Shown: positions 1 through 64,000 of the stretch, in pieces | How positions within the stretch are numbered: position 1 is the stretch's first letter | Layout: each line of letters begins with the position of its first letter | DNA from: Candidatus Bathyarchaeota archaeon | Lineage (GTDB): Archaea; Thermoproteota; Bathyarchaeia; Bathyarchaeales; Bathycorpusculaceae | Length of the DNA: 64,000 nucleotides | Direction of reading: 5' to 3' | NCBI GenBank assembly: GCA_963782525.1 | Contig: CAWAKC010000004.1 | Coordinates: 117,528-181,527 of the forward strand | Translations under genes and position numbers: made by a program | The notes under the pieces: generated by a model | The model's input: the letters and a program-made list of their open reading frames with translations, nothing else | What the model was told of the DNA's origin: nothing | The model's database searches: none

Positions 1-431
1 TCTTCCTTGGTTTTTGCGCCTTCTACAAATGAGAGTCGCTCCGTTTTAGTTGAGAGCTGTTTTGCAAGGAAAAGTAGTGGTGCAGTGCCTGTTCCACCGC
101 CGACCAAAAGCACTCTACCCCGGCTCTCTGTGAAGCAGTTACCGAAAGGGCCTCGCACTCCAACAGTTGCGCCTGCTTCTAAATTATGCAGGTGCCGTGT
201 GGCATCGCCGACAGCTTTAACCGAAACAGAAACCAAATTGTCGCCTGCGTCCAAGATGCTGAGCGGGATCTCGTCTATGCCTGGAATCCAAAGCATCAAG
301 AACTGCCCAGGCTTTGCTTTGCTGCAGAGGCGGTCGGTAAACGTGAGAGTCTTCACTGTTGGACTCTCAGTTTGAACCCGAACAATCTGTGTTGTCCGCA
401 GAGAATTATTTGCGGTGAGCGAGACCGACAA
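1..431 (-). CDS. pyrK: Dihydroorotate dehydrogenase electron transfer subunit, 3'-truncated by window edge
   Basis: Manual translation from TTG at 431 gives ...VKTLTF...KPGQFLMLWIPGIDEIPLSI...VGVRGPFGN...LLVGGGTGTAPL, an FAD/NAD-binding FNR-type fold. Overlaps the pyrD stop. Missed by the ORF track because it runs off the edge. Confidence 0.9.
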   Translation of the reverse strand, partial: MSVSLTANNSLRTTQIVRVQTESPTVKTLTFTDRLCSKAKPGQFLMLWIPGIDEIPLSILDAGDNLVSVSVKAVGDATRHLHNLEAGATVGVRGPFGNCFTESRGRVLLVGGGTGTAPLLFLAKQLSTKTERLSFVEGAKTKE

Positions 432-1323
432 TGTCTTTTACACTCCCATAATTTTTCTTTCGCAAGTACGTTTCTACTCCTTTAGTTACTGCTTGAAAAA
501 CATCCGTGTTATCGGCTACAGCCGTGCCAATTTGCACAGCCGATGCGCCTGCTAACAAAAACTCTACGGCATCCCGCCAATCGGAAACGCCGCCGCAGCC
601 AATGATTGGTACCTCAAACTGTTCAGCGATGTCATAGACACACCGCAACGCAACAGGTTTAACGGCTGCACCAGACAACCCACCTCGTACATTGCTTAAA
701 ATCGGCTGCATGGTTTCAGCGTCGATTGCCATGGCTTTAAGAGTGTTCACCGCCGTCAATGCGTCTGCTCCTGCCTCAACCGCCGCTTGAGCGAGCACGG
801 TTATGTCTGCAACGTTGGGCGAGAGCTTCACAATCAACGGCTTATTGATGGATGCCTTGACCAGTTGCACGACTTCTTTGAGGAACTTGGGGCTTTGACC
901 GATTTCAGCGCCCGTCTGCTTAACATGTGGGCAGGAAACGTTAAGCTCAATTGCATCCGCGCCTGCTTCAGCAGCTTTTTTGGCAACCCTCGCGTATTCT
1001 TCAGCAGAATAACCAAACACGCTAACGATTATTGGAACCCGCAGTAATCTCTTAGAAAACTTTATTTCTTCAGCGTATATATCGATCCCCGGATTTGGTA
1101 AACCCATCGCATTAATCAAACCTGCTTCTGCCTGAACAATCGTGGGATTAGAATAACCCGGTCGGGCTTCGATTCCGATTGATTTTGTAACGACCGCGCC
1201 AGCGCCGCCCTTAACCACGCGACTGAGGGATTCAGAAGAATAGCCCAAAATTCCCGAAGCAAGAATCGTCGGGTTCGCCAGTTCTAAACCAGCAAAGCCT
1301 ATGCTTAACGGATTGCTATCCAA
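406..1323 (-). CDS. pyrD: Dihydroorotate dehydrogenase, family 1B catalytic subunit
   Basis: GAVVTKS, INAMGLPNPG, ELNVSCPH, VKLSPN, GGLSG and GCGGV motifs; next to pyrK. Confidence 0.97.
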   Translation of the reverse strand: MDSNPLSIGFAGLELANPTILASGILGYSSESLSRVVKGGAGAVVTKSIGIEARPGYSNPTIVQAEAGLINAMGLPNPGIDIYAEEIKFSKRLLRVPIIVSVFGYSAEEYARVAKKAAEAGADAIELNVSCPHVKQTGAEIGQSPKFLKEVVQLVKASINKPLIVKLSPNVADITVLAQAAVEAGADALTAVNTLKAMAIDAETMQPILSNVRGGLSGAAVKPVALRCVYDIAEQFEVPIIGCGGVSDWRDAVEFLLAGASAVQIGTAVADNTDVFQAVTKGVETYLRKKNYGSVKDIVGLAHRK

Positions 1324-1506
1324 ATAAATTCACCGTACAATCTAGGTTAATACTTTTAATAAGATAAAGCTTCTTTTCGTTGGTTTTGCAGCTAAAATTT
1401 GGGTGGAATAAAATCTTCTTTATGTCTAAGTGGCTGATCAAAAATAAAAAATACTGATTATTACAGGAAAAAGAAAAGTGAGGGTTTAACCCGACTTTAA
1501 AGCGGT

Positions 1507-1557
1507 TTATTTCTTCTTTTTGGCTTTTTTATCGTCTTTTTTTGGAGCTTTCGCCAC
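1507..1557 (-). CDS. Putative 16-aa Lys-rich microprotein MAKAPKKDDKKAKKKK
   Basis: GTG start with GAGGT 7 nt upstream (1565-1569), TATA-like TTAAATATAA at 1591-1600 (minus strand), TAA at 1507-1509. Confidence 0.5.
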   Translation of the reverse strand: MAKAPKKDDKKAKKKK

Positions 1558-1851
1558 GTTAATAACCTCAAAGTTACTATTGGCTTCAATTTATATTTAA
1601 AATTTGCTAACAGCTATAGCTGCTGCCCCGTCTATTAAAAAGACTTGGAAATAGGCGCTATACTCTAAATAAGCCTTAAAAACAGCTGAATAAAAAGGGC
1701 TTTTTAACATGCCTCTATGGCTGTGCGGTTTAGACATTTATCTGTTAAAGGCAAAGGCTTGTTCTGTATGGGGCGTTTTTTGCGGAAACTCTTTTATAGC
1801 AGTCCGATGTAAAAAATTACACAGCAATGCAAAAAATTCCAGGGTGCTAAC

Positions 1852-2679
1852 ATGTTTAACCCAGTCCAAAGAAGCCAAAGAACCAAACAAATCGCCCTAC
1901 TGACAATATTCACAGCACTATACATCGTTCTAAGATTCATCCCCTACAGCATGCTCATAGGCGGAGCAGGCGGATACCTCTCGTTTTCCGACTTCCTCGC
2001 ACCAATAATAGGTATCCTTTTAGGACCGTACTTCGGTGGCTTGGCCGTACTGCTCGGTAATTTTGGAGCACTTGGTTTTGGAAGAGCACCCGTATTTGGA
2101 GCAATACCGTTCTTAGATTTCCTACCTGACTTTGTCGCCGCTGTTTCAGTGGGCTTCCTTGTGCAACGAAAATGGTGGCCAGTAGTTGCATTAAACGCAG
2201 GTTTGTTAGCGCTGTTCTTTATTGACCCCTTGACAAGCATATTTGTCACCATACCGGGAACAGCAATCTCAATTCCGTTCGCTTGGCTACACATAGCTGC
2301 ATTCATAGTGTTGCTTTCACCCCTTGGACGATGGTCGGGAAAATGGGTTGCGACAGAAATGAAAGCTAAACTTGTTACTGCAGGAATGGTGATTTTGGCT
2401 TTCATTGGAACGATGATGCAGCATCTTACGGGAAACTTGCTGTTTGAAGTATCATTCGGACAAATAGGTAACCCACCCATAATTCCAACGGCCGCGTGGC
2501 CAGCAGAATGGACTGGTGTACTAATTGCGTACCCAGTTGAGCGAACTATACTGATTGTTTGCGCCGCACTAGTTGGGGTCCCGCTGATTTGGGCAATCAG
2601 GAAAAACCATTTCTTACAAATTGGAAAACAAGAGAAACCTAAAACAACTTCAACACAGCAACCAGCTACTACTTCTTAA
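1852..2679 (+). CDS. ECF transporter S-component-like membrane protein
   Basis: ALLTIFTALY N-terminal helix, IIGILLGPYFGG (P-x-x-G pattern), 6-7 hydrophobic segments. Confidence 0.6.
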   Translation: MFNPVQRSQRTKQIALLTIFTALYIVLRFIPYSMLIGGAGGYLSFSDFLAPIIGILLGPYFGGLAVLLGNFGALGFGRAPVFGAIPFLDFLPDFVAAVSVGFLVQRKWWPVVALNAGLLALFFIDPLTSIFVTIPGTAISIPFAWLHIAAFIVLLSPLGRWSGKWVATEMKAKLVTAGMVILAFIGTMMQHLTGNLLFEVSFGQIGNPPIIPTAAWPAEWTGVLIAYPVERTILIVCAALVGVPLIWAIRKNHFLQIGKQEKPKTTSTQQPATTS

Positions 2680-4231
2680 ACAAAGAAGTATCTTGGACAT
2701 ACTCTTTTCCTGTCTGGAGTGCGATTTCTGCTTTAGAAAGTTCACTTCCCAAGTAAGAGGCGTGGTCCAACTGCGACACCAAACCAGCTTTCACTATTTC
2801 TGAGTAAATGCTTTTAGCGGTTTTTCCCTTTATAATATTTACAGGCTTAGTCATGTCAATCGAGGTATAGTGGATTGCAACCAAAACGCTTTGGGTGTGG
2901 TCTATGGATATTTTGAACATGCCCTCAGAATCCAAAACCACTGTTTCGGTTCCCTCGGATGCATTTGCAACTTTAACATTGGCTTCGAGTTTTTTGTCGT
3001 AGGGTTCTTCATGCACACGTTTGTCTTTTAGGATTAAAAGGTCGATACCAAGGTCTTTTGGAACTGAACCGCGTTTTTTAGCGAGAAACATCATTTTGGC
3101 GGCTGTAACTTCTTCGGCGACGGTCCCTTTTGCTTTGGCGCTTTTCTCTGTTGCTAATAGTATGCTGGCATCAACTTCGGACGATATTCTGGCAAGAATG
3201 GCGTTGAGTCCTACGGAGTCTGCGTCGAAAAGTTCAGTAACGTTTGAAACCCCAACAAAAAGCGGAACAGCTGGGTTTCTGGCTGCGAATTCTTTGAATG
3301 CGATGAAGGCTTCTAAAATGTCGGAAGGCTCCAAAATTAAATCTGCTATACATCGTTTTAGGCCTAGTTTGTTTGCTTTTTGGATTATTTCTTCGAGGTA
3401 TTTGACGCGTTCTTGGGCTTTTTTGGGGAAGTAGCCTTGGCGCTGATTAGTTGGGATAACAACAACCGTTGCTTTGGAGACGAAGGGGGCTATTTCTTCG
3501 ATGTTTCCAGCATCGACGCTGAGTATAAGTTCTGCTCCTGCCTCAACCGCCGCTTTGATTTCGGCTGGATCGAGCGTATCTATGCTCACTGGAACATCGA
3601 CAACCTGCTTAACCCATTCGACGATGCGTTTGGCTTTTTCGGGTTGGGATTCGCCTGCGATCATGCCGACATCGATTATGTCTGCGCCTGCCATGACGAA
3701 GTGTTTTGCGGTCTGCTGAACTGTTTCCTTGTCCATTAAGGCAGCGTCGACGATTTCGGCGAGGACTCGCATGGGAAAGTCTTTGCCAACCGCCAAGTTC
3801 CCAACCAGCATACTTCCTGGTTTCTTTAGCAACTCTTCACGGTTAGCTTCAGTCTTCTCTATTTCCTGCTTAGCTTTTTGGGCAAGTTTTTCGCGGAGCA
3901 AATCGTCGGCTGAAATGATTGTGGAAAGTTGGATTTCGCAGAGTGAATCCAGAACTGTCGGCAAATCTGCGGCGTACCTTGGACCCTTAAACGTTGGAAA
4001 GCCAGTAGCTTTCGAGATTACGGTGGTGTCTCCTCTGACTAGCCCGGGAACTAAAATCATTTTAAAATTCGGCAGTTTCTTGGCTTTGAGTTCATTGGCG
4101 ATGGTTTGAGGCGTGAGCAATGCGGCAACTGCCATCTTAAGCGCCAACGTTTCAGTTTCCACATAGCTTTCCTTGGCATACCGCTTAACTGTCTCTTCGG
4201 CAAGCGCGCCTGTAATCAGCAATACTTTCAC
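2669..4231 (-). CDS. Archaeal dihydropteroate synthase-like protein (N-terminal DUF6513-like, C-terminal DUF4346-like)
   Basis: GADIIDVG and PVSIDTL DHPS TIM-barrel motifs; C-terminal LDHASYLGSELSKAEIAL; adjacent to RFAP synthase. Confidence 0.88.
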   Translation of the reverse strand: MKVLLITGALAEETVKRYAKESYVETETLALKMAVAALLTPQTIANELKAKKLPNFKMILVPGLVRGDTTVISKATGFPTFKGPRYAADLPTVLDSLCEIQLSTIISADDLLREKLAQKAKQEIEKTEANREELLKKPGSMLVGNLAVGKDFPMRVLAEIVDAALMDKETVQQTAKHFVMAGADIIDVGMIAGESQPEKAKRIVEWVKQVVDVPVSIDTLDPAEIKAAVEAGAELILSVDAGNIEEIAPFVSKATVVVIPTNQRQGYFPKKAQERVKYLEEIIQKANKLGLKRCIADLILEPSDILEAFIAFKEFAARNPAVPLFVGVSNVTELFDADSVGLNAILARISSEVDASILLATEKSAKAKGTVAEEVTAAKMMFLAKKRGSVPKDLGIDLLILKDKRVHEEPYDKKLEANVKVANASEGTETVVLDSEGMFKISIDHTQSVLVAIHYTSIDMTKPVNIIKGKTAKSIYSEIVKAGLVSQLDHASYLGSELSKAEIALQTGKEYVQDTSLFKK

Positions 4232-5205
4232 TGTTTTGCCCCATCGATTAGTTTTATGGTTGCTCCATGGTTGTTTGGTTTAGCGATGAAGGCTTCTCCG
4301 TTGACGCCTTTGCGTAGGTAGTCTTTCACTTTTTTGAGCACTTGTTTGGCAGTTTCCTGTTTTATTACGCCATAGAGTGCTGGACCCCACGAACTCTGTC
4401 CAACCCCGTAAGCGCCAGCTTTCTTCATGAATTGGATGCACTCTGCGGCGGCTGGGCTGGCGTAGGTTCCGCCCTGAGCCTGCGCAAAATGATTACCCGT
4501 TAGGACTTGGATTCTTGTTACTGCATCCCCAAAGTTTTCGATGTCGTGTTCAGCCAGGGCTGGCAGGAGTTTTAGCATGATTAAGCGGCAGATTTGCCCC
4601 ACGTCTTCCGCTGGCATTTTGGTCAGTTTTTCGAAGGCATGGTTTTCCTCTGAGTTTGATAAGCCTTCTTTTAGGTTTGGCACTGCTACGATGAAGCGCC
4701 ACTTCGTTGGGAAGGGTTGGCGGTAGATGAGGGGCGGGAAAGTTTGTGTTGTGAGGTTTTTGCCTCCATCAACCACGAATCCGCCAAATTCAAAGATGGA
4801 TGTGCCGACGGTTGTTCTTCTTGCTCGTCCCATCGAGACCGCTAATTCTGGGATAGAGGCTTTCACGTTAAACAGTTTCGCGAGTGCAAACGCAACGGCT
4901 ATGGAGAACTGGGTGCCTGAACCTAACCCAATGTGAGATGGAATCGCCTCGGCAACATGGATGTGTACTTTGGATTGGATTTTGTAGTTGGAAAGGAACC
5001 GTTTTGCCAGGATGGTTGCTAACTCGGTTTCTTTACCTGTAACCGAAAATTTCTCGCCGTTTTCCGCTTCAACGATGAAATTCGGATGATCTATGCCTAC
5101 GCCTAAGCCGCCGAACATTCGTCCCAAGTCCCCGTTCATGTCTATGAGTCCGAGGTGGAGTCGGGCAGGAGTCTTAACTTGTACCTTCACTGTTTGTTCC
5201 TCCAT
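4228..5205 (-). CDS. mptG: Beta-ribofuranosylaminobenzene 5'-phosphate (RFAP) synthase, GHMP kinase fold
   Basis: TPARLHLGLID, HIGLGSGTQ, GGFVVDGG and GQSSWGP motifs. Confidence 0.92.
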   Translation of the reverse strand: MEEQTVKVQVKTPARLHLGLIDMNGDLGRMFGGLGVGIDHPNFIVEAENGEKFSVTGKETELATILAKRFLSNYKIQSKVHIHVAEAIPSHIGLGSGTQFSIAVAFALAKLFNVKASIPELAVSMGRARRTTVGTSIFEFGGFVVDGGKNLTTQTFPPLIYRQPFPTKWRFIVAVPNLKEGLSNSEENHAFEKLTKMPAEDVGQICRLIMLKLLPALAEHDIENFGDAVTRIQVLTGNHFAQAQGGTYASPAAAECIQFMKKAGAYGVGQSSWGPALYGVIKQETAKQVLKKVKDYLRKGVNGEAFIAKPNNHGATIKLIDGAKQ

Positions 5206-5837
5206 GAATCGATTCTTTGCATCAAATCAGTCATAATTGCGGAGTACACTGAGTTTGGAGCTACGCGGTTTATTATGTCACGGGAATTTTCAATTGTAGC
5301 TAAAAGTTTGCGAATATTTTTTTGCTGTTTCTCGTCGTTAACGAATGCCTTCACGCGGGTTGCATGTATGATTGCTTCGAGGGTTAACGCTTTGGCGCGG
5401 CAATAAACTTGTGGGCACATAGTAGATGCCTTTATTTGTTCAACTTTGAAAGTGAACTTGGTCTTGTCTGCCCCAAAAGGCTTCATGTCAGCTACTGAAA
5501 CGTCGATAGTTGCATCGGCCATCCGCAGTTTAGGAGCGTTTACCACTTCTGCTTTTTCGAACCATTCCTGCATCAACTTTCCATTGGGGTTTGCTTCTTT
5601 GAATGTTGCTTTATAGAAAACTTCTATGTCGCCCGTTAAGTTGACAACTGCGCATCCGCTTGCGTTTAGGTTTCGGCTGGTTTGTGAGGAATTGTAAATA
5701 TTGAGGCTGAGGGTTTGTGGATTCTGCAAGGTGGCACCCATGGGTGCAGCGTTGGGTGTTCCATCCATGTTGTAGGTTGAAAGGATGACCTCAAAAATTG
5801 AGCCTTCCAAGAAACCAAAATCGGTTAATTTTGCCAT
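5187..5837 (-). CDS. DUF447 family protein
   Basis: ILST...PNAAPMG...SQTSRNL...AVVNLT split-barrel start; RAKALTLEAIIHATR; typical neighbour of methanopterin genes. Confidence 0.8.
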   Translation of the reverse strand: MAKLTDFGFLEGSIFEVILSTYNMDGTPNAAPMGATLQNPQTLSLNIYNSSQTSRNLNASGCAVVNLTGDIEVFYKATFKEANPNGKLMQEWFEKAEVVNAPKLRMADATIDVSVADMKPFGADKTKFTFKVEQIKASTMCPQVYCRAKALTLEAIIHATRVKAFVNDEKQQKNIRKLLATIENSRDIINRVAPNSVYSAIMTDLMQRIDSWRNKQ

Positions 5838-6070
5838 TCAAACCCGCCTCAGTATGTTAGAAGGTCATATGCACCTTTTTTCAACCCAATGTAAATTTTC
5901 ACAGTCGAATAATAAAGTTTTGCCGAGCAAACACTTATCCCAAATTAGTTACTCCCCACGTTAAGAACTGTGTAAAGTTTTTAAAGCATAAAACGACTAT
6001 TCAACTAGAAACAAAAATTTTGCAGGGCTCTCTTGGTTGAGAACCCAGTTTTCGGTGGTAAAAAATAAAC

Positions 6071-7444
6071 ATGCCCGTAAAGGTAGCTTTAGTCTATCCA
6101 TATTTTCATCCGGCCAACGATAATTCAATTTTTCGTTTTCCACCATTAGGTCTAGGCTACATCGCCGCAGCACTGAAAAAACACGGAGCGGAAGTGGAGC
6201 TGGTTGACTGCACGTTTATGAAGTTTAGCGAAGCCGCCTCGAGAGTAAAGCTTGCAAAACCTCAGATTGTTGGGTTCTACTCGATGTTTTCTATGAAAAA
6301 AACCACCTTAGAACTTGCTCAGACCCTGAGAAATGAAGGGTTGAAAAATTCTTTGTTTGTGGTGGGTGGTCCGTTGCCTTCTTGGGCGCCTGAGGGGTTT
6401 CTGGATGTTTTCGATGTAGTTGCGGTGGGCGAGGGCGAACAAACAATGACGGATTTGGTGGATTGCGTTGATCAAGGAAACACGTTTTCGAACGTGAAGG
6501 GGCTTGTCTTCAAAAATGGCAGCCACATTATCAAAACTGGACCCCGAGAATTCATCCAAAAACTGGACAGTTTAGCTTTTCCAACCCGGGACCTATTCAA
6601 CAATGAAGCATACAAAAAATATTACCTCGACCACTTTGGCTACTCAATCACATCCATGATAACGTCGAGAGGTTGCCCGTTTTCCTGCGATTTTTGTAGT
6701 CGACCCATTTTCGGCGGCGACATGCGAGCGCGTTCAGTAGGCAACATAGTTGATGAAGTGGAGGAAATTGCAGCTTTGGGTTATGACCGTGTTTGGTTCG
6801 CGGATGACTGTTTCACGCTGAACCGCAACCATTTGCTTGATGTCTGCAACGAAATCGTGCGTCGCGGCCTCGACGTTGGCTGGGAATGTCTCTCGCGTGT
6901 GGATACTATGGATGCTGAAGTTGCAGAGAGCATGAAACGTGCAGGTTGCATAGGAGTTTTCTTTGGGATTGAATCGGGCAACGACTCAGTTCTGGGCATG
7001 ATGAAGAAGAGAATCACAACAGCGCAGGCGAAACGGGCGGTTCATGTAGCTAAAGCTGCCGGATTAAAAGTTGGTGCCTTCTTCATCGTTGGGTATCCAG
7101 GTGAGAGCAACAAAACAGTGCTCGATACCGTGCGTTTTGCTTCGGGTCTCCCGCTTGATTATTTGTCTTTCACGATGCCTTATCCAATTCCTGGAACCCC
7201 GCTCTATGAGAGAGTTAAGGACCATGGGGTTTCGATTGAGGATTGGGAGGAACCCAAAAACTACCGCTTAATTCGTCACAAACTCCTCTACGCTTCGGGT
7301 TTTAGTGAGGGTAAACTTAAGTTTGCGATTGTTAAGGGGCAGGCGCAGTTTTATGGTCGGAAGTACCTTGGGAAAACGGGGTATACTCTATTGGGTAAGT
7401 CGTTTGAGCGTTTGACGGATTATGCGTTTGAACGCATGCGGTAA
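6071..7444 (+). CDS. B12-binding domain radical SAM enzyme
   Basis: PPLGLGYIAA, VVGGP and VAVGEGE cobalamin domain; SRGCPFSCDFC cluster motif; FADD, GIESG, FFIVGYPGE. Confidence 0.93.
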   Translation: MPVKVALVYPYFHPANDNSIFRFPPLGLGYIAAALKKHGAEVELVDCTFMKFSEAASRVKLAKPQIVGFYSMFSMKKTTLELAQTLRNEGLKNSLFVVGGPLPSWAPEGFLDVFDVVAVGEGEQTMTDLVDCVDQGNTFSNVKGLVFKNGSHIIKTGPREFIQKLDSLAFPTRDLFNNEAYKKYYLDHFGYSITSMITSRGCPFSCDFCSRPIFGGDMRARSVGNIVDEVEEIAALGYDRVWFADDCFTLNRNHLLDVCNEIVRRGLDVGWECLSRVDTMDAEVAESMKRAGCIGVFFGIESGNDSVLGMMKKRITTAQAKRAVHVAKAAGLKVGAFFIVGYPGESNKTVLDTVRFASGLPLDYLSFTMPYPIPGTPLYERVKDHGVSIEDWEEPKNYRLIRHKLLYASGFSEGKLKFAIVKGQAQFYGRKYLGKTGYTLLGKSFERLTDYAFERMR

Positions 7445-7532
7445 GCCGCAGACTCGGTGGAAGGTTTTTTTAAGCATCTTTGACCATTTCAGAAGCAACA
7501 ACAACCTTAAAGCAAACCTGCAAAGTGCACCC

Positions 7533-8045
7533 ATGCAAAAATTATCCCTAATCCCAGCGTTTATCAGTTCATTGCGAATTTCAACGCTCCCCCTATTCCT
7601 CTACCTCTACAATATACAAAACGTAGTCGTATGTTTGGGTTTGCTTGCTTTTTGTGCCGCCTCAGACTATTTTGACGGTTATTTCGCACGAAGATTAAAT
7701 GCAACTTCAAGGTTCGGCGCTTACTACGATGCCACAACAGATTTCATTCTAATGTTTGGGATTTTCACATTTTTCTATACCCTTGGGTTTTATCCGATTT
7801 GGCTGTTGCTAATTATTGCTGCTGCCTTCATTCAATTTTTAGTTACCAGTTACTATGCTAAAAAACTCTACGACCCCGTGGGCAGGTACATTGGAAGTGC
7901 GCTATATATAGGCGTAGTTCTAACTCTGCTCTGGCCAACTGGAGCGGTCTTCGCGTTTGTGCAATATGCTTTTGTAGGATTCTTTTTGGTTTCGATTGCA
8001 AGTCGCATAATAAGCCTAACAAGAAAACGCACCTACCAACCCTAA
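7533..8045 (+). CDS. CDP-alcohol phosphatidyltransferase
   Basis: SDYFDGYFARRLNATSRFGAYYDATTD matches DxxDGxxAR...GxxxDxxxD; likely start is ATG 7533. Confidence 0.88.
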   Translation: MQKLSLIPAFISSLRISTLPLFLYLYNIQNVVVCLGLLAFCAASDYFDGYFARRLNATSRFGAYYDATTDFILMFGIFTFFYTLGFYPIWLLLIIAAAFIQFLVTSYYAKKLYDPVGRYIGSALYIGVVLTLLWPTGAVFAFVQYAFVGFFLVSIASRIISLTRKRTYQP

Positions 8046-8129
8046 ACTAATATAGCGTTTCTCCCTTAATCCTCCTTAAATTCGGTGCATTTATCTTTGC
8101 TTAAACAATCCTGCCATAACCAAACATGT

Positions 8130-9113
8130 TTGCCAGAGCTAATTCGCGTCTCATTGGGCACAGCAATCGTTCTTGGGCTTTTGGACGGTAAATTGGATGC
8201 TGAGCCGACGACGGCTTATTTGATGACTTACAGATTGGGTAAGTGTACAGCTAACTGTGGTTTTTGCCCCCAAGCCAGAGCAAGCAAAAGTAGCGCCGAA
8301 ATGCTGTCTCGGGTCTCATGGCCAACCTTCCCAACACTCAACGTCTTAACAGCGCTTTCAGATTCGGCGAAAGAAGGAAGAATCAAGCGTGTTTGCATCC
8401 AAGCACTAAACTATCCGGACGTATTTGGACACCTTGAATCGCTCGTAAAAGAAATTAAAAACCTCTCGGCGATTCCTGTTTCTGTTTCCTGCCAACCTCT
8501 TAATACCCAAAACATTGACCGTTTGAAAAAGGCTGGCGTGGACAGGTTAGGTATAGCTTTGGATGTTGCAACCGAAGCCATATTCGTTAAAGTTAAGGGT
8601 AAAGATGCAGGCGGCTCGTATACTTGGCAGAACCAGTTCACCCAGCTAAGGGATGCAATAGCGGTTTTCGGAAAGGGCGCTGTAAGCACTCATGTAATTG
8701 TGGGGTTGGGGGAAACGGAAAAGGAAGCAGCTGAAGTTATTCAGAGGTGTGTAGCTATGGGTGTTTTGCCTGCACTTTTTGCTTTTACACCTGTCCGAGG
8801 CACAGCTTTAGAAACTCAATCGCCTCCGGAGGTTGAATCTTATCGGCGTTTGCAGCTTGCCAGATATCTAATTGTCAAGAATATAGCAAGATTTGAGGAT
8901 ATGCGATTTGACTCTGAAGGAAAAATTGTTGGGTATGCCCGTGCCAATGAATCCTTAGAGTCAATAATTGCGAGTGGCTTGCCTTTTCAGACTTCAGGCT
9001 GCCCCGACTGCAACCGCCCTTACTACAACGAAAAAGCAAGGGGGCCCATCTATAACTACCCAAAAAAGCTAAACAAAGAAGAGATTGAAAAAATAAAAAA
9101 ACAACTAAGGTAA
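8130..9113 (+). CDS. lipS2: Radical SAM protein, LipS2-like subunit of archaeal two-component lipoyl synthase
   Basis: IRVSLGTA, PTTAYLM, CTANCGFC, and C-terminal TSGCPDCNRP matching the TxGCPxC(N/D)RP signature as I recall it; likely TTG start at 8130. Confidence 0.72.
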   Translation: MPELIRVSLGTAIVLGLLDGKLDAEPTTAYLMTYRLGKCTANCGFCPQARASKSSAEMLSRVSWPTFPTLNVLTALSDSAKEGRIKRVCIQALNYPDVFGHLESLVKEIKNLSAIPVSVSCQPLNTQNIDRLKKAGVDRLGIALDVATEAIFVKVKGKDAGGSYTWQNQFTQLRDAIAVFGKGAVSTHVIVGLGETEKEAAEVIQRCVAMGVLPALFAFTPVRGTALETQSPPEVESYRRLQLARYLIVKNIARFEDMRFDSEGKIVGYARANESLESIIASGLPFQTSGCPDCNRPYYNEKARGPIYNYPKKLNKEEIEKIKKQLR

Positions 9114-10454
9114 AAGTTGGTCAGCCGTTTGCTCAGATGTTTTCTTGGTGGTTTTCGGCATCTTTGGCTTTTGCCGTGTAACCTGTTCTACTAAACGCCA
9201 GAACTCATCCATGGTGTAGCCTTTGAGTAGTTCTTTCATTAGTTTTTTGACTTGGTAGTAGGTCATTTGGGCTTCGCCTTTGTCGAGGCTTTCCTGTGGA
9301 CCCTTAATGCGTCTGAAGAGCTCATCCATCTGTCTTGGCGAAGCTCGGATTCCAGCTTTCTCAAGCAGTTTTTGGATAAGCGTCTGCCCTGTGTTTCTGC
9401 CGATGAAAATCATGGTTTCTCTGCCCACTATTTCTGGTGGGAAAGGCTCAAAAACCAAAGGGTTAGCCATCATTTCTTCAACTTCTTCTTCAACTTCATG
9501 GGTGAAAATGTTTTCACCGATTATGGGTTTATGGAACTGGATTGGCAATGCAAATGCCTTTTCGGCTGCTTGTGCGATACGATAGATTTTTCCCATATCT
9601 ATGCCTGTGTCGACGTTGTAGAGCAGCTCAGCCGCGGTTACGACTTCTTCGAAAGGTGCGATGCCCGCTCGTTCTCCAAAGCCCGCGATGCAAGTATGCA
9701 GGTAAGCTACGCCTTCCTCCATAGCTGCCAAGGTGTTGGCGGAGCCTAACCCAAAGTCGTTGTGGCAGTGGATTGAGAGCGGCACTTTCTTCTTAATTGC
9801 TTCAGGCAAACCATCTCTGATATGGGAAATTAAATAGCGCATTGATAAAGGCCTTATGAAGCCTACGCTATCCGCTACGCCCAACCTTATTGCTCCGGCG
9901 TTGGCTGCAGCTTCGAAAACTTGCAATATATCTTCTAGAGGGGTTCGGGTTGCGTCCATTAGGATGAAGTTTACGGTTGTGCCGTGTTTTTTAGCGTAGT
10001 CGATGCTGTCAACGATTTTTTGCAGCGCTTGTTCTTTTGTTATCTTCAGTTTGTACTGGAGGTTTAAGCCATTGATGGGGGATTCGATGGTGATGTCTTT
10101 GATACCGCACTCTAAGCAGGCGTTTACGCTGTTCTTTGAAGCTTCTGCTGAAGCGGTCAGCTTGGAGTAAGTGAAGGTTTCGTTGACGATGCGTTTGACG
10201 GTGCGTTTTTCGTCTTCGGATAGCGCGGGGAACCCTACGTTTATGATGGCGACGCCTGATTCGTCCATCAATTTTGCAAGCCTAACCTGCTCCACATAGG
10301 TTAAGTAAACCGTCGGCGCCTTGATGCCTTCCCGGAAAGTTTCATCCCAGATGAATACGCGGTCAGGAAGCTTAGGAGGCAAATTCTTTCGTAACCGGTT
10401 GTAATTTGCAATTAGTCCCTGAGCTTCGAGCTTTTTGAATATGGTCTTCCTCAT
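9105..10454 (-). CDS. Divergent LeuA/homocitrate synthase family (DRE-TIM) protein
   Basis: WDETFREG, HCHNDFGLG, GFGERAG, FEPFPPEIVG; no LeuA regulatory domain. Confidence 0.8.
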   Translation of the reverse strand: MRKTIFKKLEAQGLIANYNRLRKNLPPKLPDRVFIWDETFREGIKAPTVYLTYVEQVRLAKLMDESGVAIINVGFPALSEDEKRTVKRIVNETFTYSKLTASAEASKNSVNACLECGIKDITIESPINGLNLQYKLKITKEQALQKIVDSIDYAKKHGTTVNFILMDATRTPLEDILQVFEAAANAGAIRLGVADSVGFIRPLSMRYLISHIRDGLPEAIKKKVPLSIHCHNDFGLGSANTLAAMEEGVAYLHTCIAGFGERAGIAPFEEVVTAAELLYNVDTGIDMGKIYRIAQAAEKAFALPIQFHKPIIGENIFTHEVEEEVEEMMANPLVFEPFPPEIVGRETMIFIGRNTGQTLIQKLLEKAGIRASPRQMDELFRRIKGPQESLDKGEAQMTYYQVKKLMKELLKGYTMDEFWRLVEQVTRQKPKMPKTTKKTSEQTADQLLP

Positions 10455-10555
10455 TTAGACACAATCCAACAATACGAACTAAATTATCATCTTTAATTTG
10501 CTAATACCTATATAAAACTGCATCTATCAAATGTTTTTTAGATTTTGTTTTGTGT

Positions 10556-10725
10556 GGTTGTGGTAGGCTGCTGTGCTTCACATCTTGGGTTGGTTTTTGG
10601 GTTGTGTTTTGAGTTCTGGCTGGTTTTTGTTTGCTGATGGGTTGTGGAGGGGTTTGGTTGTGGTTCACTTCTATGTTGGGTTGCATGTTGTGGGTTGTGG
10701 TGTATGCTGATGTGATTGGGTTGTG
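10556..10725. repeat. Irregular GGTTGTG heptamer repeats in a G/T-skewed intergenic tract
   Basis: Six exact GGTTGTG copies counted at about 10556, 10600, 10640, 10656, 10693 and 10719. Confidence 0.6.
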
Positions 10726-10861
10726 GGGATGGAAAAGATTTGGGGTTAGTATATTGATGCTTTTGAAACAAAAAGACACAGTTTCACATATTTGATTCTG
10801 AGTGGTGACGCAAAAGTCTTAAGTGCTAAAAACACAATCTAACTTCCAGAAGGGACCTTAA

Positions 10862-11077
10862 ATGAGTAGCAGCCTAAAAACCACCATCGAAAAAATCAGA
10901 GCCTTAGAAGCTGAAAAAAAGAACCTATTAGTTGAAATTGAAAGCCTCAAAAAAATGGCGGACACAAAAGCGGCGGCTCTTGAAAACGAAGTTGGTGCAC
11001 TGCGTGAAGAAGCTAAAACCCTCACGATTCTGGTAAACGGACCAGAAGCGATTGCACCGAACAAGATAAAAATCTAA
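10862..11077 (+). CDS. Small coiled-coil hypothetical protein
   Basis: 71 aa, heptad-like E/K/L/A pattern, ATG start. Confidence 0.7.
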   Translation: MSSSLKTTIEKIRALEAEKKNLLVEIESLKKMADTKAAALENEVGALREEAKTLTILVNGPEAIAPNKIKI

Positions 11078-11080
11078 ATT

Positions 11081-11941
11081 CTATGGTTCTTTGGGCGGCG
11101 TAGGTGTTCTTTTCAGTAGATCATCGACAGTTTTACTGAGTGCATTGCATGCTGTTTGCCTTGCCTCTGTAGATGTGTCGGTTTCGAGTTTCTCCAGTTC
11201 TTTGTGTAAGCGGTCGGATTCCTCATTTAGTTCCTGTTTCTGTTTTTCGTAGTTGTCGTGGAGTTTTTCCTGTTCCGCCGTAAACGTTTGCAAGGTCACT
11301 TCTAACTCGTTTTTGGCGGCTTTAAGGTTCTGAGTGGTCTCTGTGAGTTCTTGAGCGGCTTTGCGTTTGGCGCCGAACTTGTAGAAGCTGAATTTGACTT
11401 GCTGCTGCATTGCCAGTTGGTCTTCAAGGTCTCGGATTTGGCTGCTTAAACGTTGGACTTCGCTGTTTCGTTTGTTGCTGCGTTCCCGAGTGGTCTCCGC
11501 ATATTGTTTGTCGGCTTCCACTATTTTGTGGTTTACGTCGGCGAGGGCTTTCGCTTCTGAGGTTAGGTTGTTTTCTTTTATTCGGTTCTCAGCGAGTGCT
11601 GCTTCGACGTCGAGGAAAATTTGTGTGCTTGCCCTGGTAAACGCCTCATCTACTGTGATGGCTGGGTTAGATTCGAATTCTGAAACTACCTGGCGAAGCG
11701 TTACAAGCCAATCATCAAAGTACTGGCTAAACGGCGAGAGAGCAAAAATCTGTTTTCCTAATTTTCCCAAGCTGCCAATTGTCCTCTGCGCCACTTCCGC
11801 TGCTGAAAACTCTGGAGTTTCCTCCATTAGGTACTTGGCACCTGCGCGCTGCTTTTTTTCTTTGGCTTTTTTCTCGTGGGTGCTCTTGGAAAACTGTTTG
11901 CCGCTGCTTCGGCGGGAACCCGTTTGAGGTCTGAAGCTCAT
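11081..11941 (-). CDS. Coiled-coil hypothetical protein with basic N-terminus
   Basis: Long helical E/K/Q/A-rich ORF; likely start MSFRPQ at 11941. Confidence 0.75.
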   Translation of the reverse strand: MSFRPQTGSRRSSGKQFSKSTHEKKAKEKKQRAGAKYLMEETPEFSAAEVAQRTIGSLGKLGKQIFALSPFSQYFDDWLVTLRQVVSEFESNPAITVDEAFTRASTQIFLDVEAALAENRIKENNLTSEAKALADVNHKIVEADKQYAETTRERSNKRNSEVQRLSSQIRDLEDQLAMQQQVKFSFYKFGAKRKAAQELTETTQNLKAAKNELEVTLQTFTAEQEKLHDNYEKQKQELNEESDRLHKELEKLETDTSTEARQTACNALSKTVDDLLKRTPTPPKEP

Positions 11942-12003
11942 AAAATACCCTCTACACATAAGAAATATTTAAAGCAAATGCAAACTCCGCTAAAGAGCCG
12001 TTG

Positions 12004-12978
12004 CTATTTTTTCTTTTTTGTCGGCTCGACGGGTGCGGGTTTGCGTCTTTTAAGCGCCACAACTGAGGCGGCGATGGCTGCTGCGATGACAATTACGATT
12101 ATAGCTGGGATGAGCCAGCTTGGCGTGGAGGTGTTGGTTTGGGTTTGGCTGGGCTGGGTGGTAGCTGTTGGCCCATTCGTTAGCGAGGTGGAGCCGCTTG
12201 GCGACGAAGTAGAGGATGTAGTGGGAGCAGGCGTAACCTGTGGTGCCGTTCCAGAAAGAATTGGACCAGCCACTTGAACCAGGATAACGTAGCTGGCGAT
12301 TCTCTGTTCTGAAGGCACGATGCTTTGATTGTAGTCGTAGGCGCCAAACTTGAAATCTACTTTCGCCGAAGGAGCCAAAGATGCAGATAATGGTTCAGTA
12401 CCGTCATATCCACCATACGCGACGACTTTTCCCTTGGAATCATAGAAGGTTCCCAAAACCCTCACGCCTGTGGCAGTTTGTGAGCCTGTGTTCTGGACTT
12501 TGCCAGTGACCCAGTAGACACCTTTGTTGTCTGTGGTGGTGTCGATGCTGTTTTGTTGGCTTATGACTTTCACGTCTTGGTAGAGATAGTTTGTGGTGGT
12601 AGGTGCCTGCGTTACGGAGACCGCTACATTAGCTATGGAGGGAAGAACTCCGGTGGTCTGGTCTGCCTGCAAAACGAACGTCATATAAAATGGGGCTTTC
12701 TGGTTAGGCAACATATCATTCACAAAAGCCATAGCCTGTGTCGTTTGTTGAGCCCCTGTGGTCGTGGTCATTTGAGCAGTCAAGATAACTGAAGCGAAGG
12801 TGCTGGTGCCCACATTCTCTATTTCGCCTACAACATCCAAAAACCCTGAGCTGTCAATGTACCAGGTATAATTTGTAGCTTTAATGTTTGAGGTTTGGCT
12901 GTGCGCCTCCGGAACCGTCATGAAACTGCACGCAAACAAACCTAACAGAATAACTGAGTAAATTACGGATTTTTTCAT
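12004..12978 (-). CDS. Secreted, membrane-anchored protein with two FxLYD-like Ig domains
   Basis: Signal peptide MKKSVIY...; repeats VVGEIENVG and VTGKVQNTG; S/T/P linker; C-terminal TM plus basic tail. Confidence 0.75.
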   Translation of the reverse strand: MKKSVIYSVILLGLFACSFMTVPEAHSQTSNIKATNYTWYIDSSGFLDVVGEIENVGTSTFASVILTAQMTTTTGAQQTTQAMAFVNDMLPNQKAPFYMTFVLQADQTTGVLPSIANVAVSVTQAPTTTNYLYQDVKVISQQNSIDTTTDNKGVYWVTGKVQNTGSQTATGVRVLGTFYDSKGKVVAYGGYDGTEPLSASLAPSAKVDFKFGAYDYNQSIVPSEQRIASYVILVQVAGPILSGTAPQVTPAPTTSSTSSPSGSTSLTNGPTATTQPSQTQTNTSTPSWLIPAIIVIVIAAAIAASVVALKRRKPAPVEPTKKKK

Positions 12979-13164
12979 GGAAATGCCCTCTCTATTTCTC
13001 TTAGCACAACAGAACGAGGTATGTTCTATAAAACAGTTTTTCAAAATTACCCCCCAAATGACCTCGCCGCACCAGAGCAGCGGCATCGTCTATATACGCT
13101 ATTGATTTGGCGGGGACAACTCTTAAAAGCAAAATCGGCGGATATGCAATTAGATGAGTCATCC

Positions 13165-13647
13165 GTGACTGAAAAGTTACATCCCTATGTAGTATTTCTT
13201 CCAAAAACAGAAAAAAAAGATAAGATACTCTCCGCCATATTCGGCAGCAAAGCTGGCGTCAACATCCTCCGCTTCTCACTTAAACAGGGCGTCGCCAAAA
13301 ACATCTACCAAAAAGACCTCGTCAAAACCCTCAACTACTCAAACAAAACCATAATCGAAAACCTCAAAACCCTCACCAAACTCGGCGTCCTAAACGAATC
13401 CATGGAAAAAAACGACAAAGAAGGCCGCATCATCTGGATCAAAATCTACCAACTCACCAACCTCGGCAAATGGTTCGCGCTGCTCATAGCAGAAGAAAAA
13501 GAACTCCCCGACACAGAAAAAGCCGAAATCCTCCAAAGCCTATTCCGCACCTACGTCAAGCAGGTGAAGCGTTTGGCTGAGGAAATTGGAATAAACAAGA
13601 AAATGCTCGAGGAAACATTCAGGGAAGAAATGAAAAGTAGTCAATAA
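13165..13647 (+). CDS. Winged-helix transcriptional regulator-like protein
   Basis: IYQKDLVKTLNYSNKTIIENLKTLTKLGVL HTH followed by a wing (WIKIYQLT); start uncertain (13144 or 13165). Confidence 0.7.
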   Translation: MTEKLHPYVVFLPKTEKKDKILSAIFGSKAGVNILRFSLKQGVAKNIYQKDLVKTLNYSNKTIIENLKTLTKLGVLNESMEKNDKEGRIIWIKIYQLTNLGKWFALLIAEEKELPDTEKAEILQSLFRTYVKQVKRLAEEIGINKKMLEETFREEMKSSQ

Positions 13648-13662
13648 GAACGATGTAAAAAA

Positions 13663-13905
13663 ATGAAAAAAATTAGAGTTAACTGATTCCGAAGGCAGAC
13701 TTACTCTGCCCATAGAAATAAAAAAAAACTTGGCGAAAACCTCACTCTAACAAAGACGCCAGAAGGCTACTTACTCACAAGCAAAGGATATGTCGCTAAC
13801 GAAGAAATCCAAAAAATAATACGCTCTAAGCACCGTAGAACAGGCAAACCCAAACTCGCAACTCCCAAGGAAATAAAATCCATTTGGAAAACAACCGTGG
13901 AATAA
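13663..13905 (+). pseudogene. AbrB/MazE-like DNA-binding protein interrupted by two homopolymer frameshifts
   Basis: Restoring the A-runs at 13666-13672 and 13720-13728 gives MKKLELTDSEGRLTLPIEIKKKLGENLTLTKTPEGYLLT..., with the D-x-x-GR-x-x-(L/I)P AbrB motif. Confidence 0.6.
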
Positions 13906-13959
13906 CCTGAAAAACACCATCCTACCCTACAAAGACCCAATAACCCAAAAGACCCTTCC

Positions 13960-13979
13960 GCACCGTTGAAAAACGGTGC
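13960..13979. terminator. Perfect 8-bp hairpin between convergent genes
   Basis: GCACCGTT-GAAA-AACGGTGC; followed on the other side by a T-rich tract read on the minus strand at the CBS gene end. Confidence 0.4.
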
Positions 13980-14007
13980 CTAAAACAAAAAAGAAAGAAA
14001 AAGAAGT

Positions 14008-15189
14008 TTATTCTTCTTCTGAGGGTAGCCCGATTTTACGCAGGTAGTCTTTGGCGTATTTTGGGTTGTAGGCTAACAGTTCCTTGCTGCGTAGGAGTCT
14101 GCGTTCGAGGCGGACCAGTGCGACGCGGAAGGTAGGTTCGACGCCCCAGCCTTCGCTTGCTGCGAAGAATGTGCCCCGGACCGTGCGGAACTGCAATCGG
14201 CAATGGACGAGTGGAGTGTCGCGGACTCCGTTGTCTCCATGGCTTTTCATGTACACGAATAGTGTGCCTAATTGGAATGCTTCTTGGAATCGGTGGGAGA
14301 ATGAATCGAATTCATTCATCATGAATGCTTGCTGGTCTTCTGTGACGTCTACGCCTTTGGTGCTGAACTGGATGGTTAATTTGCGTGCGGGTGCTGCTAC
14401 CTGGGAGATCTGTTCTAGGAAGTCAAGCTTTGTAACCACTCCAACCAAGCGGTCTGCAGTCACGACGCATAAACATGACACATCGCGGTCATGCATTTGT
14501 TTTTCAGCGTCTTTGAGGCTGGTTTTGGCGTCGACGGTGATTGCGGGAGAAGCCATTATGCCTTTTACTGCGATTCCGAGGGTTTCAAGTTTTTCGCCGA
14601 CGATATCGCCTGTGGTTTGGCGTCGCTGCGGCCAGTAAATGCTTCTTAAAATATCCTCAATGCTTACCATGCCCGCAAGCTTGCCGCTTTCCAGGACGGG
14701 AACATGCGAGATGCCGAATTCACGCATCAACCCTAAAACTGCGCCGACACTGCGCCCCGCCTCGATTGTGTGAGGCGCCCTTGTCATAACTTTTTCAACT
14801 GTAGTGCGCCCCCAGTCATCGCCGACAGCGCCATGAATCACGTCTTCATCAGTAACAAATCCGAGTAACTTGCCTTTTTCGAACAACGGTAGCTGACGCA
14901 TACCGCTTCCAATCATGAGTTTCGCCAGTTCCCCCAACGAAACTTCTGGCTCAACTGGTGGTGCAACCTGCATAAGCGAACGAACTTTCGCTACAGTGAA
15001 ATCAAGTCGTGAACGCAAAATTGCGCGGCGAGTTATCATCCCTACATACTTTCCTTTCTCATCCAAAACAGCCATCACTGGCGGCATACCTTTCTTGAAG
15101 CCTTCTAGGCATCTGGAGAGTGTATCGTTGTCTTGTACAAAATTTAGTCCTTTAGAATATACATCCCTGGCAGTAACAGATGTGCTCAT
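14008..15189 (-). CDS. Four-CBS-domain protein with C-terminal HPF/RaiA-like domain (Hib-like ribosome hibernation factor)
   Basis: Four CBS repeats (LPLFEKGKLLGFVT, HVPVLESGKLAGMVS and others); C-terminal ~100 aa LTIQF...CRLQFRT...FFAASEGWGVEPTFRVALVRLERRL fits the HPF beta-alpha-beta3-alpha pattern. Confidence 0.72.
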   Translation of the reverse strand: MSTSVTARDVYSKGLNFVQDNDTLSRCLEGFKKGMPPVMAVLDEKGKYVGMITRRAILRSRLDFTVAKVRSLMQVAPPVEPEVSLGELAKLMIGSGMRQLPLFEKGKLLGFVTDEDVIHGAVGDDWGRTTVEKVMTRAPHTIEAGRSVGAVLGLMREFGISHVPVLESGKLAGMVSIEDILRSIYWPQRRQTTGDIVGEKLETLGIAVKGIMASPAITVDAKTSLKDAEKQMHDRDVSCLCVVTADRLVGVVTKLDFLEQISQVAAPARKLTIQFSTKGVDVTEDQQAFMMNEFDSFSHRFQEAFQLGTLFVYMKSHGDNGVRDTPLVHCRLQFRTVRGTFFAASEGWGVEPTFRVALVRLERRLLRSKELLAYNPKYAKDYLRKIGLPSEEE

Positions 15190-15578
15190 AAATAATCACT
15201 GGAAAGCTAATATGAGACGTGAAATTTAAACATTGCAAACCCCTGCATGCATAGCAGCCAATAGAGCCATTATTAGAACTTAAACCTAAAATGGTATCTT
15301 CATAAGGTTTAGATGGCTACGAGATTTGGAGTCAATCGGGTGCGGTTTAGGGTTCTTCGTAACGGTTGTTTTACGGATAGTTGGGTTTCCTTGAGGTTTG
15401 AGTCAAGGTTTAATTTTGTTAATTGGCTAGCATGTTGTCTTGTTTTCTGTATTTTTACCTTGGGAAAGAGGGTTTTTCCAAGCAATATTTATATCAAAAG
15501 CACTTTATTCAAGTTTCTAACTAATTATTGTACGTTGGACTAATTTGTACCACGTATATTAAAATGGTGAACAAATAA

Positions 15579-16526
15579 ATGCCGTTAAAAACCATAAAGA
15601 AAGATGCGGCAGACGCTTTAACGTTAGAATGGGTTTTGCAAGTTAAAGATTACAAGTTAACTCTTGACAAGAACCGCTGTGTCGGCTGCCAAGTATGCAC
15701 GGTGGCTTGCCCAAAAGAAGCCATAAAAACCCAGAAGCAGCCAAAAATTCCGGGAGAAAAGGCAAAGAAAGCCAAAGTAGACATTGACTTGGCAAAATGC
15801 AATTTCTGCGGAATCTGCGACGTCACCTGTCCATATGGCGCAATTAAGGTTACTTTAAATGATTCACACAACCTGCCTATTTTGGAGAAAGATAGCTACC
15901 CACAGCTTGTCCGCGATATCGTCGTGGATACGCACAAATGTGAAAAAGAATGTGTCGAATGCGAAAATGCTTGTCCACTCAAACTCATAAAAATATCCAA
16001 AGTCGGCTTTGATGGCAACCCCGTTCAAGACATTACCGCGCTCTCTGCTAATGAGAAAAAAAGAGTTCAACTATCACTTGACATTCAAAAAGGCTATTGC
16101 CCTACATGCAAAATATGCGAAGTTAATTGTAAACCTGGCGCATTAAAAGTCAAAAAAGCATTCGAAGGAAAAATCAACATTGCCCAGGCGAAGTGTCCAG
16201 AAGGCTGCACCGACTGCTTAGATGTTTGTCCCATTCCAGGTGCACTCGTGGTTGGAGAAGACAAGAAAGTTCACGTTAACGAGACATTATGTACTTACTG
16301 TGGTGCATGCAAGAACGTTTGCCCAGTGGAAGAAGCGTTGTGTGTGAAACGCACCAAGGTTCTCCATACACCCATCCATTCAGGCACATGGAACAAAGCC
16401 TTAGAACGATTAACCAGCTCCGCTGACGCTGCTAAGGAACTAAAAGCCCAAGCCGCCGAGAACAGACGCAAAGTCGTTGAGAAACGATTCGTCTCTGAGG
16501 AGCTCAAAACTGAGGAATACAAATGA
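15579..16526 (+). CDS. Polyferredoxin (six 4Fe-4S motifs)
   Basis: CVGCQVC, CNFCGIC, CEKECVEC, CPTCKIC, CPEGCTDC, CTYCGAC, each followed by xxxC. Confidence 0.9.
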   Translation: MPLKTIKKDAADALTLEWVLQVKDYKLTLDKNRCVGCQVCTVACPKEAIKTQKQPKIPGEKAKKAKVDIDLAKCNFCGICDVTCPYGAIKVTLNDSHNLPILEKDSYPQLVRDIVVDTHKCEKECVECENACPLKLIKISKVGFDGNPVQDITALSANEKKRVQLSLDIQKGYCPTCKICEVNCKPGALKVKKAFEGKINIAQAKCPEGCTDCLDVCPIPGALVVGEDKKVHVNETLCTYCGACKNVCPVEEALCVKRTKVLHTPIHSGTWNKALERLTSSADAAKELKAQAAENRRKVVEKRFVSEELKTEEYK

Positions 16527-18982
16527 GTAATTCACAAACACCCACTAAACAAACAGAAACATGCGTTGCTTGCAAACCTGAAGAGTTTTTGCGAGTTGGC
16601 GTTTTCGTTTGCCACTGCGGCTTAAACATTGCAGGAACAGTAGACGTTAAAGCCGTAGCCGAATACGCCAAAACTATTCCAGACGTGGTTTTTGTTAAAG
16701 AAAACCGTTACACCTGCGCAGACCCTGGACAAGCAGAAATCCGCAAAGCCATCAAAGAACAAAACCTAAACCGTGTAGTCATCGCCGCATGCTCACCAAG
16801 AATGCATGAACCCACCTTCCGCCGAACAGTCTCTGAAGCAGGCTTAAACCCGTTCCTCTACGAAATGGCAAACATCAGAGAATTCGCTTCATGGTGCCAC
16901 CAAAGCGACCCCCAAGCCGCAACCGAACGAGCCAAAGACTCTGTACGCATGGCAGTCGCAAAAGTACGCCTGATGCAGCCTCTGCAAACCATCGAAGTTC
17001 CAGTTACCAACAAAGCACTTATCATAGGCGGCGGAATCGCAGGCATGAACGCAGCCTTAGATTTAGCCGAAATGGGCTACAAAGTCTACATGTTAGAGAA
17101 CACCCAGAGCATCGGCGGACACATGGCGGCACTCGACAAAACTTTCCCCACCCTCGACTGTAGCATCTGCATCGAAGGACCAAAAATGGTAGACTGCGCA
17201 CGTCACCCAAACATCACAATCTTCGCAAACTCAGAACTAGTCAAAGTTGACGGTTACATCGGCAACTTCAAAGTAAAAATACGCAAAAACGCCCGCTACG
17301 TCCTAACCGACAAATGCACAGGCTGCGGCGAATGCAAAGACGCTTGCCCAATCGAGTACCCCAACGAATGGGACATGAATTTGGGCACACGGAAAGCAAT
17401 TTCTGTTCCCTTCGACCAGACTGTGCCGCTGATTTACTCGATCAACCGCGATTACTGCATTGAATGCTTCAAATGCACGGAAGCCTGCGGCGAACGCCAA
17501 GCCATCGACTTCAACCAAAAACCTGAAGAAGTCGAGTTTGATGTGGGCGCAATCATCGTTTCCACTGGCTTTGATATTTACCTGCCCTATGACATGCCTT
17601 TGCTTGGCTACGGGAAATACCCCGACGTCATCACAAGCATGGAATTCGAACGATTAATCCTAGCCGCTGGACCCACAGGCGGCAAAGTTATCCGCCAATC
17701 CGACGGACAAAAACCACACAAAATCGTCTTTATCCAATGTGTCGGTAGCCGAGACAAAACCCACTACCCTTACTGCTGCAACTTCGGATGCATGTACACC
17801 CTCAAACACGTGGTACAGCTTAAGGAGAAGTACAAAGAAGACATAGAAGTCTACGTTTTCTACATGGACATCCGCAGTCCAGGCAAAGGCTACGAAGAAT
17901 TCTATGACCGCGCAAGGGAACGAGGCGTAAACTTCATTCGTGGACGAGTTAGCCGTATCGATGAAGACCCTAAAACCCACAACTTAACCGTTCACTCAGA
18001 AGATACACTGCTAGGGACACCCATCGAAGTTGAAGCCGACATGGTTGTTCTAGCAACTGCAGCTATACCCAAGAAAGGCTCTGAAGACATTGCTCGTATC
18101 CTTAACCTCTCAAGGGGTTCAGACGGCTTCTTCATGGAAGCACACCCCAAACTTAAACCCATGGATGCACCCACTGACGGAGTATTCTATGCCGGTGCAT
18201 GTGTAGGCTTAAAGGATATACCAGCCAGTGTTTCCCAAGGAAGCGGAGCAGCATCCCGGGCAGCAACAGTAATCAGCAAACCAAAATGGAAGATCGAACC
18301 CATCATCTCAGTCATTGACGAAACCAAATGCAAGAGTTGCGGTCTCTGCGTCGACAAATGTCCCTACGGCGCAATAAGGTTAGAAAAGCCAAAATCAGCA
18401 CAAATAATTACTGCAAGCTGTCATGGCTGCGGAACATGCGTAGCCGAATGCCCACAACACGCCATTACTCAAATGCACTTCACTGACGCACAAATCATAG
18501 CTCAAATCCGGGCGGCGCTTGAAGATAAGCCCGAAGAAAAAATCCTTGCCATCCTCTGCAACTGGTGCAGTTACGCAGGGGCAGACCTTGCAGGCATTAG
18601 CAGATGTGACTACCCAGCCAGCGTAAGAGCAATCCGTGTCATGTGCAGTGGAAGAGTTGCCAGAGAATTTGTTCTCGAAGCCCTCAGATTGGGTGCAGGA
18701 ATGGTTCTTCTCGGCGCGTGCCACTTACCATACGACTGCCACTACATCAGCGGAAACTACAAGATGAAAGCCCGTACTGATGCCCTCAAAGGTATGCTGA
18801 CCAAATTGGGTATGAGCCCCGAGCGGTTCCGAGTAGAATACGTTTCAGCAGCAGAAGGCATCCACTACGCTGAAGTAATCAAGGAAATCGATGCTGACAT
18901 GAAGGCTTTGGGTAAAGAGAAGATTCAAGCAGAAAACGCCAAGTTAAAGCCAATTCTTGAAAACATGCTTAAACGCAAATAA
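16523..18982 (+). CDS. hdrA: Heterodisulfide reductase subunit A fused to MvhD
   Basis: VGVFVCHCG, ACSPRMHE, GGGIAG FAD motif, LDKTFPTLDC, CVGSRD, CCNFGCM; C-terminal CNWCSYAGAD/RVMCSGRV/CHY MvhD domain. Confidence 0.95.
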   Translation: MSNSQTPTKQTETCVACKPEEFLRVGVFVCHCGLNIAGTVDVKAVAEYAKTIPDVVFVKENRYTCADPGQAEIRKAIKEQNLNRVVIAACSPRMHEPTFRRTVSEAGLNPFLYEMANIREFASWCHQSDPQAATERAKDSVRMAVAKVRLMQPLQTIEVPVTNKALIIGGGIAGMNAALDLAEMGYKVYMLENTQSIGGHMAALDKTFPTLDCSICIEGPKMVDCARHPNITIFANSELVKVDGYIGNFKVKIRKNARYVLTDKCTGCGECKDACPIEYPNEWDMNLGTRKAISVPFDQTVPLIYSINRDYCIECFKCTEACGERQAIDFNQKPEEVEFDVGAIIVSTGFDIYLPYDMPLLGYGKYPDVITSMEFERLILAAGPTGGKVIRQSDGQKPHKIVFIQCVGSRDKTHYPYCCNFGCMYTLKHVVQLKEKYKEDIEVYVFYMDIRSPGKGYEEFYDRARERGVNFIRGRVSRIDEDPKTHNLTVHSEDTLLGTPIEVEADMVVLATAAIPKKGSEDIARILNLSRGSDGFFMEAHPKLKPMDAPTDGVFYAGACVGLKDIPASVSQGSGAASRAATVISKPKWKIEPIISVIDETKCKSCGLCVDKCPYGAIRLEKPKSAQIITASCHGCGTCVAECPQHAITQMHFTDAQIIAQIRAALEDKPEEKILAILCNWCSYAGADLAGISRCDYPASVRAIRVMCSGRVAREFVLEALRLGAGMVLLGACHLPYDCHYISGNYKMKARTDALKGMLTKLGMSPERFRVEYVSAAEGIHYAEVIKEIDADMKALGKEKIQAENAKLKPILENMLKRK

Positions 18983-19054
18983 GCAATTTCCGCTGCCTTC
19001 TTTTTCTTTTTAAGTTTTTGCCTATTAGCTACTCGTGGTAGAATAGTTGTCTTG

Positions 19055-19720
19055 TTAGAACTGTTTTCTCTCAAACAAAGCTACCGCCGCCAACAGCAAC
19101 ACCGTAGCTACAATTGCCGCTAACACAATTGTAAACACAGCAGCCTCTTGAACGTTAAGCAACGTTGGCAGTAACGGTATGACTGAAATCTGGTTTCCTC
19201 CATAGATAACTAAGATGGCTCCGATGAGAACTGATGGCGAGGCCACTCCGATTAGTACGCCTGCCGCACATGAAACCGCAATCATCGACAGGCTCGTTGC
19301 CAAAGATTGCCCTGCGTTGTTCAAAATTGCATTAGACAAGGTGCCTGTAGAGGCATAATCCGTTATCATCCCAGCTAACACTGCGATGCCGCTCGCGATG
19401 GCTACGCAAGTGTATACTGAGAAGAATTTTGCCAGTAGAATATCTCTTCGTTTGAGGGGGCGGATCAAGAAGAGGTCGTAGACGTGCCTGTTTTTTTCGT
19501 TGATTATGAATACAGCAAGCATTACTGCAGCTAAGGTGCCGCCGATACTTGAAACCACCAAAGCAGAGATAAGTGTAAATGAAAGACTCTGCCCCGTACT
19601 GCCCTCTGAGAGAGGGCGGAACAGCAACGCAATAACGGGTAAGCCAACCCATAGGAAAATCATAACTTTAGACTTGTAGAAGCCCCGTAGCTCATCTACA
19701 AAAAGAAGACCTGTCTTCAT
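19055..19720 (-). CDS. ABC-2 type exporter permease
   Basis: Six TM segments, EK...LFLIRPLKRRDILLAKF motif, coupled to the ATPase gene. Confidence 0.88.
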   Translation of the reverse strand: MKTGLLFVDELRGFYKSKVMIFLWVGLPVIALLFRPLSEGSTGQSLSFTLISALVVSSIGGTLAAVMLAVFIINEKNRHVYDLFLIRPLKRRDILLAKFFSVYTCVAIASGIAVLAGMITDYASTGTLSNAILNNAGQSLATSLSMIAVSCAAGVLIGVASPSVLIGAILVIYGGNQISVIPLLPTLLNVQEAAVFTIVLAAIVATVLLLAAVALFERKQF

Positions 19721-20685
19721 TAGTTCTCAGCCTCCGAAACATAGTTAAGGTAAATTTCATCCAGCGAAGGCTCCAGCAACGAGACGCCCCGTACACGAAG
19801 GCCCAACTTGACTATGCTTTGAACTATGTCGTTAACAACTTGGTCATCATCTGCCTCTGATTCCAAATGGACAAGGATTCTTCCCGGCGTAGGTTGCTCA
19901 ACGATCTTTACGTTTTTGATTGCACCAAATTGTTGCCATTTATCGCTAACAAACGAAAGCAGCACCTGAACGGTCTTTTGGGATACTAAGCGGTTTTTTA
20001 ACTCGTTTAGTGTGCCGACTTGCTTGATTTTTCCGTGGCTGATGATGCCGATCCTGTCGGCGACATCTTGCACGTCGCTTAGGATATGCGAAGAAAATAG
20101 GCTGGTAGTCCCCTTTTTAGCCAACTTCAAGACAATCTCTTTAAACTGGAAGCGACTCAGCGGGTCCAATCCGCCCAGTGGCTCATCCAAAACCAAAAAC
20201 TTTGGCTCATGCAAAAGGGCCTGTGCCAACCCCACCTTCTGCACCATACCTCCAGACAACTGCGAAACCTTTTTGTGTTGTGCTTCGGCTAATCCGAGTA
20301 AACCCAAAATTTCGGGGATACGTTCTTCAACTTTTTGGTCGCTGAGACCTGAGAGTTTCCCAAACGTTGTAAGTGCTTGGTCGACGGTGCGCCACTCTTG
20401 GAAAGCTACACTCTGAGGCAGGTAACCGAGAAGTTTGTGGATTTCGTCTTTTCTTTTGGGCACCTGGTAGCCGCCTATCGAAACTTCACCTTGAAAATCG
20501 GTGATTAAGCCCACAAGGATTTTCATGGTTGTTGTTTTTCCAGCGCCGTTTGGACCGATGTAACCGAAGATTTCCCCTTCTTTAATATCAAAGGACACAT
20601 CGTTTAGGGCGGGGAAACCGCCGAAGCTTTTGGCAAGGTTGCGGATGACGACGAATTCATTGGTGTTGTTGGGGCTGCTGGTCAT
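19720..20685 (-). CDS. ABC exporter ATP-binding protein
   Basis: GPNGAGKTT, LSGGM, LVLDEP, SSH. Confidence 0.95.
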   Translation of the reverse strand: MTSSPNNTNEFVVIRNLAKSFGGFPALNDVSFDIKEGEIFGYIGPNGAGKTTTMKILVGLITDFQGEVSIGGYQVPKRKDEIHKLLGYLPQSVAFQEWRTVDQALTTFGKLSGLSDQKVEERIPEILGLLGLAEAQHKKVSQLSGGMVQKVGLAQALLHEPKFLVLDEPLGGLDPLSRFQFKEIVLKLAKKGTTSLFSSHILSDVQDVADRIGIISHGKIKQVGTLNELKNRLVSQKTVQVLLSFVSDKWQQFGAIKNVKIVEQPTPGRILVHLESEADDDQVVNDIVQSIVKLGLRVRGVSLLEPSLDEIYLNYVSEAEN

Positions 20686-20859
20686 GTTGGTTCACGCTGG
20701 TTGCTTTATCTTTTTTGTGGGGTTACCATTTAAGTTTTTCAGTTTGAAACAGCTAATACCAACTACCGCTCTTAGAGTTTTTCTAAAAAATGGTTATTTT
20801 TTCAGTGTAAATATTTTTACGGGTGCCTGCTCAAGTATTGGTTTACTGCCTAGCAGGGT

Positions 20860-20887
20860 GGGGTTGTAGTCTAGACAGGTATGACGA
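20860..20887 (+). pseudogene. Orphan tRNA 5' fragment (acceptor 5' strand plus D-arm), tRNA-Trp-like
   Basis: GGGGTTG TA GTCT AGACAGGT ATGAC G; near-identical to the 5' end of the tRNA-Trp; followed by ATACCTG, an inverted copy of CAGGTAT. Confidence 0.6.
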
Positions 20888-21098
20888 TACCTGACAGAAT
20901 TTCTGCAACACCTACCAGAATTTTTCAGCCCTTAGGGCTCAATTTAGAAATAGAAACAGTACTATTCTTAGCCACGTCAGACGAATGGATAAGCAAAGTA
21001 TCCTATAGCTTAGAAGAAGAACGCTACTATTCGAAGCAGGCTTTCAATTAGTTAGAAGGTAAAAGAAATAAAAGCACTCTATAAGAAAAGAAAATAAA

Positions 21099-21238
21099 TG
21101 GTGGGGCTGATCGGATTTGAACCGATGACCAACGGGTTTCCCCAAAGTAGACCGCTCCAGAATTTCGTCATCCCCTAACGGGTCAAGCAATCAATGCTTT
21201 CTGGAGCCCGCCGTACTACCTGGCTATACTACAACCCC
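21099..21238 (-). tRNA. tRNA-Trp(CCA) with 63-nt intron at 37/38 (intron 21138-21200), CCA encoded
   Basis: GGGGTTG/CAGCCCC acceptor, GCGGG-CT-CCA-G anticodon arm, ATCGG-TTCAAAT-CCGAT T-arm; BHB with CTCC/GGGG helix and AGA and AAA bulges; T-rich tract downstream. Confidence 0.96.
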
Positions 21239-21267
21239 ACGTTATTTTTAGAAAGATACGAGAAGAA

Positions 21268-21276
21268 TTATAAAAA
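21268..21276 (-). promoter_or_regulatory. TATA box of tRNA-Trp
   Basis: TTTTTATAA about 30 nt upstream of G1. Confidence 0.55.
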
Positions 21277-21433
21277 GGCACCTACCAAAATAAGAAACGA
21301 AAATAGGGTGAGTCATTTCCGCTCCGCATGCGCTCCATCAACAAACCCCAAAAATTTTTTGCCCCCAGGCAAGCAGAGACAGAGAGAAACACCGAAACAA
21401 AACAAGAGACACAGAAAGAACTAAGGCTAATGG

Positions 21434-21592
21434 CAGGTATGACGACGGGCTCTGAAAGCAACCATACAACGGGTTTGCTGACTCCGCGAGGAGAATGACG
21501 AATTTCCGGAGCGGTCATGAAGAAACCCGTAAACTTTGGCTTAGCGCCATCGTTGGGTAAAGGTCGTCCGTTCAAATCCGGCCGGCCCACCA
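21434..21592 (+). pseudogene. 5'-truncated tRNA-like gene (Trp-like body) with two BHB-type introns (about 21456-21524 and 21531-21560)
   Basis: CAGGT ATGAC G ACGGG CT CTG A...A CCCGT [intron] AGGTC GTCCG TTCAAAT CCGGC CGGCCC A CCA; second intron has ACCC/GGGT helix, GTA and AAA bulges and AAC/GTT outer helix; no acceptor 5' strand directly upstream. Confidence 0.78.
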
Positions 21593-21624
21593 CAAAGCTG
21601 GCAGATTTCTACAAAAAATAGTTT

Positions 21625-22158
21625 CTAAAGGTCTACGCCCATGTTCTCGATTAACCTATCTAAGGCTTTAGTACTCATCATTTCAGTTTGAAGATAAACC
21701 CGAATTTCAGCAGCGCTAAATCCGATGCGTTTAGCTTCTTTCACAGCGTAGCGGTATGCTTCAATTTCTGTTGGTCTGTCAGCATAGTCGTAGCGGGGAT
21801 CAAACAATTCTCTTCCGTCCATATGCTGCTTCACATGGCAAAGTTCATGGACAATGTCGAGATATATGTCCTGTTTGCGTCCAGTGCTTAGGTAACGTTT
21901 GTTTACGAGTAAGTGTCCGTCGCTGTCGTCGACACCCATGTATCCAAACCAGATGAAATCTACTTTGAGGTTTTTGAGAACTTGCTCGGTTTCTTTCCCA
22001 AATATTCCTTGGACAGCATGGTTTTTTTCAAAGCCCCGAAAATAATCTGTAAAATTTGCTTTCCGCGAAACCAGATGAATGATTCCCCTCAAGGGCAGCT
22101 TAGTGAACAGGCGAAAAATTCGCATCATTATGTATTCTGTTGCGTTTTGGAATGACAC
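21625..22158 (-). CDS. Putative zincin-like metallopeptidase
   Basis: IVHELCHVKQH (HExxH) with downstream TEIEAY. Confidence 0.65.
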   Translation of the reverse strand: MSFQNATEYIMMRIFRLFTKLPLRGIIHLVSRKANFTDYFRGFEKNHAVQGIFGKETEQVLKNLKVDFIWFGYMGVDDSDGHLLVNKRYLSTGRKQDIYLDIVHELCHVKQHMDGRELFDPRYDYADRPTEIEAYRYAVKEAKRIGFSAAEIRVYLQTEMMSTKALDRLIENMGVDL

Positions 22159-22320
22159 AGAAAGTATCCTACCCGAAGTTTGTATAGGCGCAGATTTTTA
22201 GCGAATCCAAGTCTTAGCACCGGCAGATGCTTCATGTACCGAGTTTTAATTTAAAATACTTTTCCAAAGACAGCGTAGCAACACAGAATGGCATGGAAGA
22301 CTTAGTCTGCGCCAGAGATT

Positions 22321-22581
22321 TTAGAAGAAGCCATTTTCAGACTCTTCGTGTCTTTCCTTGTATTTCTTTACGATTTGCGCAACAAAATCGTCGGCGCATC
22401 TTCCCTGCTTGGAGCAGTTTCGACAGGCTTTTGGCACTGAGATGATAACAGCCGCATTGCCTAGAAAATAGTCGATTCTTAGGTTTCTTATTTTGCATTT
22501 TTTTATCGCGCGATTTGGCTGAACGGTGGTTATACCGAATTTTGCCTTTGCCTCAACTAATTCTTTGAAGAGTTCACCCAA
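22321..22581 (-). CDS. Small hypothetical protein with CxxC-x4-C
   Basis: 86 aa, TTG start, CRNCSKQGRC; start uncertain. Confidence 0.4.
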   Translation of the reverse strand: MGELFKELVEAKAKFGITTVQPNRAIKKCKIRNLRIDYFLGNAAVIISVPKACRNCSKQGRCADDFVAQIVKKYKERHEESENGFF

Positions 22582-22983
22582 AAAAGTCGTCCCTTGCGAT
22601 TTGAAAAATCCACGAAGTATCCGTCTCCGAGTTTTTTGATTATTGGCTTTTTCTCTCCTTGAAACGTAGTATTGGCAAACAAAAGTGGTTTTGTAGATTT
22701 AAAATGTTGTGGTTGTATACAAACAATCACAAACCTAAAAAAATTAGGAAAAAATGCTACATCTTAACAATTTTTAGCCACTACAAAAGCCTCGCGTATT
22801 TTTTGATGGTTCTCTAAAACATTCACGACCTCGTGAGCTTCAAGTTTAGTGGATAATGAAGTATTTGGGACAACTAAAATTCCCACGGTCGCGGCTACGA
22901 ACCTAAACATGCAGATGACTCCCTCTCATTGAGTATACCTTTTAAGCAGCCGCATCGTAAGGTTTGCGAAGAAGAGATAATCA

Positions 22984-23925
22984 ATGCCATCAATAGAAGC
23001 AATTAATTTAACAAAACAGTACGGCGCATTCACAGCTCTCTCAGATTTAAACTTGAAGATTGAGGGAACAAAATGCGTCGGTTTCCTTGGACCTAACGGG
23101 GCAGGAAAAACAACCGCTCTAAAAATGTTCACCGACCTGATCAAACCAACCAAAGGGCAAGCACTCATAAACGGCGTAAACGTGCACACCCACAAGAAAA
23201 AAGCACTTGAATGCGTTGGCACACTTATTGAAACTCCAGAAATTTATTCATCACTTACGCCAAGAGAAGCCTTAACGATGATTGCGGAAATACGGGGAAT
23301 TCCACATGCTGAGAGAAAAAAACGAGTGGAAGAAGTTACTGCGGAATTGCGCATGGAAGAGTGGATTGATAAGCGTGTAGGCAAGTTTTCTAAGGGCATG
23401 AAACAGCGAATCTGCATTGCCTCTGCATTACTAGGTGACCCAGAAGTGATTCTTTTAGATGAACCCACCACAGGGCTTGACCCGCGAGGCATGAGTGAAG
23501 TCCGCGATATCATCAAAGGGCTCAAAGGCAAAAACCGCCTAATATTCATGAGCTCCCACATTCTAAGCGAGGTTTCTGATGTCTGTGATGAAGTTGCCAT
23601 GATAAACCATGGCAAACTTATCGTTTACGACACCCTGCCTCATGTGACCGCAAAGTTTTCAGGCGGAAACAACATCGTCGAAGTTGGATTGGTGCGTCCA
23701 GTAGACATACAAATCGTAACCCAAACCATCGCTGCCTTGCCAGATGTGGTTACTGCCGAAAAAATAGGCGACAAAGACCTCAAGATAAGTTTCAGTGGGG
23801 GTTTAGCTGTGCAGGAACGTCTCCTAAACAACATAGTTAAACTTAACATTGGTGTTGTAAGCTACAAAGCTGCGTCATCTGAACTTGAAGATGTATATCT
23901 TAAACTTATAACCGCTACGTTGTGA
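22984..23925 (+). CDS. ABC exporter ATP-binding protein
   Basis: GPNGAGKTT, FSKGMKQR, LLDEPTTGLDP, SSH. Confidence 0.95.
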   Translation: MPSIEAINLTKQYGAFTALSDLNLKIEGTKCVGFLGPNGAGKTTALKMFTDLIKPTKGQALINGVNVHTHKKKALECVGTLIETPEIYSSLTPREALTMIAEIRGIPHAERKKRVEEVTAELRMEEWIDKRVGKFSKGMKQRICIASALLGDPEVILLDEPTTGLDPRGMSEVRDIIKGLKGKNRLIFMSSHILSEVSDVCDEVAMINHGKLIVYDTLPHVTAKFSGGNNIVEVGLVRPVDIQIVTQTIAALPDVVTAEKIGDKDLKISFSGGLAVQERLLNNIVKLNIGVVSYKAASSELEDVYLKLITATL

Positions 23926-24785
23926 TAGTTATGACCCAAACAAACTTTGAATCAAAAAATGTTGTACCAAGCAGTATTGCCCAGGTAGGCATAATCACCA
24001 AGTACACTCTACTTGACTACATAAGGTCCCGTCGCTTCTTTATTATGCTGATTATAACAGCGCTGATAAGTGTGCTTCTCACGGTTCTTGTGGGATATTA
24101 CCGTCCAGCTGGCTTTCTAACGTCTGAGCTTGGCTTCTACAGTAGCTGGTGGGGCACCTCAGTTACGTTTGTGATTATTCTTTCCGGAATTTTCTTTGGC
24201 GGCGATGCAATTTCAGGTGAATTCCAAAACAAAACAGGGTACTTTGGAGTGCCAAACCCCATCAGGCGGTCATCCATCTATATAGGAAAATGGATCGCAG
24301 CCTTTATAGCGTCAATCGCCATCCTTGGTGTATTCACAGCTGTCACATTAGGGAACGGCTTATACTATTTCTCAGGTGTGCCCTATCAATTCGGTGAGTC
24401 ACTGCTGTTCGCATTGCTATACCTTATTGCTGTTCTTGGCTTCACATTCTTCTTTAGCTCACTTTTCAAAAGCAGCTCCATGTCTATCCTGCTTACGGCG
24501 ATACTGTTCCTGTTCGTCTTCACACTAATACAACAACTTGTCGCTGGGCTTGTCCAAATTGAGCCTTGGTTCATCTTGACATATGGCTCCCAAATCATCG
24601 GCAACGTATTAACATCGCCCTATCCACCCCACATAACCACAACCAGCCTACGTCCTGGCGGTGGCGGACCCACACTAACAACATACAACGCAACAATCCC
24701 CGAAGGACTCGCAATCATGGCAATATACTTCGCTGTCACCGCAATCTTAGGCTTGATTCTCTTCGAAAGAAAAGAATTCAACTAA
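23922..24785 (+). CDS. ABC-2 type exporter permease
   Basis: ISGEFQNKTGYF...PIRRSSIYIGKW motif, multiple TMs, GTGA overlap with the ATPase. Confidence 0.9.
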   Translation: MIVMTQTNFESKNVVPSSIAQVGIITKYTLLDYIRSRRFFIMLIITALISVLLTVLVGYYRPAGFLTSELGFYSSWWGTSVTFVIILSGIFFGGDAISGEFQNKTGYFGVPNPIRRSSIYIGKWIAAFIASIAILGVFTAVTLGNGLYYFSGVPYQFGESLLFALLYLIAVLGFTFFFSSLFKSSSMSILLTAILFLFVFTLIQQLVAGLVQIEPWFILTYGSQIIGNVLTSPYPPHITTTSLRPGGGGPTLTTYNATIPEGLAIMAIYFAVTAILGLILFERKEFN

Positions 24786-24793
24786 ACCAAACG

Positions 24794-24821
24794 GTCGGTT
24801 CAAATCCGACCTACCCCACCA
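24794..24821 (+). repeat. Orphan tRNA 3' fragment (T-arm, acceptor 3' strand, ACCA); att-like
   Basis: GTCGG TTCAAAT CCGAC CTACCCC A CCA, 8 nt after the permease stop; 23 of 28 positions match 21566-21592 in direct orientation. Confidence 0.75.
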
Positions 24822-24991
24822 ACATTAACACAAAATTTTCCTTGAACTAAGTAAAAGCAGGAAATTTAATAACGGTATAGATTTTATCATTTGTAAGGAT
24901 CATGAGTGCGGAAAAAAACCATTCAAGCCAGGGCTACTTAGGCAGCATTCAGAAAGACTTCGCCAATTTCGCTAAGCAACAATGCATTAAG

Positions 24992-25576
24992 TTATGTCTT
25001 GACGGTTTTTAGCCACTCTAAAAAGCCCTCACGCACCTTCGCAGGGTTCTCAAACACACGCACATCTTCAGTGCCTTCAAGCCTTCGTACCTGCTCGGCT
25101 TCTTCTTTGCGTACACGAATTTTCATTTCTTTACCGTTGGGCAGTTTGGTTAAGATGACGCTTTCTTTGTAGTCTACGGGCATGATCCAGACAGGCACAA
25201 ATGCTTTAAGGCTCATCAGCGCCGAGTTTGTGAGCAGGGTGTCGCCGATGCCGTTGACCAGTTTCGCAACGGTGTTTGAGGATGTGGGCATTATGAGGAG
25301 GAACTTGTATTTGTGGTTCTGCATCATGCCTGCGAGGAAGGGCGAATTCGAATTTAATTCAACAAATACTTTGGCGAAACTTTTCTTTAGCTCCTCGTCG
25401 AGGTGGTAGAATTTGAGCATGGTTTCGCCTGCTTTAGAGATATAAACATCAATTTCTACTGTGTCTTCGGATTGTTTTTTGAGGTCTTTCATGACTTCGA
25501 TGATTTCTGCGATTTTGTCGCCTGCACCCGTAATTCCCCATGCAACTTTGAGTTTCTTAACTTTAACTTCCGCCAT
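24992..25576 (-). CDS. afpA: Archaeoflavoprotein AfpA-like (HFCD flavoprotein family)
   Basis: VAWGITGAG, ISKAG, PTSSNTVAKLVNGIGDTL, WIMPVD. Confidence 0.8.
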   Translation of the reverse strand: MAEVKVKKLKVAWGITGAGDKIAEIIEVMKDLKKQSEDTVEIDVYISKAGETMLKFYHLDEELKKSFAKVFVELNSNSPFLAGMMQNHKYKFLLIMPTSSNTVAKLVNGIGDTLLTNSALMSLKAFVPVWIMPVDYKESVILTKLPNGKEMKIRVRKEEAEQVRRLEGTEDVRVFENPAKVREGFLEWLKTVKT

Positions 25577-25585
25577 AACATTCAC

Positions 25586-26179
25586 CTATTGTTTTTTGCC
25601 GTAGAGCTCCAGGTACTCTGCGAACCGTTTAGTGGTTTTTTTGAGGCTCCGGAAGCCCTCCTCATCCAACTTGACGCCATCCAACGTGTCCTTAGACCAA
25701 AAGGTTGCGCCTAGGTTTGCGCCGAAGAATCCGCCGCCTACCCCAATCATTCCATTTATCACGAAAAAGTTGTGTATCTGCATGAGGGCAAATTCTTGGC
25801 CGCCGTTGCGGTCGCCGCCGCATACGATGCCCATGCCAACTTTGCCTTTGAAAAAGTTTTTGTCTGCGGCAACTGCTGCGCGCATTCGGTCCATGACGGC
25901 TTTGGTTTGGGCACTGACGCCGCCATTGTAGACTGGCGACGCAAAGATGATGCCTTGGGCTCCCGTTAACAGGGCATAGAGTTCTTGGAGGTCATCTTGT
26001 ACAACGCATTCCTTGTTTTTTAGGCAGTAATCGCAGTGTGCACAGTAATCCACCCATTTGCCACGGACAGTCCAGAGCTTGGTCTCATAGCCCTTTTCGG
26101 CGAGCGTTTTTAGGGCTTCTTCTAGGACGTGTTCGGTCGATTGTTTTCTTGGGCTACCGCAAACTCCAACAATCAGCAT
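25586..26179 (-). CDS. Iron-sulfur flavoprotein (Isf)/flavodoxin family
   Basis: GSPRK, CAHCDYC-x5-C, ASPVYNG, GGDRNGGQE. Confidence 0.88.
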   Translation of the reverse strand: MLIVGVCGSPRKQSTEHVLEEALKTLAEKGYETKLWTVRGKWVDYCAHCDYCLKNKECVVQDDLQELYALLTGAQGIIFASPVYNGGVSAQTKAVMDRMRAAVAADKNFFKGKVGMGIVCGGDRNGGQEFALMQIHNFFVINGMIGVGGGFFGANLGATFWSKDTLDGVKLDEEGFRSLKKTTKRFAEYLELYGKKQ

Positions 26180-26312
26180 AAGCAGTCACTAATGGGTAAC
26201 TTGGGGTTTGCTTTAAGTATTCCCCTTTTGAAAAAATAAGGCATTAATTAAAACAAAAACTCAAAAATTTAAAAAACGAAAATAAGAAAAGAGAAAATTA
26301 GGAGAAAGAAGA

Positions 26313-28529
26313 TTATTCTTTCTCGAAGTATTCTTCTGGTTTTGGCGGAGTTGGTGGTAAGCCTCTGCGTTCACGAATCTTCTTTATGGTTTCAGCCTGC
26401 ATCTGCTCTGGAACATATGCCCAACGAGCGAACTGTGTGGCCCAAAATGCTCTGCCTGAAGTTGAACCGCGTAATTCATCAGCTATGCCAAAACTTTCAG
26501 AGACTGGCATTTCTGCTTTAACGGTAATTATGTCATCTTCTGAGGGCATGTCGAGGATTTTGCCACGGCGTTTGTTTAGCATTGTGATGACGGCGCTGAC
26601 ATATTCGCTTGGAACTTTGCATTCGAAGCTCATCAATGGCTCAAGTAGTTTTGGATCGCTCAAGAGAATAGTGCAGTAGATTGGTCTCCAAGTCATGGGG
26701 ATAGCTTGTGCTGGTCCACGATGAACGGGGTCTTCATGTAAGACGATGTCTTCAAGGTTAATCTTTAAGCCGTATGCTGGCTCTTTAGCGAGCGGTGAAG
26801 TGTGTACGGCTTCGCGGAAACCAGTTTTGATGTGGTCGAGGATTTCTTCTACATATTGGCGTCCGCGGATACGGTTAACGAGTATGCAGTTTTCTTCAAC
26901 GGCAACTGCGCCTTTGGCTTCTTCTGGTGACCAGCCGAGTGCGCGCAAAGTTTTGGTACGTTCATCTCTGCTTTGCATGTCAGTGATTTTTTCAGACTTA
27001 ATTGCTTCAATAACTTCCTCAGATAATTTGTCGATGGTTATCCAGAGTTTGTTGTGTTTGTTGGGGCTTTTACCCATGATTGCTGGTCCTTTGTAGTCAT
27101 GGCTTATTGTTTCTCTGAAGATGACGATTGGTTTGCTTAATTTTACTTTTAAGCCTGCTTCTTGCATTCGATATGCGGTGATTTCAAGGTGAAGTTCGCC
27201 CATTCCTGAGAGTAGGAATTCGCCGCTTTCTTTGTTCATGACGAAGTGCAAGTTGGGGTCTTCTGTTGTGAGTTTATGCATGACTTTGTCGAATAGTGGT
27301 AGGTCTTTGACGTCTTCTGGTTCAACTGCGACGGTTACGACGGGGTCGGAAACGTAGTTTAAGCCTTCAAAAGAGTGGACTTCTTGGCCTTCTTCAGCGA
27401 TGGTTTCGCCGACGTGGATAGATGGAAGACCCGAAATGGCTCCGATGTTGCCTGCAGGAACACGGTCAATAAGCACTCGGTCTGTTGCCATACTCATGAA
27501 GACCTGTTGAATAGTGCCTTTTTGGTTGCTGCTTAAAAGCTGAACGGTTTTGCCTCTCTCGATTGAACCGCTGAAAATTCTGCCGATTGCAACTGTTCCG
27601 CTGTGTGGGTCAACTTCGATGGTGGAGATGCACATGAGTAAGGGTGCTTTAGGATCGACTTTTGCCATTCCTTGTCCTGTTGGGCTGGATACGTCGCCTG
27701 GCCAAATTTGAGGTTGCCTGTAGGGTTGAGCTTCATAGGGGTTTGGAAGATGTTTAACGAACATGTCCAAGATAGGTTCTGGAAGAGGCGCTTTTTTGCT
27801 GAGTTCATCGACTTTTCTGCCGACTTCAATTGGGTCACCTGAGTAAGCATCGATGATGTCTTGGAAGGAGACTTTCTTCATTTTCATATGATCAAGGTTT
27901 AAGCCCCATTTGTGAAGGGCTGACCCAAATGCCACACGACTATCTTCAATTGTTACTTGCCAATCTTTCTTGTGCTCGGCAGGTGCATATTTCTCGATTA
28001 AAGTATTAACTCTTAGGAGAATCTTTGCAAATTTCTTCTGGATTTCTTGTGGGGAAAGTTTAATTTCTTTGATTAAACGGTCAACTTTGTTGATAAATAG
28101 AATTGGCTTTACACGTTCTCTTAGGGCCTGCATTAGGACGGTTTCGGTCTGGGTCATTGGTCCCTCAACTGCATCTACGACAACAAGTGCGCCGTCAACT
28201 GCTCGCAAACTTCTTGTTACAGCTCCTGAAAAGTCAATGTGGCCAGGGGTGTCGATTAAGTTGATTAAGTAATCTTTTTCTTGGTAAGTGTGGACTAAGC
28301 TGACGTTTGAGGCGAAGACAGTCATTTGACGTTTCTGCTCAAGGTCCCATGAGTCAAGGAACAGTTTCTGTCCTGCCGTTTGGGTACTGATGATTCCTGC
28401 CGCTGCCAGAAGACTGTCAGCCAGGGTTGTTTTTCCATGGTCAACATGGGCGATGATGCTCGTGTTGCGTACGAAAATTGGGGTTTCCATTAGTTTCACA
28501 ATTTCTTCCGTTTGCCTGTAACGCGCCAT
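26313..28529 (-). CDS. Translation elongation factor EF-2 or EF-2 paralogue
   Basis: AHVDHGKT, DTPGH, NKVD, LSGMGELHLE, HEDPVHRGPAQ, LRGSTSGRA; switch I reads RQMT instead of RGIT. Confidence 0.93.
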   Translation of the reverse strand: MARYRQTEEIVKLMETPIFVRNTSIIAHVDHGKTTLADSLLAAAGIISTQTAGQKLFLDSWDLEQKRQMTVFASNVSLVHTYQEKDYLINLIDTPGHIDFSGAVTRSLRAVDGALVVVDAVEGPMTQTETVLMQALRERVKPILFINKVDRLIKEIKLSPQEIQKKFAKILLRVNTLIEKYAPAEHKKDWQVTIEDSRVAFGSALHKWGLNLDHMKMKKVSFQDIIDAYSGDPIEVGRKVDELSKKAPLPEPILDMFVKHLPNPYEAQPYRQPQIWPGDVSSPTGQGMAKVDPKAPLLMCISTIEVDPHSGTVAIGRIFSGSIERGKTVQLLSSNQKGTIQQVFMSMATDRVLIDRVPAGNIGAISGLPSIHVGETIAEEGQEVHSFEGLNYVSDPVVTVAVEPEDVKDLPLFDKVMHKLTTEDPNLHFVMNKESGEFLLSGMGELHLEITAYRMQEAGLKVKLSKPIVIFRETISHDYKGPAIMGKSPNKHNKLWITIDKLSEEVIEAIKSEKITDMQSRDERTKTLRALGWSPEEAKGAVAVEENCILVNRIRGRQYVEEILDHIKTGFREAVHTSPLAKEPAYGLKINLEDIVLHEDPVHRGPAQAIPMTWRPIYCTILLSDPKLLEPLMSFECKVPSEYVSAVITMLNKRRGKILDMPSEDDIITVKAEMPVSESFGIADELRGSTSGRAFWATQFARWAYVPEQMQAETIKKIRERRGLPPTPPKPEEYFEKE

Positions 28530-29166
28530 AATTAATCAATCTCCAATTTAATTGAATTTATTACTTGAAAGACTTGTTTTTTAATTATTTGAAGCATTAT
28601 TCACTCTCTCATGAAACGGTAAACTACATGGAAAGTGAGTTTGTAGCCTATTAACTTTATGGCATGATTCCATAAAAATAATTGAGGCAAAAAATACCTC
28701 TTTATTTGCTCCAGACATGATTTTACTGAGAGAAAATCGGTTTGTGATTAATTTTGCTAAGTAGCTAGCGGTTAATTGGGCTTCGCAAGTTGGTAAAGCC
28801 TAATTCGCAAAAAAGAATAAATCTATTTTATTTTTCTATTTAGCGAAGAATTCGGAGCTTAAAGGAGCAAAAAAAGTTAAATGACTGAAGAATCACTTGC
28901 ATATAATTCATCATTCTGCTTCATTTCTTTCGAGTTAAAGACTGCTTTCTCTGCGATTAGTTTAAATGCAACAATCGACAATAAACAAAAATTAAATTGC
29001 CAAAATTGGCGAAGTAAATTTAACCGCTGAGGATAAGAATGCACCTTCAAACAGTTCCAGCACATGAAAATAATGGATTGTTCCAGGATTCCTTAGCTCC
29101 GGTCATCTTTGCTTTTAGTCGGGGTTGTTACTAACACATCTTTACTGAGGTTTTGGCGGAATAAGA

Positions 29167-31947
29167 TTGGAAAAAGCTGCTTCTTTGCCGATTGACAAGG
29201 TTTTCGATGACCTAAACACATCAGCTAACGGATTAACAAGCGAAGAAGCTAAACTGCGACTAAAAAAATATGGCTACAATAAGCTTTCCGAGAAAAGGAA
29301 AATTCCATTTATACACAAGTTTATCTATCATCTTAGAGATTTATTCGGCATTTTGTTGTTAGTGGCAGCAGTCTTATCTTATATTAGTGGAAGTCCCGAA
29401 CTTGCCCTCATCATCCTTGCAGTAGTTTTGGTAAACATTTTCGTCAGCATCTTCCAAGAATCGCGTGCAGAAAAAGCTATGGAAACCCTCAAAAGCTGGA
29501 TGCCTGAATATGCCAAAGTTATCCGAGACGGCGAACTCAAGAAAATCTCAGTTAGAGAAATTGTTCCAGGCGACGTAATTTTCCTTGAAGAAGGCGACCG
29601 GGTTCCCGCGGACGCCAGATTAATTGAAGCTTTTGATTTATGGACAAATAATGTTCCGTTAACTGGAGAATCTGAACCGCAGCCACGTGTTGCTGAAGCC
29701 GTCAAAGTTGTTGAAAAAGCCTACTTGTATTCAGCTAACCTTGTTTTCATGAGCACCAGCGTTGCAAAGGGTCAAGGGAAAGCAGTTGTTTACTCTACAG
29801 GCATGGAAACGCAATTTGGAAAAATTGCAAGTTTAACCCAGACTATTAAGGAAGAGGAAAGCCCGCTTCAGAAAGAAATCGCCTTGACAGCAAAGTATGA
29901 TTTTATCATTGCCGTGGTTGTAGGTACAATTTTCTTTATCGCCAGTTTTCTTTTTCTCCATGTTCCCCTTGCCACAAGCATCTTTTTCATGATTGGTGTT
30001 ATGGTTTGTTGTGTTCCTGAAGGTTTGCAGGTTACAGTTTCCAGCGCCTTAGCTATCAACGTTCTAAAAATGGTACGGCAGAATGTTGTTGTTAAACGGT
30101 TATCTGCCGTGCAAACTTTAGGCAGTGTAACCGTTATCTGTACGGACAAAACAGGTACAATCACCAAAGGCGAAATGACCGTAAACAAACTATGGGTCTT
30201 CGATTACGTGGTGGACGTTTCTGGTTCAGGCTACATGCCTGAGGGCGATTTCACTATAAACGGTGAGCCACTGCAAAAAGGACAAACGGCTTCTTTGGAG
30301 AAGCTACTGGAGATTGCTGCTCTTTGCAACGGGGCAAAGCTTGATCCACCTTCAGATAAAAACCGAAATTGGAATGTTATCGGTGACCCAACCGACGGCG
30401 CATTGCTTGTTGCCACACTTAAGTCAAACGTGAACATTCAGGATGCTTTAGCTGCGAAACCGATTCTGGATGTTTTGCCCTTCAGTTTCGAACGAAAACG
30501 CATGACAACTGTTCACAAACTTAACGGTAACGTCTTAATCTATACTAAGGGTGCCCCGAGAAACATACTTGACGTCTGCAGCAAAGTGCTCGTTGACGGC
30601 AAAATCGTCGAATTAGACCAGGAAAAAATGAGTTGGATTGAATCTAGAATCCACGAATTCGCTAATGCAGGACTGCGCGTTATAGCTGTTGCTTACCAGC
30701 AAATACCCAAGAGCGAGTACAAGAAGGGCATAGAAGTCGAAAACAACCTTATCTTTGTCGGTTTAGCAGGAATGCGCGACCCTCCAAGAGCCGAAGTAAA
30801 GGATGCTGTTGAAAAAGCAAAACAAGCAGGAATAAAAACAGTGATTATTACAGGCGATTATGGTCCAACTGCACAATCAATAGCTCAAGACGTAGGCATA
30901 GTGGCGAAAGATTTTGCCCAAGTTATCCGCGGCATTGACCTTGAAGAGTTAAACGACCAAGCCATAGTAGATGAGGTCAAAAAAGGTGACGTGATTTTCG
31001 CTAGAGTTTCTCCTGAACAGAAACTCCGTATAGTTAAGGTTCTTAAGAATAGCGGTGAAGTTGTTGCGGTTACGGGTGATGGAGCAAACGATGCGCCATC
31101 ACTTAAGGAGGCAGACATTGGCGTGGCCATGGGGGCGTCTGGAACGGATGTTGCCCGAGAAGCCGCAGACATCGTGCTGTTAAACGACAGTTTTGCTTCA
31201 ATCGTTAAAGCGGTTGAATCTGGCAGAGCCATTTACGAGAACATCCGCAAATTCATCGTTTACGTGTTCAGCCACAACTGGGCAGAACTCATCCCATACG
31301 TCCTTTATGCGGTGCTGGCTATTCCATTGCCGCTGCTTGTGGTCCAAGTTTTAGCCATCGACTTAGCCATAGACGTTATCCCTAGTTTAGCTCTCAGTCG
31401 TGAACCTCCAGAAGCAGGAATAATGGAGGAATCCCCGAGAAGCCTCAAAGAAAGATTGTTCACAGGCAAAGTCTTTGGGCGTTCACTCTTCATTGGCGTA
31501 ATCATCGCAGCTGGAGCAATGTTCGGATGCTTAAGCGCTTGGATGGCAGGAGGCTGGCACTACGGTATGGTTTTAACATCTGATAGCTCATTCTACACGA
31601 GCGGCGTTTATGCTAAAGGAGTAACGATGACGTTTGCAGGCATCGTGGTTGCTCAAGCTGGAAACGTTTTAGCATGCCGAACCAGCAGACAATCAATTTT
31701 TAGAACAAGCCTGAAAACCAACAAATGGATAATTGCTGGTATAATATCACAGCTTTCCATCTTGGCATTCATAGTTTATGTTCCACTAATGCAACATGTC
31801 TTCGGCACCGCCGCACTAGGCTTAACAGATTGGCTATTCCTGATTTCGCTGGCGCTGGCAGTTGTGTTCGCTGAAGAAATCCGAAAGTTCTTTGTCAGAA
31901 GATTCGGAAAAACTGCAGAGGATCCAAGTAAACATGACCACACATAA
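29167..31947 (+). CDS. P-type cation-transporting ATPase, type II
   Basis: TGES, PEGL, DKTGT, KGAP, MRDPPR, TGD, GDGANDAP. Confidence 0.96.
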   Translation: MEKAASLPIDKVFDDLNTSANGLTSEEAKLRLKKYGYNKLSEKRKIPFIHKFIYHLRDLFGILLLVAAVLSYISGSPELALIILAVVLVNIFVSIFQESRAEKAMETLKSWMPEYAKVIRDGELKKISVREIVPGDVIFLEEGDRVPADARLIEAFDLWTNNVPLTGESEPQPRVAEAVKVVEKAYLYSANLVFMSTSVAKGQGKAVVYSTGMETQFGKIASLTQTIKEEESPLQKEIALTAKYDFIIAVVVGTIFFIASFLFLHVPLATSIFFMIGVMVCCVPEGLQVTVSSALAINVLKMVRQNVVVKRLSAVQTLGSVTVICTDKTGTITKGEMTVNKLWVFDYVVDVSGSGYMPEGDFTINGEPLQKGQTASLEKLLEIAALCNGAKLDPPSDKNRNWNVIGDPTDGALLVATLKSNVNIQDALAAKPILDVLPFSFERKRMTTVHKLNGNVLIYTKGAPRNILDVCSKVLVDGKIVELDQEKMSWIESRIHEFANAGLRVIAVAYQQIPKSEYKKGIEVENNLIFVGLAGMRDPPRAEVKDAVEKAKQAGIKTVIITGDYGPTAQSIAQDVGIVAKDFAQVIRGIDLEELNDQAIVDEVKKGDVIFARVSPEQKLRIVKVLKNSGEVVAVTGDGANDAPSLKEADIGVAMGASGTDVAREAADIVLLNDSFASIVKAVESGRAIYENIRKFIVYVFSHNWAELIPYVLYAVLAIPLPLLVVQVLAIDLAIDVIPSLALSREPPEAGIMEESPRSLKERLFTGKVFGRSLFIGVIIAAGAMFGCLSAWMAGGWHYGMVLTSDSSFYTSGVYAKGVTMTFAGIVVAQAGNVLACRTSRQSIFRTSLKTNKWIIAGIISQLSILAFIVYVPLMQHVFGTAALGLTDWLFLISLALAVVFAEEIRKFFVRRFGKTAEDPSKHDHT

Positions 31948-32107
31948 GCGTTTAATGAGTAGGTGGAATGCGGTGTTTTCCCAGCCAGCCCAATAAAATA
32001 AGAATTTTAGAATAATGTGAATGAGAACTGTTTCTTAATATGCTGTTTATTTTCCTCCAGATTAGTTGTTAATCGCTTAAAAACTATAAACATTCAGTTT
32101 ACTTATA

Positions 32108-32418
32108 ATGCTCACTTACTTGGTTTTGTGTGGTGTAACGACCAAAATAATTGAAAATCCTAAAGGCGAAAATGGCACTGAAATCGCCGCATTAATTATT
32201 CGTGCACCAGCTATAGCGTTTGCTCTATTTTGATGGTTGTCAGTAGCTCATACTCTTCCGGGTATTTCTTTCGATACTTATGCATAATCGGCGGGGTAGG
32301 CGTCATGGTGAACGGGTCATTGCCGCTCTATGAAAGCTTGAGCGCAAATAAAATCATGAACGAAATAGAGCTTGAATTGCGCATTGAAGCTGATAAAGAA
32401 GAAAAACTTTCTACCTAA
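32108..32418 (+). pseudogene. Possible small membrane protein split by a T-run frameshift
   Basis: MLTYLVLCG...APAIAFALF then, after a shift at the T4 run near 32228, LMVVSSSY...LCIIGGVGVMVNG... Confidence 0.3.
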
Positions 32419-32517
32419 AATCTTATATTGAAAGAACTTATTTTCTTTTTAAACATTCCGTTAGCTTTCATTGGCTCAAAGACAATGTGGAGGGCAAAAT
32501 AAAAACTGATTAGAAAG

Positions 32518-33207
32518 TTGAAATTTCAAGCGATTGGAGCTCTCCTCATCGTAGTTTTGTCAGGCATTGCGATTTTTAGCATTGTGGAGACGACTGTTGA
32601 AGGTAACCCAATCCGTGTAGCATGTATTGGCGATAGCATAACTGAGGGGAGTGGGTATCCAAATATGCTACGCCAATTACTCGGTCCGAACTACACGGTA
32701 GCTAACTTTGGAGTCAGCGGATCAACAGTGACATCTCAGTCTATCAGGCCTTACATGGATCAAGGTGCGTTTCAAGAAGCAATCGACTACCACCCTGACA
32801 TCGTTGTTATAATGCTGGGAACAAATGATGCTAACAGTGATATAGCTCAGAATGAAACTAGCTTTGAAGCGGATTATTCACAGATCATCAATTCTTTCGA
32901 ACAGCTTGAAGGTAGGCAATTAATTTGGATCGTTAAGTCGCCGCCAATATTTGCTGACAACTCAAGTTACAACAACACTTACCTTGAAAACAATGTGTTT
33001 CCTCAAATTGACAACGTAGCAGACCAAATGAAACTTCCCACCGTTGACATGTACAGTGCCTTCGGCAATCACTCCGATTATTTCATGGATGGAGTTCACC
33101 CCGGCAGTGAGGGCGCTTCATTGATTGCCTCCCATGTGTACGATGCAATAACGTTGCCAGACGGCTCCCCTGATACCACTCAATTCAGCGAGGGTTACTC
33201 TGGTTGA
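32518..33207 (+). CDS. Membrane-anchored SGNH/GDSL hydrolase
   Basis: N-terminal TM; GDSIT, NFGVSG, MLGTND and DGVHP blocks. Confidence 0.92.
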   Translation: MKFQAIGALLIVVLSGIAIFSIVETTVEGNPIRVACIGDSITEGSGYPNMLRQLLGPNYTVANFGVSGSTVTSQSIRPYMDQGAFQEAIDYHPDIVVIMLGTNDANSDIAQNETSFEADYSQIINSFEQLEGRQLIWIVKSPPIFADNSSYNNTYLENNVFPQIDNVADQMKLPTVDMYSAFGNHSDYFMDGVHPGSEGASLIASHVYDAITLPDGSPDTTQFSEGYSG

Positions 33208-33299
33208 TTTCTCTTGCAAATTGCTCGTTTAAGTTACAACTTTTTATTTCGATTCAAAATGCAAACTGTTAATTAGTAAATCATAACTACAGAAAGTTA

Positions 33300-34397
33300 A
33301 TGTCACCGGAACCTACCTCGCAACCTAAGAATGTGGGTATAACTCTTCCAGTTGATCTAATCCGCACCGTAGCGATAATTCTGGTAATCCTACTTCACGC
33401 AGCCATCGAACCTAACCCAAGCTTGAGTTTAATGTCCCCTGCAGGAGTACAACTCTGGTGGACCTCCAACGTCTACGATTCCATCTCACGGACGGCTGTA
33501 CCGTTGTTTATTATGTTAACTGGCGCCCTCTTGCTTACGCCAACAAAAAAAGATGAGCCGCTTAGAATTTTCTTTAAGAAACGTTGGAACCGTATAGGCA
33601 TCCCTGTTTTGTTCTGGGGCGCAATATTCTTCGCATGGGACTTTCTTGTCAGAGGTCAACCAGCAACATTTCTCTTTGTCTTTCAAGGAATACTAGCAGG
33701 TCCTTATGTCCACTTTTGGTATGTGTACGTTCTTATTGGTTTGTACCTAATTACGCCACTTCTACGGGTAATAGTGGCTCATGCGGAATGGAGCACCATT
33801 AAGTATTTTCTGATAATATGGTTCGTAGGCACTGGCATATTGCCACTTTTAACTTTCTACGTAGGCATTAGCCCTCAGGCTGTATGGTTTAGGCAAAACG
33901 CTTTCCTCTTGGTTGGTCTGCTGGGATATTTTGTTCTGGGCGCTTACACTGCAAAATTGACACTGCGCAGATCCACACTGGTTTTGATGCTGACTTTAAG
34001 CACCGTTTTTACGATAGTTGGCACTTACTTCTTAATTGCATCGTTAGGAGAACAGTATAGCCAATTTTTCCTCGATGCCTCAAGCTTCAGCGTAATAATT
34101 GCGGCAGTTTCGCTATTCCTTATTTTAGCATCTGTTCCCACCCAAAAAATTGAAACCCGTTTTCCTAAGTGCAATCAAGTTTTACAGGTTATAAGTGAAA
34201 ATACATTGCCCATCTACTTGTTCCATATAATTGTTCTTGAAACTCTACAGAAAGGGTACTTGGGACTAAAAATAAGTGTAACAAACATTAACCCAATCAT
34301 AGAAATCCCTTTAGTTACCTTAGTTACTCTGGTAATCTGCTTAGCTATCTTTGTTCCACTGAAAAAGATACCTTATGTAAAAAGAATAATCGGTTAA
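33300..34397 (+). CDS. Acyltransferase family 3 (AT3) membrane O-acyltransferase
   Basis: DLIRTVAIILVILLH, RTAVPLFIMLTG, FFKKR, HFWYVY, PIYLFH; about 10 TMs. Confidence 0.9.
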   Translation: MSPEPTSQPKNVGITLPVDLIRTVAIILVILLHAAIEPNPSLSLMSPAGVQLWWTSNVYDSISRTAVPLFIMLTGALLLTPTKKDEPLRIFFKKRWNRIGIPVLFWGAIFFAWDFLVRGQPATFLFVFQGILAGPYVHFWYVYVLIGLYLITPLLRVIVAHAEWSTIKYFLIIWFVGTGILPLLTFYVGISPQAVWFRQNAFLLVGLLGYFVLGAYTAKLTLRRSTLVLMLTLSTVFTIVGTYFLIASLGEQYSQFFLDASSFSVIIAAVSLFLILASVPTQKIETRFPKCNQVLQVISENTLPIYLFHIIVLETLQKGYLGLKISVTNINPIIEIPLVTLVTLVICLAIFVPLKKIPYVKRIIG

Positions 34398-34506
34398 ACT
34401 TTCATAGAGCAAAACTTCTGTTGCCGAATTATTATAGGTTGCAGGGGTAAATACAGCAAAAATTAAATCTTAAAAACACCAATTCAATTGGGGAAACAAT
34501 AAACTT

Positions 34507-35910
34507 TTGAAAACAATCAAAGAACCAACTACCCCAACATATACATCGAAAGGACACATATTTGACCCTGTAGCCCTTAAAAAATTTTTTAAGGAAAACT
34601 ACCCAATCTTAAGCATTATAGTTGGCTACTTGTTGGTTTCCTTTTCTTTAGGACCCTACTACAATGGAGACTCAGTATGGGAAACTGAAGCTGTGAAGGG
34701 CGTGATAAACTATGGGTTACCTTATGCGAACGGTTTTTACTTGATGGATCAGCCGCCTCTGGGTTTTTACATTCAAGCAGGATTTGCCAAAGTTTTCGGC
34801 TTATCCATGAACAACGGCACTTTTTTGGTAACTATGTTTGGATTGGGGGCAGTTATTTTAGTTTACTTGATTGGTAAAGAAGTATATAGTAAAACAACTG
34901 GTTTTTTCGCCGCCTTACTTTTTACTTTTGCTCCATGGCTTCTAATAATGTCCAGAATTATGCTCATAGATGTTCCCTGTCTATTCTTTAGCCTCTTAAG
35001 CCTGTTTTTGGGCATAATCGCTATTAAGAGAGGATCGTTCAAGCTTATAGTTGTCACAGGGTTTATTTTTGCGGGGGCTTTAAACACAAAACTCTACGCC
35101 GCCTTTATGCTTATTCCACTTGCAGGTTACTTCCTTTATTATGGACCGAAAAAACTCAAATATAAATTATCATGGGTTGTTGCTTTTATTACCCCAGTTT
35201 TTGTTTTCACTTATTTGTGGTATCAGACTATCACGGGATTGGGTTTGTTCTCCATCTTTGGCCACACCGACTTCAACGTTGATAACCCAGGAGGCTTTAT
35301 CCCCACGTACTTTTTCGCCACTAATTTTTTGGTTAGCTATGGGTTAGGCTGGTTTTTTATCGATGCCGTTGTCTTATCCCTGCTGGTTTATCTGGTGCAA
35401 AGACGTTTTCCGAGAAATTTTCTTGTTTTTGACGTAATCTGCGTTGCGGTAATTGCGTGTGCTTTGAGCGTTAATACTATTTTAGGTGCGACGTTGGACC
35501 TAAAAGCTCCTTTTCTTGACGCATTCAAATATGATTTCCAAACTTTGCCGTTTTTTAGTCTGTTAGCCGCCTCCTTGGTAAGCAAAAGTCTTTTTTTGGT
35601 CAATTTAGCTAAAACAAAGCTGAAAATAAGCAAAATAGTGTTTTATGCAGTTGCCGTGGCAGGGGTTTCTCTTGTGGCATTATCGATTTTCTACAACATG
35701 CGTTTTGTTAACTTGTTTTCTAGTGCAAATTATTTGATTTTCAGGGTTGAACCAACTGTAAATGTTGGTTATTCACTTTTTAACTCTGTCCCCACAAGCG
35801 GAAACACCGTTTACATCCAACTTTTTGGGTTCGCAATTGCCCTTTCAGGGTTGTTCTGGATAAGCAGACATAAAATAAACTCAGCCCTTAAGTTTATTCT
35901 TAAAAAATAA
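34507..35910 (+). CDS. GT-C fold glycosyltransferase (ArnT/PMT-like)
   Basis: DSVWE loop, DQPPL, SRIMLID, NTKLYA, many TMs. Confidence 0.8.
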   Translation: MKTIKEPTTPTYTSKGHIFDPVALKKFFKENYPILSIIVGYLLVSFSLGPYYNGDSVWETEAVKGVINYGLPYANGFYLMDQPPLGFYIQAGFAKVFGLSMNNGTFLVTMFGLGAVILVYLIGKEVYSKTTGFFAALLFTFAPWLLIMSRIMLIDVPCLFFSLLSLFLGIIAIKRGSFKLIVVTGFIFAGALNTKLYAAFMLIPLAGYFLYYGPKKLKYKLSWVVAFITPVFVFTYLWYQTITGLGLFSIFGHTDFNVDNPGGFIPTYFFATNFLVSYGLGWFFIDAVVLSLLVYLVQRRFPRNFLVFDVICVAVIACALSVNTILGATLDLKAPFLDAFKYDFQTLPFFSLLAASLVSKSLFLVNLAKTKLKISKIVFYAVAVAGVSLVALSIFYNMRFVNLFSSANYLIFRVEPTVNVGYSLFNSVPTSGNTVYIQLFGFAIALSGLFWISRHKINSALKFILKK

Positions 35911-36028
35911 AAAAACCTTAAAGTTTCTTTGTTTTATCGGGGCAAAATAACTTTTGATTTCATAACAACTGTTTGAGTTTAAAAAAAGTCTTATCTACTG
36001 GGGGGAACATACAGAAAAGCGATGCAAC

Positions 36029-36400
36029 ATGGAAAACGGCACAGAAACAAAAATTAAGCAAGACCTTCTTGCTGAAATCCAGAATTTAGAGCACAATTAC
36101 GAAATTATAGCGAATTTTACGGCAGGAATAGAATATGACGTCACAGTCATCGGTTCCAGCATACAATCATTCAAAGACAGCTTAAGCCGAGCCAGTGCCT
36201 TCGTCCTTGCCCTATACAACCTAAAGGGCAAACGGGTGAATATTCCATGGGACCCCCTCTTCACAAGCCTAGACTATGCATTAGCAACCTTGACGACGGC
36301 TCCAAAGAAAGCAGCGGTCCAAGCAATCCTATCCATGTCTGAAGCCCAGATGCAACAAGTCATGTCGTACTTCGAAGCGCTAAAAGAATCACTCAAGTAA
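36029..36400 (+). CDS. Hypothetical helical protein
   Basis: 123-aa ATG ORF filling the gap, protein-like composition. Confidence 0.7.
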   Translation: MENGTETKIKQDLLAEIQNLEHNYEIIANFTAGIEYDVTVIGSSIQSFKDSLSRASAFVLALYNLKGKRVNIPWDPLFTSLDYALATLTTAPKKAAVQAILSMSEAQMQQVMSYFEALKESLK

Positions 36401-36450
36401 TCCCCAAGCGGAAAGCTTAATTAAAAAAAACCTTCTCTTTTTTGGTTGTT

Positions 36451-36921
36451 ATGGTTTCTTTATTTGCTGCTCAAGTAGACTTGATTTTGCAAATTTCATT
36501 TTTCGTTTTCTTAATCCTAGGTTTCGCCGTTGAGCGGAAACGCAAAGTCAAGGCACACGCAAATTTAATGTTGGCTGCTGCGGTTGTTTTGAACCTTGTT
36601 TCTTTTGTTGCAATTATGGCTCCTGCTTGGGACAATGTGGGTGAAGGAGGCACGGGCAGTTTATCCACTATAGGGATGCTGCATGTTACGTTTGGCGGTT
36701 TAACGATGCTTTCTAGTCTTTGGGTTTTGGGAACTTGGCTTGTTCCAACGTTTCTCCTGCAAAATTCGAAGCTTCGCTGTTATGGAAAATTTAATAAACG
36801 CATTATGTGGGTTGTTCTGTCTTTGTGGTTGGTTTCTTTAATTATGGGTTTTGTCTTGTACATTATGGTTAATACAACTTGGTTGGGTAGTTTTCCGGTC
36901 GGTTTTGGAAGCGGAAATTAG
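36451..36921 (+). CDS. DUF420-like four-TM membrane protein
   Basis: KVKAHANLMLAAAVVLNL...H...G...W pattern; paralogue at 47973. Confidence 0.6.
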   Translation: MVSLFAAQVDLILQISFFVFLILGFAVERKRKVKAHANLMLAAAVVLNLVSFVAIMAPAWDNVGEGGTGSLSTIGMLHVTFGGLTMLSSLWVLGTWLVPTFLLQNSKLRCYGKFNKRIMWVVLSLWLVSLIMGFVLYIMVNTTWLGSFPVGFGSGN

Positions 36922-36988
36922 ATGCCCATCCAAATAGAGCATTAATCTTTTATTCACTCAGCTTTGATAAGATAGTATTGGTGAAAGT

Positions 36989-37771
36989 TTGGCTAAAACC
37001 AATATGCGCCCTTTTCGTTTTGGAAACATCGTCGCTTTTATTGTTACCTTGGCAATTAACGGTCTAGCAGGCACAACAGTGCTCAATGGTCGATCAACCG
37101 CGCAAGTTTCAGATTTATATGCCAATCCCTTTACACCTGCAGGCTACGTCTTCGCCATCTGGGGAATAATTTACACCCTGCTTGCCGTATTCGTCATTTA
37201 CCAAGTGCTGCCGAAACAGAAAGATAAGCCTTTCCAAAAACAAATTGGCGCCCTTTTCATTCTAAGCGGCATATTCAATGTCGTATGGCTTTTCCTATGG
37301 CAATACGACTACATTTCTGAATCATGTATTCTAATGTTTGCTTTGTTGGCGACTTTAGTGGCAATTTACATTCGGTTAGGTATAGGAAAATCAAGCGTTT
37401 CACTTACGGAAAAGTTGTGTGTACATTTGCCATTTAGTGTTTATTTAGGTTGGATTACGGTGGCTTCAATAGCTAATGTGGCGGCTGCTTTAGTGTCGGT
37501 TAGATCGGGTGGTTTTGGGTTGAGCGCCGAAACATGGGCGATTTTAGCGATGGTTATTGCTTTGGTTGTTACTTTGGTGGTTATTGCTGCTCGACGAGAC
37601 ATAGCTTATAGCCTTGTGGTAGTGTGGGCGCTTGCAGGCATAGCTGTTAAACAGAGTGCTTATCCAAACATTGTTGCGGTCGCAGAAATAGGAATTGTAG
37701 TTATCCTTGTAGTTTTGGCAGTTTCTTTAGTGGTTTGGCGATTTAGGCATAAAACAATTAAAAAGCCCTGA
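36989..37771 (+). CDS. TspO/MBR-related tryptophan-rich membrane protein
   Basis: FTPAGYVFAIWGIIY, NVVWLFLW, PFSVYLGWITVASIAN. Confidence 0.82.
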   Translation: MAKTNMRPFRFGNIVAFIVTLAINGLAGTTVLNGRSTAQVSDLYANPFTPAGYVFAIWGIIYTLLAVFVIYQVLPKQKDKPFQKQIGALFILSGIFNVVWLFLWQYDYISESCILMFALLATLVAIYIRLGIGKSSVSLTEKLCVHLPFSVYLGWITVASIANVAAALVSVRSGGFGLSAETWAILAMVIALVVTLVVIAARRDIAYSLVVVWALAGIAVKQSAYPNIVAVAEIGIVVILVVLAVSLVVWRFRHKTIKKP

Positions 37772-37819
37772 CGGTATGAAGAGTTAAGTACAACGAACCA
37801 AAACATTTGGTGAAGACAA

Positions 37820-38170
37820 ATGGCCTATTTGCGCAACGAAAAAGAAACCGTCGAAGTGGACTATTCACTGGAAAAGATTTGGACAGCAATTCCTGAAGCC
37901 GTCAAAGCTTTGGAATGGACAATCGAAGAAAAAAACGATGAATCTCACAAGATGACAGTGAAAACAAAGGGTGGTTTCATGGCCTACGGTTCAAGCATGG
38001 ATGTTGAAGTTAAATCAGTAGATGAAAACACCACTCGCATATTACTAAATGCTGAAACACCAGTTACAACTATAACCTCGATTATCGATTTTGGCCGAAC
38101 CCGAGATCGCATGGGGCAATTCATAGAAATATTGGCTAGGGTAATGGAAAAAAAGAGTTCTAAAACCTGA
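37820..38170 (+). CDS. Hypothetical alpha/beta protein
   Basis: 116-aa ATG ORF in an operon-like position. Confidence 0.75.
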   Translation: MAYLRNEKETVEVDYSLEKIWTAIPEAVKALEWTIEEKNDESHKMTVKTKGGFMAYGSSMDVEVKSVDENTTRILLNAETPVTTITSIIDFGRTRDRMGQFIEILARVMEKKSSKT

Positions 38171-38214
38171 TTAAGCCAAAAATCTAATATTAGAAGCAAC
38201 CGCTTGATTGCAGT

Positions 38215-39180
38215 ATGATTCGCGTAGTCAACTTGGGAGACAATTCTGAAAGAGAAGTTCAGCCTCAAGGGGTTAAAGACCTATCCATTTTGAATGTTTG
38301 GCTAGAAATAGTTGACCCAACCGAAAACGAATTACTCACAATCTCCGAAAAAACCCAGATACCAGTTAATTTTTTGAGGTTACCCCAAACAAGTGACGTT
38401 GTTAATTTACGTTTAGAACCAGATTACGGAATTATCAATTTTCTTTTTATGCAGGATGTACCGTCAACAAAAAAGGCTTACCCATTAGTGATGGCTTTTT
38501 CAAAGAATTTTCTTGTAACTGTTGCTAAAAAAGAAATCCAACCAATAATAAACACCGCTAAAGAACGGATGAGTAAAACAAAGATTGACCCACCCTCACA
38601 AGTAACATATTTTGTCATAGATGAAATAGTAGCCAACCATTACCTTCAAATCGAAAAACTAGAAAACCTCACTGCAAAGATGGAGGAGGAAGTAGTAGAG
38701 AAGACTTCTTCTGAAATCCTTAAGAAAATATTCAAGCTTAAATCGAATATGATTAGTTTTAACAAGATTTTGTGGTATGAGCGCGGTTTGGTTTTTAATT
38801 TGAAAAAATGCGATGGCTACTGCATGGATAAAAAAGCCCGAGTCTTATTCGACACAACCCATGAGGAGTTGACTCGGCAAGTGGATATAGTGGAGACTTA
38901 CCGGGAAATTCTCTCCGACGCAATAAATGTGCATTTATCTGCCATCTCAAACAAAATTAACTTATCCATCAAGGGCTTAACGGTCGTCATATTCTACTTA
39001 ACCATAGTTACGACGGTTACTTCTTTCCCAAACACTGTGGCCACATTCTTCGGAATCTCACAGTTCGGAAACACGAACATTGCCATTATCAGCGGTGCCA
39101 TTTTGGTATCAATTATTCTGCCGTTTATTTGGTTGTGGAGAAAGAAATGGTTGACTTCAAAGCGGCTCGATTTTGCTTAG
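38215..39180 (+). CDS. corA: CorA/MIT family divalent cation transporter (divergent signature)
   Basis: WLEIVDPT, RLE, long stalk helices, two C-terminal TMs; GIS where GMN is expected. Confidence 0.8.
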   Translation: MIRVVNLGDNSEREVQPQGVKDLSILNVWLEIVDPTENELLTISEKTQIPVNFLRLPQTSDVVNLRLEPDYGIINFLFMQDVPSTKKAYPLVMAFSKNFLVTVAKKEIQPIINTAKERMSKTKIDPPSQVTYFVIDEIVANHYLQIEKLENLTAKMEEEVVEKTSSEILKKIFKLKSNMISFNKILWYERGLVFNLKKCDGYCMDKKARVLFDTTHEELTRQVDIVETYREILSDAINVHLSAISNKINLSIKGLTVVIFYLTIVTTVTSFPNTVATFFGISQFGNTNIAIISGAILVSIILPFIWLWRKKWLTSKRLDFA

Positions 39181-39641
39181 CGCTTTTGGATTGCAGCGTC
39201 GCGGTACATCAGCATGGCCATTACAAAATACAGTTCAAACGCAATCATGAATCCTGTTGCCATCTGAAAAGAGATCAGGTCTTGACTGAAATTAACTGCT
39301 ACAAAACGCAGCCCGCTGACAAAAGCGAATAGCACACCAATGAAACTTACGATTGAAAGAACCCTGTAAACGTTGCTTTTGTGGATGACAAGAGCCAAAT
39401 TTACTATTCCAACAGCAATTATCGCTATGTCCACAAAAAAGTGGCTGGTTAAAGCCAAGTCGCCCCCAGACACTATATAGTTAAGAGCGTTAGTGTACGC
39501 AGTGTTGTCCTGCGGAAAAGTAGTCATCGGAATCATAATCAACAGGTTTTGTGCCATGCCCAAGAAAAACTGAACTGTAAACAAAACAAACAGCACTAAC
39601 AACGATGTCGATAGGGCGCTACGCTCCATTTTAGCTACCAA
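39177..39641 (-). CDS. Four-TM membrane protein
   Basis: Hydrophobic segments; QFFLGM and SH motifs. Confidence 0.7.
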   Translation of the reverse strand: MVAKMERSALSTSLLVLFVLFTVQFFLGMAQNLLIMIPMTTFPQDNTAYTNALNYIVSGGDLALTSHFFVDIAIIAVGIVNLALVIHKSNVYRVLSIVSFIGVLFAFVSGLRFVAVNFSQDLISFQMATGFMIAFELYFVMAMLMYRDAAIQKR

Positions 39642-39719
39642 AACAAGTCCTCACTATATCATAAAGCAGAAAAACTATTTGACTACTCCGGTCAAACTAA
39701 TCAGTACAGCGGCGATTGA

Positions 39720-40157
39720 ATGAGCAAAAAACCACCAACAATCACTTACAAAGGCAGAAGCTTAGGCATTGTTATTTTAACAGTAGCACAACTAATCATC
39801 GGCGCTATCCACGTTTTCTTCGGTTTTCTGCTGCTTGCGTTTGAAAATTTATCATTCATCCAATCCACGCTAATTTATGATTTTTACACAATCATATTTA
39901 GCGTGTTGACGATAGTTTTCACCATATTCATCTGGAATGGAAAAAAGTTGGGGTGGATTGGCACGGTCGCAGTTGCACTATTTGTCATTATAGTAGATTC
40001 TTTGACGCTTCTGAATTTGCCCAGCATCCCCGGGATTCCGAAGTTTGCAGGGTTTGGTGAGATTACATACAGCGTTTTGGTTGTGGGTTACTTGCTTCAG
40101 GTTAGTTTTAGAAGAAAATATTTTATTTCAAGCCAAGATGAAAAATTAAAAAACTAA
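39720..40157 (+). CDS. Four-TM membrane protein
   Basis: RSLGIVILT start, hydrophobic segments. Confidence 0.7.
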   Translation: MSKKPPTITYKGRSLGIVILTVAQLIIGAIHVFFGFLLLAFENLSFIQSTLIYDFYTIIFSVLTIVFTIFIWNGKKLGWIGTVAVALFVIIVDSLTLLNLPSIPGIPKFAGFGEITYSVLVVGYLLQVSFRRKYFISSQDEKLKN

Positions 40158-40163
40158 ACCGCC

Positions 40164-40832
40164 TTATCTGAGGGTAGCATTGTTGGGGTAACCGTGGCTT
40201 TCCCAGTAGCCTAGGTAATTGGGGTTGTCGGTTAGTTCGATTTTGGTTATCCATTTTATCCATTTGTAGCCGTATTCGTTGTCAGCGACCAGTTGGAAGG
40301 GGTAACCGCGTTCAGGCGGAATTTCGAGTCCGTTCATTTTGTAAGCGATAATTATATGATTATTCGCTATATAATCGAGTGGAAGCTCCGTTGAGTAGCC
40401 ATCGGAAGCGTAAAAGATTACAGCGACCGCACTGGAGTTGACGCCCGCTTCCTTAATTAAATCGGTTACAAGGAAGCCTTCCCATAGAATTGTAGCATTC
40501 CAGCCTTCCACACAGTAGAGCGTGTCCACTTTTTGATATTTCTGGAAACCATTAATTACTTGGCCATAAGTGTACTCAATGGTTTTGTTTAATAATCCCG
40601 TTATTGTCAAGCGATAGTCTGAATTGTTGAGGTACTGTGTGCCTTTAATGGCGTTTTCCTTAACGTCCGCAATCGATGCGAGGTTTTGTCCTTGGTAGTT
40701 GCGGATTTCTCCTGGATACAGCATCTTCGGCTGAGTGGAAACGTAGTAATATACTCCTATGAAAACAAGAACCAAGAGCATTATGGTTATGGAAACGGCG
40801 ATTATTTTTCGGTAAAAACTTCTTCTCTCCAT
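40164..40832 (-). CDS. Sulfite oxidase/MsrP-like molybdopterin-binding protein with N-terminal TM anchor
   Basis: YRLTITG, LYCVEGW, DGYSTELP, AYKMNG, RGYPFQLV, GYKWIKW, GYWE. Confidence 0.88.
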   Translation of the reverse strand: MERRSFYRKIIAVSITIMLLVLVFIGVYYYVSTQPKMLYPGEIRNYQGQNLASIADVKENAIKGTQYLNNSDYRLTITGLLNKTIEYTYGQVINGFQKYQKVDTLYCVEGWNATILWEGFLVTDLIKEAGVNSSAVAVIFYASDGYSTELPLDYIANNHIIIAYKMNGLEIPPERGYPFQLVADNEYGYKWIKWITKIELTDNPNYLGYWESHGYPNNATLR

Positions 40833-40956
40833 CCCTATCAACCTTAAAAAATGGAAATAGTGCAAAATTCACTAGAAACAAACACACATGGTACCTAAAA
40901 ACCCAGTGCTCTGAAAACCAAATTAAACCTTCGTCTTTTCAAAGTTGAATTTTTAG

Positions 40957-41367
40957 TTAAGCAGCCTTTTCCCGAATAGTCGCCAAGTAAGAAGGCAAAC
41001 TTTCGATGCAGTTAATTTCTCGACCAACCAACCCCCGCAATTCACGCCAAAAACTCAAGTTTGACTTAATTTTTGTGCGCTCCAAATCCTGCTGCAACCG
41101 CTGAATGCCTTCTTTGCCCCGTCTGTCAAAATCCAAAAGCAGAATAACTTCCTCAGCGCCCAAATGTTCTATTTCTTGGGAAGCTTCAAGGAAGGATTTG
41201 CCGCCTGTTTTCACGGTTAGGATTGCGCCGTTTACCCCCAATTCTTGGAGTGCCTGTACATCTTTCTTTCCTTCAACAACGATAGGGTTGCCTTTTGCAG
41301 ATTCCTCAATTAACTTGGTTAAGACCTGATCGATTTTCTCAAGTTTATCCTTAAGATGCGTCGACAA
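40957..41367 (-). CDS. Small TOPRIM-domain protein
   Basis: IVVEGKKD and LLDFDRRG; true start is likely TTG 41367 (the longer ORF overlaps tyrS). Confidence 0.85.
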   Translation of the reverse strand: MSTHLKDKLEKIDQVLTKLIEESAKGNPIVVEGKKDVQALQELGVNGAILTVKTGGKSFLEASQEIEHLGAEEVILLLDFDRRGKEGIQRLQQDLERTKIKSNLSFWRELRGLVGREINCIESLPSYLATIREKAA

Positions 41368-41371
41368 GCTT

Positions 41372-42460
41372 TTACCTGGTAATTTTAGCTTGGCGAATGG
41401 TTTCCAAGCAGTCTTTGGCTTCAAGGTTGTTTTTGAAGTAGAGTCTGACTGGTTCAAGGATGTCTGCAAGTTGGGTTGCCACGCCGTTTTTAAGGTCCAT
41501 TGGGTGCAGTTTGCCCTCGGAATAGGCGCATTCAAGCTCTTGGAAACTTTGGAAGTCGATGTTGCCGCCGAATTTGGCTGGGCGCTCAATGGTGAAGACC
41601 GATTTTTCGCGGAAAACAATGTACTTGCAAATATCCATGATAGGATTGAATTTTACAGTTCGTTCCGGGCAGAATGCTTTGCTCATTTTCTGCTTGATTT
41701 CTTCGGGTGTATCGTAGATGAAGATGCAAGTGTCTGGTTTACTTTTAGACATTTTTGCGGAAGCAACTGCTTCTCTTTCTTGCCCCTCGGGAATGGGCCA
41801 GATTCCAGGTTTCGCCAACCCCTGCAGTAGATGGTGGTGGACGCAGACTGGTTTCCAGCAGCCGATTTTTTCGCCAATTTCTCTTCCAACCATGTTTGCT
41901 TTCCGCTGGTCCATGCCTAACTGGCAGATTTTGACTTTCATATGGAAAATGTCAGCGACTTGCATAGGTGTGTATAGGTAGTCGCTGACGTAGTGGGCTT
42001 CACCTTCTTTTCTGCCCGCAATTTCAAGAGTTCGGGTTGTGCGTGCTAAAGTGAGGTTTTTGGCGATTATGACAGTTTTTGCCCAGTAATCGATGTCCTT
42101 GTAGAGTTCATCAGAGTAGATAAATTCGATTTTGTCGCCTGGAACACCCAGCGCAAGCCAAGAGTGGCGGAAGAGGTCTGCGGCCTTGCGGATAAGCTCT
42201 CTGTCGCCGCCGAGTTTGTTGTTTAACCATGCATGCCACGTCGCCAAAAACGCCTTGAAATGTATGCCTGCTTCGGCGAAATCTTTCATCTTATAAGCGC
42301 AGATAACGCCCGTTCCCAAATGCGCCAAGCCAGAAGGTTCCCAACCGTTGTAAGCGATGGGATGCTCCTCAGCTTCGAGAAGCGCCCGCAAATCCTCTGT
42401 GGTCACGACTTCTTCGGTGGGCGGTCTACAGATAAGCTCAATTTTCTTCTCTATATCCAA
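41372..42460 (-). CDS. tyrS: Tyrosine--tRNA ligase
   Basis: YNGWEPSGLAHLG, YTPMQVADI, GMDQRKA, KMSKS, LHPMDLK. Confidence 0.96.
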   Translation of the reverse strand: MDIEKKIELICRPPTEEVVTTEDLRALLEAEEHPIAYNGWEPSGLAHLGTGVICAYKMKDFAEAGIHFKAFLATWHAWLNNKLGGDRELIRKAADLFRHSWLALGVPGDKIEFIYSDELYKDIDYWAKTVIIAKNLTLARTTRTLEIAGRKEGEAHYVSDYLYTPMQVADIFHMKVKICQLGMDQRKANMVGREIGEKIGCWKPVCVHHHLLQGLAKPGIWPIPEGQEREAVASAKMSKSKPDTCIFIYDTPEEIKQKMSKAFCPERTVKFNPIMDICKYIVFREKSVFTIERPAKFGGNIDFQSFQELECAYSEGKLHPMDLKNGVATQLADILEPVRLYFKNNLEAKDCLETIRQAKITR

Positions 42461-42573
42461 GACATCTCAACTCAATTGTTAATACCTAAACGATTTCTGG
42501 GGAATTTAAGAATTTAGTCAAGAATACAGAACTTCACATCAATGGGAAGCAATGGGAAAAAGAAAAAAGCGGA

Positions 42574-43176
42574 TTAATGTGTCAACAATAAGAAGTGGGC
42601 TATGCCAGTCAAAATGTATTGGACTGCAATGGCTGCGATTAGGAGCGCCATAACTCTTGCTATGATTACTGAACCTGTTTTGCCCAACAACTTGTAGATC
42701 CCATTGATGTACCTTAGGATAACCCATGTTATCGCCATCACGATTACTACGGCTAAGATTGCTGGAATCGCTGTATCGTCGAGTTGAATACTAAATATGG
42801 TTGTGGTAATGGCGCCGGGACCAACTAACAAGGGAATAGCTATGGGAACTGCCCCTAAACTTTCGGGAGATTCCACGTTTTCATGCATGCTTCCCATAAT
42901 CAAAATTCTAATCGCAATGATAAGTAGCAGAATGCCGCCTGCAACCTCAAAACTGTAGATTGATAAACCAAAAATATTCAGTATTTCTGTCCCTGTAAAA
43001 GCGAAAACAAGCAGGAGGATTGTGCCAACGATGACTGCTGTGTTGTAGACTTTTTTTCTTTTGGATTCGGGCACATTTTCGGTTAAGCCCATGAAGATGG
43101 GGATGTTGCCGAACGGGTCAACTATTATGAATAATGCAATGGCGGCTCTTCCAACTTCTGAAATGAAATCCAACAA
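42574..43176 (-). CDS. MarC family membrane protein
   Basis: IIVDPFGNIP, PIAIPLLVGPGAITT, ARVMALLIAAIAVQ. Confidence 0.92.
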   Translation of the reverse strand: MLDFISEVGRAAIALFIIVDPFGNIPIFMGLTENVPESKRKKVYNTAVIVGTILLLVFAFTGTEILNIFGLSIYSFEVAGGILLLIIAIRILIMGSMHENVESPESLGAVPIAIPLLVGPGAITTTIFSIQLDDTAIPAILAVVIVMAITWVILRYINGIYKLLGKTGSVIIARVMALLIAAIAVQYILTGIAHFLLLTH

Positions 43177-43261
43177 TTATCCCCAATTAACCAGTAAGGG
43201 TCTCGGGTCTGGATAAAAACATAACGGCAACACAAAATAAAAATTCTAAAAGAATAAAAAA

Positions 43262-44170
43262 TTATTTGATTATTTTTTCCCAGCTGGCAACCCGGTCAAG
43301 AACTTCCTGCACTGGTTTTCCGCCGTAACTTTTCAGCCTCTCTCTTAGCTGAGTATCCTCGACCACTGCTTTCTGATAATCCAGCATTTGGCTAGCGCCA
43401 TCGGTCAAGTAGAGGAATCCGTCTGCTCCTGCTCGTGCACAGCGAACATTAACGGTGAGCACTTCAGCGGGGGTAGGCACGTCTTTGGGGTTGTCGCCTG
43501 GACCGTAAACGTATAAGCTGATGTAGAATGGTTTTTTGAGCAGTTTTTTGAAGTTGCGTGTGAGCATTTCAAAATACCATGGTGTAGCGTAATTTTTGCT
43601 AAACATTACAACGTTGAAGGCGTCTGCGTACTTGGCGAAGTCGTCAAAATCTACGCCGTAACGTTCAAGGGAAGTTACTGGGTCGGGTTGGATGCTTAGG
43701 ATTAGTTCTTTTTTGACGACATCCCGGATTTGGCTGACGTATTCGGTGACTTCTTTTCTGCGCCACTCAAACCAGCTAAGACCGCTTTTATGCCATAGTT
43801 CGTTGCATCTTGGGCAGGTGCAATGGTCGTGGTCTGCAAAATACTGGTTGTTTAAGCATATGCCTGGCGATTGCCTATCAACTTCTGCAATGTACTTTAG
43901 CTGTTCTTCTCGGTGTTCGGGTTGGGTAGCGCAGACGACGTCCCAATAGATGTTAAAGTTGGGGTTTCCCATTTTGGCGGGTCCCAGCGGCGACTGAGAA
44001 ATCCAGTCAGGATGATTTTTAACGGCGACGTTGTCGGCGAAGACGGCAATGTTGCTTATCATATCTTTTACGGGGGTTAGTCTTATGCCTGTTTCGAGTT
44101 TTATGCGAAAAACGTGAAAATCAAAGCCTTGGGGTTTTTGAGGTTGAAACGTGAATGAACCAAACTTCAT
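43262..44170 (-). CDS. Hypothetical TIM-barrel protein, glycoside-hydrolase-like
   Basis: HPDW, VCATQPEHRE, CTCPRC, YGVDF, VVMF pattern seen in GHL10-like proteins. Confidence 0.5.
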   Translation of the reverse strand: MKFGSFTFQPQKPQGFDFHVFRIKLETGIRLTPVKDMISNIAVFADNVAVKNHPDWISQSPLGPAKMGNPNFNIYWDVVCATQPEHREEQLKYIAEVDRQSPGICLNNQYFADHDHCTCPRCNELWHKSGLSWFEWRRKEVTEYVSQIRDVVKKELILSIQPDPVTSLERYGVDFDDFAKYADAFNVVMFSKNYATPWYFEMLTRNFKKLLKKPFYISLYVYGPGDNPKDVPTPAEVLTVNVRCARAGADGFLYLTDGASQMLDYQKAVVEDTQLRERLKSYGGKPVQEVLDRVASWEKIIK

Positions 44171-44283
44171 AATCTTGGCGCCTTACCGCAAAGAAGCGGT
44201 TGAGCCGTTATAAGTTTTTTGTGCAAGAGCTATTTTTAGACGATTTTGGACTTGGACCTATTTGCCGATTAACTCTTCCGATT

Positions 44284-45570
44284 TTATCCAATAGGCTTGT
44301 ACCTCAAAATTGCGGCAAAGCCTCCTAAAGCTTTGAGCTGTGCTTTTTCTTCTGATGCCGTAGAAATAACTTCAACGCTTGCGTTTGTTTGCGTCGCTAA
44401 ATCCTCCAGCATGTCGATTATGTCTCTTTCGCTAACCTCGTATGAAACTGCGCTGCATTTTTCGCATGGACTTGTTATCATTTGCTGCACTGTTTGAGTT
44501 TTCTTATCAGCAATCGCTGTTTTGGGATGCCCGCACTTTTTGCATACTGCAACAAGCTCGGCGAAATCTGTGCTATCGGAAACTATTGCAGTTTGAGCTT
44601 CACCTTTCTTAAGTGCCTCTAACACTGAATCCAGCCCATAAGTAGCTAAACCGTCCTGTTTACTGATTGATGTCATTAGGCGCTGTACGATTTTTTTCTC
44701 TTCGGGTCCACACATAGTCTTCAAAATTTCTAAAGATTTGTCTAGTACTTCCTTTAGCGCTTCTTTGCTTGCAGATTGGGTGTCAACCACGTTGAGAAGC
44801 ATGTTGGCTAATTCATAGTGAAGGAAGTCTCCTTTTAGGAAATCGTTCTTTGTTTGGCCCGGTCCCCCAGCTATGAGTACGTTTACTTTGTTTTCAAGGA
44901 ATTCTTTAGCTGCATGTTCCGCAATCCTATGGAAAAACGCTGTGACTGCAGTGTCGCGTTCTCTTTCATATCGCCTTTGGCTTGACCCTCCCTTTCCTGA
45001 TTTGCCCGCTACTCCAGACGAGATGTTTTCCATTTTTTCGATGCGCTCCCCGTTGACTATACCCAAGCTGGCTTGCTTAGAATCCAATGCGAGAATCCCA
45101 ACAATTTTTTGGTCCCGCAGCATTTCTCTTAGAGTTTCTAAGTGGAAATGGTCATCAACCACATACGAGTAGGTGGTAATCGGCTCGGGCGGAATTATCT
45201 CTTCCACGCTTAAAACTTCCTTTGTGGCTCCGTTAGATGGGAATGTTCCAGCAAACAGCGCCAACCCATTCTCTGGAATTTCCTTCTCCTGTTTTAGATG
45301 CGAAATTAAACTCTTAAGAGCGTTTTCAAAGCGTTCCTTGACGCTCTCAGATTCCCTTATCTGCTTATCGGATTCTTCCTTGAGGCTCGCGACTATTTGG
45401 CTCATTGAAACCTTGCTGGGTACGTAGAGTGAAATGAATTCTCTGGCTCTTCCCTTTTGCTGGGATAGGTATGATATTCGCTTTCGGAGCTTATGCTGTT
45501 TTACCGAATTAGAAGTTGCCATTTGACAAGAAGAGAAATGTGTAGCTTTTTCAGTAACCAAATTTGGCAC
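44284..45570 (-). CDS. aRF1 (peptide chain release factor) paralogue with degenerate motifs
   Basis: FISLYVP, NGLALFAG, PPEPI, AGPG, YGLDSV, EVIS...E.AQL..LGGFAAILRY; GGS replaces GGQ. Confidence 0.9.
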   Translation of the reverse strand: MPNLVTEKATHFSSCQMATSNSVKQHKLRKRISYLSQQKGRAREFISLYVPSKVSMSQIVASLKEESDKQIRESESVKERFENALKSLISHLKQEKEIPENGLALFAGTFPSNGATKEVLSVEEIIPPEPITTYSYVVDDHFHLETLREMLRDQKIVGILALDSKQASLGIVNGERIEKMENISSGVAGKSGKGGSSQRRYERERDTAVTAFFHRIAEHAAKEFLENKVNVLIAGGPGQTKNDFLKGDFLHYELANMLLNVVDTQSASKEALKEVLDKSLEILKTMCGPEEKKIVQRLMTSISKQDGLATYGLDSVLEALKKGEAQTAIVSDSTDFAELVAVCKKCGHPKTAIADKKTQTVQQMITSPCEKCSAVSYEVSERDIIDMLEDLATQTNASVEVISTASEEKAQLKALGGFAAILRYKPIG

Positions 45571-45666
45571 CTAAGATAGCAACATCCCGTAATGATTTAT
45601 TGGTTTCCTAAAATTAATCCAGTTAGTTTATATTGCATAACATTGCATGAAACGTCTGAAATTCAC

Positions 45667-45801
45667 ATGCCGAAAAAGAATCAACTGGAAAAAATATGTC
45701 CTGAATGCGAAGAAGAAATGAATCCGGTATATGATAAAAGTAAGGTTCTTATTTGCTGGGAATGCACCGAATGCGGCACACATGTTTCAGCGACTAAATA
45801 A
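45667..45801 (+). CDS. 44-aa zinc-ribbon microprotein
   Basis: MPKKNQLEKICPECEEEM...WECTECG, two CxxC. Confidence 0.65.
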   Translation: MPKKNQLEKICPECEEEMNPVYDKSKVLICWECTECGTHVSATK

Positions 45802-45852
45802 ACTAGAAGAAAAAAGCCTTAACCCCGGCTTCCGAAAATATTGTGTTTTTGC

Positions 45853-46329
45853 TTAGTTTTTGTCAGCTTTAAATTCTATTTTGCCGCATTTTGGACATAG
45901 ATAAACGATTACAGGCAGAACTTCTTCTCCGAGTCTCTCTGAGTCCTCGCCAGCAAGTTTTGGATGCGATTCTCCCCACCCATCTATGCTTAATTTGGTC
46001 CTCGTTTGAGACATTTCGACATTACACAAAGAGCACAAGTCTACTTCGGCTTCTTTCATTTCTCCCACTTCTGTTTTTTCGTCATTTATGGGTGTAGTAT
46101 CAACCTGAGTTTTCTCCGCCTCAATTCTTTGAGACACACTTTCGTTACTCCCTAAAAATCGGCAGGGCGTCGCACAATCAAATACAAACATGCAAAGGTA
46201 ACAACAGGTCAACTTCTCTTCATTTTTGCATCGAACCTGCCTGCTTGCCTTTGCTTTCACATTGTCAGAAACAGCTAGACACAATTTCTCACTTGTTAAA
46301 TATTCACAGCTATTAGCTAAGTCAGACAA
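45853..46329 (-). CDS. Cys-rich protein with C-terminal zinc ribbon
   Basis: N-terminal C...C...C...CCYLC...C cluster; CSLCNVEM...YLCPKCGKIEF. Confidence 0.7.
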   Translation of the reverse strand: MSDLANSCEYLTSEKLCLAVSDNVKAKASRQVRCKNEEKLTCCYLCMFVFDCATPCRFLGSNESVSQRIEAEKTQVDTTPINDEKTEVGEMKEAEVDLCSLCNVEMSQTRTKLSIDGWGESHPKLAGEDSERLGEEVLPVIVYLCPKCGKIEFKADKN

Positions 46330-46857
46330 GTCTTTTTCTTCCTTTGCACAATCTAATTTGCTGGTTTGCCTATTTGTTTTTTGGTCAGAATTTTTAGAAA
46401 ATGTTAATCAGATATGCATCTTAATACTCAACTTGTGCCAGAAATTCTTCGACGTATTAACAAAAGACAACAATAGATGCCAGTGAAGTGTTTTCGACTG
46501 GAACCTAAGTTGAAAGAAGAAGAAGTGCAAATTTCCCAATCTTCTTCTTCTACCGATAGAGAATTAGGCTGCTTAAGGTCTTTTTTCTTATTTGGTTAGA
46601 ACAACAACAAGTTTTTTTGTAGGATTATGTAGATGTTGTTCTTCTTAGATGTGTTATGATTGAAAGAGGAAAAAAACCAGTGCTGCTGTGAAAGATTTTT
46701 TTCTTCTTTTTTTAAAAAAGACAGAGGCACTTCAAAAGAGGGAGGGCACATTTGAGCAAACTTGCTAACAAATATTTTGACAATACCTTTCATTTTTCCA
46801 CAGTTATTGGAAAGATATATGACCGCTGAAAACTCTTAGGTTGGTTCGAACAATAGT

Positions 46858-47853
46858 ATGATAGAACTTATCCTCCTACTGCTCCTTAGTATTCTGGTAG
46901 TTTTCATATCTGCCCTGCTCTTCGTTAACGCTATAGAATTTCTCGGCAGCCAATACAAGATAGGTGGTCCTTTCGTAGGCAGCATACTCTCTCCTCTTTT
47001 CACTTCGCTCCCCGAACTCATCGTTTTGATAATAGCTCTTTTTGGTCTTGGCGGAGCGAGCGGAGAAGCCGTCGGCGTGGGAACAATTTTTGGAGAGCCG
47101 CTTATGGCTTCAAGCCTATCCTATGGATTAGTAGGGATACTCGCTGTTGTGGGCTACTTCCTAAAGAGGCGAGTAAACAAAACGCTTCAAGTCGATACAT
47201 CATTGGCCGTGCCCTTTCTCTTCGTTACCATTCTGTTTCCTTTAACTTTAATACCCTCACTTCTGAATAGCAGTGTTGTCAGAATACTTTTCGGGCTTGG
47301 TTTCCTGAGTGCTTATTTTGGGTATTTAGTGTTGATGTATCGGCGAAAGCGCCTTGGACAAATCGAAAACGCCAAAGCACCATATATTTGCAAAATTATC
47401 CCGCCTAAACGAATTGGCGGCATTGTGCAGTTAATTGTTTCTGTGGTGGTTTTGTATTTTGGGGCTCGTGAAATGGTCGGTGTTGTAAATCAGCTTGCGA
47501 TAGGGACTGGAATTAGCTTAATGGGGCTAGCCATTATTGTTGTTCCCGCTGCTACTGCGGTGCCAGAGACGGCGAGCGCTTTAATTTGGGGTTTTAGAGG
47601 TCAGGACACGCTTAGCATTGCGTCGCTTGTTGGCGAGAAGGTGCTATACACGACCTTATTTCCAGGAATAGGGTTGTTGCTCACCACATGGGTATTAGAC
47701 ATTCATGCATATCTGAGCGTCTTAGCAACTACAACAATATCCATTCTAATGCTTTTTTTTATTCTCAAAAAGAGGATTCCATGGTATGTTTTGACTTTTG
47801 GTTTTATCTTCTTTGTAGCTTATTCAGTCATAGTGTTTTGGTTAAGAATTTAG
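46858..47853 (+). CDS. Cation/Ca2+ (CaCA) antiporter
   Basis: Alpha repeats FTSLPEL and ATAVPET; about 10 TMs. Confidence 0.88.
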   Translation: MIELILLLLLSILVVFISALLFVNAIEFLGSQYKIGGPFVGSILSPLFTSLPELIVLIIALFGLGGASGEAVGVGTIFGEPLMASSLSYGLVGILAVVGYFLKRRVNKTLQVDTSLAVPFLFVTILFPLTLIPSLLNSSVVRILFGLGFLSAYFGYLVLMYRRKRLGQIENAKAPYICKIIPPKRIGGIVQLIVSVVVLYFGAREMVGVVNQLAIGTGISLMGLAIIVVPAATAVPETASALIWGFRGQDTLSIASLVGEKVLYTTLFPGIGLLLTTWVLDIHAYLSVLATTTISILMLFFILKKRIPWYVLTFGFIFFVAYSVIVFWLRI

Positions 47854-47972
47854 ATAAAATCTTGATTCTAGCAACCGTCAGAGCGTAAGGCCTATAACAG
47901 AAATAGGCGTTTTTCAAAACTAATCCTTTTAAGCAATTATCTAGTTACGACTAAACCAATCAGTGAACCGTC

Positions 47973-48398
47973 ATGAACATATACTTGCTCGTAGCCACTG
48001 TCAGTCTGGCTTTTCAGCTAGGGGTTTTAGCTTTGGTTCTGGTCGGTTTCGGATTCAAACAACGTCTGCGTTTTCGTTTGCATGGTATCTTTATGCTAAC
48101 AGCCGTTACGCTGCACCTAATAATTATTGGGGCCATTATGGTGCCGTCATTCGTAGCGATATACCTTGAAAAAGCCCCAATCTTGACTATCTTATTCGCA
48201 CCTTTTCATGCGGCAGCAGGAACGGCAACTGCTATCTTAGGCGTCTGGATTGTTGGCGGATGGCGTTTGAGGCATACAACTAAGTTTTGTGCGCCTAAAA
48301 GAAAATTTATGCGTGCCACCTTTATCCTGTGGTTAATAACTCTGTCCTTGGGTGTAGTCTTCTATTTTGTTCTTAATTGGTCGTTCCTGTTCGGCTAA
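47973..48398 (+). CDS. DUF420-like four-TM membrane protein
   Basis: RLHGIFML...IMVPSF...FHAAAG...W...TFILWL; paralogue of 36451. Confidence 0.65.
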   Translation: MNIYLLVATVSLAFQLGVLALVLVGFGFKQRLRFRLHGIFMLTAVTLHLIIIGAIMVPSFVAIYLEKAPILTILFAPFHAAAGTATAILGVWIVGGWRLRHTTKFCAPKRKFMRATFILWLITLSLGVVFYFVLNWSFLFG

Positions 48399-48480
48399 TC
48401 CCTATACAAAACTGGAAGTAAATAATTATAAATTCAATTCTGAGTATTATCTGTAGTCTTGAGTTAGTTTTTAAGAGGAG

Positions 48481-49250
48481 ATGAGTAAAACGCCACGGGA
48501 AATCGTTGTGAGTAATGGTCATGTACTAGTTGCCCTTGACAATAAGATGATGATAAGAGACTTCTTTTATCCAAATATTGGTTTGGAGAATCACGTATAT
48601 GGGCACTCTTTCAAGTTAGGCATCTGGACAGACAACAGGTTCTCTTTGGTTGACAAGAATTGGGATGTAAAAATGAAAATCTTGCCCGAAACCTTGGTCA
48701 AAACGTGCATGGCGGACAATGAAGGAGCGGCTCTTCAACTTGAGATTAACGATGCCGTTCACTGTTCAATGGATTTGTAAATTAGCAAAATTGTCATCCA
48801 AAATAACATTGATAGAAAAAGAGAAGTCCGATTGTTCTTTTCTCATAACTTCCACATTTATGGATTAGATACAGGGGACACTGCAGTCTACGAACCCCCT
48901 ATGAAATCGATTATTCATTACAAACGAAAACTCTATTTCCTTATCAATGGCATAACAGATCAAAATCAAGGAATTTATCAATTTGTAACAGGTCAGAAAG
49001 AGTCATTTGGCAAAGAAGGAACTTGGAAAGATGCAGAAGACGGGGATCTCCAAGGAAACTCTTTAGCTCAAGGCTCTGTTGATTCAACAGTTTCTTTCAA
49101 TATAGAAATTGAACCTCACTCATCAAACAAACTGTGTTGTTGGATAGCCTGCGGCAAAGATCTCAATCAAATCAAAAATCTCGACTAGAGAATTAAGAAA
49201 ACTGGGGAAACCAGTTGGCTGATCCTGATGCTGACGGCATCACTCAGTTG
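48481..49250 (+). pseudogene. Truncated GH15 (glucoamylase/trehalase-like) N-terminal region
   Basis: IRDFFYP.IGLENH, FFSHNFHI, GDTA, EGTWKDAEDG.LQGN..AQGSVDS; same frame with stops at 48778-48780 and 49186-49188; no catalytic barrel follows. Confidence 0.75.
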
Positions 49251-49367
49251 ATTAACGGTTCAAAAGGTAAAAATGTGTTTTCTTAAAGTATTATCAACAA
49301 CTCCTCAAACAAACTTTAGCTGAGAGCTAAGAGGTTAAGACCATACTTTTCAAAAATGAAAAATAAA

Positions 49368-50930
49368 CTATCCAGAGGAAGAATTATCTTCATTAACTTC
49401 TTTGGTTTTTTGTTTGGGCTTGGATCGTTTTGGCAGGGCTGGAAAAATCATAGATGCTCTTGCTTGAATAATCTTCCTTGTTTCAAGCGTAACGTGAGAT
49501 TTTCTCATTAACTTTTCTATTTCCATTTTGCTTTCTTGTAATCTTTCGCTTAATTCTTGTTCAGAAATCTTCTCCTCGGATCTCAATCTGTGCGCTTCTT
49601 GCACATCCGAGGATATTTTTGTAAATTCTTCGTCGAAATCAGTTTCCTTAAAGGCTTCGGTTTCAGGTTGGGGCATTTTTTTCTTTACATATCTAAATAA
49701 GAGAGGTACCTGAATCATAATCGAGATAAAAGCTACTCCAAAGACCATCGTGTTTATCGTGCGCAAATCCGCTTGGGAAATGACTGCTGAAGTGGCAATT
49801 GTTGCTGCAAGCGCTATAGAAAGAGCACCTCTAACTCCACCTAGCATAGCAATATTGGCCCAGACCTTTGACATTTTCCCACCTACTTTTCTGAAGATGG
49901 CAAATATTGGGTAAACGGTAGCTGCCCTAGCTGCAGTGACGGCTATAAAAGCGGCAGCAATTAGAAAAATGGATTGAGGAAAAGTAGTGATGATGTTCGC
50001 TTGGAAGCCTATGAGGAGAAACGCTACTGAGTTACCTAAAAAGGCGGCTATTTGCCAGAAGATAGTCACTGCTTCTCTTGTTGCGGGTTCCATTGCGGTT
50101 CGAATTGTATAGTTGCCAAAGTATAAGCCTGCAACCGTTACTGCAATTAATCCAGATGCGCCAACACCAGACGCAAAAGCATAAGACCCATAAACCACCA
50201 CAATCGTCAGTATAGTTTCGGCGACTCTATCCTCCAGTAAGCTTGACAGGATTTCTCCGACAAAAGCAACACCCAAACCGATTAAAACTCCAACTCCAAG
50301 TGTATAGCCAAAACTCAGAAACGAACCCAGTACGCTGATTTGTTGTAGTCCTACGGAAGCGAGTATGATTGTGAAAATCACGATTGCCGTGGCATCGTTA
50401 AAGGCAGCTTCTGTATCTAGAAGTGTTGATAGTTTGGATGGAACTTTTACCCTCCGGAATACTTCTAATACGGTAACTACATCTGTGGGGGCGATAAGTG
50501 CAGCGAACAAGAAAGAGACATATGGGGAAAGACCGATAATTTTCCATAAAATTAACCCTCCAACTGCGGTTGCTATTAAAACGCCAACAGTTGCTAGCGC
50601 CAATGAGGGCTTGATTACCCCCCTCAGGTCATTTCCACGGATGTGAATCATTGCCTCAAATATCAGAGGAGGAACTACAAGACCCACGAATAGCCCACCA
50701 CCTCCTCCTTGAATTAACAAATCGTAAATTGATCGAATTTGACTAATTAGATTCTGCATAGGCGCCTGAAGAAAGCTTGATTCTATTGACAATAAAATGG
50801 CAACTACGGTGATTGAGACACCGAACGAAACTAAAATTAACGTATACGGAATTTTAAGACGGGTTGAAATGAGCGCAGCGACAAATGACACAAGCAGGAA
50901 TGCTGATACTACGAGCTCTATGCTGACCAT
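49368..50930 (-). CDS. Na+/H+ antiporter, CPA1 (NhaP) family
   Basis: PPLIFEA, LIAPTDVVTV, EAAFNDATAIV, GGVRGALSIALA. Confidence 0.93.
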   Translation of the reverse strand: MVSIELVVSAFLLVSFVAALISTRLKIPYTLILVSFGVSITVVAILLSIESSFLQAPMQNLISQIRSIYDLLIQGGGGGLFVGLVVPPLIFEAMIHIRGNDLRGVIKPSLALATVGVLIATAVGGLILWKIIGLSPYVSFLFAALIAPTDVVTVLEVFRRVKVPSKLSTLLDTEAAFNDATAIVIFTIILASVGLQQISVLGSFLSFGYTLGVGVLIGLGVAFVGEILSSLLEDRVAETILTIVVVYGSYAFASGVGASGLIAVTVAGLYFGNYTIRTAMEPATREAVTIFWQIAAFLGNSVAFLLIGFQANIITTFPQSIFLIAAAFIAVTAARAATVYPIFAIFRKVGGKMSKVWANIAMLGGVRGALSIALAATIATSAVISQADLRTINTMVFGVAFISIMIQVPLLFRYVKKKMPQPETEAFKETDFDEEFTKISSDVQEAHRLRSEEKISEQELSERLQESKMEIEKLMRKSHVTLETRKIIQARASMIFPALPKRSKPKQKTKEVNEDNSSSG

Positions 50931-51096
50931 CGAATAGTTAACCCTCCGTTGTTAGATTGGCGCATATTTTTACTGCGCTGTGCTTAATCAATCTCTCGCA
51001 ACCAATTTGAAAGCAAGGATATTAAACAAAGTAGATTTTTGTGATGATAATTCTTCCGTTTTTCAACTAGGGAGCGTAAAGGTCGATTTGATTGAG

Positions 51097-51396
51097 TTAA
51101 GAGTTAAGTATTTTTTTTAAATCCATAAGCGAGAGATTTAATGTTATAATTACACCTATGTTGTTTATTGACGATGTTGGGATTTTTATGTTAGAGCTTT
51201 TGAGCGTTTTTTTAAGACCAAATTCTTTAGCTGCCTTATCTGACAATTTGACGTTCAGATGGGTAATTTGCCAAGTGTTTGCTTCGATATCGATGTTGTT
51301 TACGTCGCCTATATAATTCCCGGCTGCGCCAATTACAGTTTTTCCCATGACATCCTCAATATTTATCATATTAACATCAGGAAATCCATCCTGCAT
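51097..51396 (-). CDS. PRC-barrel domain protein
   Basis: GKTVIGAAGNYIGDVNNIDIEANTWQITHL...IPTSSINNIGVII. Confidence 0.8.
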   Translation of the reverse strand: MQDGFPDVNMINIEDVMGKTVIGAAGNYIGDVNNIDIEANTWQITHLNVKLSDKAAKEFGLKKTLKSSNIKIPTSSINNIGVIITLNLSLMDLKKILNS

Positions 51397-52569
51397 TAAA
51401 GTAAATAATACTTTTGTAAAAAATTCGACAGAAGCGACTTTAACTGTTTGAGAATAAAAATGTTACCTTCTGTAAAGATCATGATATTGTGAAAGGGCGC
51501 CTATTTTATCGCAAATCTCCGCAATATTAAGTATAAATCAAACGTTTAAGTCAATTGTTTACTTCCATCCAATACAATTTTGATTAGTGGTTTAGTACTT
51601 TTATTGATTTCTTAGCCAACTATCTTTTAGTAAAACTAGTTTGCCTGACATGCTCATACTGATATCTCTATGATTCTCTTTCGGCCTATTGCAGGCGTTA
51701 CCAGCCAACAGAGGTTTTATGAGTTTTGCGTCATTTGTCACTGCTTTGACATGTGCCTAAATTTTTTTGATATCGGCCAACAGCTTTGAAGTGTTCTCTT
51801 CAAAAAGAACTCCAAATAATAACAATAGTTAGACCTAATAATAATTGACATTGTCTCAACTGCAACCATCTACAATTGGCTCATTGGCTATTTTTCGAAA
51901 GAAAGACATTTCAACGACTCAAAAAGCATAAAATTTGTGGTTTTCTCAGCTAATCCAAATTTATTCTATTTAGCAATTACATGCTTCACGTGGAAATAGT
52001 TAAAAATAGAGGCCAAATTGATTTTGTTGTTGTGTTGGGCAGTTCTTGCTTTTCCTTCTTTTCTGCAAAAGGATATAAACCCTCTCGGAGAAAGACTTTG
52101 TTGGAAGCATGCAGCCTTGGATTTAGTTTCAATGTTGTTCTCTGCGTTTCCAGTTGCTTTGCAGGTTGATACTTTTTTCACCAAATTGGGAGAAGTAATT
52201 TTCTTAGGTGCCTTGGGGGTTGGAATAATGACTATCCTGATTGCCCCATTTATTAAGATGATCAGGGATTCAGGCAGGAACGAGAATTCTCAAACAAAAA
52301 TAGCCCAATTGGAGAGAGACAATATCGAAGATGCCGTAGAAGAAGGTTTTGGACTGGTTAATTATTATATATTGCCTTCAGATTTAATTTATGAGGAAAC
52401 ATCTTAGGTTGAAACTAGGAATTTTAAAGTACGCGTATATAGAAGCACAAACACCAGACGAACATTTTATTATGAACTTAACGTCTTTTTCTTCAAAGGT
52501 CCAACATAAAATTGTATATTAGATTTATCACATGTACTTTAAACTGAAAATATTAGGAGAGTTATTTTA

Positions 52570-53943
52570 GTGATTCAGATTAAAAGTCGAGAAAAACTAA
52601 TAGAAAATGGAGAAACTTCAATAATTCGCAAACGTCGCGCCCTTGCTCTCGAGTGTCTTGAGCGAGCTGTTAACGCTGTTGATCCAAAACAGCTGATGGC
52701 GGCTAAGTTGAAAGTGGAAAATAACCATCTCTTAGCTGATGACTACATATTTGACTTGGGGAAATTCAAGCATGTTTATGTCGTAGGCGGAGGTAAAGCA
52801 GGTGGTAAAATGGCGCAAGCCATAGAAGAGATAATGGGCAAACGTGTAACCGCTGGAGTAGTAAACATTCCGTATGGTACGAGACAAAGAACCAAGGTAA
52901 TAGAGCTCAATGAGGCCAGTCATCCGGTTCCAAACGAAACAGGGGTAGATGGTACTTTTCGCATTATGGGAATTGCTGAACGTGCTGAAAAAAACGATTT
53001 AGTGATTTGTCTGATTTCAGGCGGCGGCTCAAGTCTCATGACCCTACCTCGAGAAGGTGTATCCCTCAATGATCTACAGGCACTAACAAATATGCTACTC
53101 AAAAGTGGAGCTGAAATAACCGAAATTAACGCTATCCGAAAACATATTTCAGCTTTCAAAGGCGGATGGCTAGCAAAGAAAGCCTATCCTGCAACGGTCC
53201 TAAACCTTATTCTTTCAGATGTTATGGGCGACCATCTGGATTCTATTGCCTCTGGTCCAACAGTTCCAGACTCATCAACCTTCAGAGATGCCAAAAAAAT
53301 CCTTGAAAAATATGGCGTATGGTTGAATGCCCCCGCTTCTATTCGCAAGATCTTTTTGAAAGGGGCAAAAGGATTACTTCAGGAAACACCCAAGTCAGAT
53401 GACGTAGTTTTTGAAAAGGTTTATAACTTGATAATTGGCAACAATCGAACTGCCAGCCAAGCTGCGGTTGAGTACTTGCATTCTAAAGGGCTTAACACAA
53501 TTCTATTGACTGATATATTGGATGGAGAAGCCAGGGTAGTGGGCAAAGCGTTAGCAAAGTTATCCAGCGATGGTTTTGCCTGTGACCTTTCTTCGTCTAA
53601 ACATCTAGGAATTGTTGCTGGGGGAGAGACCACTGTAACCGTCGCTGGAGGCGGGCTCGGGGGCAGAAATCAAGAGCTGTCATTGTCAGCAGCCTTAAAC
53701 CTCAAGGAATCGGAGGACTGTGTAATAGCTTCTTTCAGTACAGACGGCGTGGACGGACCAACAGATGCTGCAGGCGCAATCGTGGACGGTTACACGCTGA
53801 AGCGGGCAAAGCAGTTAGGGTTGGACCCCAAAAAATACCTTGAGAATAATGATTCCTACAATTTCTTCTTAAAACTTGGTGACCTCATCCATACCGGAGC
53901 GACAGGAACCAACGTTAATGACATATCTGTTATCGTGCGTTGA
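52570..53943 (+). CDS. Glycerate 2-kinase (MOFRL/TtuD/GckA family)
   Basis: GGGKAG, ASHPVP, LISGGGSSL, SDVMGD...IASGPT, GGETTV, GGRNQE, DGVDGPT, TGTNVND. Confidence 0.94.
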   Translation: MIQIKSREKLIENGETSIIRKRRALALECLERAVNAVDPKQLMAAKLKVENNHLLADDYIFDLGKFKHVYVVGGGKAGGKMAQAIEEIMGKRVTAGVVNIPYGTRQRTKVIELNEASHPVPNETGVDGTFRIMGIAERAEKNDLVICLISGGGSSLMTLPREGVSLNDLQALTNMLLKSGAEITEINAIRKHISAFKGGWLAKKAYPATVLNLILSDVMGDHLDSIASGPTVPDSSTFRDAKKILEKYGVWLNAPASIRKIFLKGAKGLLQETPKSDDVVFEKVYNLIIGNNRTASQAAVEYLHSKGLNTILLTDILDGEARVVGKALAKLSSDGFACDLSSSKHLGIVAGGETTVTVAGGGLGGRNQELSLSAALNLKESEDCVIASFSTDGVDGPTDAAGAIVDGYTLKRAKQLGLDPKKYLENNDSYNFFLKLGDLIHTGATGTNVNDISVIVR

Positions 53944-54039
53944 AAGAATATTTAAAATCTATTTGAGATGCTTTAGAGCTTTTGGCGACTGCACTTTTTG
54001 AGCGAATGATTTTTTAGAAATGAAAGCATAGTTTGCGGA

Positions 54040-55284
54040 GTGATAAAATTGAATAAAGCTGATTCCGCATTGTCCTTGGATGCCCGCGTATATCTGCACG
54101 ATATAGAAAAGGCAGATATCTTAGTGGGAATTCCATCTTTCAATAATATACTCACGGCAAGCTACGTTATTTCTCAAGTAACTAAGGGTTTGGACACTTA
54201 TTTCCCAAATTTTAAATCCGTAATTTTTGTTTCAGATGGCAACTCGAAGGACGATACATTGAACTCAGTGAAGAAGATTTATCTGCCATCCGAAGTGAAG
54301 CTAATTCCAGCCATTTATATGGGAATATCAGGCAAAGGGCGGGCTGTCAGAGCCATCTTTGAAGCAGCCAGCAACCTTAAAGTTAAAAGTGTTGCATTGG
54401 TGGATTCAGATTTGCGTAGCATAACCCCTGAGTGGATGCAGCTTTTAATTACTCCAACATTGATGGGAACTGGTTTTGTTGCACCCTACTACAACCGCCG
54501 CAAATATGACGGAACAATAACCAATTTTTTGTGTTATCCTGTCACATCAAGCCTGTTTGGCAAAGATGTTCGGCAGCCCATTGGTGGGGATTTTGGGCTT
54601 TCAATTGAGCTAGTTGAAGACCTCTTGGATTCGCCAATGTGGGAGCTTCCAGACGTTTGCCGCTTTGGAATTGACATCTTTGAAACTCAAACTGCCCTTG
54701 CTAAAGGCTATAAAGTTAAGCAGGCTCTGTTGGGAATAAAAAATCACGATGCAAAAGACCCATCCAGTCAACTGGCAGGTATGTTCCGTCAAGTTATGAA
54801 CATCATGTTTACTTGCATAGAACAGTATGAGCAGGTGTGGAAAGGAATAAAGGGTGTTTCCAATACAGAATTGGTCGGTGAAGCTCATTACGTTGAGACA
54901 CCTGAATCTATTCAGGTTTCCCTACCTGCAACTATAGATGCATTCAAAAGCAATTATGATCAATTCAATTCCATCTACAAATCATTTTTGGAACAAGACA
55001 TCCAAAACAAATTCGAACAAATCAAGCAAATTGAAACATCCACTGTCGACTTTCCCTCAGAAATCTGGGCAAAAACTGTTTATTCATTCATCGCCGAATT
55101 CCACAAAAACCCTGTGTGTGGCAGAGAGAAATTGATAGATGCTCTTAGGGTACTTTGGATTGGTCGGGTAGCTGTTTTCCTGAAAGAAACATGGGAACAA
55201 TCGCGAGAAGAAGCTGAAACAAAAATAATTGAAGAAGCAAAAGTATTTGAAAAATTCAAACATTATTTGATTGAGAAATACTAG
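54040..55284 (+). CDS. ggs: GT-A glycosyltransferase, probable one-step glucosylglycerate synthase
   Basis: VGIPSFNN, GKG, DSDLRSITPEW, YDGTITN, RQPIGGDFG, FGIDI, KNHDAKD; adjacent to glycerate kinase. Confidence 0.7.
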   Translation: MIKLNKADSALSLDARVYLHDIEKADILVGIPSFNNILTASYVISQVTKGLDTYFPNFKSVIFVSDGNSKDDTLNSVKKIYLPSEVKLIPAIYMGISGKGRAVRAIFEAASNLKVKSVALVDSDLRSITPEWMQLLITPTLMGTGFVAPYYNRRKYDGTITNFLCYPVTSSLFGKDVRQPIGGDFGLSIELVEDLLDSPMWELPDVCRFGIDIFETQTALAKGYKVKQALLGIKNHDAKDPSSQLAGMFRQVMNIMFTCIEQYEQVWKGIKGVSNTELVGEAHYVETPESIQVSLPATIDAFKSNYDQFNSIYKSFLEQDIQNKFEQIKQIETSTVDFPSEIWAKTVYSFIAEFHKNPVCGREKLIDALRVLWIGRVAVFLKETWEQSREEAETKIIEEAKVFEKFKHYLIEKY

Positions 55285-55660
55285 TATTGGCCGTTTTAGC
55301 AACCACTTATGTCGTCACTGTTCAAGATCTATTAATTATGAAAGACTTGGTTCGCCTGCTAAGACAATTTCTTTTAACGATTCTAAGGTCCTACATTGGT
55401 GGATGAGAGATGCTGTCGTGTAGCAACATGAAACGATGACAATATCTCGATATCTGATTTAAGTTCACTAAGAATATTATCTATCAGATCGCCATTTATA
55501 TTGACTAAAGAATTAGGATGGTCAGGTAGATGCATTGATTTCGTAAGTTAAGGATCGATATTTTTAAGACAGAAAATTAATCTAAGATAAAAATAGTTAA
55601 ATTGGCATAAGTATTGCTGAAATAAAATTAATATAGCTATTAGTTTGTATTAAGATATTA

Positions 55661-55957
55661 GTGAAATGCTTGTCATTGAAAGAAAGGGTCGCTTCTGGAG
55701 AAGAAGCCTTGAAAATAGCAGAAGCTATTAACTCAACAACCATGAGAATGCTTCAAGTTCTTGGAAAAGAACGTTTGGATGTTACAACCATCTCAAAAAG
55801 GCTTAGCTTGAGCGAAGCATACATAAGTGAACAGGTTCGAGTTCTTGAAGATCTAAAACTAATTAATGTAACATATGAACGGGGTAAACGAGGTATAAGA
55901 AAAATCTGCGAGTCCACTGTGGAGAAAGTTACATTAGTTATTAAAGAATCAATTTAA
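55661..55957 (+). CDS. ArsR-like winged-helix regulator
   Basis: AEAINSTT.RMLQVL...LDVTTISKRLSLSEAYISEQVRVLEDLKLI. Confidence 0.82.
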   Translation: MKCLSLKERVASGEEALKIAEAINSTTMRMLQVLGKERLDVTTISKRLSLSEAYISEQVRVLEDLKLINVTYERGKRGIRKICESTVEKVTLVIKESI

Positions 55958-56105
55958 ATCAGCAATATATGAAATTCCGAACGACCAAAAAATATGGCAA
56001 TGTAATGATTAGTAATGGCAAAAAATACGTCTCTTTCTTTGGACAGTTATTCTCCATTTGGGTCTCTTTGAGTCCAAGGATCGTTATTTTGGATAATTAT
56101 GAATT

Positions 56106-56261
56106 CTACTGGTAGTGAATGATCTTTTTTCCTACCTTACTTAAAATACCGTGAGGAAATCTGATCTTTCCTGTATAAACCTTTGCAATTGTTAAAATAT
56201 ATTTATTTGCAGGCAACTCTAAAACCATAAGTAGTGAACGATTTAAATTGTGAATAGCCAT
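56106..56261 (-). pseudogene. Possible AbrB-like remnant
   Basis: KYILTIAKVYTGKIRFP...KIIHYQ loosely resembles a swapped-hairpin regulator; short and weak. Confidence 0.2.
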
Positions 56262-56654
56262 AGCAAATACCGTGGTTGTCTAAAATGACAAAAAAACCAT
56301 CTAAATCTGAAACTCTTGAACAACACAAGAAAGCTTGCGAGAAAAAGAACTTAAAAAGAAACAATAAAAGCAAGGCGGAAATCCATCTATTTATTTAAAA
56401 AACAAGAAATAGTGAATCAAACCGCAATTCACTCTTTCTTTATCATATTAGGCTCTCTCTTTCTTTAGCACTTATAACAAATCAAAGAAAATGAATTGCC
56501 TTTACTTTACGATCGGGAAAAAGTAAATGTCTCTTTTTACATTCTGAAAACATAATTGCTTTACTCAAAGAAATATGCTCAATTATATAAATTCTTCACT
56601 GAAGCGGACAGATAGTATTTAATTCACCATAGGGAATGGAGAAAGTTCTTGATT

Positions 56655-57431
56655 TTATGAAATGCATGAACCAAACTTGTTGATGAGGTAAATTATTTTC
56701 TCCCATTCTGTTTGAATCTCTTCGGATTTGTTAATGAAAAAAGGATAATCTGTCGCCTCTAACATTTCAATGTCATTGGATTGATTTCCTACACCCACTG
56801 TTCTTATTTTTTTGTATTTCGTGGAAAATAGTTCCTTAAGCCTCAATACTGCTTTTCCCTTATTGTGATTTCCCATTAAATGGTAGTATTTTCCGCCAAT
56901 TGTAAAATGCAATTTTTCCTTTAGTATAGCATTTATGATTTCAGCTTCACAATGTTTTTTAAAACGAAACGGTTCCGTGTATTCTCTCTCCTTTGCCAAT
57001 TCTGCAAGCTCGATTGTTAATCCAGTTTCTTCTGCGATTTCCTCAGTAGTCATGTCCCCAAATCCTTTTATATCCTTGAGACATGATTTCCTAATTCTTT
57101 CAAATTTCTTTCTAATTGAAGAATACGCAATCCCTAATTCAATAATATCATATCGGCTTGTTTGTTTAGTCCAAAAATGCCCTATCTTGAAATAACCTGA
57201 TGGCACAAAAATAGCTGCGCCGTTTTCAGAAATGAATGGATCATTTAAACCCATGATCTTTCTAAAATATTCAATCTCAAGCCTTGTCTTACTGCTGCAA
57301 AGTATAATTGGAATGTTTAAGGTCTTTAACTGAGATATTGCCGGACGTAAAAGCTCAAAGCTATAGTTTTCATCCAAAAGTGTTCCATCAAGATCAGTAA
57401 AAACAATTGTTCGCTCGGTTTCAGTGTTCAA
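56655..57431 (-). CDS. gpgP: Glucosyl/mannosyl-3-phosphoglycerate phosphatase (HAD IIB)
   Basis: FTDLDGTLL, CSSKT, SENG, REYTEPF, GGKYYHL, KGKA, GNQSND; overlaps the gpgS stop. Confidence 0.9.
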   Translation of the reverse strand: MNTETERTIVFTDLDGTLLDENYSFELLRPAISQLKTLNIPIILCSSKTRLEIEYFRKIMGLNDPFISENGAAIFVPSGYFKIGHFWTKQTSRYDIIELGIAYSSIRKKFERIRKSCLKDIKGFGDMTTEEIAEETGLTIELAELAKEREYTEPFRFKKHCEAEIINAILKEKLHFTIGGKYYHLMGNHNKGKAVLRLKELFSTKYKKIRTVGVGNQSNDIEMLEATDYPFFINKSEEIQTEWEKIIYLINKFGSCIS

Positions 57432-58617
57432 TAGCTGCTCGTCTCAGTTTTTCTCTTGCATCAGGCATAGCAGAAATCGTTCGCATCCAATCAGGTAACT
57501 GTGTACTTGTCGGATTTTCTAGATAGCGTTTTCCGGCACGTATTATAATATCCGATAAGGCATCAACGTTTGTTTCCTCTTCATGTCTGTCAAAATCTAG
57601 TGCGTTGCAGAGGGCATCAGCATAGTATTGTCTTATTCTATCTTGAGCAAATCGTCTATAAGTGACTTGAAGACTCAATAAAAATGCCTCTGACACATCT
57701 ATTCCTTCGGTTTCCGTCAAGGTTCTGAGCAAAGTAATTAAAGCATCATCAGCAGTTCTCAACAATGCATTGTTAATCATTTCTTTATGTTTGTGATCAT
57801 AAAAGCCAAGGTCAACTTCACAAATACGTTTGTTTGAAACATTTCTATAAAGTTCCGATAGAGTCCCAATTTCCAGACCCCAATCTCCTGGCATCCTCAA
57901 GTTCAAAGCTAAATCGCTGTAAATAGCAATTTCGCCCGAAAGAGGGTATCTAAAGGAATGCAGATACCTAATGAACGTCGAACTATGGTTGAGTTTTTTT
58001 TGCAGAGCATCCAACAAAGGATTAATGAACAGTCTGTATATTCGGCCATACATTTTTTTATTTTCAAGATTGACTCGAGCATAGTATCCTTTGGAAAAGA
58101 AAAAATCCATTTTTGGCTCAATTACAGTGTAGAGAAGTTTGGTAGGAAGCATCCCTGAGTAAGAAATAATATCAGCATCATGAACCGCGAAGGCATAGAG
58201 TTCAAGTGATGCGATTCCGATTGCAATCCAAAGATCTTTGCCCTTACCATTGGATTTTGTTACATCTAGGCCTTTCCCTTTTAACTCCTCTAGAATGGTT
58301 TTTACTTCAGGTTTGTTGCACCATATAATCTCGTAAGGAATTTCAAAATTGGAAAAAAGTCGAGTTGCTTTTTCATAATCATATTCGTCATTTGCGGAAA
58401 GGGCTATGAAGACTTTGCTCAAATAGTTGCATTCATTTAGTCCTTTGACAATATTTTTCAGCCCTGGACCCTCAAGGTCATTTCTGTGTAATGGAATTAT
58501 TACTCCTGAAGGATATTTTTTACTTAATTCGTTCATTCTTGACTGTAAAGTATTAATATTTATTGAAAAATCATGAATCCTTGTAATTCTTCCTTGTTCA
58601 AGGTCCACATAGTCCAC
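57421..58617 (-). CDS. gpgS: Glucosyl-3-phosphoglycerate synthase (Methanococcoides/Persephonella type)
   Basis: ITRIHDF, GKGKDLW, HDADI, KGYYARV, GRIYRLF..PL, FRYPLSGE, DWGLEIG, YDHKH. Confidence 0.85.
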   Translation of the reverse strand: MDYVDLEQGRITRIHDFSININTLQSRMNELSKKYPSGVIIPLHRNDLEGPGLKNIVKGLNECNYLSKVFIALSANDEYDYEKATRLFSNFEIPYEIIWCNKPEVKTILEELKGKGLDVTKSNGKGKDLWIAIGIASLELYAFAVHDADIISYSGMLPTKLLYTVIEPKMDFFFSKGYYARVNLENKKMYGRIYRLFINPLLDALQKKLNHSSTFIRYLHSFRYPLSGEIAIYSDLALNLRMPGDWGLEIGTLSELYRNVSNKRICEVDLGFYDHKHKEMINNALLRTADDALITLLRTLTETEGIDVSEAFLLSLQVTYRRFAQDRIRQYYADALCNALDFDRHEEETNVDALSDIIIRAGKRYLENPTSTQLPDWMRTISAMPDAREKLRRAAIEH

Positions 58618-58677
58618 ACTCGATTAATTTAGATAAGAAATGATAAATAAATATTTATAAGCATTTACCAATAATTA

Positions 58678-58958
58678 TTGATAAATGCTTATTTAAAAGA
58701 AGAAAAAATCGAGGTCTTGAAAAACGGTGAACTTTACGGAAACAATACAAAACCTTCTCCAAACAACCCCGGTTACAAGCGAAATGGAGGGATGAAACTC
58801 CGAGAAGATGGAAAGACACAAGAGCGATAATTCGCCCCCTGAGAATCATTTTCAAGAATGAAACAGAATCAAAAAAATTTTACGTGTATACAAAGAAACC
58901 TGATGCAGATATTTACGGCGGCGACAATGAGATCGTTCTTAAAATCCTCCAGAAATAA
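58678..58958 (+). pseudogene. Possible ~93-aa protein with a single frameshift
   Basis: TTG-INAYLKEEKIEVLKNGELY, then after a frame change near 58737 RKQYKTFSKQPRLQAKWRDE...GGDNEIVLKILQK*. Confidence 0.35.
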
Positions 58959-59058
58959 TTTGTCCACTCAGTGAATTACTCAATGGCTACACAAGGAACT
59001 CGCGATAAGTTAAAGTGTTTATTGCTCTGTTGGTGTGATTGATGATTGAGGACTGAGT

Positions 59059-59526
59059 ATGGCTCAAACAAGTGTAGTTTTGGAAATTGAGGATCCCCAT
59101 TTTACAATTAGGCTCACAGAGGACCTCCTCAAAATTGACTTGAAAGGAAGCTTCAAGAATGAAATCAACGAAGCGCTCGAAAATGAGCCTGTTCTCAAGG
59201 AAACGATTGGCAGGGTACTTGGCATATTTGTTCCGCTGCATATTCGAGTAAGCGATATAGATTCGGTGCATATAGATGAGATCGGAAAAATCAAAGTAGA
59301 ACTTACTCATCACCGCAGTATTGTAATTCCGCTTGAACGAAAGGAAGATTCCGAGAAACTCGTTGAAAAATTGAATCAATTGGTTTCAAAAGCTGAAACG
59401 GAGAAAATCCAAGAAATTAAAGTAAAGCGAAGAGTTGAAAAGGAAAAAAACCAAGTAAAACAATTGAGAAACAGAGCTAAAAGAAAACAGTATCGCAAGC
59501 GCTCGGATGCAGAACGAAGAGTATAA
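59059..59526 (+). CDS. Hypothetical protein with basic C-terminal tail
   Basis: 155-aa ATG ORF with protein-like composition. Confidence 0.7.
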   Translation: MAQTSVVLEIEDPHFTIRLTEDLLKIDLKGSFKNEINEALENEPVLKETIGRVLGIFVPLHIRVSDIDSVHIDEIGKIKVELTHHRSIVIPLERKEDSEKLVEKLNQLVSKAETEKIQEIKVKRRVEKEKNQVKQLRNRAKRKQYRKRSDAERRV

Positions 59527-59699
59527 AACCGGCTACTTTTATGTGGTCCACTTTTTCTTCAATAGAGCCTCACGTGATCGGGGTTTTGCCAAAGATTGCT
59601 TTTTCAAAAGCGCGCAGCTCAAACTTTTTTAATATCAAAATACCTTTACCCTTAATAGGGAAAGTACTTTTGCTCTTTGGACACAAAAATAACTCCAAA

Positions 59700-60011
59700 A
59701 TGGAATTCGAAGTAGACTTAGGCGATTTGCAAAACGAAAAGGAATACCTAACTAGCTTTCTGCAATTGCATCTCAAAGTTTCCGTTTCCCAAGTTGGGGC
59801 TAAGTTGAGGGTGGATTCAGAAACGGTGTCACTGCAGGAACTACAGCATATGGTGAACAAGTTTGTTTATCACCGAGATCTAAACCGCACTCATTGGGTC
59901 TCTGTTGAAGGCTCAACCGTAAAAATTAATAGGTTTAAGGTCGTCGAGAAAAAAGAGATACCTGAGAAAGAACCTCCGCACCAAACCGCTGCACAAAGCT
60001 GGGGACTATAA
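59700..60011 (+). CDS. Ribosomal protein eL22-like protein
   Basis: FLQLHLKV...LRVDSETVSLQELQHMVNKFVYHRDL...V...KINRF aligns by eye with eL22 FLQERIKV...ITVTSE..FSKRYLKYLTKKYL...L...V; start ATG 59700. Confidence 0.55.
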   Translation: MEFEVDLGDLQNEKEYLTSFLQLHLKVSVSQVGAKLRVDSETVSLQELQHMVNKFVYHRDLNRTHWVSVEGSTVKINRFKVVEKKEIPEKEPPHQTAAQSWGL

Positions 60012-60295
60012 AAAACAGTGTTAAACTCACATGTTTTTTGCAAGTTCTAATAGCAAAACAAGCCAGCGACTAAACCTTAATAATATCTTAGAGATATGCG
60101 AGGACTGGTAAATAGGTCCAGAAGTCATTGGTTTTCTCTTTTTAGATTAGGCTTTTAAGTTTTCTTTTTCTCCTATGGAACCAGCCTTCAAAATACCCCT
60201 AAAAACACCATTTATGTTACGCAGGTAACCACCCTGATTTTTATCAACTTCTTTAGATCCACCTCATTTTTAAGAGAAGAAAACGTATATTATTC

Positions 60296-60703
60296 ATGCA
60301 AACAGGTTATGTTTTTCTATGTAATAATGCTTCCATTACCAAGTGCATAAACAACAAAAGTTTTAGCTGCGCAGGTAAACAAATTAAAGTACCCCAAGAA
60401 TTAGAAGTAAACACGGTTATCTTCTTGCTCAATCATGAAACAAAAACACTTCTCGGTCCATTCACCGTTGTTCAAGGGCCCGAAAATTTGGAGAAGGGAA
60501 CATGGTACAGCAGTGTGGATGAGCATAGCTTTTCCGAAAACATTAATGTCGAATGGGAAAGACTGCATGAACTCAAAAATGCGTCCGACAAAGTACCTTT
60601 CTTAAAGGAGATAAACGAATGTGCCCTAACCGATCTCCAGACTCAGGAACTACTCTCAACATTAAAGAACGCTCCGTTATACATTGAATCAAAATCTGAG
60701 TAA
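60296..60703 (+). CDS. DCD (development and cell death)-like domain protein
   Basis: GYVFLCNN.S...C...F...IFLLN.ETK.L.GPF resembles DCD G(Y/F)IF.CN.....LFL(Y/F)N.....L.G.F. Confidence 0.55.
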   Translation: MQTGYVFLCNNASITKCINNKSFSCAGKQIKVPQELEVNTVIFLLNHETKTLLGPFTVVQGPENLEKGTWYSSVDEHSFSENINVEWERLHELKNASDKVPFLKEINECALTDLQTQELLSTLKNAPLYIESKSE

Positions 60704-60854
60704 GAAAAAAGAATGGTCTCTTCTAACAGAAACTTAATTTGGGAACAAACCAGTTTGCTAGAAGATTCATTATTAATGCGTGCTAACAAACGCGCGCTGG
60801 TATAGCAGGCTGTTTTGCGTTATGGAAAACCTTTTTTCGTTCACTTAGGGTATT

Positions 60855-61280
60855 ATGAAGATTATGCACACAGTTAAAGAGATAATGAAACCTGTTGTCA
60901 ATATTGGTCCGAATCAGACCGTCTTGGAAGCTGCTAACCTCATGAAGGTGTCTGATAGAGGCAGTTTGCTGATTGTTGATGGCGAAATTACCGTTGGCAT
61001 CATAACCGCGAGAGATCTAGTTTTAAGAGTCATCGCAGAAAACCTGCCTCACACTACTCCGGTTTCAGAGGTCATGTCCTCGCCTCTTATAACAATCAAC
61101 GCTAAGGTTACCCTGAAGAAAGCTGCCAAAATTATGGGCGAACATAGAATAAGACGGCTTCCAGTCACCGAGGGCGGCGGAGTGACAGGAATTCTAATTG
61201 CCTCTGACGTGTTGCGCCAATTGTCTAACAAGACTTTAGCAGAGGATATCTGGGACGCCCTTGTTGTAGAGCATCAGTAG
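60855..61280 (+). CDS. Tandem CBS domain protein
   Basis: VKEIMKP, GIITARDL, VSEVMSSP, IRRLPV. Confidence 0.93.
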   Translation: MKIMHTVKEIMKPVVNIGPNQTVLEAANLMKVSDRGSLLIVDGEITVGIITARDLVLRVIAENLPHTTPVSEVMSSPLITINAKVTLKKAAKIMGEHRIRRLPVTEGGGVTGILIASDVLRQLSNKTLAEDIWDALVVEHQ

Positions 61281-61596
61281 CAAGTTTCGTCATTTGCATG
61301 CGGTTGAGACCTGGCTTGCAGGGGGCTTGCGCTCCGCTCCCCTTCGAACTGGCGATCTTGTGTAACTATTTTATGCGCTGGTTGGCCATCAAACTCGCCT
61401 TCTCCTTTAGCTTATCGGGAGAGATGTTGCTTGTCGCGCAATGCAGCCACTTGGTCTAGCATCGTGAAAGGCAAAAATGCGAATGCCAATGGATAAAGAA
61501 ATTAAGGAAGTGTGAAGCAACAAGATATTGCGCCGTGTTTCTTTTCAGAAAAGCAAATAAAGAAAGAAAAACGTAACCATTAGGAGAAGGCCGCTT

Positions 61597-61803
61597 TTGA
61601 ACGCAAAAATAGGTTTGATAGTATCTTTAATTGTAACAGCCGTTATTGGCGTTTATGGCATAGAATTGGGTATTCGTGTGTCAACAGGCAATGAACGCCC
61701 CGAAATCCTGGCTGTAGTAATAATAATAATAGTATTATTGTTCTTTGTTAACTTGATATTATTGGCTAAGAATCAAAAAACGAATAAAGGGAAATTTTTT
61801 TGA
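61597..61803 (+). CDS. Small two-TM membrane protein
   Basis: 68 aa, two hydrophobic helices, TTG start. Confidence 0.5.
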   Translation: MNAKIGLIVSLIVTAVIGVYGIELGIRVSTGNERPEILAVVIIIIVLLFFVNLILLAKNQKTNKGKFF

Positions 61804-61854
61804 AGCGTATCTTAAGTAAGGATAAGAGAAGTTGTCCTGCTGCAAAAGAAAAAA

Positions 61855-63188
61855 TTAGTTTATTGTGCTGGGTTTTGTCTCTTGTTCTCCAAGTTCTTCA
61901 GCAGTGTAGTCTCTAATTATTCCATGTATGCCTTTGCTTATTATCCACATAAAGACATATGATAATGCAAAAACTGTACCAAGAACTACAGGTAAAGCCA
62001 ATAGTTGCAGCCCAAGTTGATGCAAGGCTTGCATGCCACCACCGAATAATAGACCATTTGGTAGACCAGAGCCCCCTCCAAAAGAAGCGAATGAATACTG
62101 TGCAAAGAAAGCCACCATAATAAAGCCAAATATGCCGCCCAGAAAGTGCCCGGAAAAAGACCAACTGGATCAGTAAACCATTTGGCTCTTTGAAATAATT
62201 TCTCACCTAGAAGGAATATAATTGAACCTAATATTCCAAGAATTACTGCGCTACCTGGACCAACGTAACCGGCAACGGGGGTGATTACGATTAAACCGAT
62301 GAGTATACCGTTTGCAGCATACATTATACTTGGCAGTTTCCTTTTCTCAAGAAACTTGAAAAACATAGTAAATAAGAAACCAGTTGAAGCAGCCAAGAAA
62401 GTGATCAATACCACAATGTAGGATTGGATATTTAGCGCTAATGTGCTTCCTGGGTTGAAACCAAACCAGCCAAGCCAAAGCAGAAGAATTGACAAAGATA
62501 ACCAAGGCGTGTTTGGCTTAGCCTGTATCTGCGGGCTTTCTCTGAATCCTTTCTTTTTTTCCTCTTGCCAGACTCTTAAAACGATTGCTAAACCTGCTGC
62601 TCCTGCAGCTCCATGAACAACCAATCCACCTGCAAAATCTCTTACACCCATAACAAAGAGCCAGCCTTGCGGATTCCAAATCCAAGCTGCTGGCAATGCC
62701 CAAATGAGAATAAAGTAGGGAATTGAAAAAAGAAAGAAGGCTTCCAGCTTCATTTTCTTCAAAACAATTACGCCAACCAACGCAAGTGTTACAGTCGCAA
62801 ATGCGGTTTCAAAGAAAAAATAAGATGGAAGAGTAACTAGATTGTTAAAATACTGTGGACCCATTGACCACCAAACTTGAGTGAAAATATCGGCGGAATT
62901 GCTCTGAAAACCTCCCATGAACGGGAAATTATAAAGTGGATTACCTATCAAGCCCCTGCCTATTGTCGGTGCAAAGGCAACGCTGAAACCAATTAATGCC
63001 ATGAAAAAAAAGCCTGAGCACGATATCATAATGTTCTTTAGTAATGCTCTATTGGAACTCCTTCCAAGTTCGCCTCTCTCAAGTATTCCAACTGAGATAG
63101 TCATGATGAAAACAAGGACCCCGCATATCAAAACCCAAAGATTATTGAAAAGATTTTCTGCAGGTAGAGCTGACATCTTGACATCCAT
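61855..63188 (-). pseudogene. amt: Ammonium transporter (Amt) with -1 frameshift near 62150
   Basis: DFAGGLVVHG and WLGWFGFNPGS; after DPVGLFPG, restoring one G in the G-run gives HFLGGIFGFIMVAFF..., continuing as the 61855-62118 ORF. Confidence 0.88.
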
Positions 63189-63207
63189 CCATAACGCTAT
63201 TTAGGCA

Positions 63208-63999
63208 CTAAAGTAGTACCAATGCAAAATGATGCATTAACTGCATAAGCACTGGAGCGCCGCTACTTGTTAAAATAGCTATTTGCGCTGGAGCTATTGA
63301 AGGAAAAACGTGTGCGCCCAATTCTATAAGCCAAGCAGTGAACACAAACGGACCTGTTAAGGTTGGCAGGTTGAAACGTCCTGTTATTGTTCCCATGAAT
63401 GCTGTCACTACTGTTGAGAAAGCCGTGGCGAAAAGCATGACTAAGAAATTAATTGGCGCTCCATTGAAGGGACTTATAGGCCAAAGGAACCCAACAAAGA
63501 CACCCATGACAGCCAAGGCTGTTAAGGTTCCGTTAAAACCGTACAGCCCAATTAGGACAGATGATCTGTCAGCTTTGAAAGCAATCGCGGCTAATGTTGC
63601 AGAAAGAGTGCCTATGAATGCTGTGATTCCAGCGAAGTATATTGGATATTGCACTGGGAACCCATATGGGTTTAATGGAATGGTGGCGACAGTTAGTCCG
63701 ATGAAAATTAAAACGCCTGTCTTCCAGTTTTCCTGGAAGAATACTTGAGCGATGCCTGTAAAGATCAATTTTACAAATCCGCTTGCTGTGAATTCACTTA
63801 ATCGCAATGGCTCTTTTTTCTCTGTGTCTTGAGGATTTTTGAGTAATTTGCTTCTTTGTTTTGGGGCAGGCGGAGGACCAGACAATTTCATGCCGGAAAA
63901 CTTTTTAGCTGCAAACAGGAAAATCCAGGTTGTTAATACAAACGCTGAAGTTTCCACAGGCAGACCAAACATTTTAGTGAACCAAATTAGCGAAGCAGT
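63208..63999 (-). CDS. Urea transporter (UT family), 5'-truncated by window edge
   Basis: FGLPVETSAFVLTTW, GIAQVFFQEN, GLYGFNG, LPTLTGPFVFTAW; frame stays open to the window end, so ATG 63972 is internal. Confidence 0.88.
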   Translation of the reverse strand, partial: TASLIWFTKMFGLPVETSAFVLTTWIFLFAAKKFSGMKLSGPPPAPKQRSKLLKNPQDTEKKEPLRLSEFTASGFVKLIFTGIAQVFFQENWKTGVLIFIGLTVATIPLNPYGFPVQYPIYFAGITAFIGTLSATLAAIAFKADRSSVLIGLYGFNGTLTALAVMGVFVGFLWPISPFNGAPINFLVMLFATAFSTVVTAFMGTITGRFNLPTLTGPFVFTAWLIELGAHVFPSIAPAQIAILTSSGAPVLMQLMHHFALVLL

Positions 64000-64000
64000 A

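Follow-up and report, generated by a model that had tools for sequence, protein, structure and literature searches.

Integration by archaeal tyrosine recombinases has been reviewed as restoring an uninterrupted tRNA gene (PMC8371274). In the pTN3-type systems of Thermococcales attP lies inside the integrase ORF, and the integrase is consequently split upon integration ("suicidal") while the tRNA comes back uninterrupted (Cossu et al., 2017, reviewed in PMC8371274). In the pNOB8-type elements the PF00589 recombinase stays intact, att is the tRNA 3' end, and the gene is reconstituted. In Caldiarchaeum subterraneum, a recombinase element in the D-arm region of tRNA-Thr(GGU), at positions about 24-27, gives a new 5' part plus an intron, and the result is again a contiguous gene on the same strand (Sugahara et al., 2012; PMC3293823). 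Finally, the split and tri-split tRNAs of Nanoarchaeum equitans and Caldivirga maquilingensis consist of dispersed gene pieces whose complementary leaders form splice motifs, and which are the sole source of that tRNA (PMC3218864). Here we describe a Bathyarchaeota locus where a resident tRNA-Trp gene has very probably been cut by a small integrase element that brought along a complete tRNA-Trp and has since decayed.

The window, that is, the whole 64,000-nt stretch analysed, belongs to genome G000, a 2.87-Mb metagenome bin of 12 contigs with 2.7% contamination. It was compared with other genomes, each designated by G and a number, of which G010 is its sister. The tRNA-Trp genes of this locus have two forms, the resident type B with two introns and the element-borne type A with one. 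ARAGORN in the default mode yielded zero tRNAs in the whole window, and the intron-permitting mode was needed to detect tRNA-Trp; an Rfam scan of positions 20500-25200 with E up to 10 gave the type A gene as the sole match. Giant-intron Val and Arg tRNAs predicted by ARAGORN elsewhere in the G000 genome were treated as spurious and not as further split genes, because they lie over protein-coding-looking sequence without recognisable tRNA halves. The features of the locus are listed in Table 1, where the coordinates and strand of pieces 1-3 are the same as in a preliminary description of this DNA.

Table 1. Features of the tRNA-Trp locus in the window of G000 (positions are those of the window).
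Feature	Position	Strand	Evidence or content
Piece 1	20860-20887	+	Type B positions 1-28: acceptor 5' strand, D arm
attL core CAGGTATGACGA	20876-20887	+	Holds integrase start ATG at 20881
Integrase remnant	20881-21097	+	tblastn with G107 and G068 integrases
tRNA-Trp(CCA) type A	21099-21238	-	Rfam RF00005, 51.1 bits; ARAGORN with introns
Right arm	21239-21433		tRNA promoter, two CGCTCC repeats (about 21320-21338), end ...CTAAGGCTAATGG
TATA-like box CTTTTTATAATT	21267-21278	-	About 30-40 nt upstream of type A
attR core CAGGTATGACGA	21434-21445	+	One copy only in G010 empty site
Piece 2	21434-21592	+	Remainder of type B: D-arm 3' part to CCA, both introns
HExxH ORF	21625-22158	-	177 aa, HELCH; no significant Pfam match
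ABC ATPase	22984-23925	+	PF00005
ABC-2 permease	23922-24785	+	PF12679
Piece 3	24794-24821	+	Relic: T arm, acceptor strand, CCA of B-type tRNA-Trp

By alignment, pieces 1 and 2 are the two halves of the resident two-intron tRNA-Trp(CCA) gene. The earlier reading of one tRNA scattered in three pieces holds for these two but not for piece 3, which does not form the 3' end of that copy. The type B introns are a 37/38 intron and a ~30-nt intron after the anticodon stem (at about 21531-21560 in piece 2), and the promoter region upstream of piece 1 is conserved with G010. The halves are contiguous in G010 and about 15 other same-genus genomes, including G001, G022, G030, and G025. An intact type B gene is present in at least 16 same-genus genomes and also in other families of the order; type B is best explained as the ancestral single-copy tRNA-Trp(CCA) of this Bathyarchaeota lineage.

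G010 is collinear with window positions 12003-31508 at 89-91% identity and, together with the other genomes, provides the empty-site allele that the preliminary description had suggested looking for. In it, pieces 1 and 2 are fused across a single CAGGTATGACGA copy, and exactly 20888-21433 plus one 12-mer are missing, so that G000 differs from the empty site only by a 546-bp insert and a 12-nt duplication of CAGGTATGACGA. Compared to the functional G010 gene, five of the 186 positions of pieces 1 and 2 differ. In the anticodon region the alignment shows CTCCAGA replaced by CTCTGA, with loss of the anticodon; the T-stem change from GTCGG to GTCCG breaks the stem by a C-C mismatch; and the acceptor is 1 nt short (CGGCCC for CGGCCCC). 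The split type B gene in G000 is now a pseudogene. The pairing of GGGGTTG in piece 1 with CTACCCC in piece 3 (six of seven positions) can be seen in the sequence, but is incidental; the true partner of piece 1 is the acceptor strand of piece 2.

The exact 12-mer CAGGTATGACGA was confirmed at both 20876 and 21434. In the 4.4-kb region four 12-mers are repeated; 500 first-order Markov resamples have 1.0 on average, and 56% of them have at least one, and a 12-nt repeat alone is within chance; we consider it real because of the genome comparison, not its length. The same 12-mer stands at both ends of the insert, and at the same tRNA position, in G000, G130, and G068, the last two being independent assemblies with inserts of 2064 and 4543 bp, respectively. 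In all three the insert is bounded by a direct repeat that is single in the empty site, as is characteristic of a tyrosine-recombinase element. The proposed ~0.55-kb insertion into a tRNA gene is therefore real, with an att-type direct repeat at both ends and a reversed intact tRNA-Trp inside. The attL junction consists of 28 nt of tRNA followed by the integrase, and attR of non-tRNA sequence (…CTAAGGCTAATGG) and, after it, the tRNA from position 17 onwards to its end. The target tRNA is rebuilt at neither junction, in contrast to integrations of the kind reviewed in PMC8371274.

Although the preliminary description saw no remaining integrase, a deleted and frameshifted remnant follows the attL core, and the full gene in relatives starts in the repeat. 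The remnant keeps codons 1-30 followed in the same frame by codons about 274-299, which makes a 56-codon ORF at 20881-21051, while codons 304-311 and 313-324 are in two other frames and a TAA stop occupies 21095-21097. The deletion takes away the entire catalytic domain (residues about 31-273), and the window insert is therefore a relic of a tyrosine-recombinase (PF00589) element rather than an active element. The full-length integrases of G107 (324 aa) and G068 (329 aa), uninterrupted in the integrated copies, match PF00589 with E 7e-21 and 6e-19, at model positions 5-169 of 172. Their start is an ATG inside the 12-nt repeat, with the ORF opening 6 nt ahead of that ATG; of the integrase ORF, no more than its first 7 nt, ATGACGA, lie within the core. 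Integration in G068 and G107 does not split the integrase ORFs, and the element is not of the SSV (suicidal) type.

Integrase remnants abut the tRNA-Trp 3' end in G002, G097, G129, G106, G117, G074, and G063, and at none of the 16 type B loci. The right arm of G000 is 87% identical to that of the G130 element up to attR, and CGCTCC repeats, putative arm-type sites, are present in both these arms but missing from that of G068. A search with the predicted attP junction found no true match in IMG/VR (two chance hits, GC-rich DNA) or in JGI metagenome contigs, and hence no free or circular form of the element in these collections. The closest other integrases (G092, G138, G026, G008; 50-59% identity) have no tRNA-Trp sequences nearby. 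Paralogues in the genus (40-50% identity), including one in the G000 genome (C6:36014-37294), are convergent to tRNA-Leu, Ala, and Pro genes at their 3' ends. Since other family members adjoin tRNA 3' ends, the adjacency of the integrase and tRNA-Trp could be a relic of a captured ordinary 3'-end integration. A LAGLIDADG homing-endonuclease origin of the locus was rejected, as tblastn found no such gene in the insert or its neighbourhood. In G005, a LAGLIDADG ORF (PF14528) separates a type C tRNA-Trp from a type B 3' fragment.

The reversed tRNA-Trp inside the insert is intact by both Rfam and ARAGORN, as had been noticed before. Its body spans 21102-21238, the encoded CCA extends to 21099, and a single 63-nt intron follows position 37. 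Neither ARAGORN -i, run genome-wide, nor an RF00005 scan finds a second Trp gene, which makes this the only intact tRNA-Trp of G000; it is 97-100% identical in about 17 relatives. The gene is convergent with the integrase gene, and its D arm differs from the core at 4 of 12 positions. The TATA-like box is kept in G000, G023, G002, G011, and G012 despite differing flanks, and likely acts as the type A promoter.

In tRNA-Trp of the Haloferax type, C/D-like boxes lie in the 37/38 intron together with a guide whose sequence complements the anticodon loop. In the type A intron, GATGACGA precedes TTCTGGAGC, which is complementary to GCTCCAGAA, and in type B there is in addition ACGGGTTT-G-CTGA, the complement of AAACCCGT; both were read from the sequence only, and none of the box C/D models reached the threshold at this locus.

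Piece 3 begins 8 nt past the permease stop codon. Aligned with the 3' end of piece 2, with a single gap, it agrees at 23 of 28 positions, the number described before, and it is identical to the intact type B 3' end at 25 of 28; none of the other tRNAs of the G000 genome matches it better. A homologous relic follows the same permease stop codon in eight genomes, with about 150 nt in G019 and G031. From these comparisons, piece 3 is a separate, older relic of the tRNA-Trp 3' part, unrelated to the 546-bp insertion. It is best read as a decayed repeat, the right-hand one, left by an older duplication of this part (anticodon loop to 3' end) that travels with the ABC exporter genes. The second, 3.2-kb insertion proposed earlier is not a simple unit between pieces 2 and 3. 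The HExxH ORF is a chromosomal neighbour of the type B 3' end, and lies beside the type B remnant in G130, G012, and G137; G130 and G002 keep it, but lack 22269-24991 (the ABC pair and piece 3), and in G012 and G137 the ABC block is on the opposite side of the ORF.

The empty-site allele, both att junctions, the remnant of the integrase, its full-length counterparts in relatives, the pseudogene changes, and the uniqueness of type A are directly visible. From them, the following course of events is very probable. A small integrative element recombined with the type B D arm through the 12-bp core CAGGTATGACGA. Within the element, the core reads as an arm-spacer-arm dyad, CAGGTA-TGACGA-TACCTG, that includes the start codon of the tyrosine recombinase, and this integrase probably catalysed the recombination. 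As the element and the target share only 12 bp, integration does not rebuild the tRNA gene; what remains is a 5' stump of 28 nt at attL and, at attR, a 3' part without its head, and the element compensates for the broken target with a complete type A tRNA-Trp carried as cargo. After integration, the integrase may be expressed from the tRNA promoter. Later, in G000, the loss of integrase codons about 31-273 left the element frozen at 546 bp and the split resident gene decayed, so that the cell now presumably depends on the tRNA-Trp of the element.

We tentatively suggest, at somewhat less than even chances, that this is a small Bathyarchaeota element family built to break its tRNA-Trp target and supply a substitute. 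The 12-bp core would then double as the integrase start, and the D arm of a single-copy tRNA-Trp would be left broken; as the broken halves decay, the host could not lose the element. Repeated integrations would have replaced the two-intron gene by the one-intron gene across a clade of ~19 species. In G031, an extra 52-nt insert interrupts exactly the D-arm core, and type B would have three introns there rather than two; it could be a host-side answer or a scar, although its folding gave no clear bulge-helix-bulge motif.

Several independent integrations seem to have occurred. A single ancient insertion in the ancestor of the ~19-species clade, followed by vertical descent, with type B regained in G010 and G001 either through excision or through replacement by homologous DNA from outside, is unlikely, yet the strongest of the alternatives. 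In the species tree, built from one gene (EF-2), the type A genomes, with a single exception, belong to one clade (99% support), and the junction is identical in all. However, G010 with its intact type B gene is sister to G000 within this very clade, and halves that had been unselected since the clade origin could not give flawless type B genes in G010 and G001. Pieces 1 and 2 of G000 also differ from the functional G010 gene at no more than 5 of 186 positions, and the earliest-branching G068 has an intact integrase and a piece 2 with no exon defect. The acceptor C-run is shortened from four to three in both G000 and G023, which could be a mutation from one old insertion; the same change occurred independently in G007, and of the piece 2 changes relative to G010 (4/156 in G000, 16/156 in G023) no others are in common. 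The type A flanks of G106, G002, and G130 align with G000, and those of G023 do not.

Recombination by the integrase is our preferred reading of the insertion itself. It is very improbable that the insertion was of a transposon type or repair-mediated, with the 12-nt repeat as a target-site duplication or a microhomology event: 12 bp is indeed short for an archaeal att site, and the window holds no functional recombinase, but the insert has no terminal inverted repeats, one 12-mer at one tRNA position bounds three inserts of different length, the repeat holds the start of a PF00589 integrase gene, and the core has a dyad. Slightly less probable still is an assembly artefact merging a type B strain and a type A strain, which the fragmentation and contamination of the bin, and the two strains seen in G108, might suggest; both junctions recur in the independent G130 and G068 assemblies and partly in G106, G107, and G023, and the changes in piece 2 are those expected after a real disruption. 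A split tRNA with pieces 1-3 transcribed apart and joined at bulge-helix-bulge motifs, already disfavoured in the preliminary description, has the least credit: the lineage does have non-canonical tRNA introns (two in type B, probably three in G031) and the TACCTG following piece 1 and the CAGGTA with which piece 2 starts are complementary, but the overlap of the pieces is a direct repeat and not complementary leaders, piece 2 has no anticodon, a mismatched T stem, and a shortened acceptor, it is more decayed in G023 (where piece 1 is absent) and absent in G002, G011, and G012, and a complete tRNA-Trp lies between the pieces.

The locus offers a concrete, dated route by which mobile elements alter the intron number of an essential tRNA gene and scatter tRNA fragments, and so bears on the long-running question of how disrupted archaeal tRNA genes arose. 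It suggests how a minimal element can make itself indispensable to the host, and annotated tRNA fragments in such genomes can be read as att scars. With G068 and G107 it also offers candidate sets of attP, attB, and integrase for a phylum without genetic tools. If the element family does destroy its target and the G031 insert is a host-side answer or a scar, that insert would be a direct case for introns shielding tRNA genes from integration.

In a non-exhaustive full-text literature search, no integrating element turned up that is described as both breaking a tRNA gene and carrying a full replacement. Like the Nanoarchaeum and Caldivirga genomes, G000 has dispersed tRNA gene pieces, but here they are decaying leftovers next to an intact gene. 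As in pNOB8-type elements, an intact recombinase adjoins a tRNA gene after integration; however, the tRNA gene adjoining it in the Trp element is itself cargo, and the att core belongs to the D arm of another tRNA-Trp allele. With the pTN3-like integrases the Trp element shares an attB within the tRNA gene's 5' half and the possibility of transcribing part of the integrase gene from the tRNA promoter once integrated, but it leaves the integrase whole and the tRNA unrestored. The Caldiarchaeum tRNA-Thr(GGU) is similar in the recombinase element and its D-arm position, in the 5' fragment left behind, and in the alleles of differing intron number among close relatives; the Trp element differs in that only 12 bp are common, the target stays broken, and its place is taken by a complete second tRNA gene on the opposite strand. 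Leaving the target destroyed and substituting its own copy departs from the reported archaeal integrations, which rebuild the target tRNA.

On reading segments 20700-21800 and 24700-24950, we found the three tRNA-like pieces of the preliminary description, all on the plus strand (see the table). The complete reversed tRNA-Trp(CCA) between the first two scores 51.1 bits against the Rfam tRNA model and is detected by ARAGORN with introns allowed; the default mode of ARAGORN detected no tRNA and missed this gene. The genome of the window, G000, is an archaeal bin of 2.87 Mb with 43% G+C, and intron-aware ARAGORN together with an Rfam scan identified the reversed gene as its sole tRNA-Trp. Genome-wide, ARAGORN with introns listed 46 tRNA genes; tRNA-His and Leu(TAA/CAA/CAG) are absent from the list, probably being multi-intron genes overlooked by the program.

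tRNA-Trp sequences at the locus and neighboring genes (window coordinates)
Feature	Position	Strand	Remarks
Piece 1	20860-20887	+	GGGGTTGTAGTCTAGACAGGTATGACGA; read directly from sequence
Complete tRNA-Trp(CCA), type A	21099-21238	-	63-nt intron after position 37; between pieces 1 and 2
Piece 2	21434-21592	+	read directly from sequence
HExxH ORF	21625-22158	-	177 aa
ABC ATPase	22984-23925	+	
ABC-2 permease	23922-24785	+	
Piece 3	24794-24821	+	GTCGGTTCAAATCCGACCTACCCCACCA; read directly from sequence

Pieces 1 and 2 share the exact 12-mer CAGGTATGACGA at 20876 and 21434, as described previously. Repeats of this kind are unremarkable by themselves (four repeated 12-mers observed in 4.4 kb, with ~1.0 expected), and it is therefore the comparison with relatives that carries the case. 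When 60 relatives were searched with 20840-21620, pieces 1 and 2 proved to be adjacent in many genomes of the same genus, with an overlap of exactly the 12-mer. The joined sequences, once extracted, are tRNA-Trp(CCA) genes with two introns (type B). The first, of ~60 nt, is at the 37/38 position; the second, of ~30 nt, directly follows the 3' strand of the anticodon stem and has a helix covarying across species. As type B genes are also present in other families of the order, type B is the ancestral form.

The empty-site allele sought in close relatives is present in G010, which is collinear with window positions 12003-31508 at 89-91% identity, the absence of 20888-21433 and of one 12-mer copy being the sole difference. 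Since pieces 1 and 2 are contiguous in G010, they alone make one gene, rather than one tRNA being scattered in three pieces. They differ from the G010 gene by five changes, of which three are disabling: the anticodon loop CTCCAGA has become CTCTGA, with CCA gone, the T stem GTCGG has become GTCCG, and the acceptor strand CGGCCCC has become CGGCCC. The split resident gene is a pseudogene.

With the 546-bp insert as a query, we searched the whole genus. Both junctions, attL and attR, carrying the same 12-mer, were found 2064 bp apart in G130 and 4543 bp apart in G068, while the attL side also occurs in G107 and G106. An ORF of 329 codons in G068 and 324 codons in G107 starts 6 nt ahead of the ATG inside the 12-mer (cagGTATGACGA) and matches PF00589 (phage integrase family) over nearly the entire model (E 6e-19 and 7e-21, respectively). 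By tblastn with these proteins, the window retains integrase residues 1-30 (77% identity), joined without a frame change to approximately 274-299, while residues 304-311 and 313-324 are found in two other frames; the last residues, KKRK, and the stop codon at 21095-21097 bring the remnant to within 1 nt of the reversed tRNA-Trp 3' end, and the catalytic domain is missing. This remnant refutes the earlier statement that no integrase remains, and 20881-21097 is an internally deleted and frameshifted integrase; the insert as a whole is an integrative element in decay.

The attP site reconstructed from the junctions reads …CTAAGGCTAATGG-CAGGTATGACGA-TACCTGACAG…, and its core contains the dyad CAGGTA / TACCTG around TGACGA. 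A dyad around a spacer is typical of tyrosine recombinase core sites. A comparison of the predicted attP junction with IMG/VR and JGI metagenome contigs revealed no free form of the element. The element's right arm in G000 (21320-21338) and G130 has short CGCTCC / GCTCCGC repeats, which are also present just past the stop codons of related integrases (loci L108, L109 and L111); G068 has none. They may be arm-type binding sites. In the 4.5-kb element of G068, the integrase and the type A gene are separated by sequence that includes a 55-nt 3' fragment of a third tRNA-Trp type, C, at 96% identity (L093, G068:C22, ~5105-5181), which suggests nested or serial integrations within the element. Elsewhere in G000, a full 426-aa integrase of the same family with an N-terminal zinc ribbon (G000:C6:36014-37445) is convergent with tRNA-Pro(GGG), and an integrase C-terminal remnant (G000:C11:105335-105637) adjoins tRNA-Cys, the 3' end of which is repeated (13-20 nt) 2-7 kb downstream. 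These two loci look like ordinary 3'-end integrations.

At attL, the tRNA ends at 28 nt and is followed by the integrase, and at attR the sequence ahead of the core is not tRNA-like; a contiguous tRNA is rebuilt at neither junction. The element breaks its target tRNA-Trp and carries a whole type A gene instead. The type A gene is interrupted by a single intron and preceded, ~34 nt upstream, by a conserved TATA-like box. In its D arm, CAGGTAGTACGG, 4 of 12 positions depart from the core, and hence the gene should not itself be a target of the element; the type C D arm is CAGGTATTACGA. Integrase remnants abut the 3' end of a type A or related gene in G002, G097, G129, G106, G117, G074 and G063, and are found beside none of 16 type B genes. 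This distribution marks the non-B genes as element-borne.

In a tree of EF-2 nucleotide sequences from 45 genomes, nearly all genomes with type A, or with the type A element inside a type B gene, fall into one clade of 19 (support 99), with G068 as the first branch. The clade could be explained by one ancient insertion predating it. However, G010, with intact type B, is sister to G000 (support 94), and another type B genome, G001, has a nested position within the same clade; their flawless genes could not have arisen from halves unselected since the clade origin. In G068, the integrase is intact and piece 2 has no exon defect, and piece 2 of G130 shows mild changes only. Compared with G010, piece 2 has 4 differences in 156 positions in G000 and 16 in G023, the closest element-bearing relative. 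The sole possibly shared change is the shortened acceptor C-run, which G007 has acquired independently. The type A flanks of G106, G002 and G130 align with those of G000 (87-92%), while those of G023 do not. With a tree of one gene and short sequences as the basis, we favor several rounds of site-specific integration, or cycles of excision followed by re-integration, over the ancient insertion.

An assembly chimera is unlikely, as the same junctions occur in independent bins. A transposon-type duplication does not fit the start of the integrase within the repeat and the recurrence at one tRNA position. Finally, a trans-spliced split tRNA, already regarded as less likely in the preliminary description, fails, since the anticodon is destroyed, the overlap is direct rather than complementary, and the pieces are lost in relatives.

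Piece 3 is a separate relic. It is identical to the 3' end of intact type B at 25 of 28 positions, with no better match among the other tRNAs of the genome; its pairing with piece 1 at six of seven bases does exist, although we judge it incidental. It starts 8 nt past the stop codon of the ABC-2 permease, and all eight genomes with this permease gene have a tRNA-Trp-derived relic after that stop codon. In G019 and G031, the relic extends over ~150 nt from within the anticodon loop and still has both introns of type B. Duplications of att sites usually have this extent, anticodon loop to 3' end, and by this likeness an older element, of which no integrase is left, probably brought or moved the ABC pair. 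The second insertion proposed earlier, spanning pieces 2 and 3, is not a simple unit: G130 and G002 keep the HExxH ORF and lack 22269-24991, while in G012 and G137 the ABC block is on the opposite side of this ORF. The 3' end of a flavoprotein gene is partly duplicated on both sides of the block (22762-22788 and 24997-25023), as a direct repeat of 27 nt with 81% identity, or ~70 nt by comparison with G002.

Within the one genus, three types of tRNA-Trp coexist and are patchily spread on the EF-2 tree: B (two introns, GGGGTCG…), A (one intron, GGGGTTG…GTAGTAC) and C (one intron, GGGGTAG…). In G005 (L020, G005:C35, 9804-10789), a reversed type C gene is followed by a 194-aa LAGLIDADG ORF (PF14528, E 1.4e-7) ending 7 nt ahead of a 3' fragment of type B that runs from the anticodon onward (TCCAGAAAGC); in G007 (L042, G007:C35), a type B fragment is broken at the same point and no endonuclease is present. 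This is a second, different route of resident tRNA-Trp replacement. A homing endonuclease was rejected for the tRNA-Trp locus of the window, as tblastn found no matching sequence in the insert or its surroundings. The type B gene of G031 (L016, G031:C8, 8377-8601) has an extra 52 nt (~8403-8454) exactly within the att core, CAGGTATGAC[52 nt]GACGGGC, which its sister G019 lacks. As no other tRNA-Trp was seen in G031, the insert is probably a third intron, and its position would disrupt the attB of the element.

In archaeal and bacterial integrations, the target tRNA is rebuilt as a rule, also in the pTN3 type, which uses a tRNA gene's 5' half (PMC8371274). The window element departs from this rule, as its target is not reconstituted, and it does not follow the SSV type either, whose integration splits the integrase. 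Closest among described cases is tRNA-Thr of Caldiarchaeum subterraneum, where a recombinase element integrated at positions ~24-27, leaving behind a 5' fragment and introducing an intron (PMC3293823); there, unlike in the window, the gene was rebuilt. Our full-text literature search found no description of target disruption combined with a cargo replacement tRNA. The Trp element belongs among tyrosine-recombinase integrative elements, its new aspect being best filed as target disruption with a cargo replacement gene.

What the first reader, a model, noticed from the sequence alone, without database searches (positions are those of the whole stretch)
44284..45570. Release-factor paralogue that has lost GGQ, NIKS and YxCxxxF
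Seen: GKSGKGGSSQRRYER (GGA-GGG-TCA at 44983-44991), no NIKS (QIRESES), and YVVDDHF in place of YxCxxxF, yet the full three-domain architecture with a zinc mini-domain is kept. Established: the GGQ Gln is required for peptidyl-tRNA hydrolysis, and the other two motifs read stop codons. Inference: a catalytically silent A-site mimic acting in ribosome rescue, hibernation or termination control, distinct from Pelota. The Gln two residues later might rescue activity.
Basis: partly seen in the sequence, partly recalled or inferred. Interest (0 to 1): 0.66.

Follow-up and report, generated by a model that had tools for sequence, protein, structure and literature searches.

The report
Stop-codon-blind aRF1 paralogue family
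This gene encodes an intact, conserved extra copy of the archaeal protein that normally ends translation; the copy has lost the parts that read stop codons and no longer needs its catalytic glutamine, so it probably acts on stalled or idle ribosomes rather than ending normal proteins.

Summary
ORF 44284-45570 (minus strand, 428 aa) is a full three-domain aRF1/eRF1 homologue with GGS (GGA-GGG-TCA, 44991-44983), no NIKS and no YxCxxxF.

GGS is not private to this assembly. The protein belongs to a monophyletic family of more than 200 distinct sequences. At least 109 loci in species-representative genomes carry it, mostly Bathyarchaeia from soil and peat and a few Nitrososphaerota. No member has NIKS or YxCxxxF.

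The motif GKGG-x-SQRRYERER is invariant except at x, which is S, Q, W, E, M or A and has changed at least 17 times.

The gene is under purifying selection (dN/dS 0.10-0.22). Close relatives appear in wetland metatranscriptomes.

The family is sister to Nitrososphaeria-type canonical aRF1 (NJ bootstrap 100/100), not to the Bathyarchaeia canonical aRF1. One closed chromosome carries both a canonical aRF1 and a family member. I could not find the canonical copy in the window's own lineage.

Best reading: a stop-codon-independent A-site factor whose GG loop still works at the peptidyl-transferase centre. Whether it hydrolyses peptidyl-tRNA or is silent is undecided.

I found no description of this family. 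Similar NIKS/GGQ-less aRF1 relatives were proposed as archaeal Balon in other phyla in 2026.

The parts
44284..45570 (-). CDS of the aRF1 paralogue (428 aa from GTG 45570, stop TAA). The start is probably the GTG, because the first 16 residues (..THFxxCQ) are conserved in homologues.
45523..45570 (-). Family-specific N-terminal extension (VPNLVTEKATHFSSCQ). Its F and C are nearly invariant in the family, and canonical aRF1 lacks the extension.
45343..45363 (-). QIRESES, the loop that aligns with the NIKS stop-codon-reading motif (I71-R72-E73-S74 against N-I-K-S). It is the least conserved stretch of the family.
45145..45165 (-). YVVDDHF in place of YxCxxxF. The Cys is missing in every family member. 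The DDHF tail is shared with Nitrososphaeria-type canonical aRF1 (Y[RM]CDDHF).
44956..44997 (-). [quoted passage not shown] It is invariant across the family except for the third residue of the GG-x triplet.
44983..44991 (-). GGA-GGG-TCA = Gly194-Gly195-Ser196, the GGQ-equivalent triplet.
44770..44784 (-). DTQSA, replacing canonical DTGYTG. The canonical invariant Tyr (A. pernix Y257, which contacts aEF1alpha R413) is Ser in 187/204 paralogues. The neighbouring Asp (A. pernix D254) is kept.
   Evidence: PMC3467058
44455..44544 (-). Zinc-ribbon mini-domain in domain C (CKKC ... CEKC). All four Cys are invariant.
44299..44328 (-). LGGFAAILRY, the C-terminal GILRY-type motif that aRF1, eRF1 and Pelota use for the translational GTPase. 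It is retained.
   Evidence: PMC2613156

Best explanation
The gene encodes a functional, stop-codon-blind member of the aRF1 lineage. It is an extra copy that descends from a Nitrososphaeria-type aRF1 and is now widespread in soil and peat Bathyarchaeia.

Shown: it keeps the eRF1-type N, M and C domains, the C-terminal GTPase-binding motif, and an invariant GG loop flanked by basic residues. It has lost both stop-codon-reading motifs, and the Gln side chain is no longer under selection.

Inferred: like aRF1 and aPelota it is brought to the ribosomal A site, probably by aEF1alpha, although GTPase coupling is altered because the coupling Tyr is lost. It binds without reading a stop codon and places its GG loop at the peptidyl-transferase centre.

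My committed choice is that it acts as a codon-independent release or rescue factor for stalled ribosomes. This is ArfB/ICT1 or Vms1 logic built on an eRF1 scaffold. Hydrolysis would depend on the glycine-dictated backbone geometry, and the Gln side chain would be dispensable.

I put about 0.8 on 'stop-codon-independent ribosomal A-site factor that is not the cell's terminator'. I put about 0.4 on the specific claim that it still hydrolyses peptidyl-tRNA.
For: - Architecture and homology.
- Family size: 120 of the 120 best database hits, plus at least 109 loci in species-representative genomes, all without NIKS or YxCxxxF.
- Loop conservation: GG is invariant in 204/204 sequences and SQRRYExxR is invariant, while the x position took at least 17 changes among S, Q, W, E, M and A.
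- Selection and expression: dN/dS is 0.10-0.22, purifying but more relaxed than in neighbouring genes at 0.02-0.07. Metatranscriptome contigs 90-95% identical cover parts of the gene.
- Origin: the family is monophyletic and sister to Nitrososphaeria-type canonical aRF1 in 100/100 NJ bootstraps. Bathyarchaeia have their own canonical aRF1 with all three motifs.
- Co-occurrence: a canonical aRF1 and a paralogue lie about 1 Mb apart on the closed chromosome OY969807.1, and both occur in MAG Maxine3.
- Stop codons: the window uses all three (TAA 24, TAG 12, TGA 8 of 44 long ORFs), so an omnipotent terminator is still needed.
- Literature: any mutation of the glycines abolishes release, while the Gln side chain has a 'packing role' and catalysis is assigned to its backbone amide (PMC5799190, PMC6742477, PMC3467058). 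The GGQ loop is not needed for aEF1alpha binding (PMC3467058), so its conservation points to a role on the ribosome.
Against: - Every release-factor-like family known to hydrolyse peptidyl-tRNA keeps the Gln (canonical RFs, ArfB/ICT1, VLRF1). Burroughs and Aravind use its presence as the criterion for activity (PMC6514570). Its free replacement here, including by bulky Trp and acidic Glu, argues that hydrolysis is not the selected function.
- There is no conserved gene neighbourhood to point to a pathway.
- The canonical aRF1 was not found in the window's own lineage. The best I obtained is a canonical aRF1 and a paralogue in the same ENA assembly ERZ25039519, which is probably a whole-sample assembly.
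- The AlphaFold model is mediocre (pLDDT 67.6) and no ribosome docking was possible.
- The tree is distance-based only.
Confidence: 0.45

Rival explanations
1. Catalytically silent A-site and PTC occupant. The protein binds idle or stalled ribosomes without releasing the peptide. It would act as a hibernation or parking factor (Balon-like), or as a Pelota-like adaptor for ABCE1-driven splitting. This is essentially the first reader's reading.
For: The Gln position is evolutionarily free, with at least 17 changes including W, E and M. All known active hydrolases keep the Gln (PMC6514570). NIKS and YxCxxxF are lost, as in Balon and Pelota (PMC10901736). Foldseek finds Balon (E 2.6e-10) and Pelota (E 1e-8) after aRF1/eRF1. 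NIKS/GGQ-less aRF1 relatives in other archaeal phyla were proposed as archaeal Balon (PMC13324472). The hosts are slow-growing peat and soil archaea, where dormancy factors are plausible.
Against: Pelota has lost the whole loop and Balon replaced it with a different lasso loop (PMC2613156, PMC10901736). Here GG and its flanks are the most conserved part of the protein. To my knowledge (not checked here), eRF1 with AAQ still binds ribosomes, so binding alone should not need invariant glycines. About 40% of members keep GGQ and the inferred ancestral state includes Q. The scores on the Balon models fail by far: 39 bits against a cutoff of 320.
Confidence: 0.35
2. A release factor with altered codon specificity. 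It would serve a recoded or context-specific termination event, for example a second terminator in organisms that reassign a stop codon.
For: The eRF1-type N domain is retained with several family-conserved segments (NSVKQHKLRK, IPENGLAxFAGT, PPEPI, DDHFxLEPLREMLRD). Methanosarcina offers a precedent of a second aRF1 discussed in the context of Pyl decoding (PMC12626013).
Against: The loop that replaces NIKS is the least conserved region of the family, which is not expected for a codon reader. All three stop codons are used normally in the window and I saw no sign of recoding. The one in-frame TAA (48778-48780) lies in a truncated gene remnant. The window contains only one tRNA gene, whose anticodon I did not check. 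A terminator should keep its Gln.
Confidence: 0.07
3. It is the organism's only aRF1: the original Bathyarchaeia terminator was displaced by this xenologue.
For: Only negative evidence. I could not find a canonical aRF1 in any Bathyarchaeia genome that carries the family. PGAP's equivalog model would name the protein aRF-1.
Against: A closed chromosome with a family member also has a canonical aRF1. Canonical Bathyarchaeia aRF1s are abundant in the same habitats and studies, such as SPRUCE and MFD. All three stop codons are in use. The Gln is freely replaced and NIKS and YxCxxxF are absent, which would be unprecedented for an essential terminator. My searches were capped and could not scan the relevant genomes, so the negative result is weak.
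Confidence: 0.03
4. A decaying duplicate with no function, or a sequencing artefact.
For: dN/dS is higher than in neighbouring genes. Some copies in nanopore-derived MAGs are split by frameshifts.
Against: The reading frame is intact across more than 200 sequences down to about 48% identity, with dN/dS 0.10-0.22 at dS up to 1.8 and blocks of invariant residues. GGS is encoded by TCA, TCG, TCC, TCT and AGT in independent assemblies. Transcript contigs exist.
Confidence: 0.02

Closest known systems
Canonical aRF1/eRF1 (class-1 release factor; TIGR03676, Pfam eRF1_1/2/3)
   Same: Same three-domain fold and order. The best sequence and fold matches are aRF1/eRF1 (4af1 E 2.6e-51; Foldseek E 7.7e-22). 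The GG of the GGQ loop, the basic helix after it, the C-terminal GILRY-type motif and the zinc ribbon found in related archaeal aRF1s are all kept.
   Different: No NIKS and no YxCxxxF. The Gln is replaced by Ser and is variable in the family. The Tyr that couples to aEF1alpha is replaced. There is an added conserved N-terminal extension. It forms a separate monophyletic clade and scores 332-374 bits on TIGR03676, against 452-541 for canonical proteins.
Methanosarcina barkeri second aRF1 (aRF1-2)
   Same: A second aRF1 homologue in an archaeon that also has an active aRF1. It is reported inactive in termination and its function is unknown (PMC2943090, PMC12626013).
   Different: Different phylum. 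I could not obtain its sequence, so relatedness is untested. My tree places the present family next to Nitrososphaeria-type aRF1, which implies an independent origin.
'Potential archaeal Balon' (NIKS- and GGQ-less aeRF1 relatives; PMC13324472) and bacterial Balon/Rv2629 (PMC10901736)
   Same: Members of the aeRF1 superfamily that lack the stop-codon and catalytic motifs, form their own clade and coexist with a normal aeRF1. They are proposed or shown to bind the A site of non-translating ribosomes.
   Different: Those are reported only in Methanosarcinia, Syntropharchaeia and Thermoplasmatota, not in Bathyarchaeia or Nitrososphaeria. Balon has a lasso loop and an HP motif instead of the GG loop. 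The present protein fails the Balon models (39 and 18 bits against cutoffs of 320 and 330), and 40% of its family still has GGQ.
Pelota/Dom34
   Same: A paralogue of aRF1 that is codon-independent, delivered by aEF1alpha in archaea, and used for ribosome rescue with ABCE1.
   Different: Pelota has an Sm-like N domain and a truncated M-domain tip without any GG loop (PMC2613156). Here the N domain is eRF1-type and the loop is the best conserved element. TIGR00111 scores 70 bits against a cutoff of 177.65.
Codon-independent peptidyl-tRNA hydrolases ArfB/YaeJ/ICT1 and Vms1/VLRF1
   Same: Functional analogy only: a release-factor catalytic loop used without stop-codon reading to free stalled ribosomes (PMC3950681, PMC6514570).
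   Different: ArfB and ICT1 belong to the unrelated bacterial RF fold. VLRF1 lacks the C domain and keeps its Gln. All of them conserve the Gln, which this family does not.

Membership tests
Canonical aRF1/eRF1 (stop-codon-dependent class-1 release factor) | Three domains eRF1_1, eRF1_2, eRF1_3 in order | tested here: met
   Pfam E 8.7e-10, 1.4e-28 and 6e-19. The Foldseek top hits are aRF1/eRF1.
Canonical aRF1/eRF1 (stop-codon-dependent class-1 release factor) | Score above the curated cutoff of the equivalog model TIGR03676 | tested here: met
   344.7 bits against a cutoff of 234.7. Canonical relatives score 452-541 and family members 332-374, so the model does not separate the two.
Canonical aRF1/eRF1 (stop-codon-dependent class-1 release factor) | NIKS (NIK[SLND]) motif in the N domain | tested here: not met
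   It aligns to IRES. It is absent from all 120 database relatives and all genome loci of the family.
Canonical aRF1/eRF1 (stop-codon-dependent class-1 release factor) | YxCxxxF motif | tested here: not met
   YVVDDHF in the window. No family member has the Cys.
Canonical aRF1/eRF1 (stop-codon-dependent class-1 release factor) | GGQ motif | tested here: not met
   GGS in the window. In the family the third residue is S 116, Q 74, W 6, E 4, M 3, A 1. It is Q in 18/18 canonical controls.
Canonical aRF1/eRF1 (stop-codon-dependent class-1 release factor) | Orthology: groups with the host lineage's aRF1 as its single copy | tested here: not met
   It forms a separate clade, sister to Nitrososphaeria-type rather than Bathyarchaeia aRF1, with 100/100 NJ bootstraps. 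It coexists with a canonical copy on OY969807.1.
Canonical aRF1/eRF1 (stop-codon-dependent class-1 release factor) | Stop-codon-dependent peptide release | not testable with these tools
   Needs a biochemical assay.
Pelota/Dom34 | Score above the TIGR00111 cutoff; Sm-like N domain | tested here: not met
   70.1 bits against 177.65, covering the M and C domains only. The N domain matches eRF1_1 and eRF1 N-domain structures.
Pelota/Dom34 | M-domain tip truncated, no GG loop | tested here: not met
   The full-length loop has invariant GG.
Balon / Rv2629 ribosome hibernation factors | Score above the cutoffs of NF052289 / NF052287 | tested here: not met
   39 bits against 320, and 18 bits against 330.
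Balon / Rv2629 ribosome hibernation factors | HP motif at the decoding centre, lasso loop and bL27 trap instead of GGQ | not tested
   No alignment to Balon was made. The GG loop is retained, which differs from the description in PMC10901736.
'Potential archaeal Balon' of PMC13324472 | Lacks NIKS and GGQ, forms a distinct monophyletic lineage, and the genome also has aeRF1 | tested here: inconclusive
   The window protein meets the motif criterion and the family is monophyletic. About 40% of the family keeps GGQ. Co-occurrence with a canonical copy is shown only in Nitrososphaerota genomes. Relatedness to their sequences could not be tested, and they report no Bathyarchaeia.
VLRF1 (acVLRF1, PF18859) / baeRF1 family 10 (PF18854) | Stand-alone or differently fused RF-PH domain with a conserved Gln; no eRF1 C domain (VLRF1) | tested here: not met
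   The Pfam hits of 49.5 and 42.9 bits lie under the stronger eRF1_2 hit. The full eRF1 N and C domains are present.

The most novel reading that the evidence does not exclude
This would be a natural codon-independent peptide-release or rescue factor built on the eRF1 scaffold, in which the 'universal' catalytic glutamine is dispensable. Ser, Glu, Trp, Met and Ala would all be tolerated, and only the two glycines and the backbone would matter. That would make it an archaeal counterpart of ArfB/ICT1, spread by gene transfer from Nitrososphaeria into soil Bathyarchaeia. An even more radical reading is not formally excluded for the window's lineage: that it is the sole terminator of these Bathyarchaeia. 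I rate that at 0.03 or less.
Probability: 0.3. Interest if true: 0.8.

Novelty: new variant of a known kind. Interest (0 to 1): 0.55.

Why it matters
Archaeal ribosome rescue, quality control and hibernation are poorly charted, and Pelota/ABCE1 is the only well-established A-site rescue system.

This is a large, conserved and expressed aRF1-derived family in two abundant soil and peat archaeal groups. Automatic annotation calls it 'peptide chain release factor aRF-1' and therefore hides it.

It offers a natural mutational scan of the GGQ glutamine: invariant GG with free x. That bears directly on the long-running question of what the Gln does in peptide release.

Practically, the family passes the TIGR03676 equivalog cutoff. 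It can therefore inflate aRF1 copy counts, marker-gene contamination estimates and studies of release-factor duplication.

Tried and rejected
**Search for the canonical aRF1 in the paralogue-bearing Bathyarchaeia genomes (failed)**
- The window holds no second eRF1-like ORF, and neither do the flanks of 129 family loci.
- Genome scans with Nitrososphaeria-type profiles A1 and A2 returned other genomes.
- The two protein searches with Bathyarchaeia canonical aRF1 (A3, P0132) gave no hit on a contig of the same length as a paralogue contig.
- Look-ups gave assemblies JBEKUG, JBIOKQ, JBEKNS, JBEKGM and DATERA, none of them in my paralogue list.
- P0539 (canonical) and P0075 (paralogue) share the ENA assembly ERZ25039519. 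I rejected this as proof because the ERZ numbers look like whole-sample assemblies.

**Other attempts**
- Conserved neighbourhood: none beyond genus level. The commonest true neighbour, an eIF-2B/MtnA-like gene, occurs in 19 of 129 loci.
- Supplementary tables of the aRF1 copy-number survey are not held.
- Naming of other odd representatives through cluster look-ups was uninformative.
- The structure prediction gave only a mediocre multi-domain model, usable for fold assignment only.
- Shaw and Green 2007 could not be fetched, so my recollection of its GGQ mutant kinetics is marked as memory.

**Rejected ideas**
- The Gln at +2 as a compensating catalytic residue. It is invariant regardless of GGQ or GGS and is present in some canonical aRF1s.
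- The paralogue as an intein-free backup of the intein-bearing canonical gene. It lacks the decoding motifs.
Full report
**1. The observation**

The ORF 44284-45570 on the minus strand is uninterrupted and encodes 428 aa from a GTG, or 413 aa from the ATG at 45525. It carries all three eRF1 Pfam domains in order. It passes the NCBIfam aRF1 equivalog model at 344.7 bits against a cutoff of 234.7.

Its best solved relative is Halobacterium aRF1 (4af1, E 2.6e-51). In that residue-by-residue alignment:
- GGQ aligns with GGS.
- NIKS aligns with I-R-E-S.
- YHCDSAF aligns with YVVDDHF.

The four zinc-ribbon cysteines are present. One nuance is that only the Gln is gone; both glycines remain.

**2. 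GGS is not private to this assembly**

The 120 best hits among 5.8 billion proteins are 62-93% identical, and several are named aRF-1 of Candidatus Bathyarchaeia. None has NIKS or YxCxxxF. All share GKGG-x-SQRRYE[RK][EG]R, with x = S (71), Q (39), and W, E or M in the few others.

I back-translated this motif and scanned one genome per GTDB species. Of these, 109 belong to the family: GGS 60, GGQ 43, GGE 3, GGW 2, GGA 1. Most come from Bathyarchaeota/Bathyarchaeia MAGs from Danish soils (MFD), SPRUCE peat and Stordalen palsa and bog. A few come from MAGs labelled Nitrososphaerota.

The other ten hits are the ordinary aRF1 of Acidilobaceae and Desulfurococcaceae (NIKL, YxTxxxF, GGQ). NIKL is known for Aeropyrum (PMC3467058).

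Ser at x is encoded by TCA, TCG, TCC, TCT and AGT in different assemblies. Sequencing error is therefore excluded.

**3. Selection and expression**

Against orthologues in four related MAGs, dN/dS is 0.10-0.22 at dS 0.23-1.8. This is clearly purifying, but three- to five-fold more relaxed than in most neighbouring genes, such as the class-I Trp/Tyr-type tRNA synthetase gene, MarC and the Na/Ca exchanger at 0.02-0.07.

Wetland metatranscriptome contigs 90-95% identical cover several parts of the gene. This is moderate evidence that close relatives are transcribed.

There is no conserved operon. Synteny holds only within the genus, and across 129 loci the commonest real neighbour occurs in only 19.

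**4. Origin, and the question of the canonical copy**

An exhaustive search of 1.84 billion representatives showed that the nearest canonical aRF1s (40-44% identity) are a group with TA[SG]NIKSDTT, Y[RM]CDDHF and KGGQSARRYE. These come from Nitrososphaerota.

Canonical Bathyarchaeia aRF1s are different. They are the L117-L120 type and the abundant P0132 type, named aRF-1 of Bathyarchaeia and flanked by an amino-acid kinase gene and either SHMT or ribosomal protein S11. They are only about 37% identical to the paralogue.

In neighbour-joining trees the 204 distinct family members are monophyletic. They are sister to the Nitrososphaeria-type canonical aRF1 in 100 of 100 bootstraps. The deepest branch consists of two GGW members from Nitrososphaerota-labelled genomes.

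I infer that the family arose by duplication of a Nitrososphaeria-type aRF1 and reached soil Bathyarchaeia by transfer. This rests on a distance method only.

Co-occurrence with a normal aRF1 is shown directly on the closed 2.25-Mb chromosome OY969807.1:
- The canonical gene lies at 1.61 Mb. It has NIKS and GGQ, and a LAGLIDADG intein splits its YxC|DDHF.
- The paralogue (GGW) lies at 0.59 Mb.

The same co-occurrence holds in MAG Maxine3 and, less safely, in SMAG_U7558.

The window does use TAA, TAG and TGA as stops (24, 12 and 8 of 44 long ORFs). An omnipotent terminator is therefore still required.

**5. Anatomy and what it implies**

Within the family the most conserved elements are the following:
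- the M-domain tip: G-K-x-x-K-G-G-x-S-Q-R-R-Y-E-R-x-R, with GG invariant in 204/204;
- the helix after it (FFHRxAEHA);
- GGPGxTKxDF;
- the zinc ribbon;
- the C-terminal VEVISxxSEEKxxLxALGGFAAxLRY.

The loop that replaces NIKS is the least conserved region. The family has a conserved N-terminal extension (..HFxxCQ) that canonical aRF1 lacks.

I mapped the A. pernix aRF1 residues that contact aEF1alpha (PMC3467058) onto the family:
- D254 is kept (203/204).
- E233 stays acidic.
- L293 stays hydrophobic.
- Y257, which is invariant in canonical aRF1 and contacts the Arg that couples decoding to GTP hydrolysis, is Ser in 187/204.

At the x position Fitch parsimony needs at least 17 changes. Even shallow clades mix Q, S, W, E, M and A. 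The window lies in a 12-tip all-GGS clade that is sister to a 21-tip all-GGQ clade.

The literature states three relevant things:
- The two glycines adopt glycine-only torsion angles, and any mutation of them abolishes release. The Gln side chain has a 'packing role' (PMC5799190).
- The Gln backbone amide is assigned the catalytic role (PMC6742477, PMC3467058).
- The GGQ loop is solvent-exposed in the aRF1-aEF1alpha complex and not needed for it (PMC3467058).

From memory only, because the paper could not be fetched: Shaw and Green 2007 found that Gln substitutions in bacterial RF1 cost little hydrolysis rate, while Gly substitutions cost orders of magnitude.

**6. Mechanism**

With high confidence (about 0.8) this is a ribosomal A-site factor that does not read stop codons and is not the cell's terminator.

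I commit, at about 0.4, to a codon-independent release or rescue factor that still uses the GG-dictated backbone geometry for hydrolysis. The reason is that nothing else explains why exactly GG and its flanks are frozen while x is free.

Its strongest argument is that every known active RF-like hydrolase keeps its Gln (PMC6514570), whereas here even Trp and Glu are tolerated.

Three readings are unlikely:
- an altered-specificity terminator (0.07);
- a sole terminator (0.03);
- a decaying duplicate (0.02).

**7. Comparison with known systems and novelty**

It is not a canonical aRF1: three defining motifs and orthology were tested and not met. It is not Pelota, because the N domain is eRF1-type, the loop is retained and it falls below the TIGR00111 cutoff. 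It is not a Balon-family member, scoring 39 bits against a cutoff of 320.

Precedents exist for the idea:
- M. barkeri has a second aRF1 that is inactive in termination (PMC2943090, PMC12626013).
- A 2026 survey proposed NIKS/GGQ-less aeRF1 relatives of Methanosarcinia, Syntropharchaeia and Thermoplasmatota as archaeal Balon. It noted that they always coexist with aeRF1 (PMC13324472).

That survey does not report Bathyarchaeia or Nitrososphaeria. I found no paper describing the present family.

I therefore file it as a new variant of a known kind. It is an independently derived, widespread aRF1 xenologue. Its distinctive feature is an invariant GG loop with an unconstrained third residue.

**8. 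Limits**

- The canonical copy in the window's own lineage was not seen.
- The trees are distance-based.
- The AlphaFold model is only good enough for fold assignment (pLDDT 67.6). Foldseek ranks aRF1/eRF1 at E 1e-22 to 1e-13, then Balon at 3e-10 and Pelota at 1e-8.
- The transcript evidence comes from related strains and from assembled contigs.
- There is no biochemical evidence.

Noticed in passing
P0122-P0128, P0131 and L114:1102-3888 (+); many other representatives with 'GGQC...' (P0145, P0162, P0174, P0183, P0200 ...): Canonical archaeal aRF1 genes carry one or two inteins (Intein_splicing plus LAGLIDADG, some with an HTH domain). They are inserted exactly inside the two functional motifs: between Yx and C of YxCxxxF, and right after GGQ (before the Ser). 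I found no paper on aRF1 inteins in the held library.
   Followed up: partly
Representatives P0139, P0155, P0180, P0185, P0225, P0239, P0246, P0250, P0262: Seven of these aRF1 representatives (P0139, P0155, P0180, P0185, P0246, P0262 with both NIKS and YxCxxxF; P0225 and P0250 with YxCxxxF only) have GGW, GGF, GGA or GGS instead of GGQ; the fragment P0239 (GGM) shows neither motif. Loss of the Gln therefore also occurs in other aRF1 lineages that still look able to read stop codons. Their taxa and copy numbers are unknown.
   Followed up: no
L131/L224, L163/L244, L156/L241, L145/L146, L138/L199, L149/L178, L167/L193: Seven MAGs carry two copies of the paralogue family that are 55-91% identical, always with the same GG-x state in both copies. 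These may be real second duplications or mixed bins. An eighth pair (L198/L232) is 100% identical and is probably an assembly duplicate.
   Followed up: partly
L129, L153, L176, L186, L208, L230: In six nanopore-derived MAGs the paralogue is split into two adjacent ORFs. These are likely homopolymer frameshift errors, or possibly pseudogenes.
   Followed up: no
window 48475-49206 (+): This is a remnant of a GH15-like (glucoamylase-type) gene. Only the first 244 of about 667 codons are present (85% identical to L001 5079-7079), with an in-frame TAA at 48778-48780. It is a truncated pseudogene.
   Followed up: partly
window 21102-21238 (-): Rfam finds a 137-nt tRNA match (51 bits, full model) where ARAGORN finds nothing. 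It is presumably an intron-containing archaeal tRNA and is the only tRNA in the 64 kb. I did not determine its anticodon.
   Followed up: no
window 45592-45801 (+) and 45853-46329 (-): Two small Cys-rich ORFs lie just upstream of the paralogue: a 69-aa zinc-ribbon-like ORF, and a 158-aa ORF with several CxxC pairs. Neither has a Pfam hit. The 158-aa ORF is conserved only in the closest MAGs, with a rather high dN/dS of 0.13-0.30.
   Followed up: partly
L119, L150, L173, L180, L182, L227; P0061, P0537, P0541: Contigs carrying archaeal aRF1 or the paralogue are binned into MAGs labelled as bacteria or Nanoarchaeia (Patescibacteria, Limnocylindrales, Sulfotelmatobacter, Acidoferrum, Zixibacteria, Saccharimonadales, Methylomirabilota). 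This is evident mis-binning in public soil MAG sets.
   Followed up: no
L245-L264: The canonical Bathyarchaeia aRF1 has a conserved neighbourhood. An amino-acid kinase gene is divergently upstream, and either SHMT or ribosomal protein S11 is downstream. The paralogue has no such context.
   Followed up: no
window 44284-45570 and all family members: The NCBIfam equivalog TIGR03676 (cutoff 234.7) accepts the whole paralogue family at 332-374 bits. Public annotation therefore names these proteins 'peptide chain release factor aRF-1', which is likely a systematic over-annotation.
   Followed up: yes

Follow-up and report, generated by a model that had tools for sequence, protein, structure and literature searches.

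Layout of the locus and its candidate regulatory features

The window, a stretch of 64,000 nucleotides from a Candidatus Bathyarchaeota archaeon, harbors between positions 52570 and 58617 two pairs of open reading frames and a small regulator gene (Table 1), arranged as an earlier note made from the sequence alone had described, with the glycerate kinase (GK) and the Ggs-like gene on the plus strand, gpgS and gpgP on the minus strand and the ArsR-like gene in between. The two pairs are convergent (GK and ggs running towards gpgP and gpgS), and the ArsR-like gene lies in the 1.37-kb spacer that separates them. GK is located upstream of ggs at a distance of 96 nt. The genes gpgS and gpgP share 11 nt and probably form one operon. 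Each of the five genes is present as a single copy in the 2.87-Mb genome (95.8% complete). The same genes are clustered in about ten other genomes of the window's genus as well as in Persephonella and its family, and the grouping is thus not due to chance. The nearest relatives carry the NCBI name Candidatus Bathyarchaeota, which agrees with the lineage given.

Table 1. Features of the locus, numbered from the first nucleotide of the window.
Feature	Position	Strand	Length or remark
GK, glycerate kinase, MOFRL, class II, glycerate 2-kinase type	52570..53943	+	457 aa
Ggs-like, predicted glucosylglycerate synthase (one-step route), GT-A and C-terminal helical domain	54040..55284	+	414 aa
Small ArsR-like winged-helix regulator	55661..55957	+	98 aa
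GpgP, predicted glucosyl-3-phosphoglycerate phosphatase, MPGP-family HAD-IIB	56655..57431	-	258 aa
GpgS, predicted glucosyl-3-phosphoglycerate synthase, Methanococcoides/Persephonella type	57421..58617	-	398 aa
Near-perfect palindrome with two inverted TAAATGCTTAT motifs	58657..58692		36 bp; close upstream of the gpgS TATA-like box

The ArsR-like protein yields weak Pfam matches to HTH_5 (17, cut-off 22) and HTH_20 (21.3, cut-off 27), both below the gathering score, and a match to the NCBIfam ArsR/SmtB model with an E-value of 3.9e-6, likewise below the cut-off. Its atlas neighbours are Bathyarchaeota ArsR clusters with scores of 0.97–0.98. Homologues with 56–86% identity adjoin ggs in three related loci (L005, L012 and L110), and the closest loci (L003, L004, L006 and L007) lack the HTH gene. 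The motif of the palindrome occurs only seven times in the entire genome. In the relatives that likewise possess the HTH gene (L005/L088), it is found again next to this gene and ahead of gpgS. The palindrome at the gpgS promoter is a candidate operator or back-to-back promoter, and together with the small ArsR-like protein it would probably provide local control. A scan for sigma-70 promoters and terminators, which is ill-suited to archaea, gave no enrichment over shuffled sequences.

A conserved element of 240 nt in the spacer was considered as a structured RNA, yet it displays no significant fold (z of -0.9 and -1.5), and a small ORF is the better interpretation. No match was obtained in an Rfam scan of positions 51900–59500, and no RNA datasets containing the locus are listed. 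Pieces of 151–311 nt with 100% identity to the locus are present at low depth among the DNA contigs that a single study obtained in four runs (one of freshwater sediment, three of soil), which gives a weak hint at the habitat of the archaeon.

Assignment of the four enzymes

GpgS aligns with the Methanosarcinales model GpgS_Meth (NF040724) over model positions 2–397 of 402 with 557.2 bits (E-value 1.9e-167). Since the score is below the 700-bit equivalog cut-off of this model, the protein represents a divergent branch of the Methanococcoides-type GpgS. It contains the motifs GKG (residues 124–126), DAD (147–149, the DXD motif) and PLSGE (225–229), the last of which has been linked to discrimination against mannose (PMC2581804). 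Relatives with 65–88% identity are called GpgS by NCBI and JGI. GpgP scores above the cut-off of the MPGP family (TIGR01486, 222.2 bits versus 164.75) and below that of the MpgP equivalog (TIGR02461, 227.5 versus 244.35), matches the MpgP structures 1wzc (9.5e-38) and 3ztw (1.6e-34) in the PDB and carries the HAD motifs DLDGT (residues 13–17) and GNQSND (215–220).

By its pair of Pfam domains DUF4147 (280 bits, 1.7e-83) and MOFRL (136 bits, 5.4e-40), both above cut-off, the kinase is a MOFRL (class II) glycerate kinase. Its PDB matches are 2b8n, a putative glycerate kinase from T. maritima (1.7e-99), and 1x3l (1.4e-97), and on the lineage-specific NCBIfam equivalogs it remains below cut-off (257 versus 550). 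Identities to the respective proteins of the Persephonella cluster are 43% for GpgP, 40% for GK and 36% for GpgS.

The Ggs-like glycosyltransferase (GT) shares 43% identity and 63% positives over 406 amino acids (E-value 5e-113) with a protein named glucosylglycerate synthase Ggs [Persephonella] by NCBI, residues 9–412 being aligned to residues 12–414, so that the homology extends over the full length. The gene identities proposed earlier hold. Relatives of the GT are named glucosylglycerate synthase by JGI. The Ggs family profile has matches of 6.7e-16 to mannosylglycerate synthase (MGS) and of 1.3e-15 to GpgS. The search for related loci was based on 17 sequences. In the alignments, K99, D122/D124, I160/T161, the PIGGD loop (residues 180–184, with I181), D212 and H236 are conserved, and the invariant residues K99, D122-S-D124, H236 and I160/T161 align to K76, D100/D102, H217 and I138/T139 of MGS. 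Roles of these residues in metal, donor and glycerate-carboxylate binding have been described for MGS and GpgS (PMC2581804). The AF2 model of the GT obtained from an alignment (pLDDT 95; single-sequence AF2 gave a pLDDT of only 41) has its best fold match, over both domains, in the MGS of Rhodothermus marinus, with a TM score of 0.64–0.74. In this predicted Ggs-type glucosylglycerate synthase with an MGS-like fold, all catalytic and glycerate-binding residues are kept. The archaeal Ggs sequences form one clade separate from the bacterial ones (split support 100*).

Distribution and the partnership of Ggs and glycerate kinase

The statement of the earlier note that Bathyarchaeia make glucosylglycerate (GG) can stand for a minority only, and the trait is patchy: among 301 sampled class genomes Ggs is present in about 24 (~8%) and GpgS in 9 (3%), the latter all within two genera, and about 15 of the Ggs-bearing genomes are without any GpgS. 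Within the window's genus GK is found in all 13 other Ggs-positive genomes versus one of 17 Ggs-negative ones, and 12 of these 13 contain both Ggs and GpgS, mostly less than 3 kb apart, counts that rest on related and hence non-independent genomes. Two genomes with GpgS only (G441 and G442) lack GK. Furthermore, bacteria from several phyla (L018, L025, L045, L063 and L080) have GK directly beside ggs, and wherever it belongs to the cluster it is the immediate neighbour of ggs. GpgS is absent nearby in 48 of 67 bacterial Ggs loci. In archaea and bacteria alike, GK accompanies Ggs as a conserved partner. This coupling is the most interesting part of the system.

A GG phosphorylase (TIGR03852) and a GH63-type GG hydrolase were not found in the 95.8% complete genome, and thus no known GG sink is present. 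One match to PF22422 (GH63-like), considered as a GG hydrolase, was identified as a glycogen-debranching enzyme of the archaeal kind. The sugar donor could come from several sugar-1-phosphate nucleotidylyltransferases, among them GalU-like and GlgC-like enzymes.

Predicted glucosylglycerate metabolism and comparison with known systems

The locus is probably an archaeal copy of the four-enzyme GG module of Persephonella marina, for which we infer substrates, product, regulation and role. This reading is based on homology and fold, on the conservation of catalytic residues, and on gene order and co-occurrence. GpgS would condense NDP-glucose and 3-phosphoglycerate, and GpgP would then strip the phosphate, while Ggs would form the same product from NDP-glucose and free D-glycerate in a single step. 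The MOFRL kinase would phosphorylate free glycerate and thereby tie the glycerate pool to glycolysis; that it may balance this pool, as had been suggested earlier, is backed by the strong co-occurrence and adjacency of Ggs and GK. GG may serve this soil or freshwater-sediment organism as a nitrogen-free, anionic solute against osmotic, drying or nitrogen stress. Against such an assignment stand the identities of only 36–43% to characterised enzymes, the scores of GpgS and of the MpgP and GK equivalogs below the trusted cut-offs of NCBIfam, and the fact that kinase and synthase would both consume glycerate, which for pure synthesis is not obviously sensible.

A rival reading is a division of labour, in which GpgS and GpgP would perform irreversible synthesis and Ggs would run backwards (GG and NDP yielding NDP-glucose and glycerate), pulled by the kinase through conversion of glycerate to 2-phosphoglycerate, so that GG would be mobilised. 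Reversible operation has been described for the trehalose synthase TreT. The tight partnership of GK with Ggs and not with GpgS speaks for this arrangement, as does the missing GG phosphorylase and hydrolase, and in bacteria, genes for glycerate kinase are typical companions of the GG-degrading GG phosphorylase (PMC7178133). If true, it would explain at once the coexistence of two "synthetic" routes, the kinase tracking Ggs and not GpgS, and the lack of any known degrading enzyme. We nevertheless regard it as unlikely: in the majority of genomes with Ggs, GpgS is missing from the surroundings, and in the Bathyarchaeia without any GpgS, Ggs would be the sole GG route; reversal towards NDP-glucose would moreover be thermodynamically uphill unless strongly pulled. 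The P. marina Ggs was reportedly characterised as a synthase by Fernandes and co-workers in 2007.

A product other than GG, for instance mannosylglycerate, or another small hydroxy-acid acceptor of the GT, which would make the locus a source of two solutes, appears distinctly improbable. The modest identity to the characterised Ggs, the separate archaeal clade and a mannose-1-phosphate guanylyltransferase-like gene in the genome would be compatible with it, and so would the Gly-Gly of the PIGGD donor loop, which resembles PLGGE of the mannose-using MGS and not PLSGE of GpgS. However, the glucose-using Ggs of P. marina possesses an identical loop (RQPIGGDFG), which therefore does not predict mannose use in the Ggs family. 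In addition, the carboxylate-binding pair I160/T161 is invariant, the linkage to gpgS, gpgP and GK mirrors the Persephonella GG cluster, and mannosyl-3-phosphoglycerate synthase (MpgS, PF09488) is absent from the genome. Between the glucosyl and mannosyl products left side by side in the earlier note, the loops of GpgS and Ggs thus favour the former. That GG acts as a glycan primer, as GpgS does its part in the mycobacterial methylglucose lipopolysaccharide (PMC2581804, PMC2674218), and not as a free solute is very hard to reconcile with a GpgS of the Methanococcoides and not the short actinobacterial type, a gene set equal to the Persephonella osmolyte cluster and a locus without any further glycosyl-, methyl- or acyltransferase gene.

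In sediments and soils, Bathyarchaeia belong to the most abundant archaea, and their ways of coping with stress are very poorly known. With the complete Persephonella-type GG module, a concrete prediction of a compatible solute can be made for one of their lineages, a nitrogen-free and anionic one that would suit nitrogen-poor or drying habitats, and the coupling of Ggs and GK could throw light on the recovery of GG by cells. Names for the single genes are already public through the JGI and NCBI pipelines; our literature search found no paper on such a GG module in Bathyarchaeia, in line with the earlier impression that it had not been described for the lineage.

Among known systems, the bacterial GG phosphorylase loci (GH13_18; Franceus et al. 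2017, reviewed in PMC7178133), in which GK is clustered with GpgS and GpgP, resemble the present one in the placement of GK beside genes of GG metabolism and differ from it by their phosphorylase. With the MGS of R. marinus (GT78; PDB codes 2bo4, 2y4j-m) Ggs has in common the GT-A and C-terminal helical fold, the one-step glycosylation of free glycerate that is predicted here, the DXD motif, the Lys, the His metal ligand and the Ile/Thr carboxylate site, whereas sequence identity is just 14–16%, the Pfam family MGS_GT is matched with 18 bits at a cut-off of 27 and the MGS donor is GDP-mannose. An archaeal two-step route is given by GpgS and GpgP of Methanococcoides burtonii, reportedly described by Costa and colleagues in 2006, to which the end-to-end match of GpgS to NF040724 and the MPGP-family HAD character of GpgP correspond; to our knowledge, no Ggs has been reported in M. 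burtonii.

The closest counterpart is the GG cluster of P. marina EX-H1 (Costa et al. 2007 and Fernandes et al. 2007, J Bacteriol, as cited in PMC3736172). All four enzymes have homologues there, which bears out the parallel drawn earlier, and both loci combine the two GG routes with a kinase directly upstream of ggs. In a Persephonella genome whose Ggs is 100% identical to the NCBI-named one (contig of 1,930,284 bp) the genes gpgP-GK-ggs-gpgS are contiguous, and four further members of the family have GK-ggs-gpgS; the kinase is therefore part of the known module and not an archaeal extra. In contrast to this single co-linear string, the genes are here split into two convergent pairs by a spacer with an ArsR-like gene, the archaeal Ggs sequences stand in a clade of their own, and a mesophilic archaeon of soil or sediment takes the place of a marine thermophilic bacterium as host. 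The bathyarchaeal locus is thus an archaeal addition to a known Persephonella-type system.

The five genes and the assignment of the glycosyltransferase

The five open reading frames of the locus sit exactly at the positions reported in the earlier note, and each is present in one copy in the genome (2.87 Mb, 12 contigs, 95.8% complete). The glycerate kinase (GK) matches solved proteins from T. maritima and P. horikoshii at about 1e-99 and its gene is separated from that of the glycosyltransferase by 96 nt; gpgS and gpgP, which encode the two-step route to glucosylglycerate (GG), overlap by 11 nt. GpgS scores 557 bits on model NF040724, below the 700-bit equivalog cut-off. The language-model neighbours of the 98-residue winged-helix protein are ArsR clusters of Bathyarchaeota.

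Features of the GG locus and its surroundings (window positions)
Feature	Position	Strand	Remarks
Na+/H+ exchanger	49368-50930		flanking gene
Glycerate kinase (GK)	52570-53943	+	DUF4147 + MOFRL pair, as in class II glycerate kinases
Ggs-like glycosyltransferase, 414 aa	54040-55284	+	direct matches to MGS_GT and mycobacterial GpgS weak
ArsR-like winged-helix protein, 98 aa	55661-55957	+	ArsR-type matches, all sub-threshold
Conserved spacer stretch, 240 nt	56225-56461		
GpgP	56655-57431	-	MPGP-family HAD-IIB model TIGR01486 passed; solved MpgP structures matched
GpgS	57421-58617	-	NF040724 (Methanosarcinales GpgS) matched end to end, E 1.9e-167
Near-perfect palindrome, 36 bp	58657-58692		two inverted TAAATGCTTAT motifs; between gpgS and divergent ORF 59059-59526
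DCD (Development and Cell Death) protein, 135 aa	60296-60703		Pfam match 34.6 bits (cut-off 27.8)
CBS-pair protein	60855-61280		flanking gene
Amt ammonium transporter	61986-63188		flanking gene
Urea transporter (UT family)	63208-63972		flanking gene

Judged by sequence and structure, the glycosyltransferase is the one-step GG synthase Ggs. It has more than 7,800 homologues, many of them named 'glucosylglycerate synthase' by JGI. The enzyme of Persephonella, a bacterium with a known GG cluster, was reached by searching from an Aquificales relative found among the genome contigs; the protein recovered that way carries the NCBI name 'glucosylglycerate synthase Ggs [Persephonella]' and is 43% identical to the window enzyme over 406 residues (E 5e-113). 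A family profile matches GpgS of GT81 at 1.3e-15 and, at 6.7e-16, mannosylglycerate synthase (MGS) of R. marinus, where the match takes in the C-terminal helical domain. An alignment-based AlphaFold model (pLDDT 95) is closest in fold to MGS, with both domains matched at TM 0.64-0.74; GpgS comes second. The MGS residues with assigned functions, namely K76, D100/D102, I138/T139 (which contact the glycerate carboxylate), the L163 loop, D192 and H217 (PMC2581804), correspond to K99, D122/D124, I160/T161, I181, D212 and H236, all invariant across the close family. Identity, MGS-like fold and conserved residues bear out the designation Ggs-like in the earlier note. The donor loop reads PIGGD as in the glucose-using Persephonella Ggs, and the window GpgS contains the PLSGE loop tied to discrimination against mannose (PMC2581804).

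Distribution of Ggs, GpgS and the kinase

About 24 of 301 sampled genomes of the class, from some 10 families, carry strong Ggs homologues, and 9 carry Methanococcoides-type GpgS, these being confined to two genera of the window's family; the proposal that Bathyarchaeia make GG therefore has gene support in a minority only. Within a set of 30 further genomes from the window's genus, which are kin so that co-occurrence counts overstate independence, Ggs is found in 13, GpgS in 14 and GK in 14, with GpgS accompanying Ggs in 12 of the 13 Ggs-positive genomes (mostly less than 3 kb away) and GK present in all 13 versus one of the 17 Ggs-negative ones. Both GpgS-only genomes are without GK. The kinase follows Ggs despite belonging to two lineages, one 72-76% identical to the window GK and adjoining Ggs, the other 55-59% identical, located away from Ggs and of the type common in the family (89/121 genomes).

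In several relatives (L004, G457:C12, G440:C1 and G454:C138) GK or gpgS of the cluster is broken by frameshifts or stops, which could reflect decay or long-read assembly error. One genome (G456) carries two Ggs paralogues 4 kb apart, another (G442) two copies of GpgS. In three class relatives of family f9 (L107-L109) Ggs adjoins a gene matching the GpgS core alone (residues ~91-275, 32-33% identity), which may encode a short actinobacterial-type GT81 enzyme, i.e. a different two-step partner.

Among 67 bacterial Ggs loci GpgS lies in the flanks of 19 and GK in those of 6, both lower bounds as many contigs are short; GK is directly beside Ggs in five of the six and about 2 kb off in L069. A quick maximum-likelihood tree of 106 Ggs sequences, unrooted and with other archaeal lineages left out, splits 35 archaeal from 71 bacterial rows (SH-aLRT 100%), and within this sample no sign of recent bacteria-to-archaea transfer was found.

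Regulatory elements and surroundings

Three further Bathyarchaeia genomes have a homologue of the ArsR-like gene (56-86% identical) next to Ggs, each with its own arrangement; the gene is missing from the loci closest to the window's. The palindrome is placed directly upstream of the TATA-like box of gpgS. Its 11-mer core occurs only seven times in the whole genome and, in a relative that has the ArsR-like gene, is found again both next to that gene and upstream of gpgS. The palindrome may act as a dimeric operator; alternatively, it may consist of a pair of BRE/TATA promoters set back to back.

The conserved spacer stretch is 78% identical to the DNA between gpgS and ggs in two related loci (L005, L088), and in G442 a portion of it lies some 1.2 kb upstream of one gpgS copy. 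A Lys-rich ORF of roughly 40 residues (LEQHKKAQREKDLKKKQ...) is encoded in this stretch and is conserved in a large number of the genus's genomes; in the window it is frameshifted relative to the other copies and ends in a different C-terminus. The stretch gave no Rfam match and no significant RNA fold.

A functional link between the locus and the ion and nitrogen-uptake genes around it is possible but uncertain; an NHE-like gene also comes after gpgS in the bacterial locus L025. The DCD family, represented nearby, is usually discussed for plants.

Two proposed entries to GG and comparison with Persephonella

The locus is best read as a GG module with two entries: 3-phosphoglycerate would be converted by GpgS and then GpgP, free glycerate would be used by Ggs, and the kinase would connect free glycerate with glycolysis. 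The sugar donor could plausibly come from RmlA-long, archaeal GlmU, GalU-like and GlgC-like nucleotidyltransferases, all of which the genome has. Alternatively, Ggs and GK might form a reversible branch mobilising GG. This is improbable, and as a general role it is opposed by the many genomes with Ggs but without GpgS; it keeps some weight because Ggs and GK are tightly paired, because no known GG-degrading enzyme, GH13_18 phosphorylase included, was found in the 95.8% complete genome, and because bacterial GG phosphorylase genes are typically accompanied by glycerate kinase genes (PMC7178133). The sole GH63-like match, considered as a GG hydrolase, is a glycogen-debranching enzyme.

Short identical contigs turn up in metagenomes that one study took from soil and freshwater sediment. 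Full-text literature searches found no paper that ties GG to Bathyarchaeia. A gain of Ggs in Thermoprofundales is noted in one paper. The proposed two-entry module adds a new archaeal representative to a known GG system, and its gene names already stand in public annotation.

In the genome with the 100% identical Persephonella Ggs (1,930,284-bp contig), gpgP, the MOFRL kinase, ggs and gpgS are contiguous on one strand, and the order GK-ggs-gpgS recurs in four more genomes of that family. The parallel drawn in the earlier note holds for all four window enzymes, which are homologous to their counterparts there (gpgP 43%, GK 40%, ggs 43% and gpgS 36% identity). GK sits inside the Persephonella-family clusters and therefore belongs to the known module; it is no archaeal extra. 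The layout differs, the window locus consisting of two convergent pairs around a 1.37-kb spacer with the ArsR-like gene.
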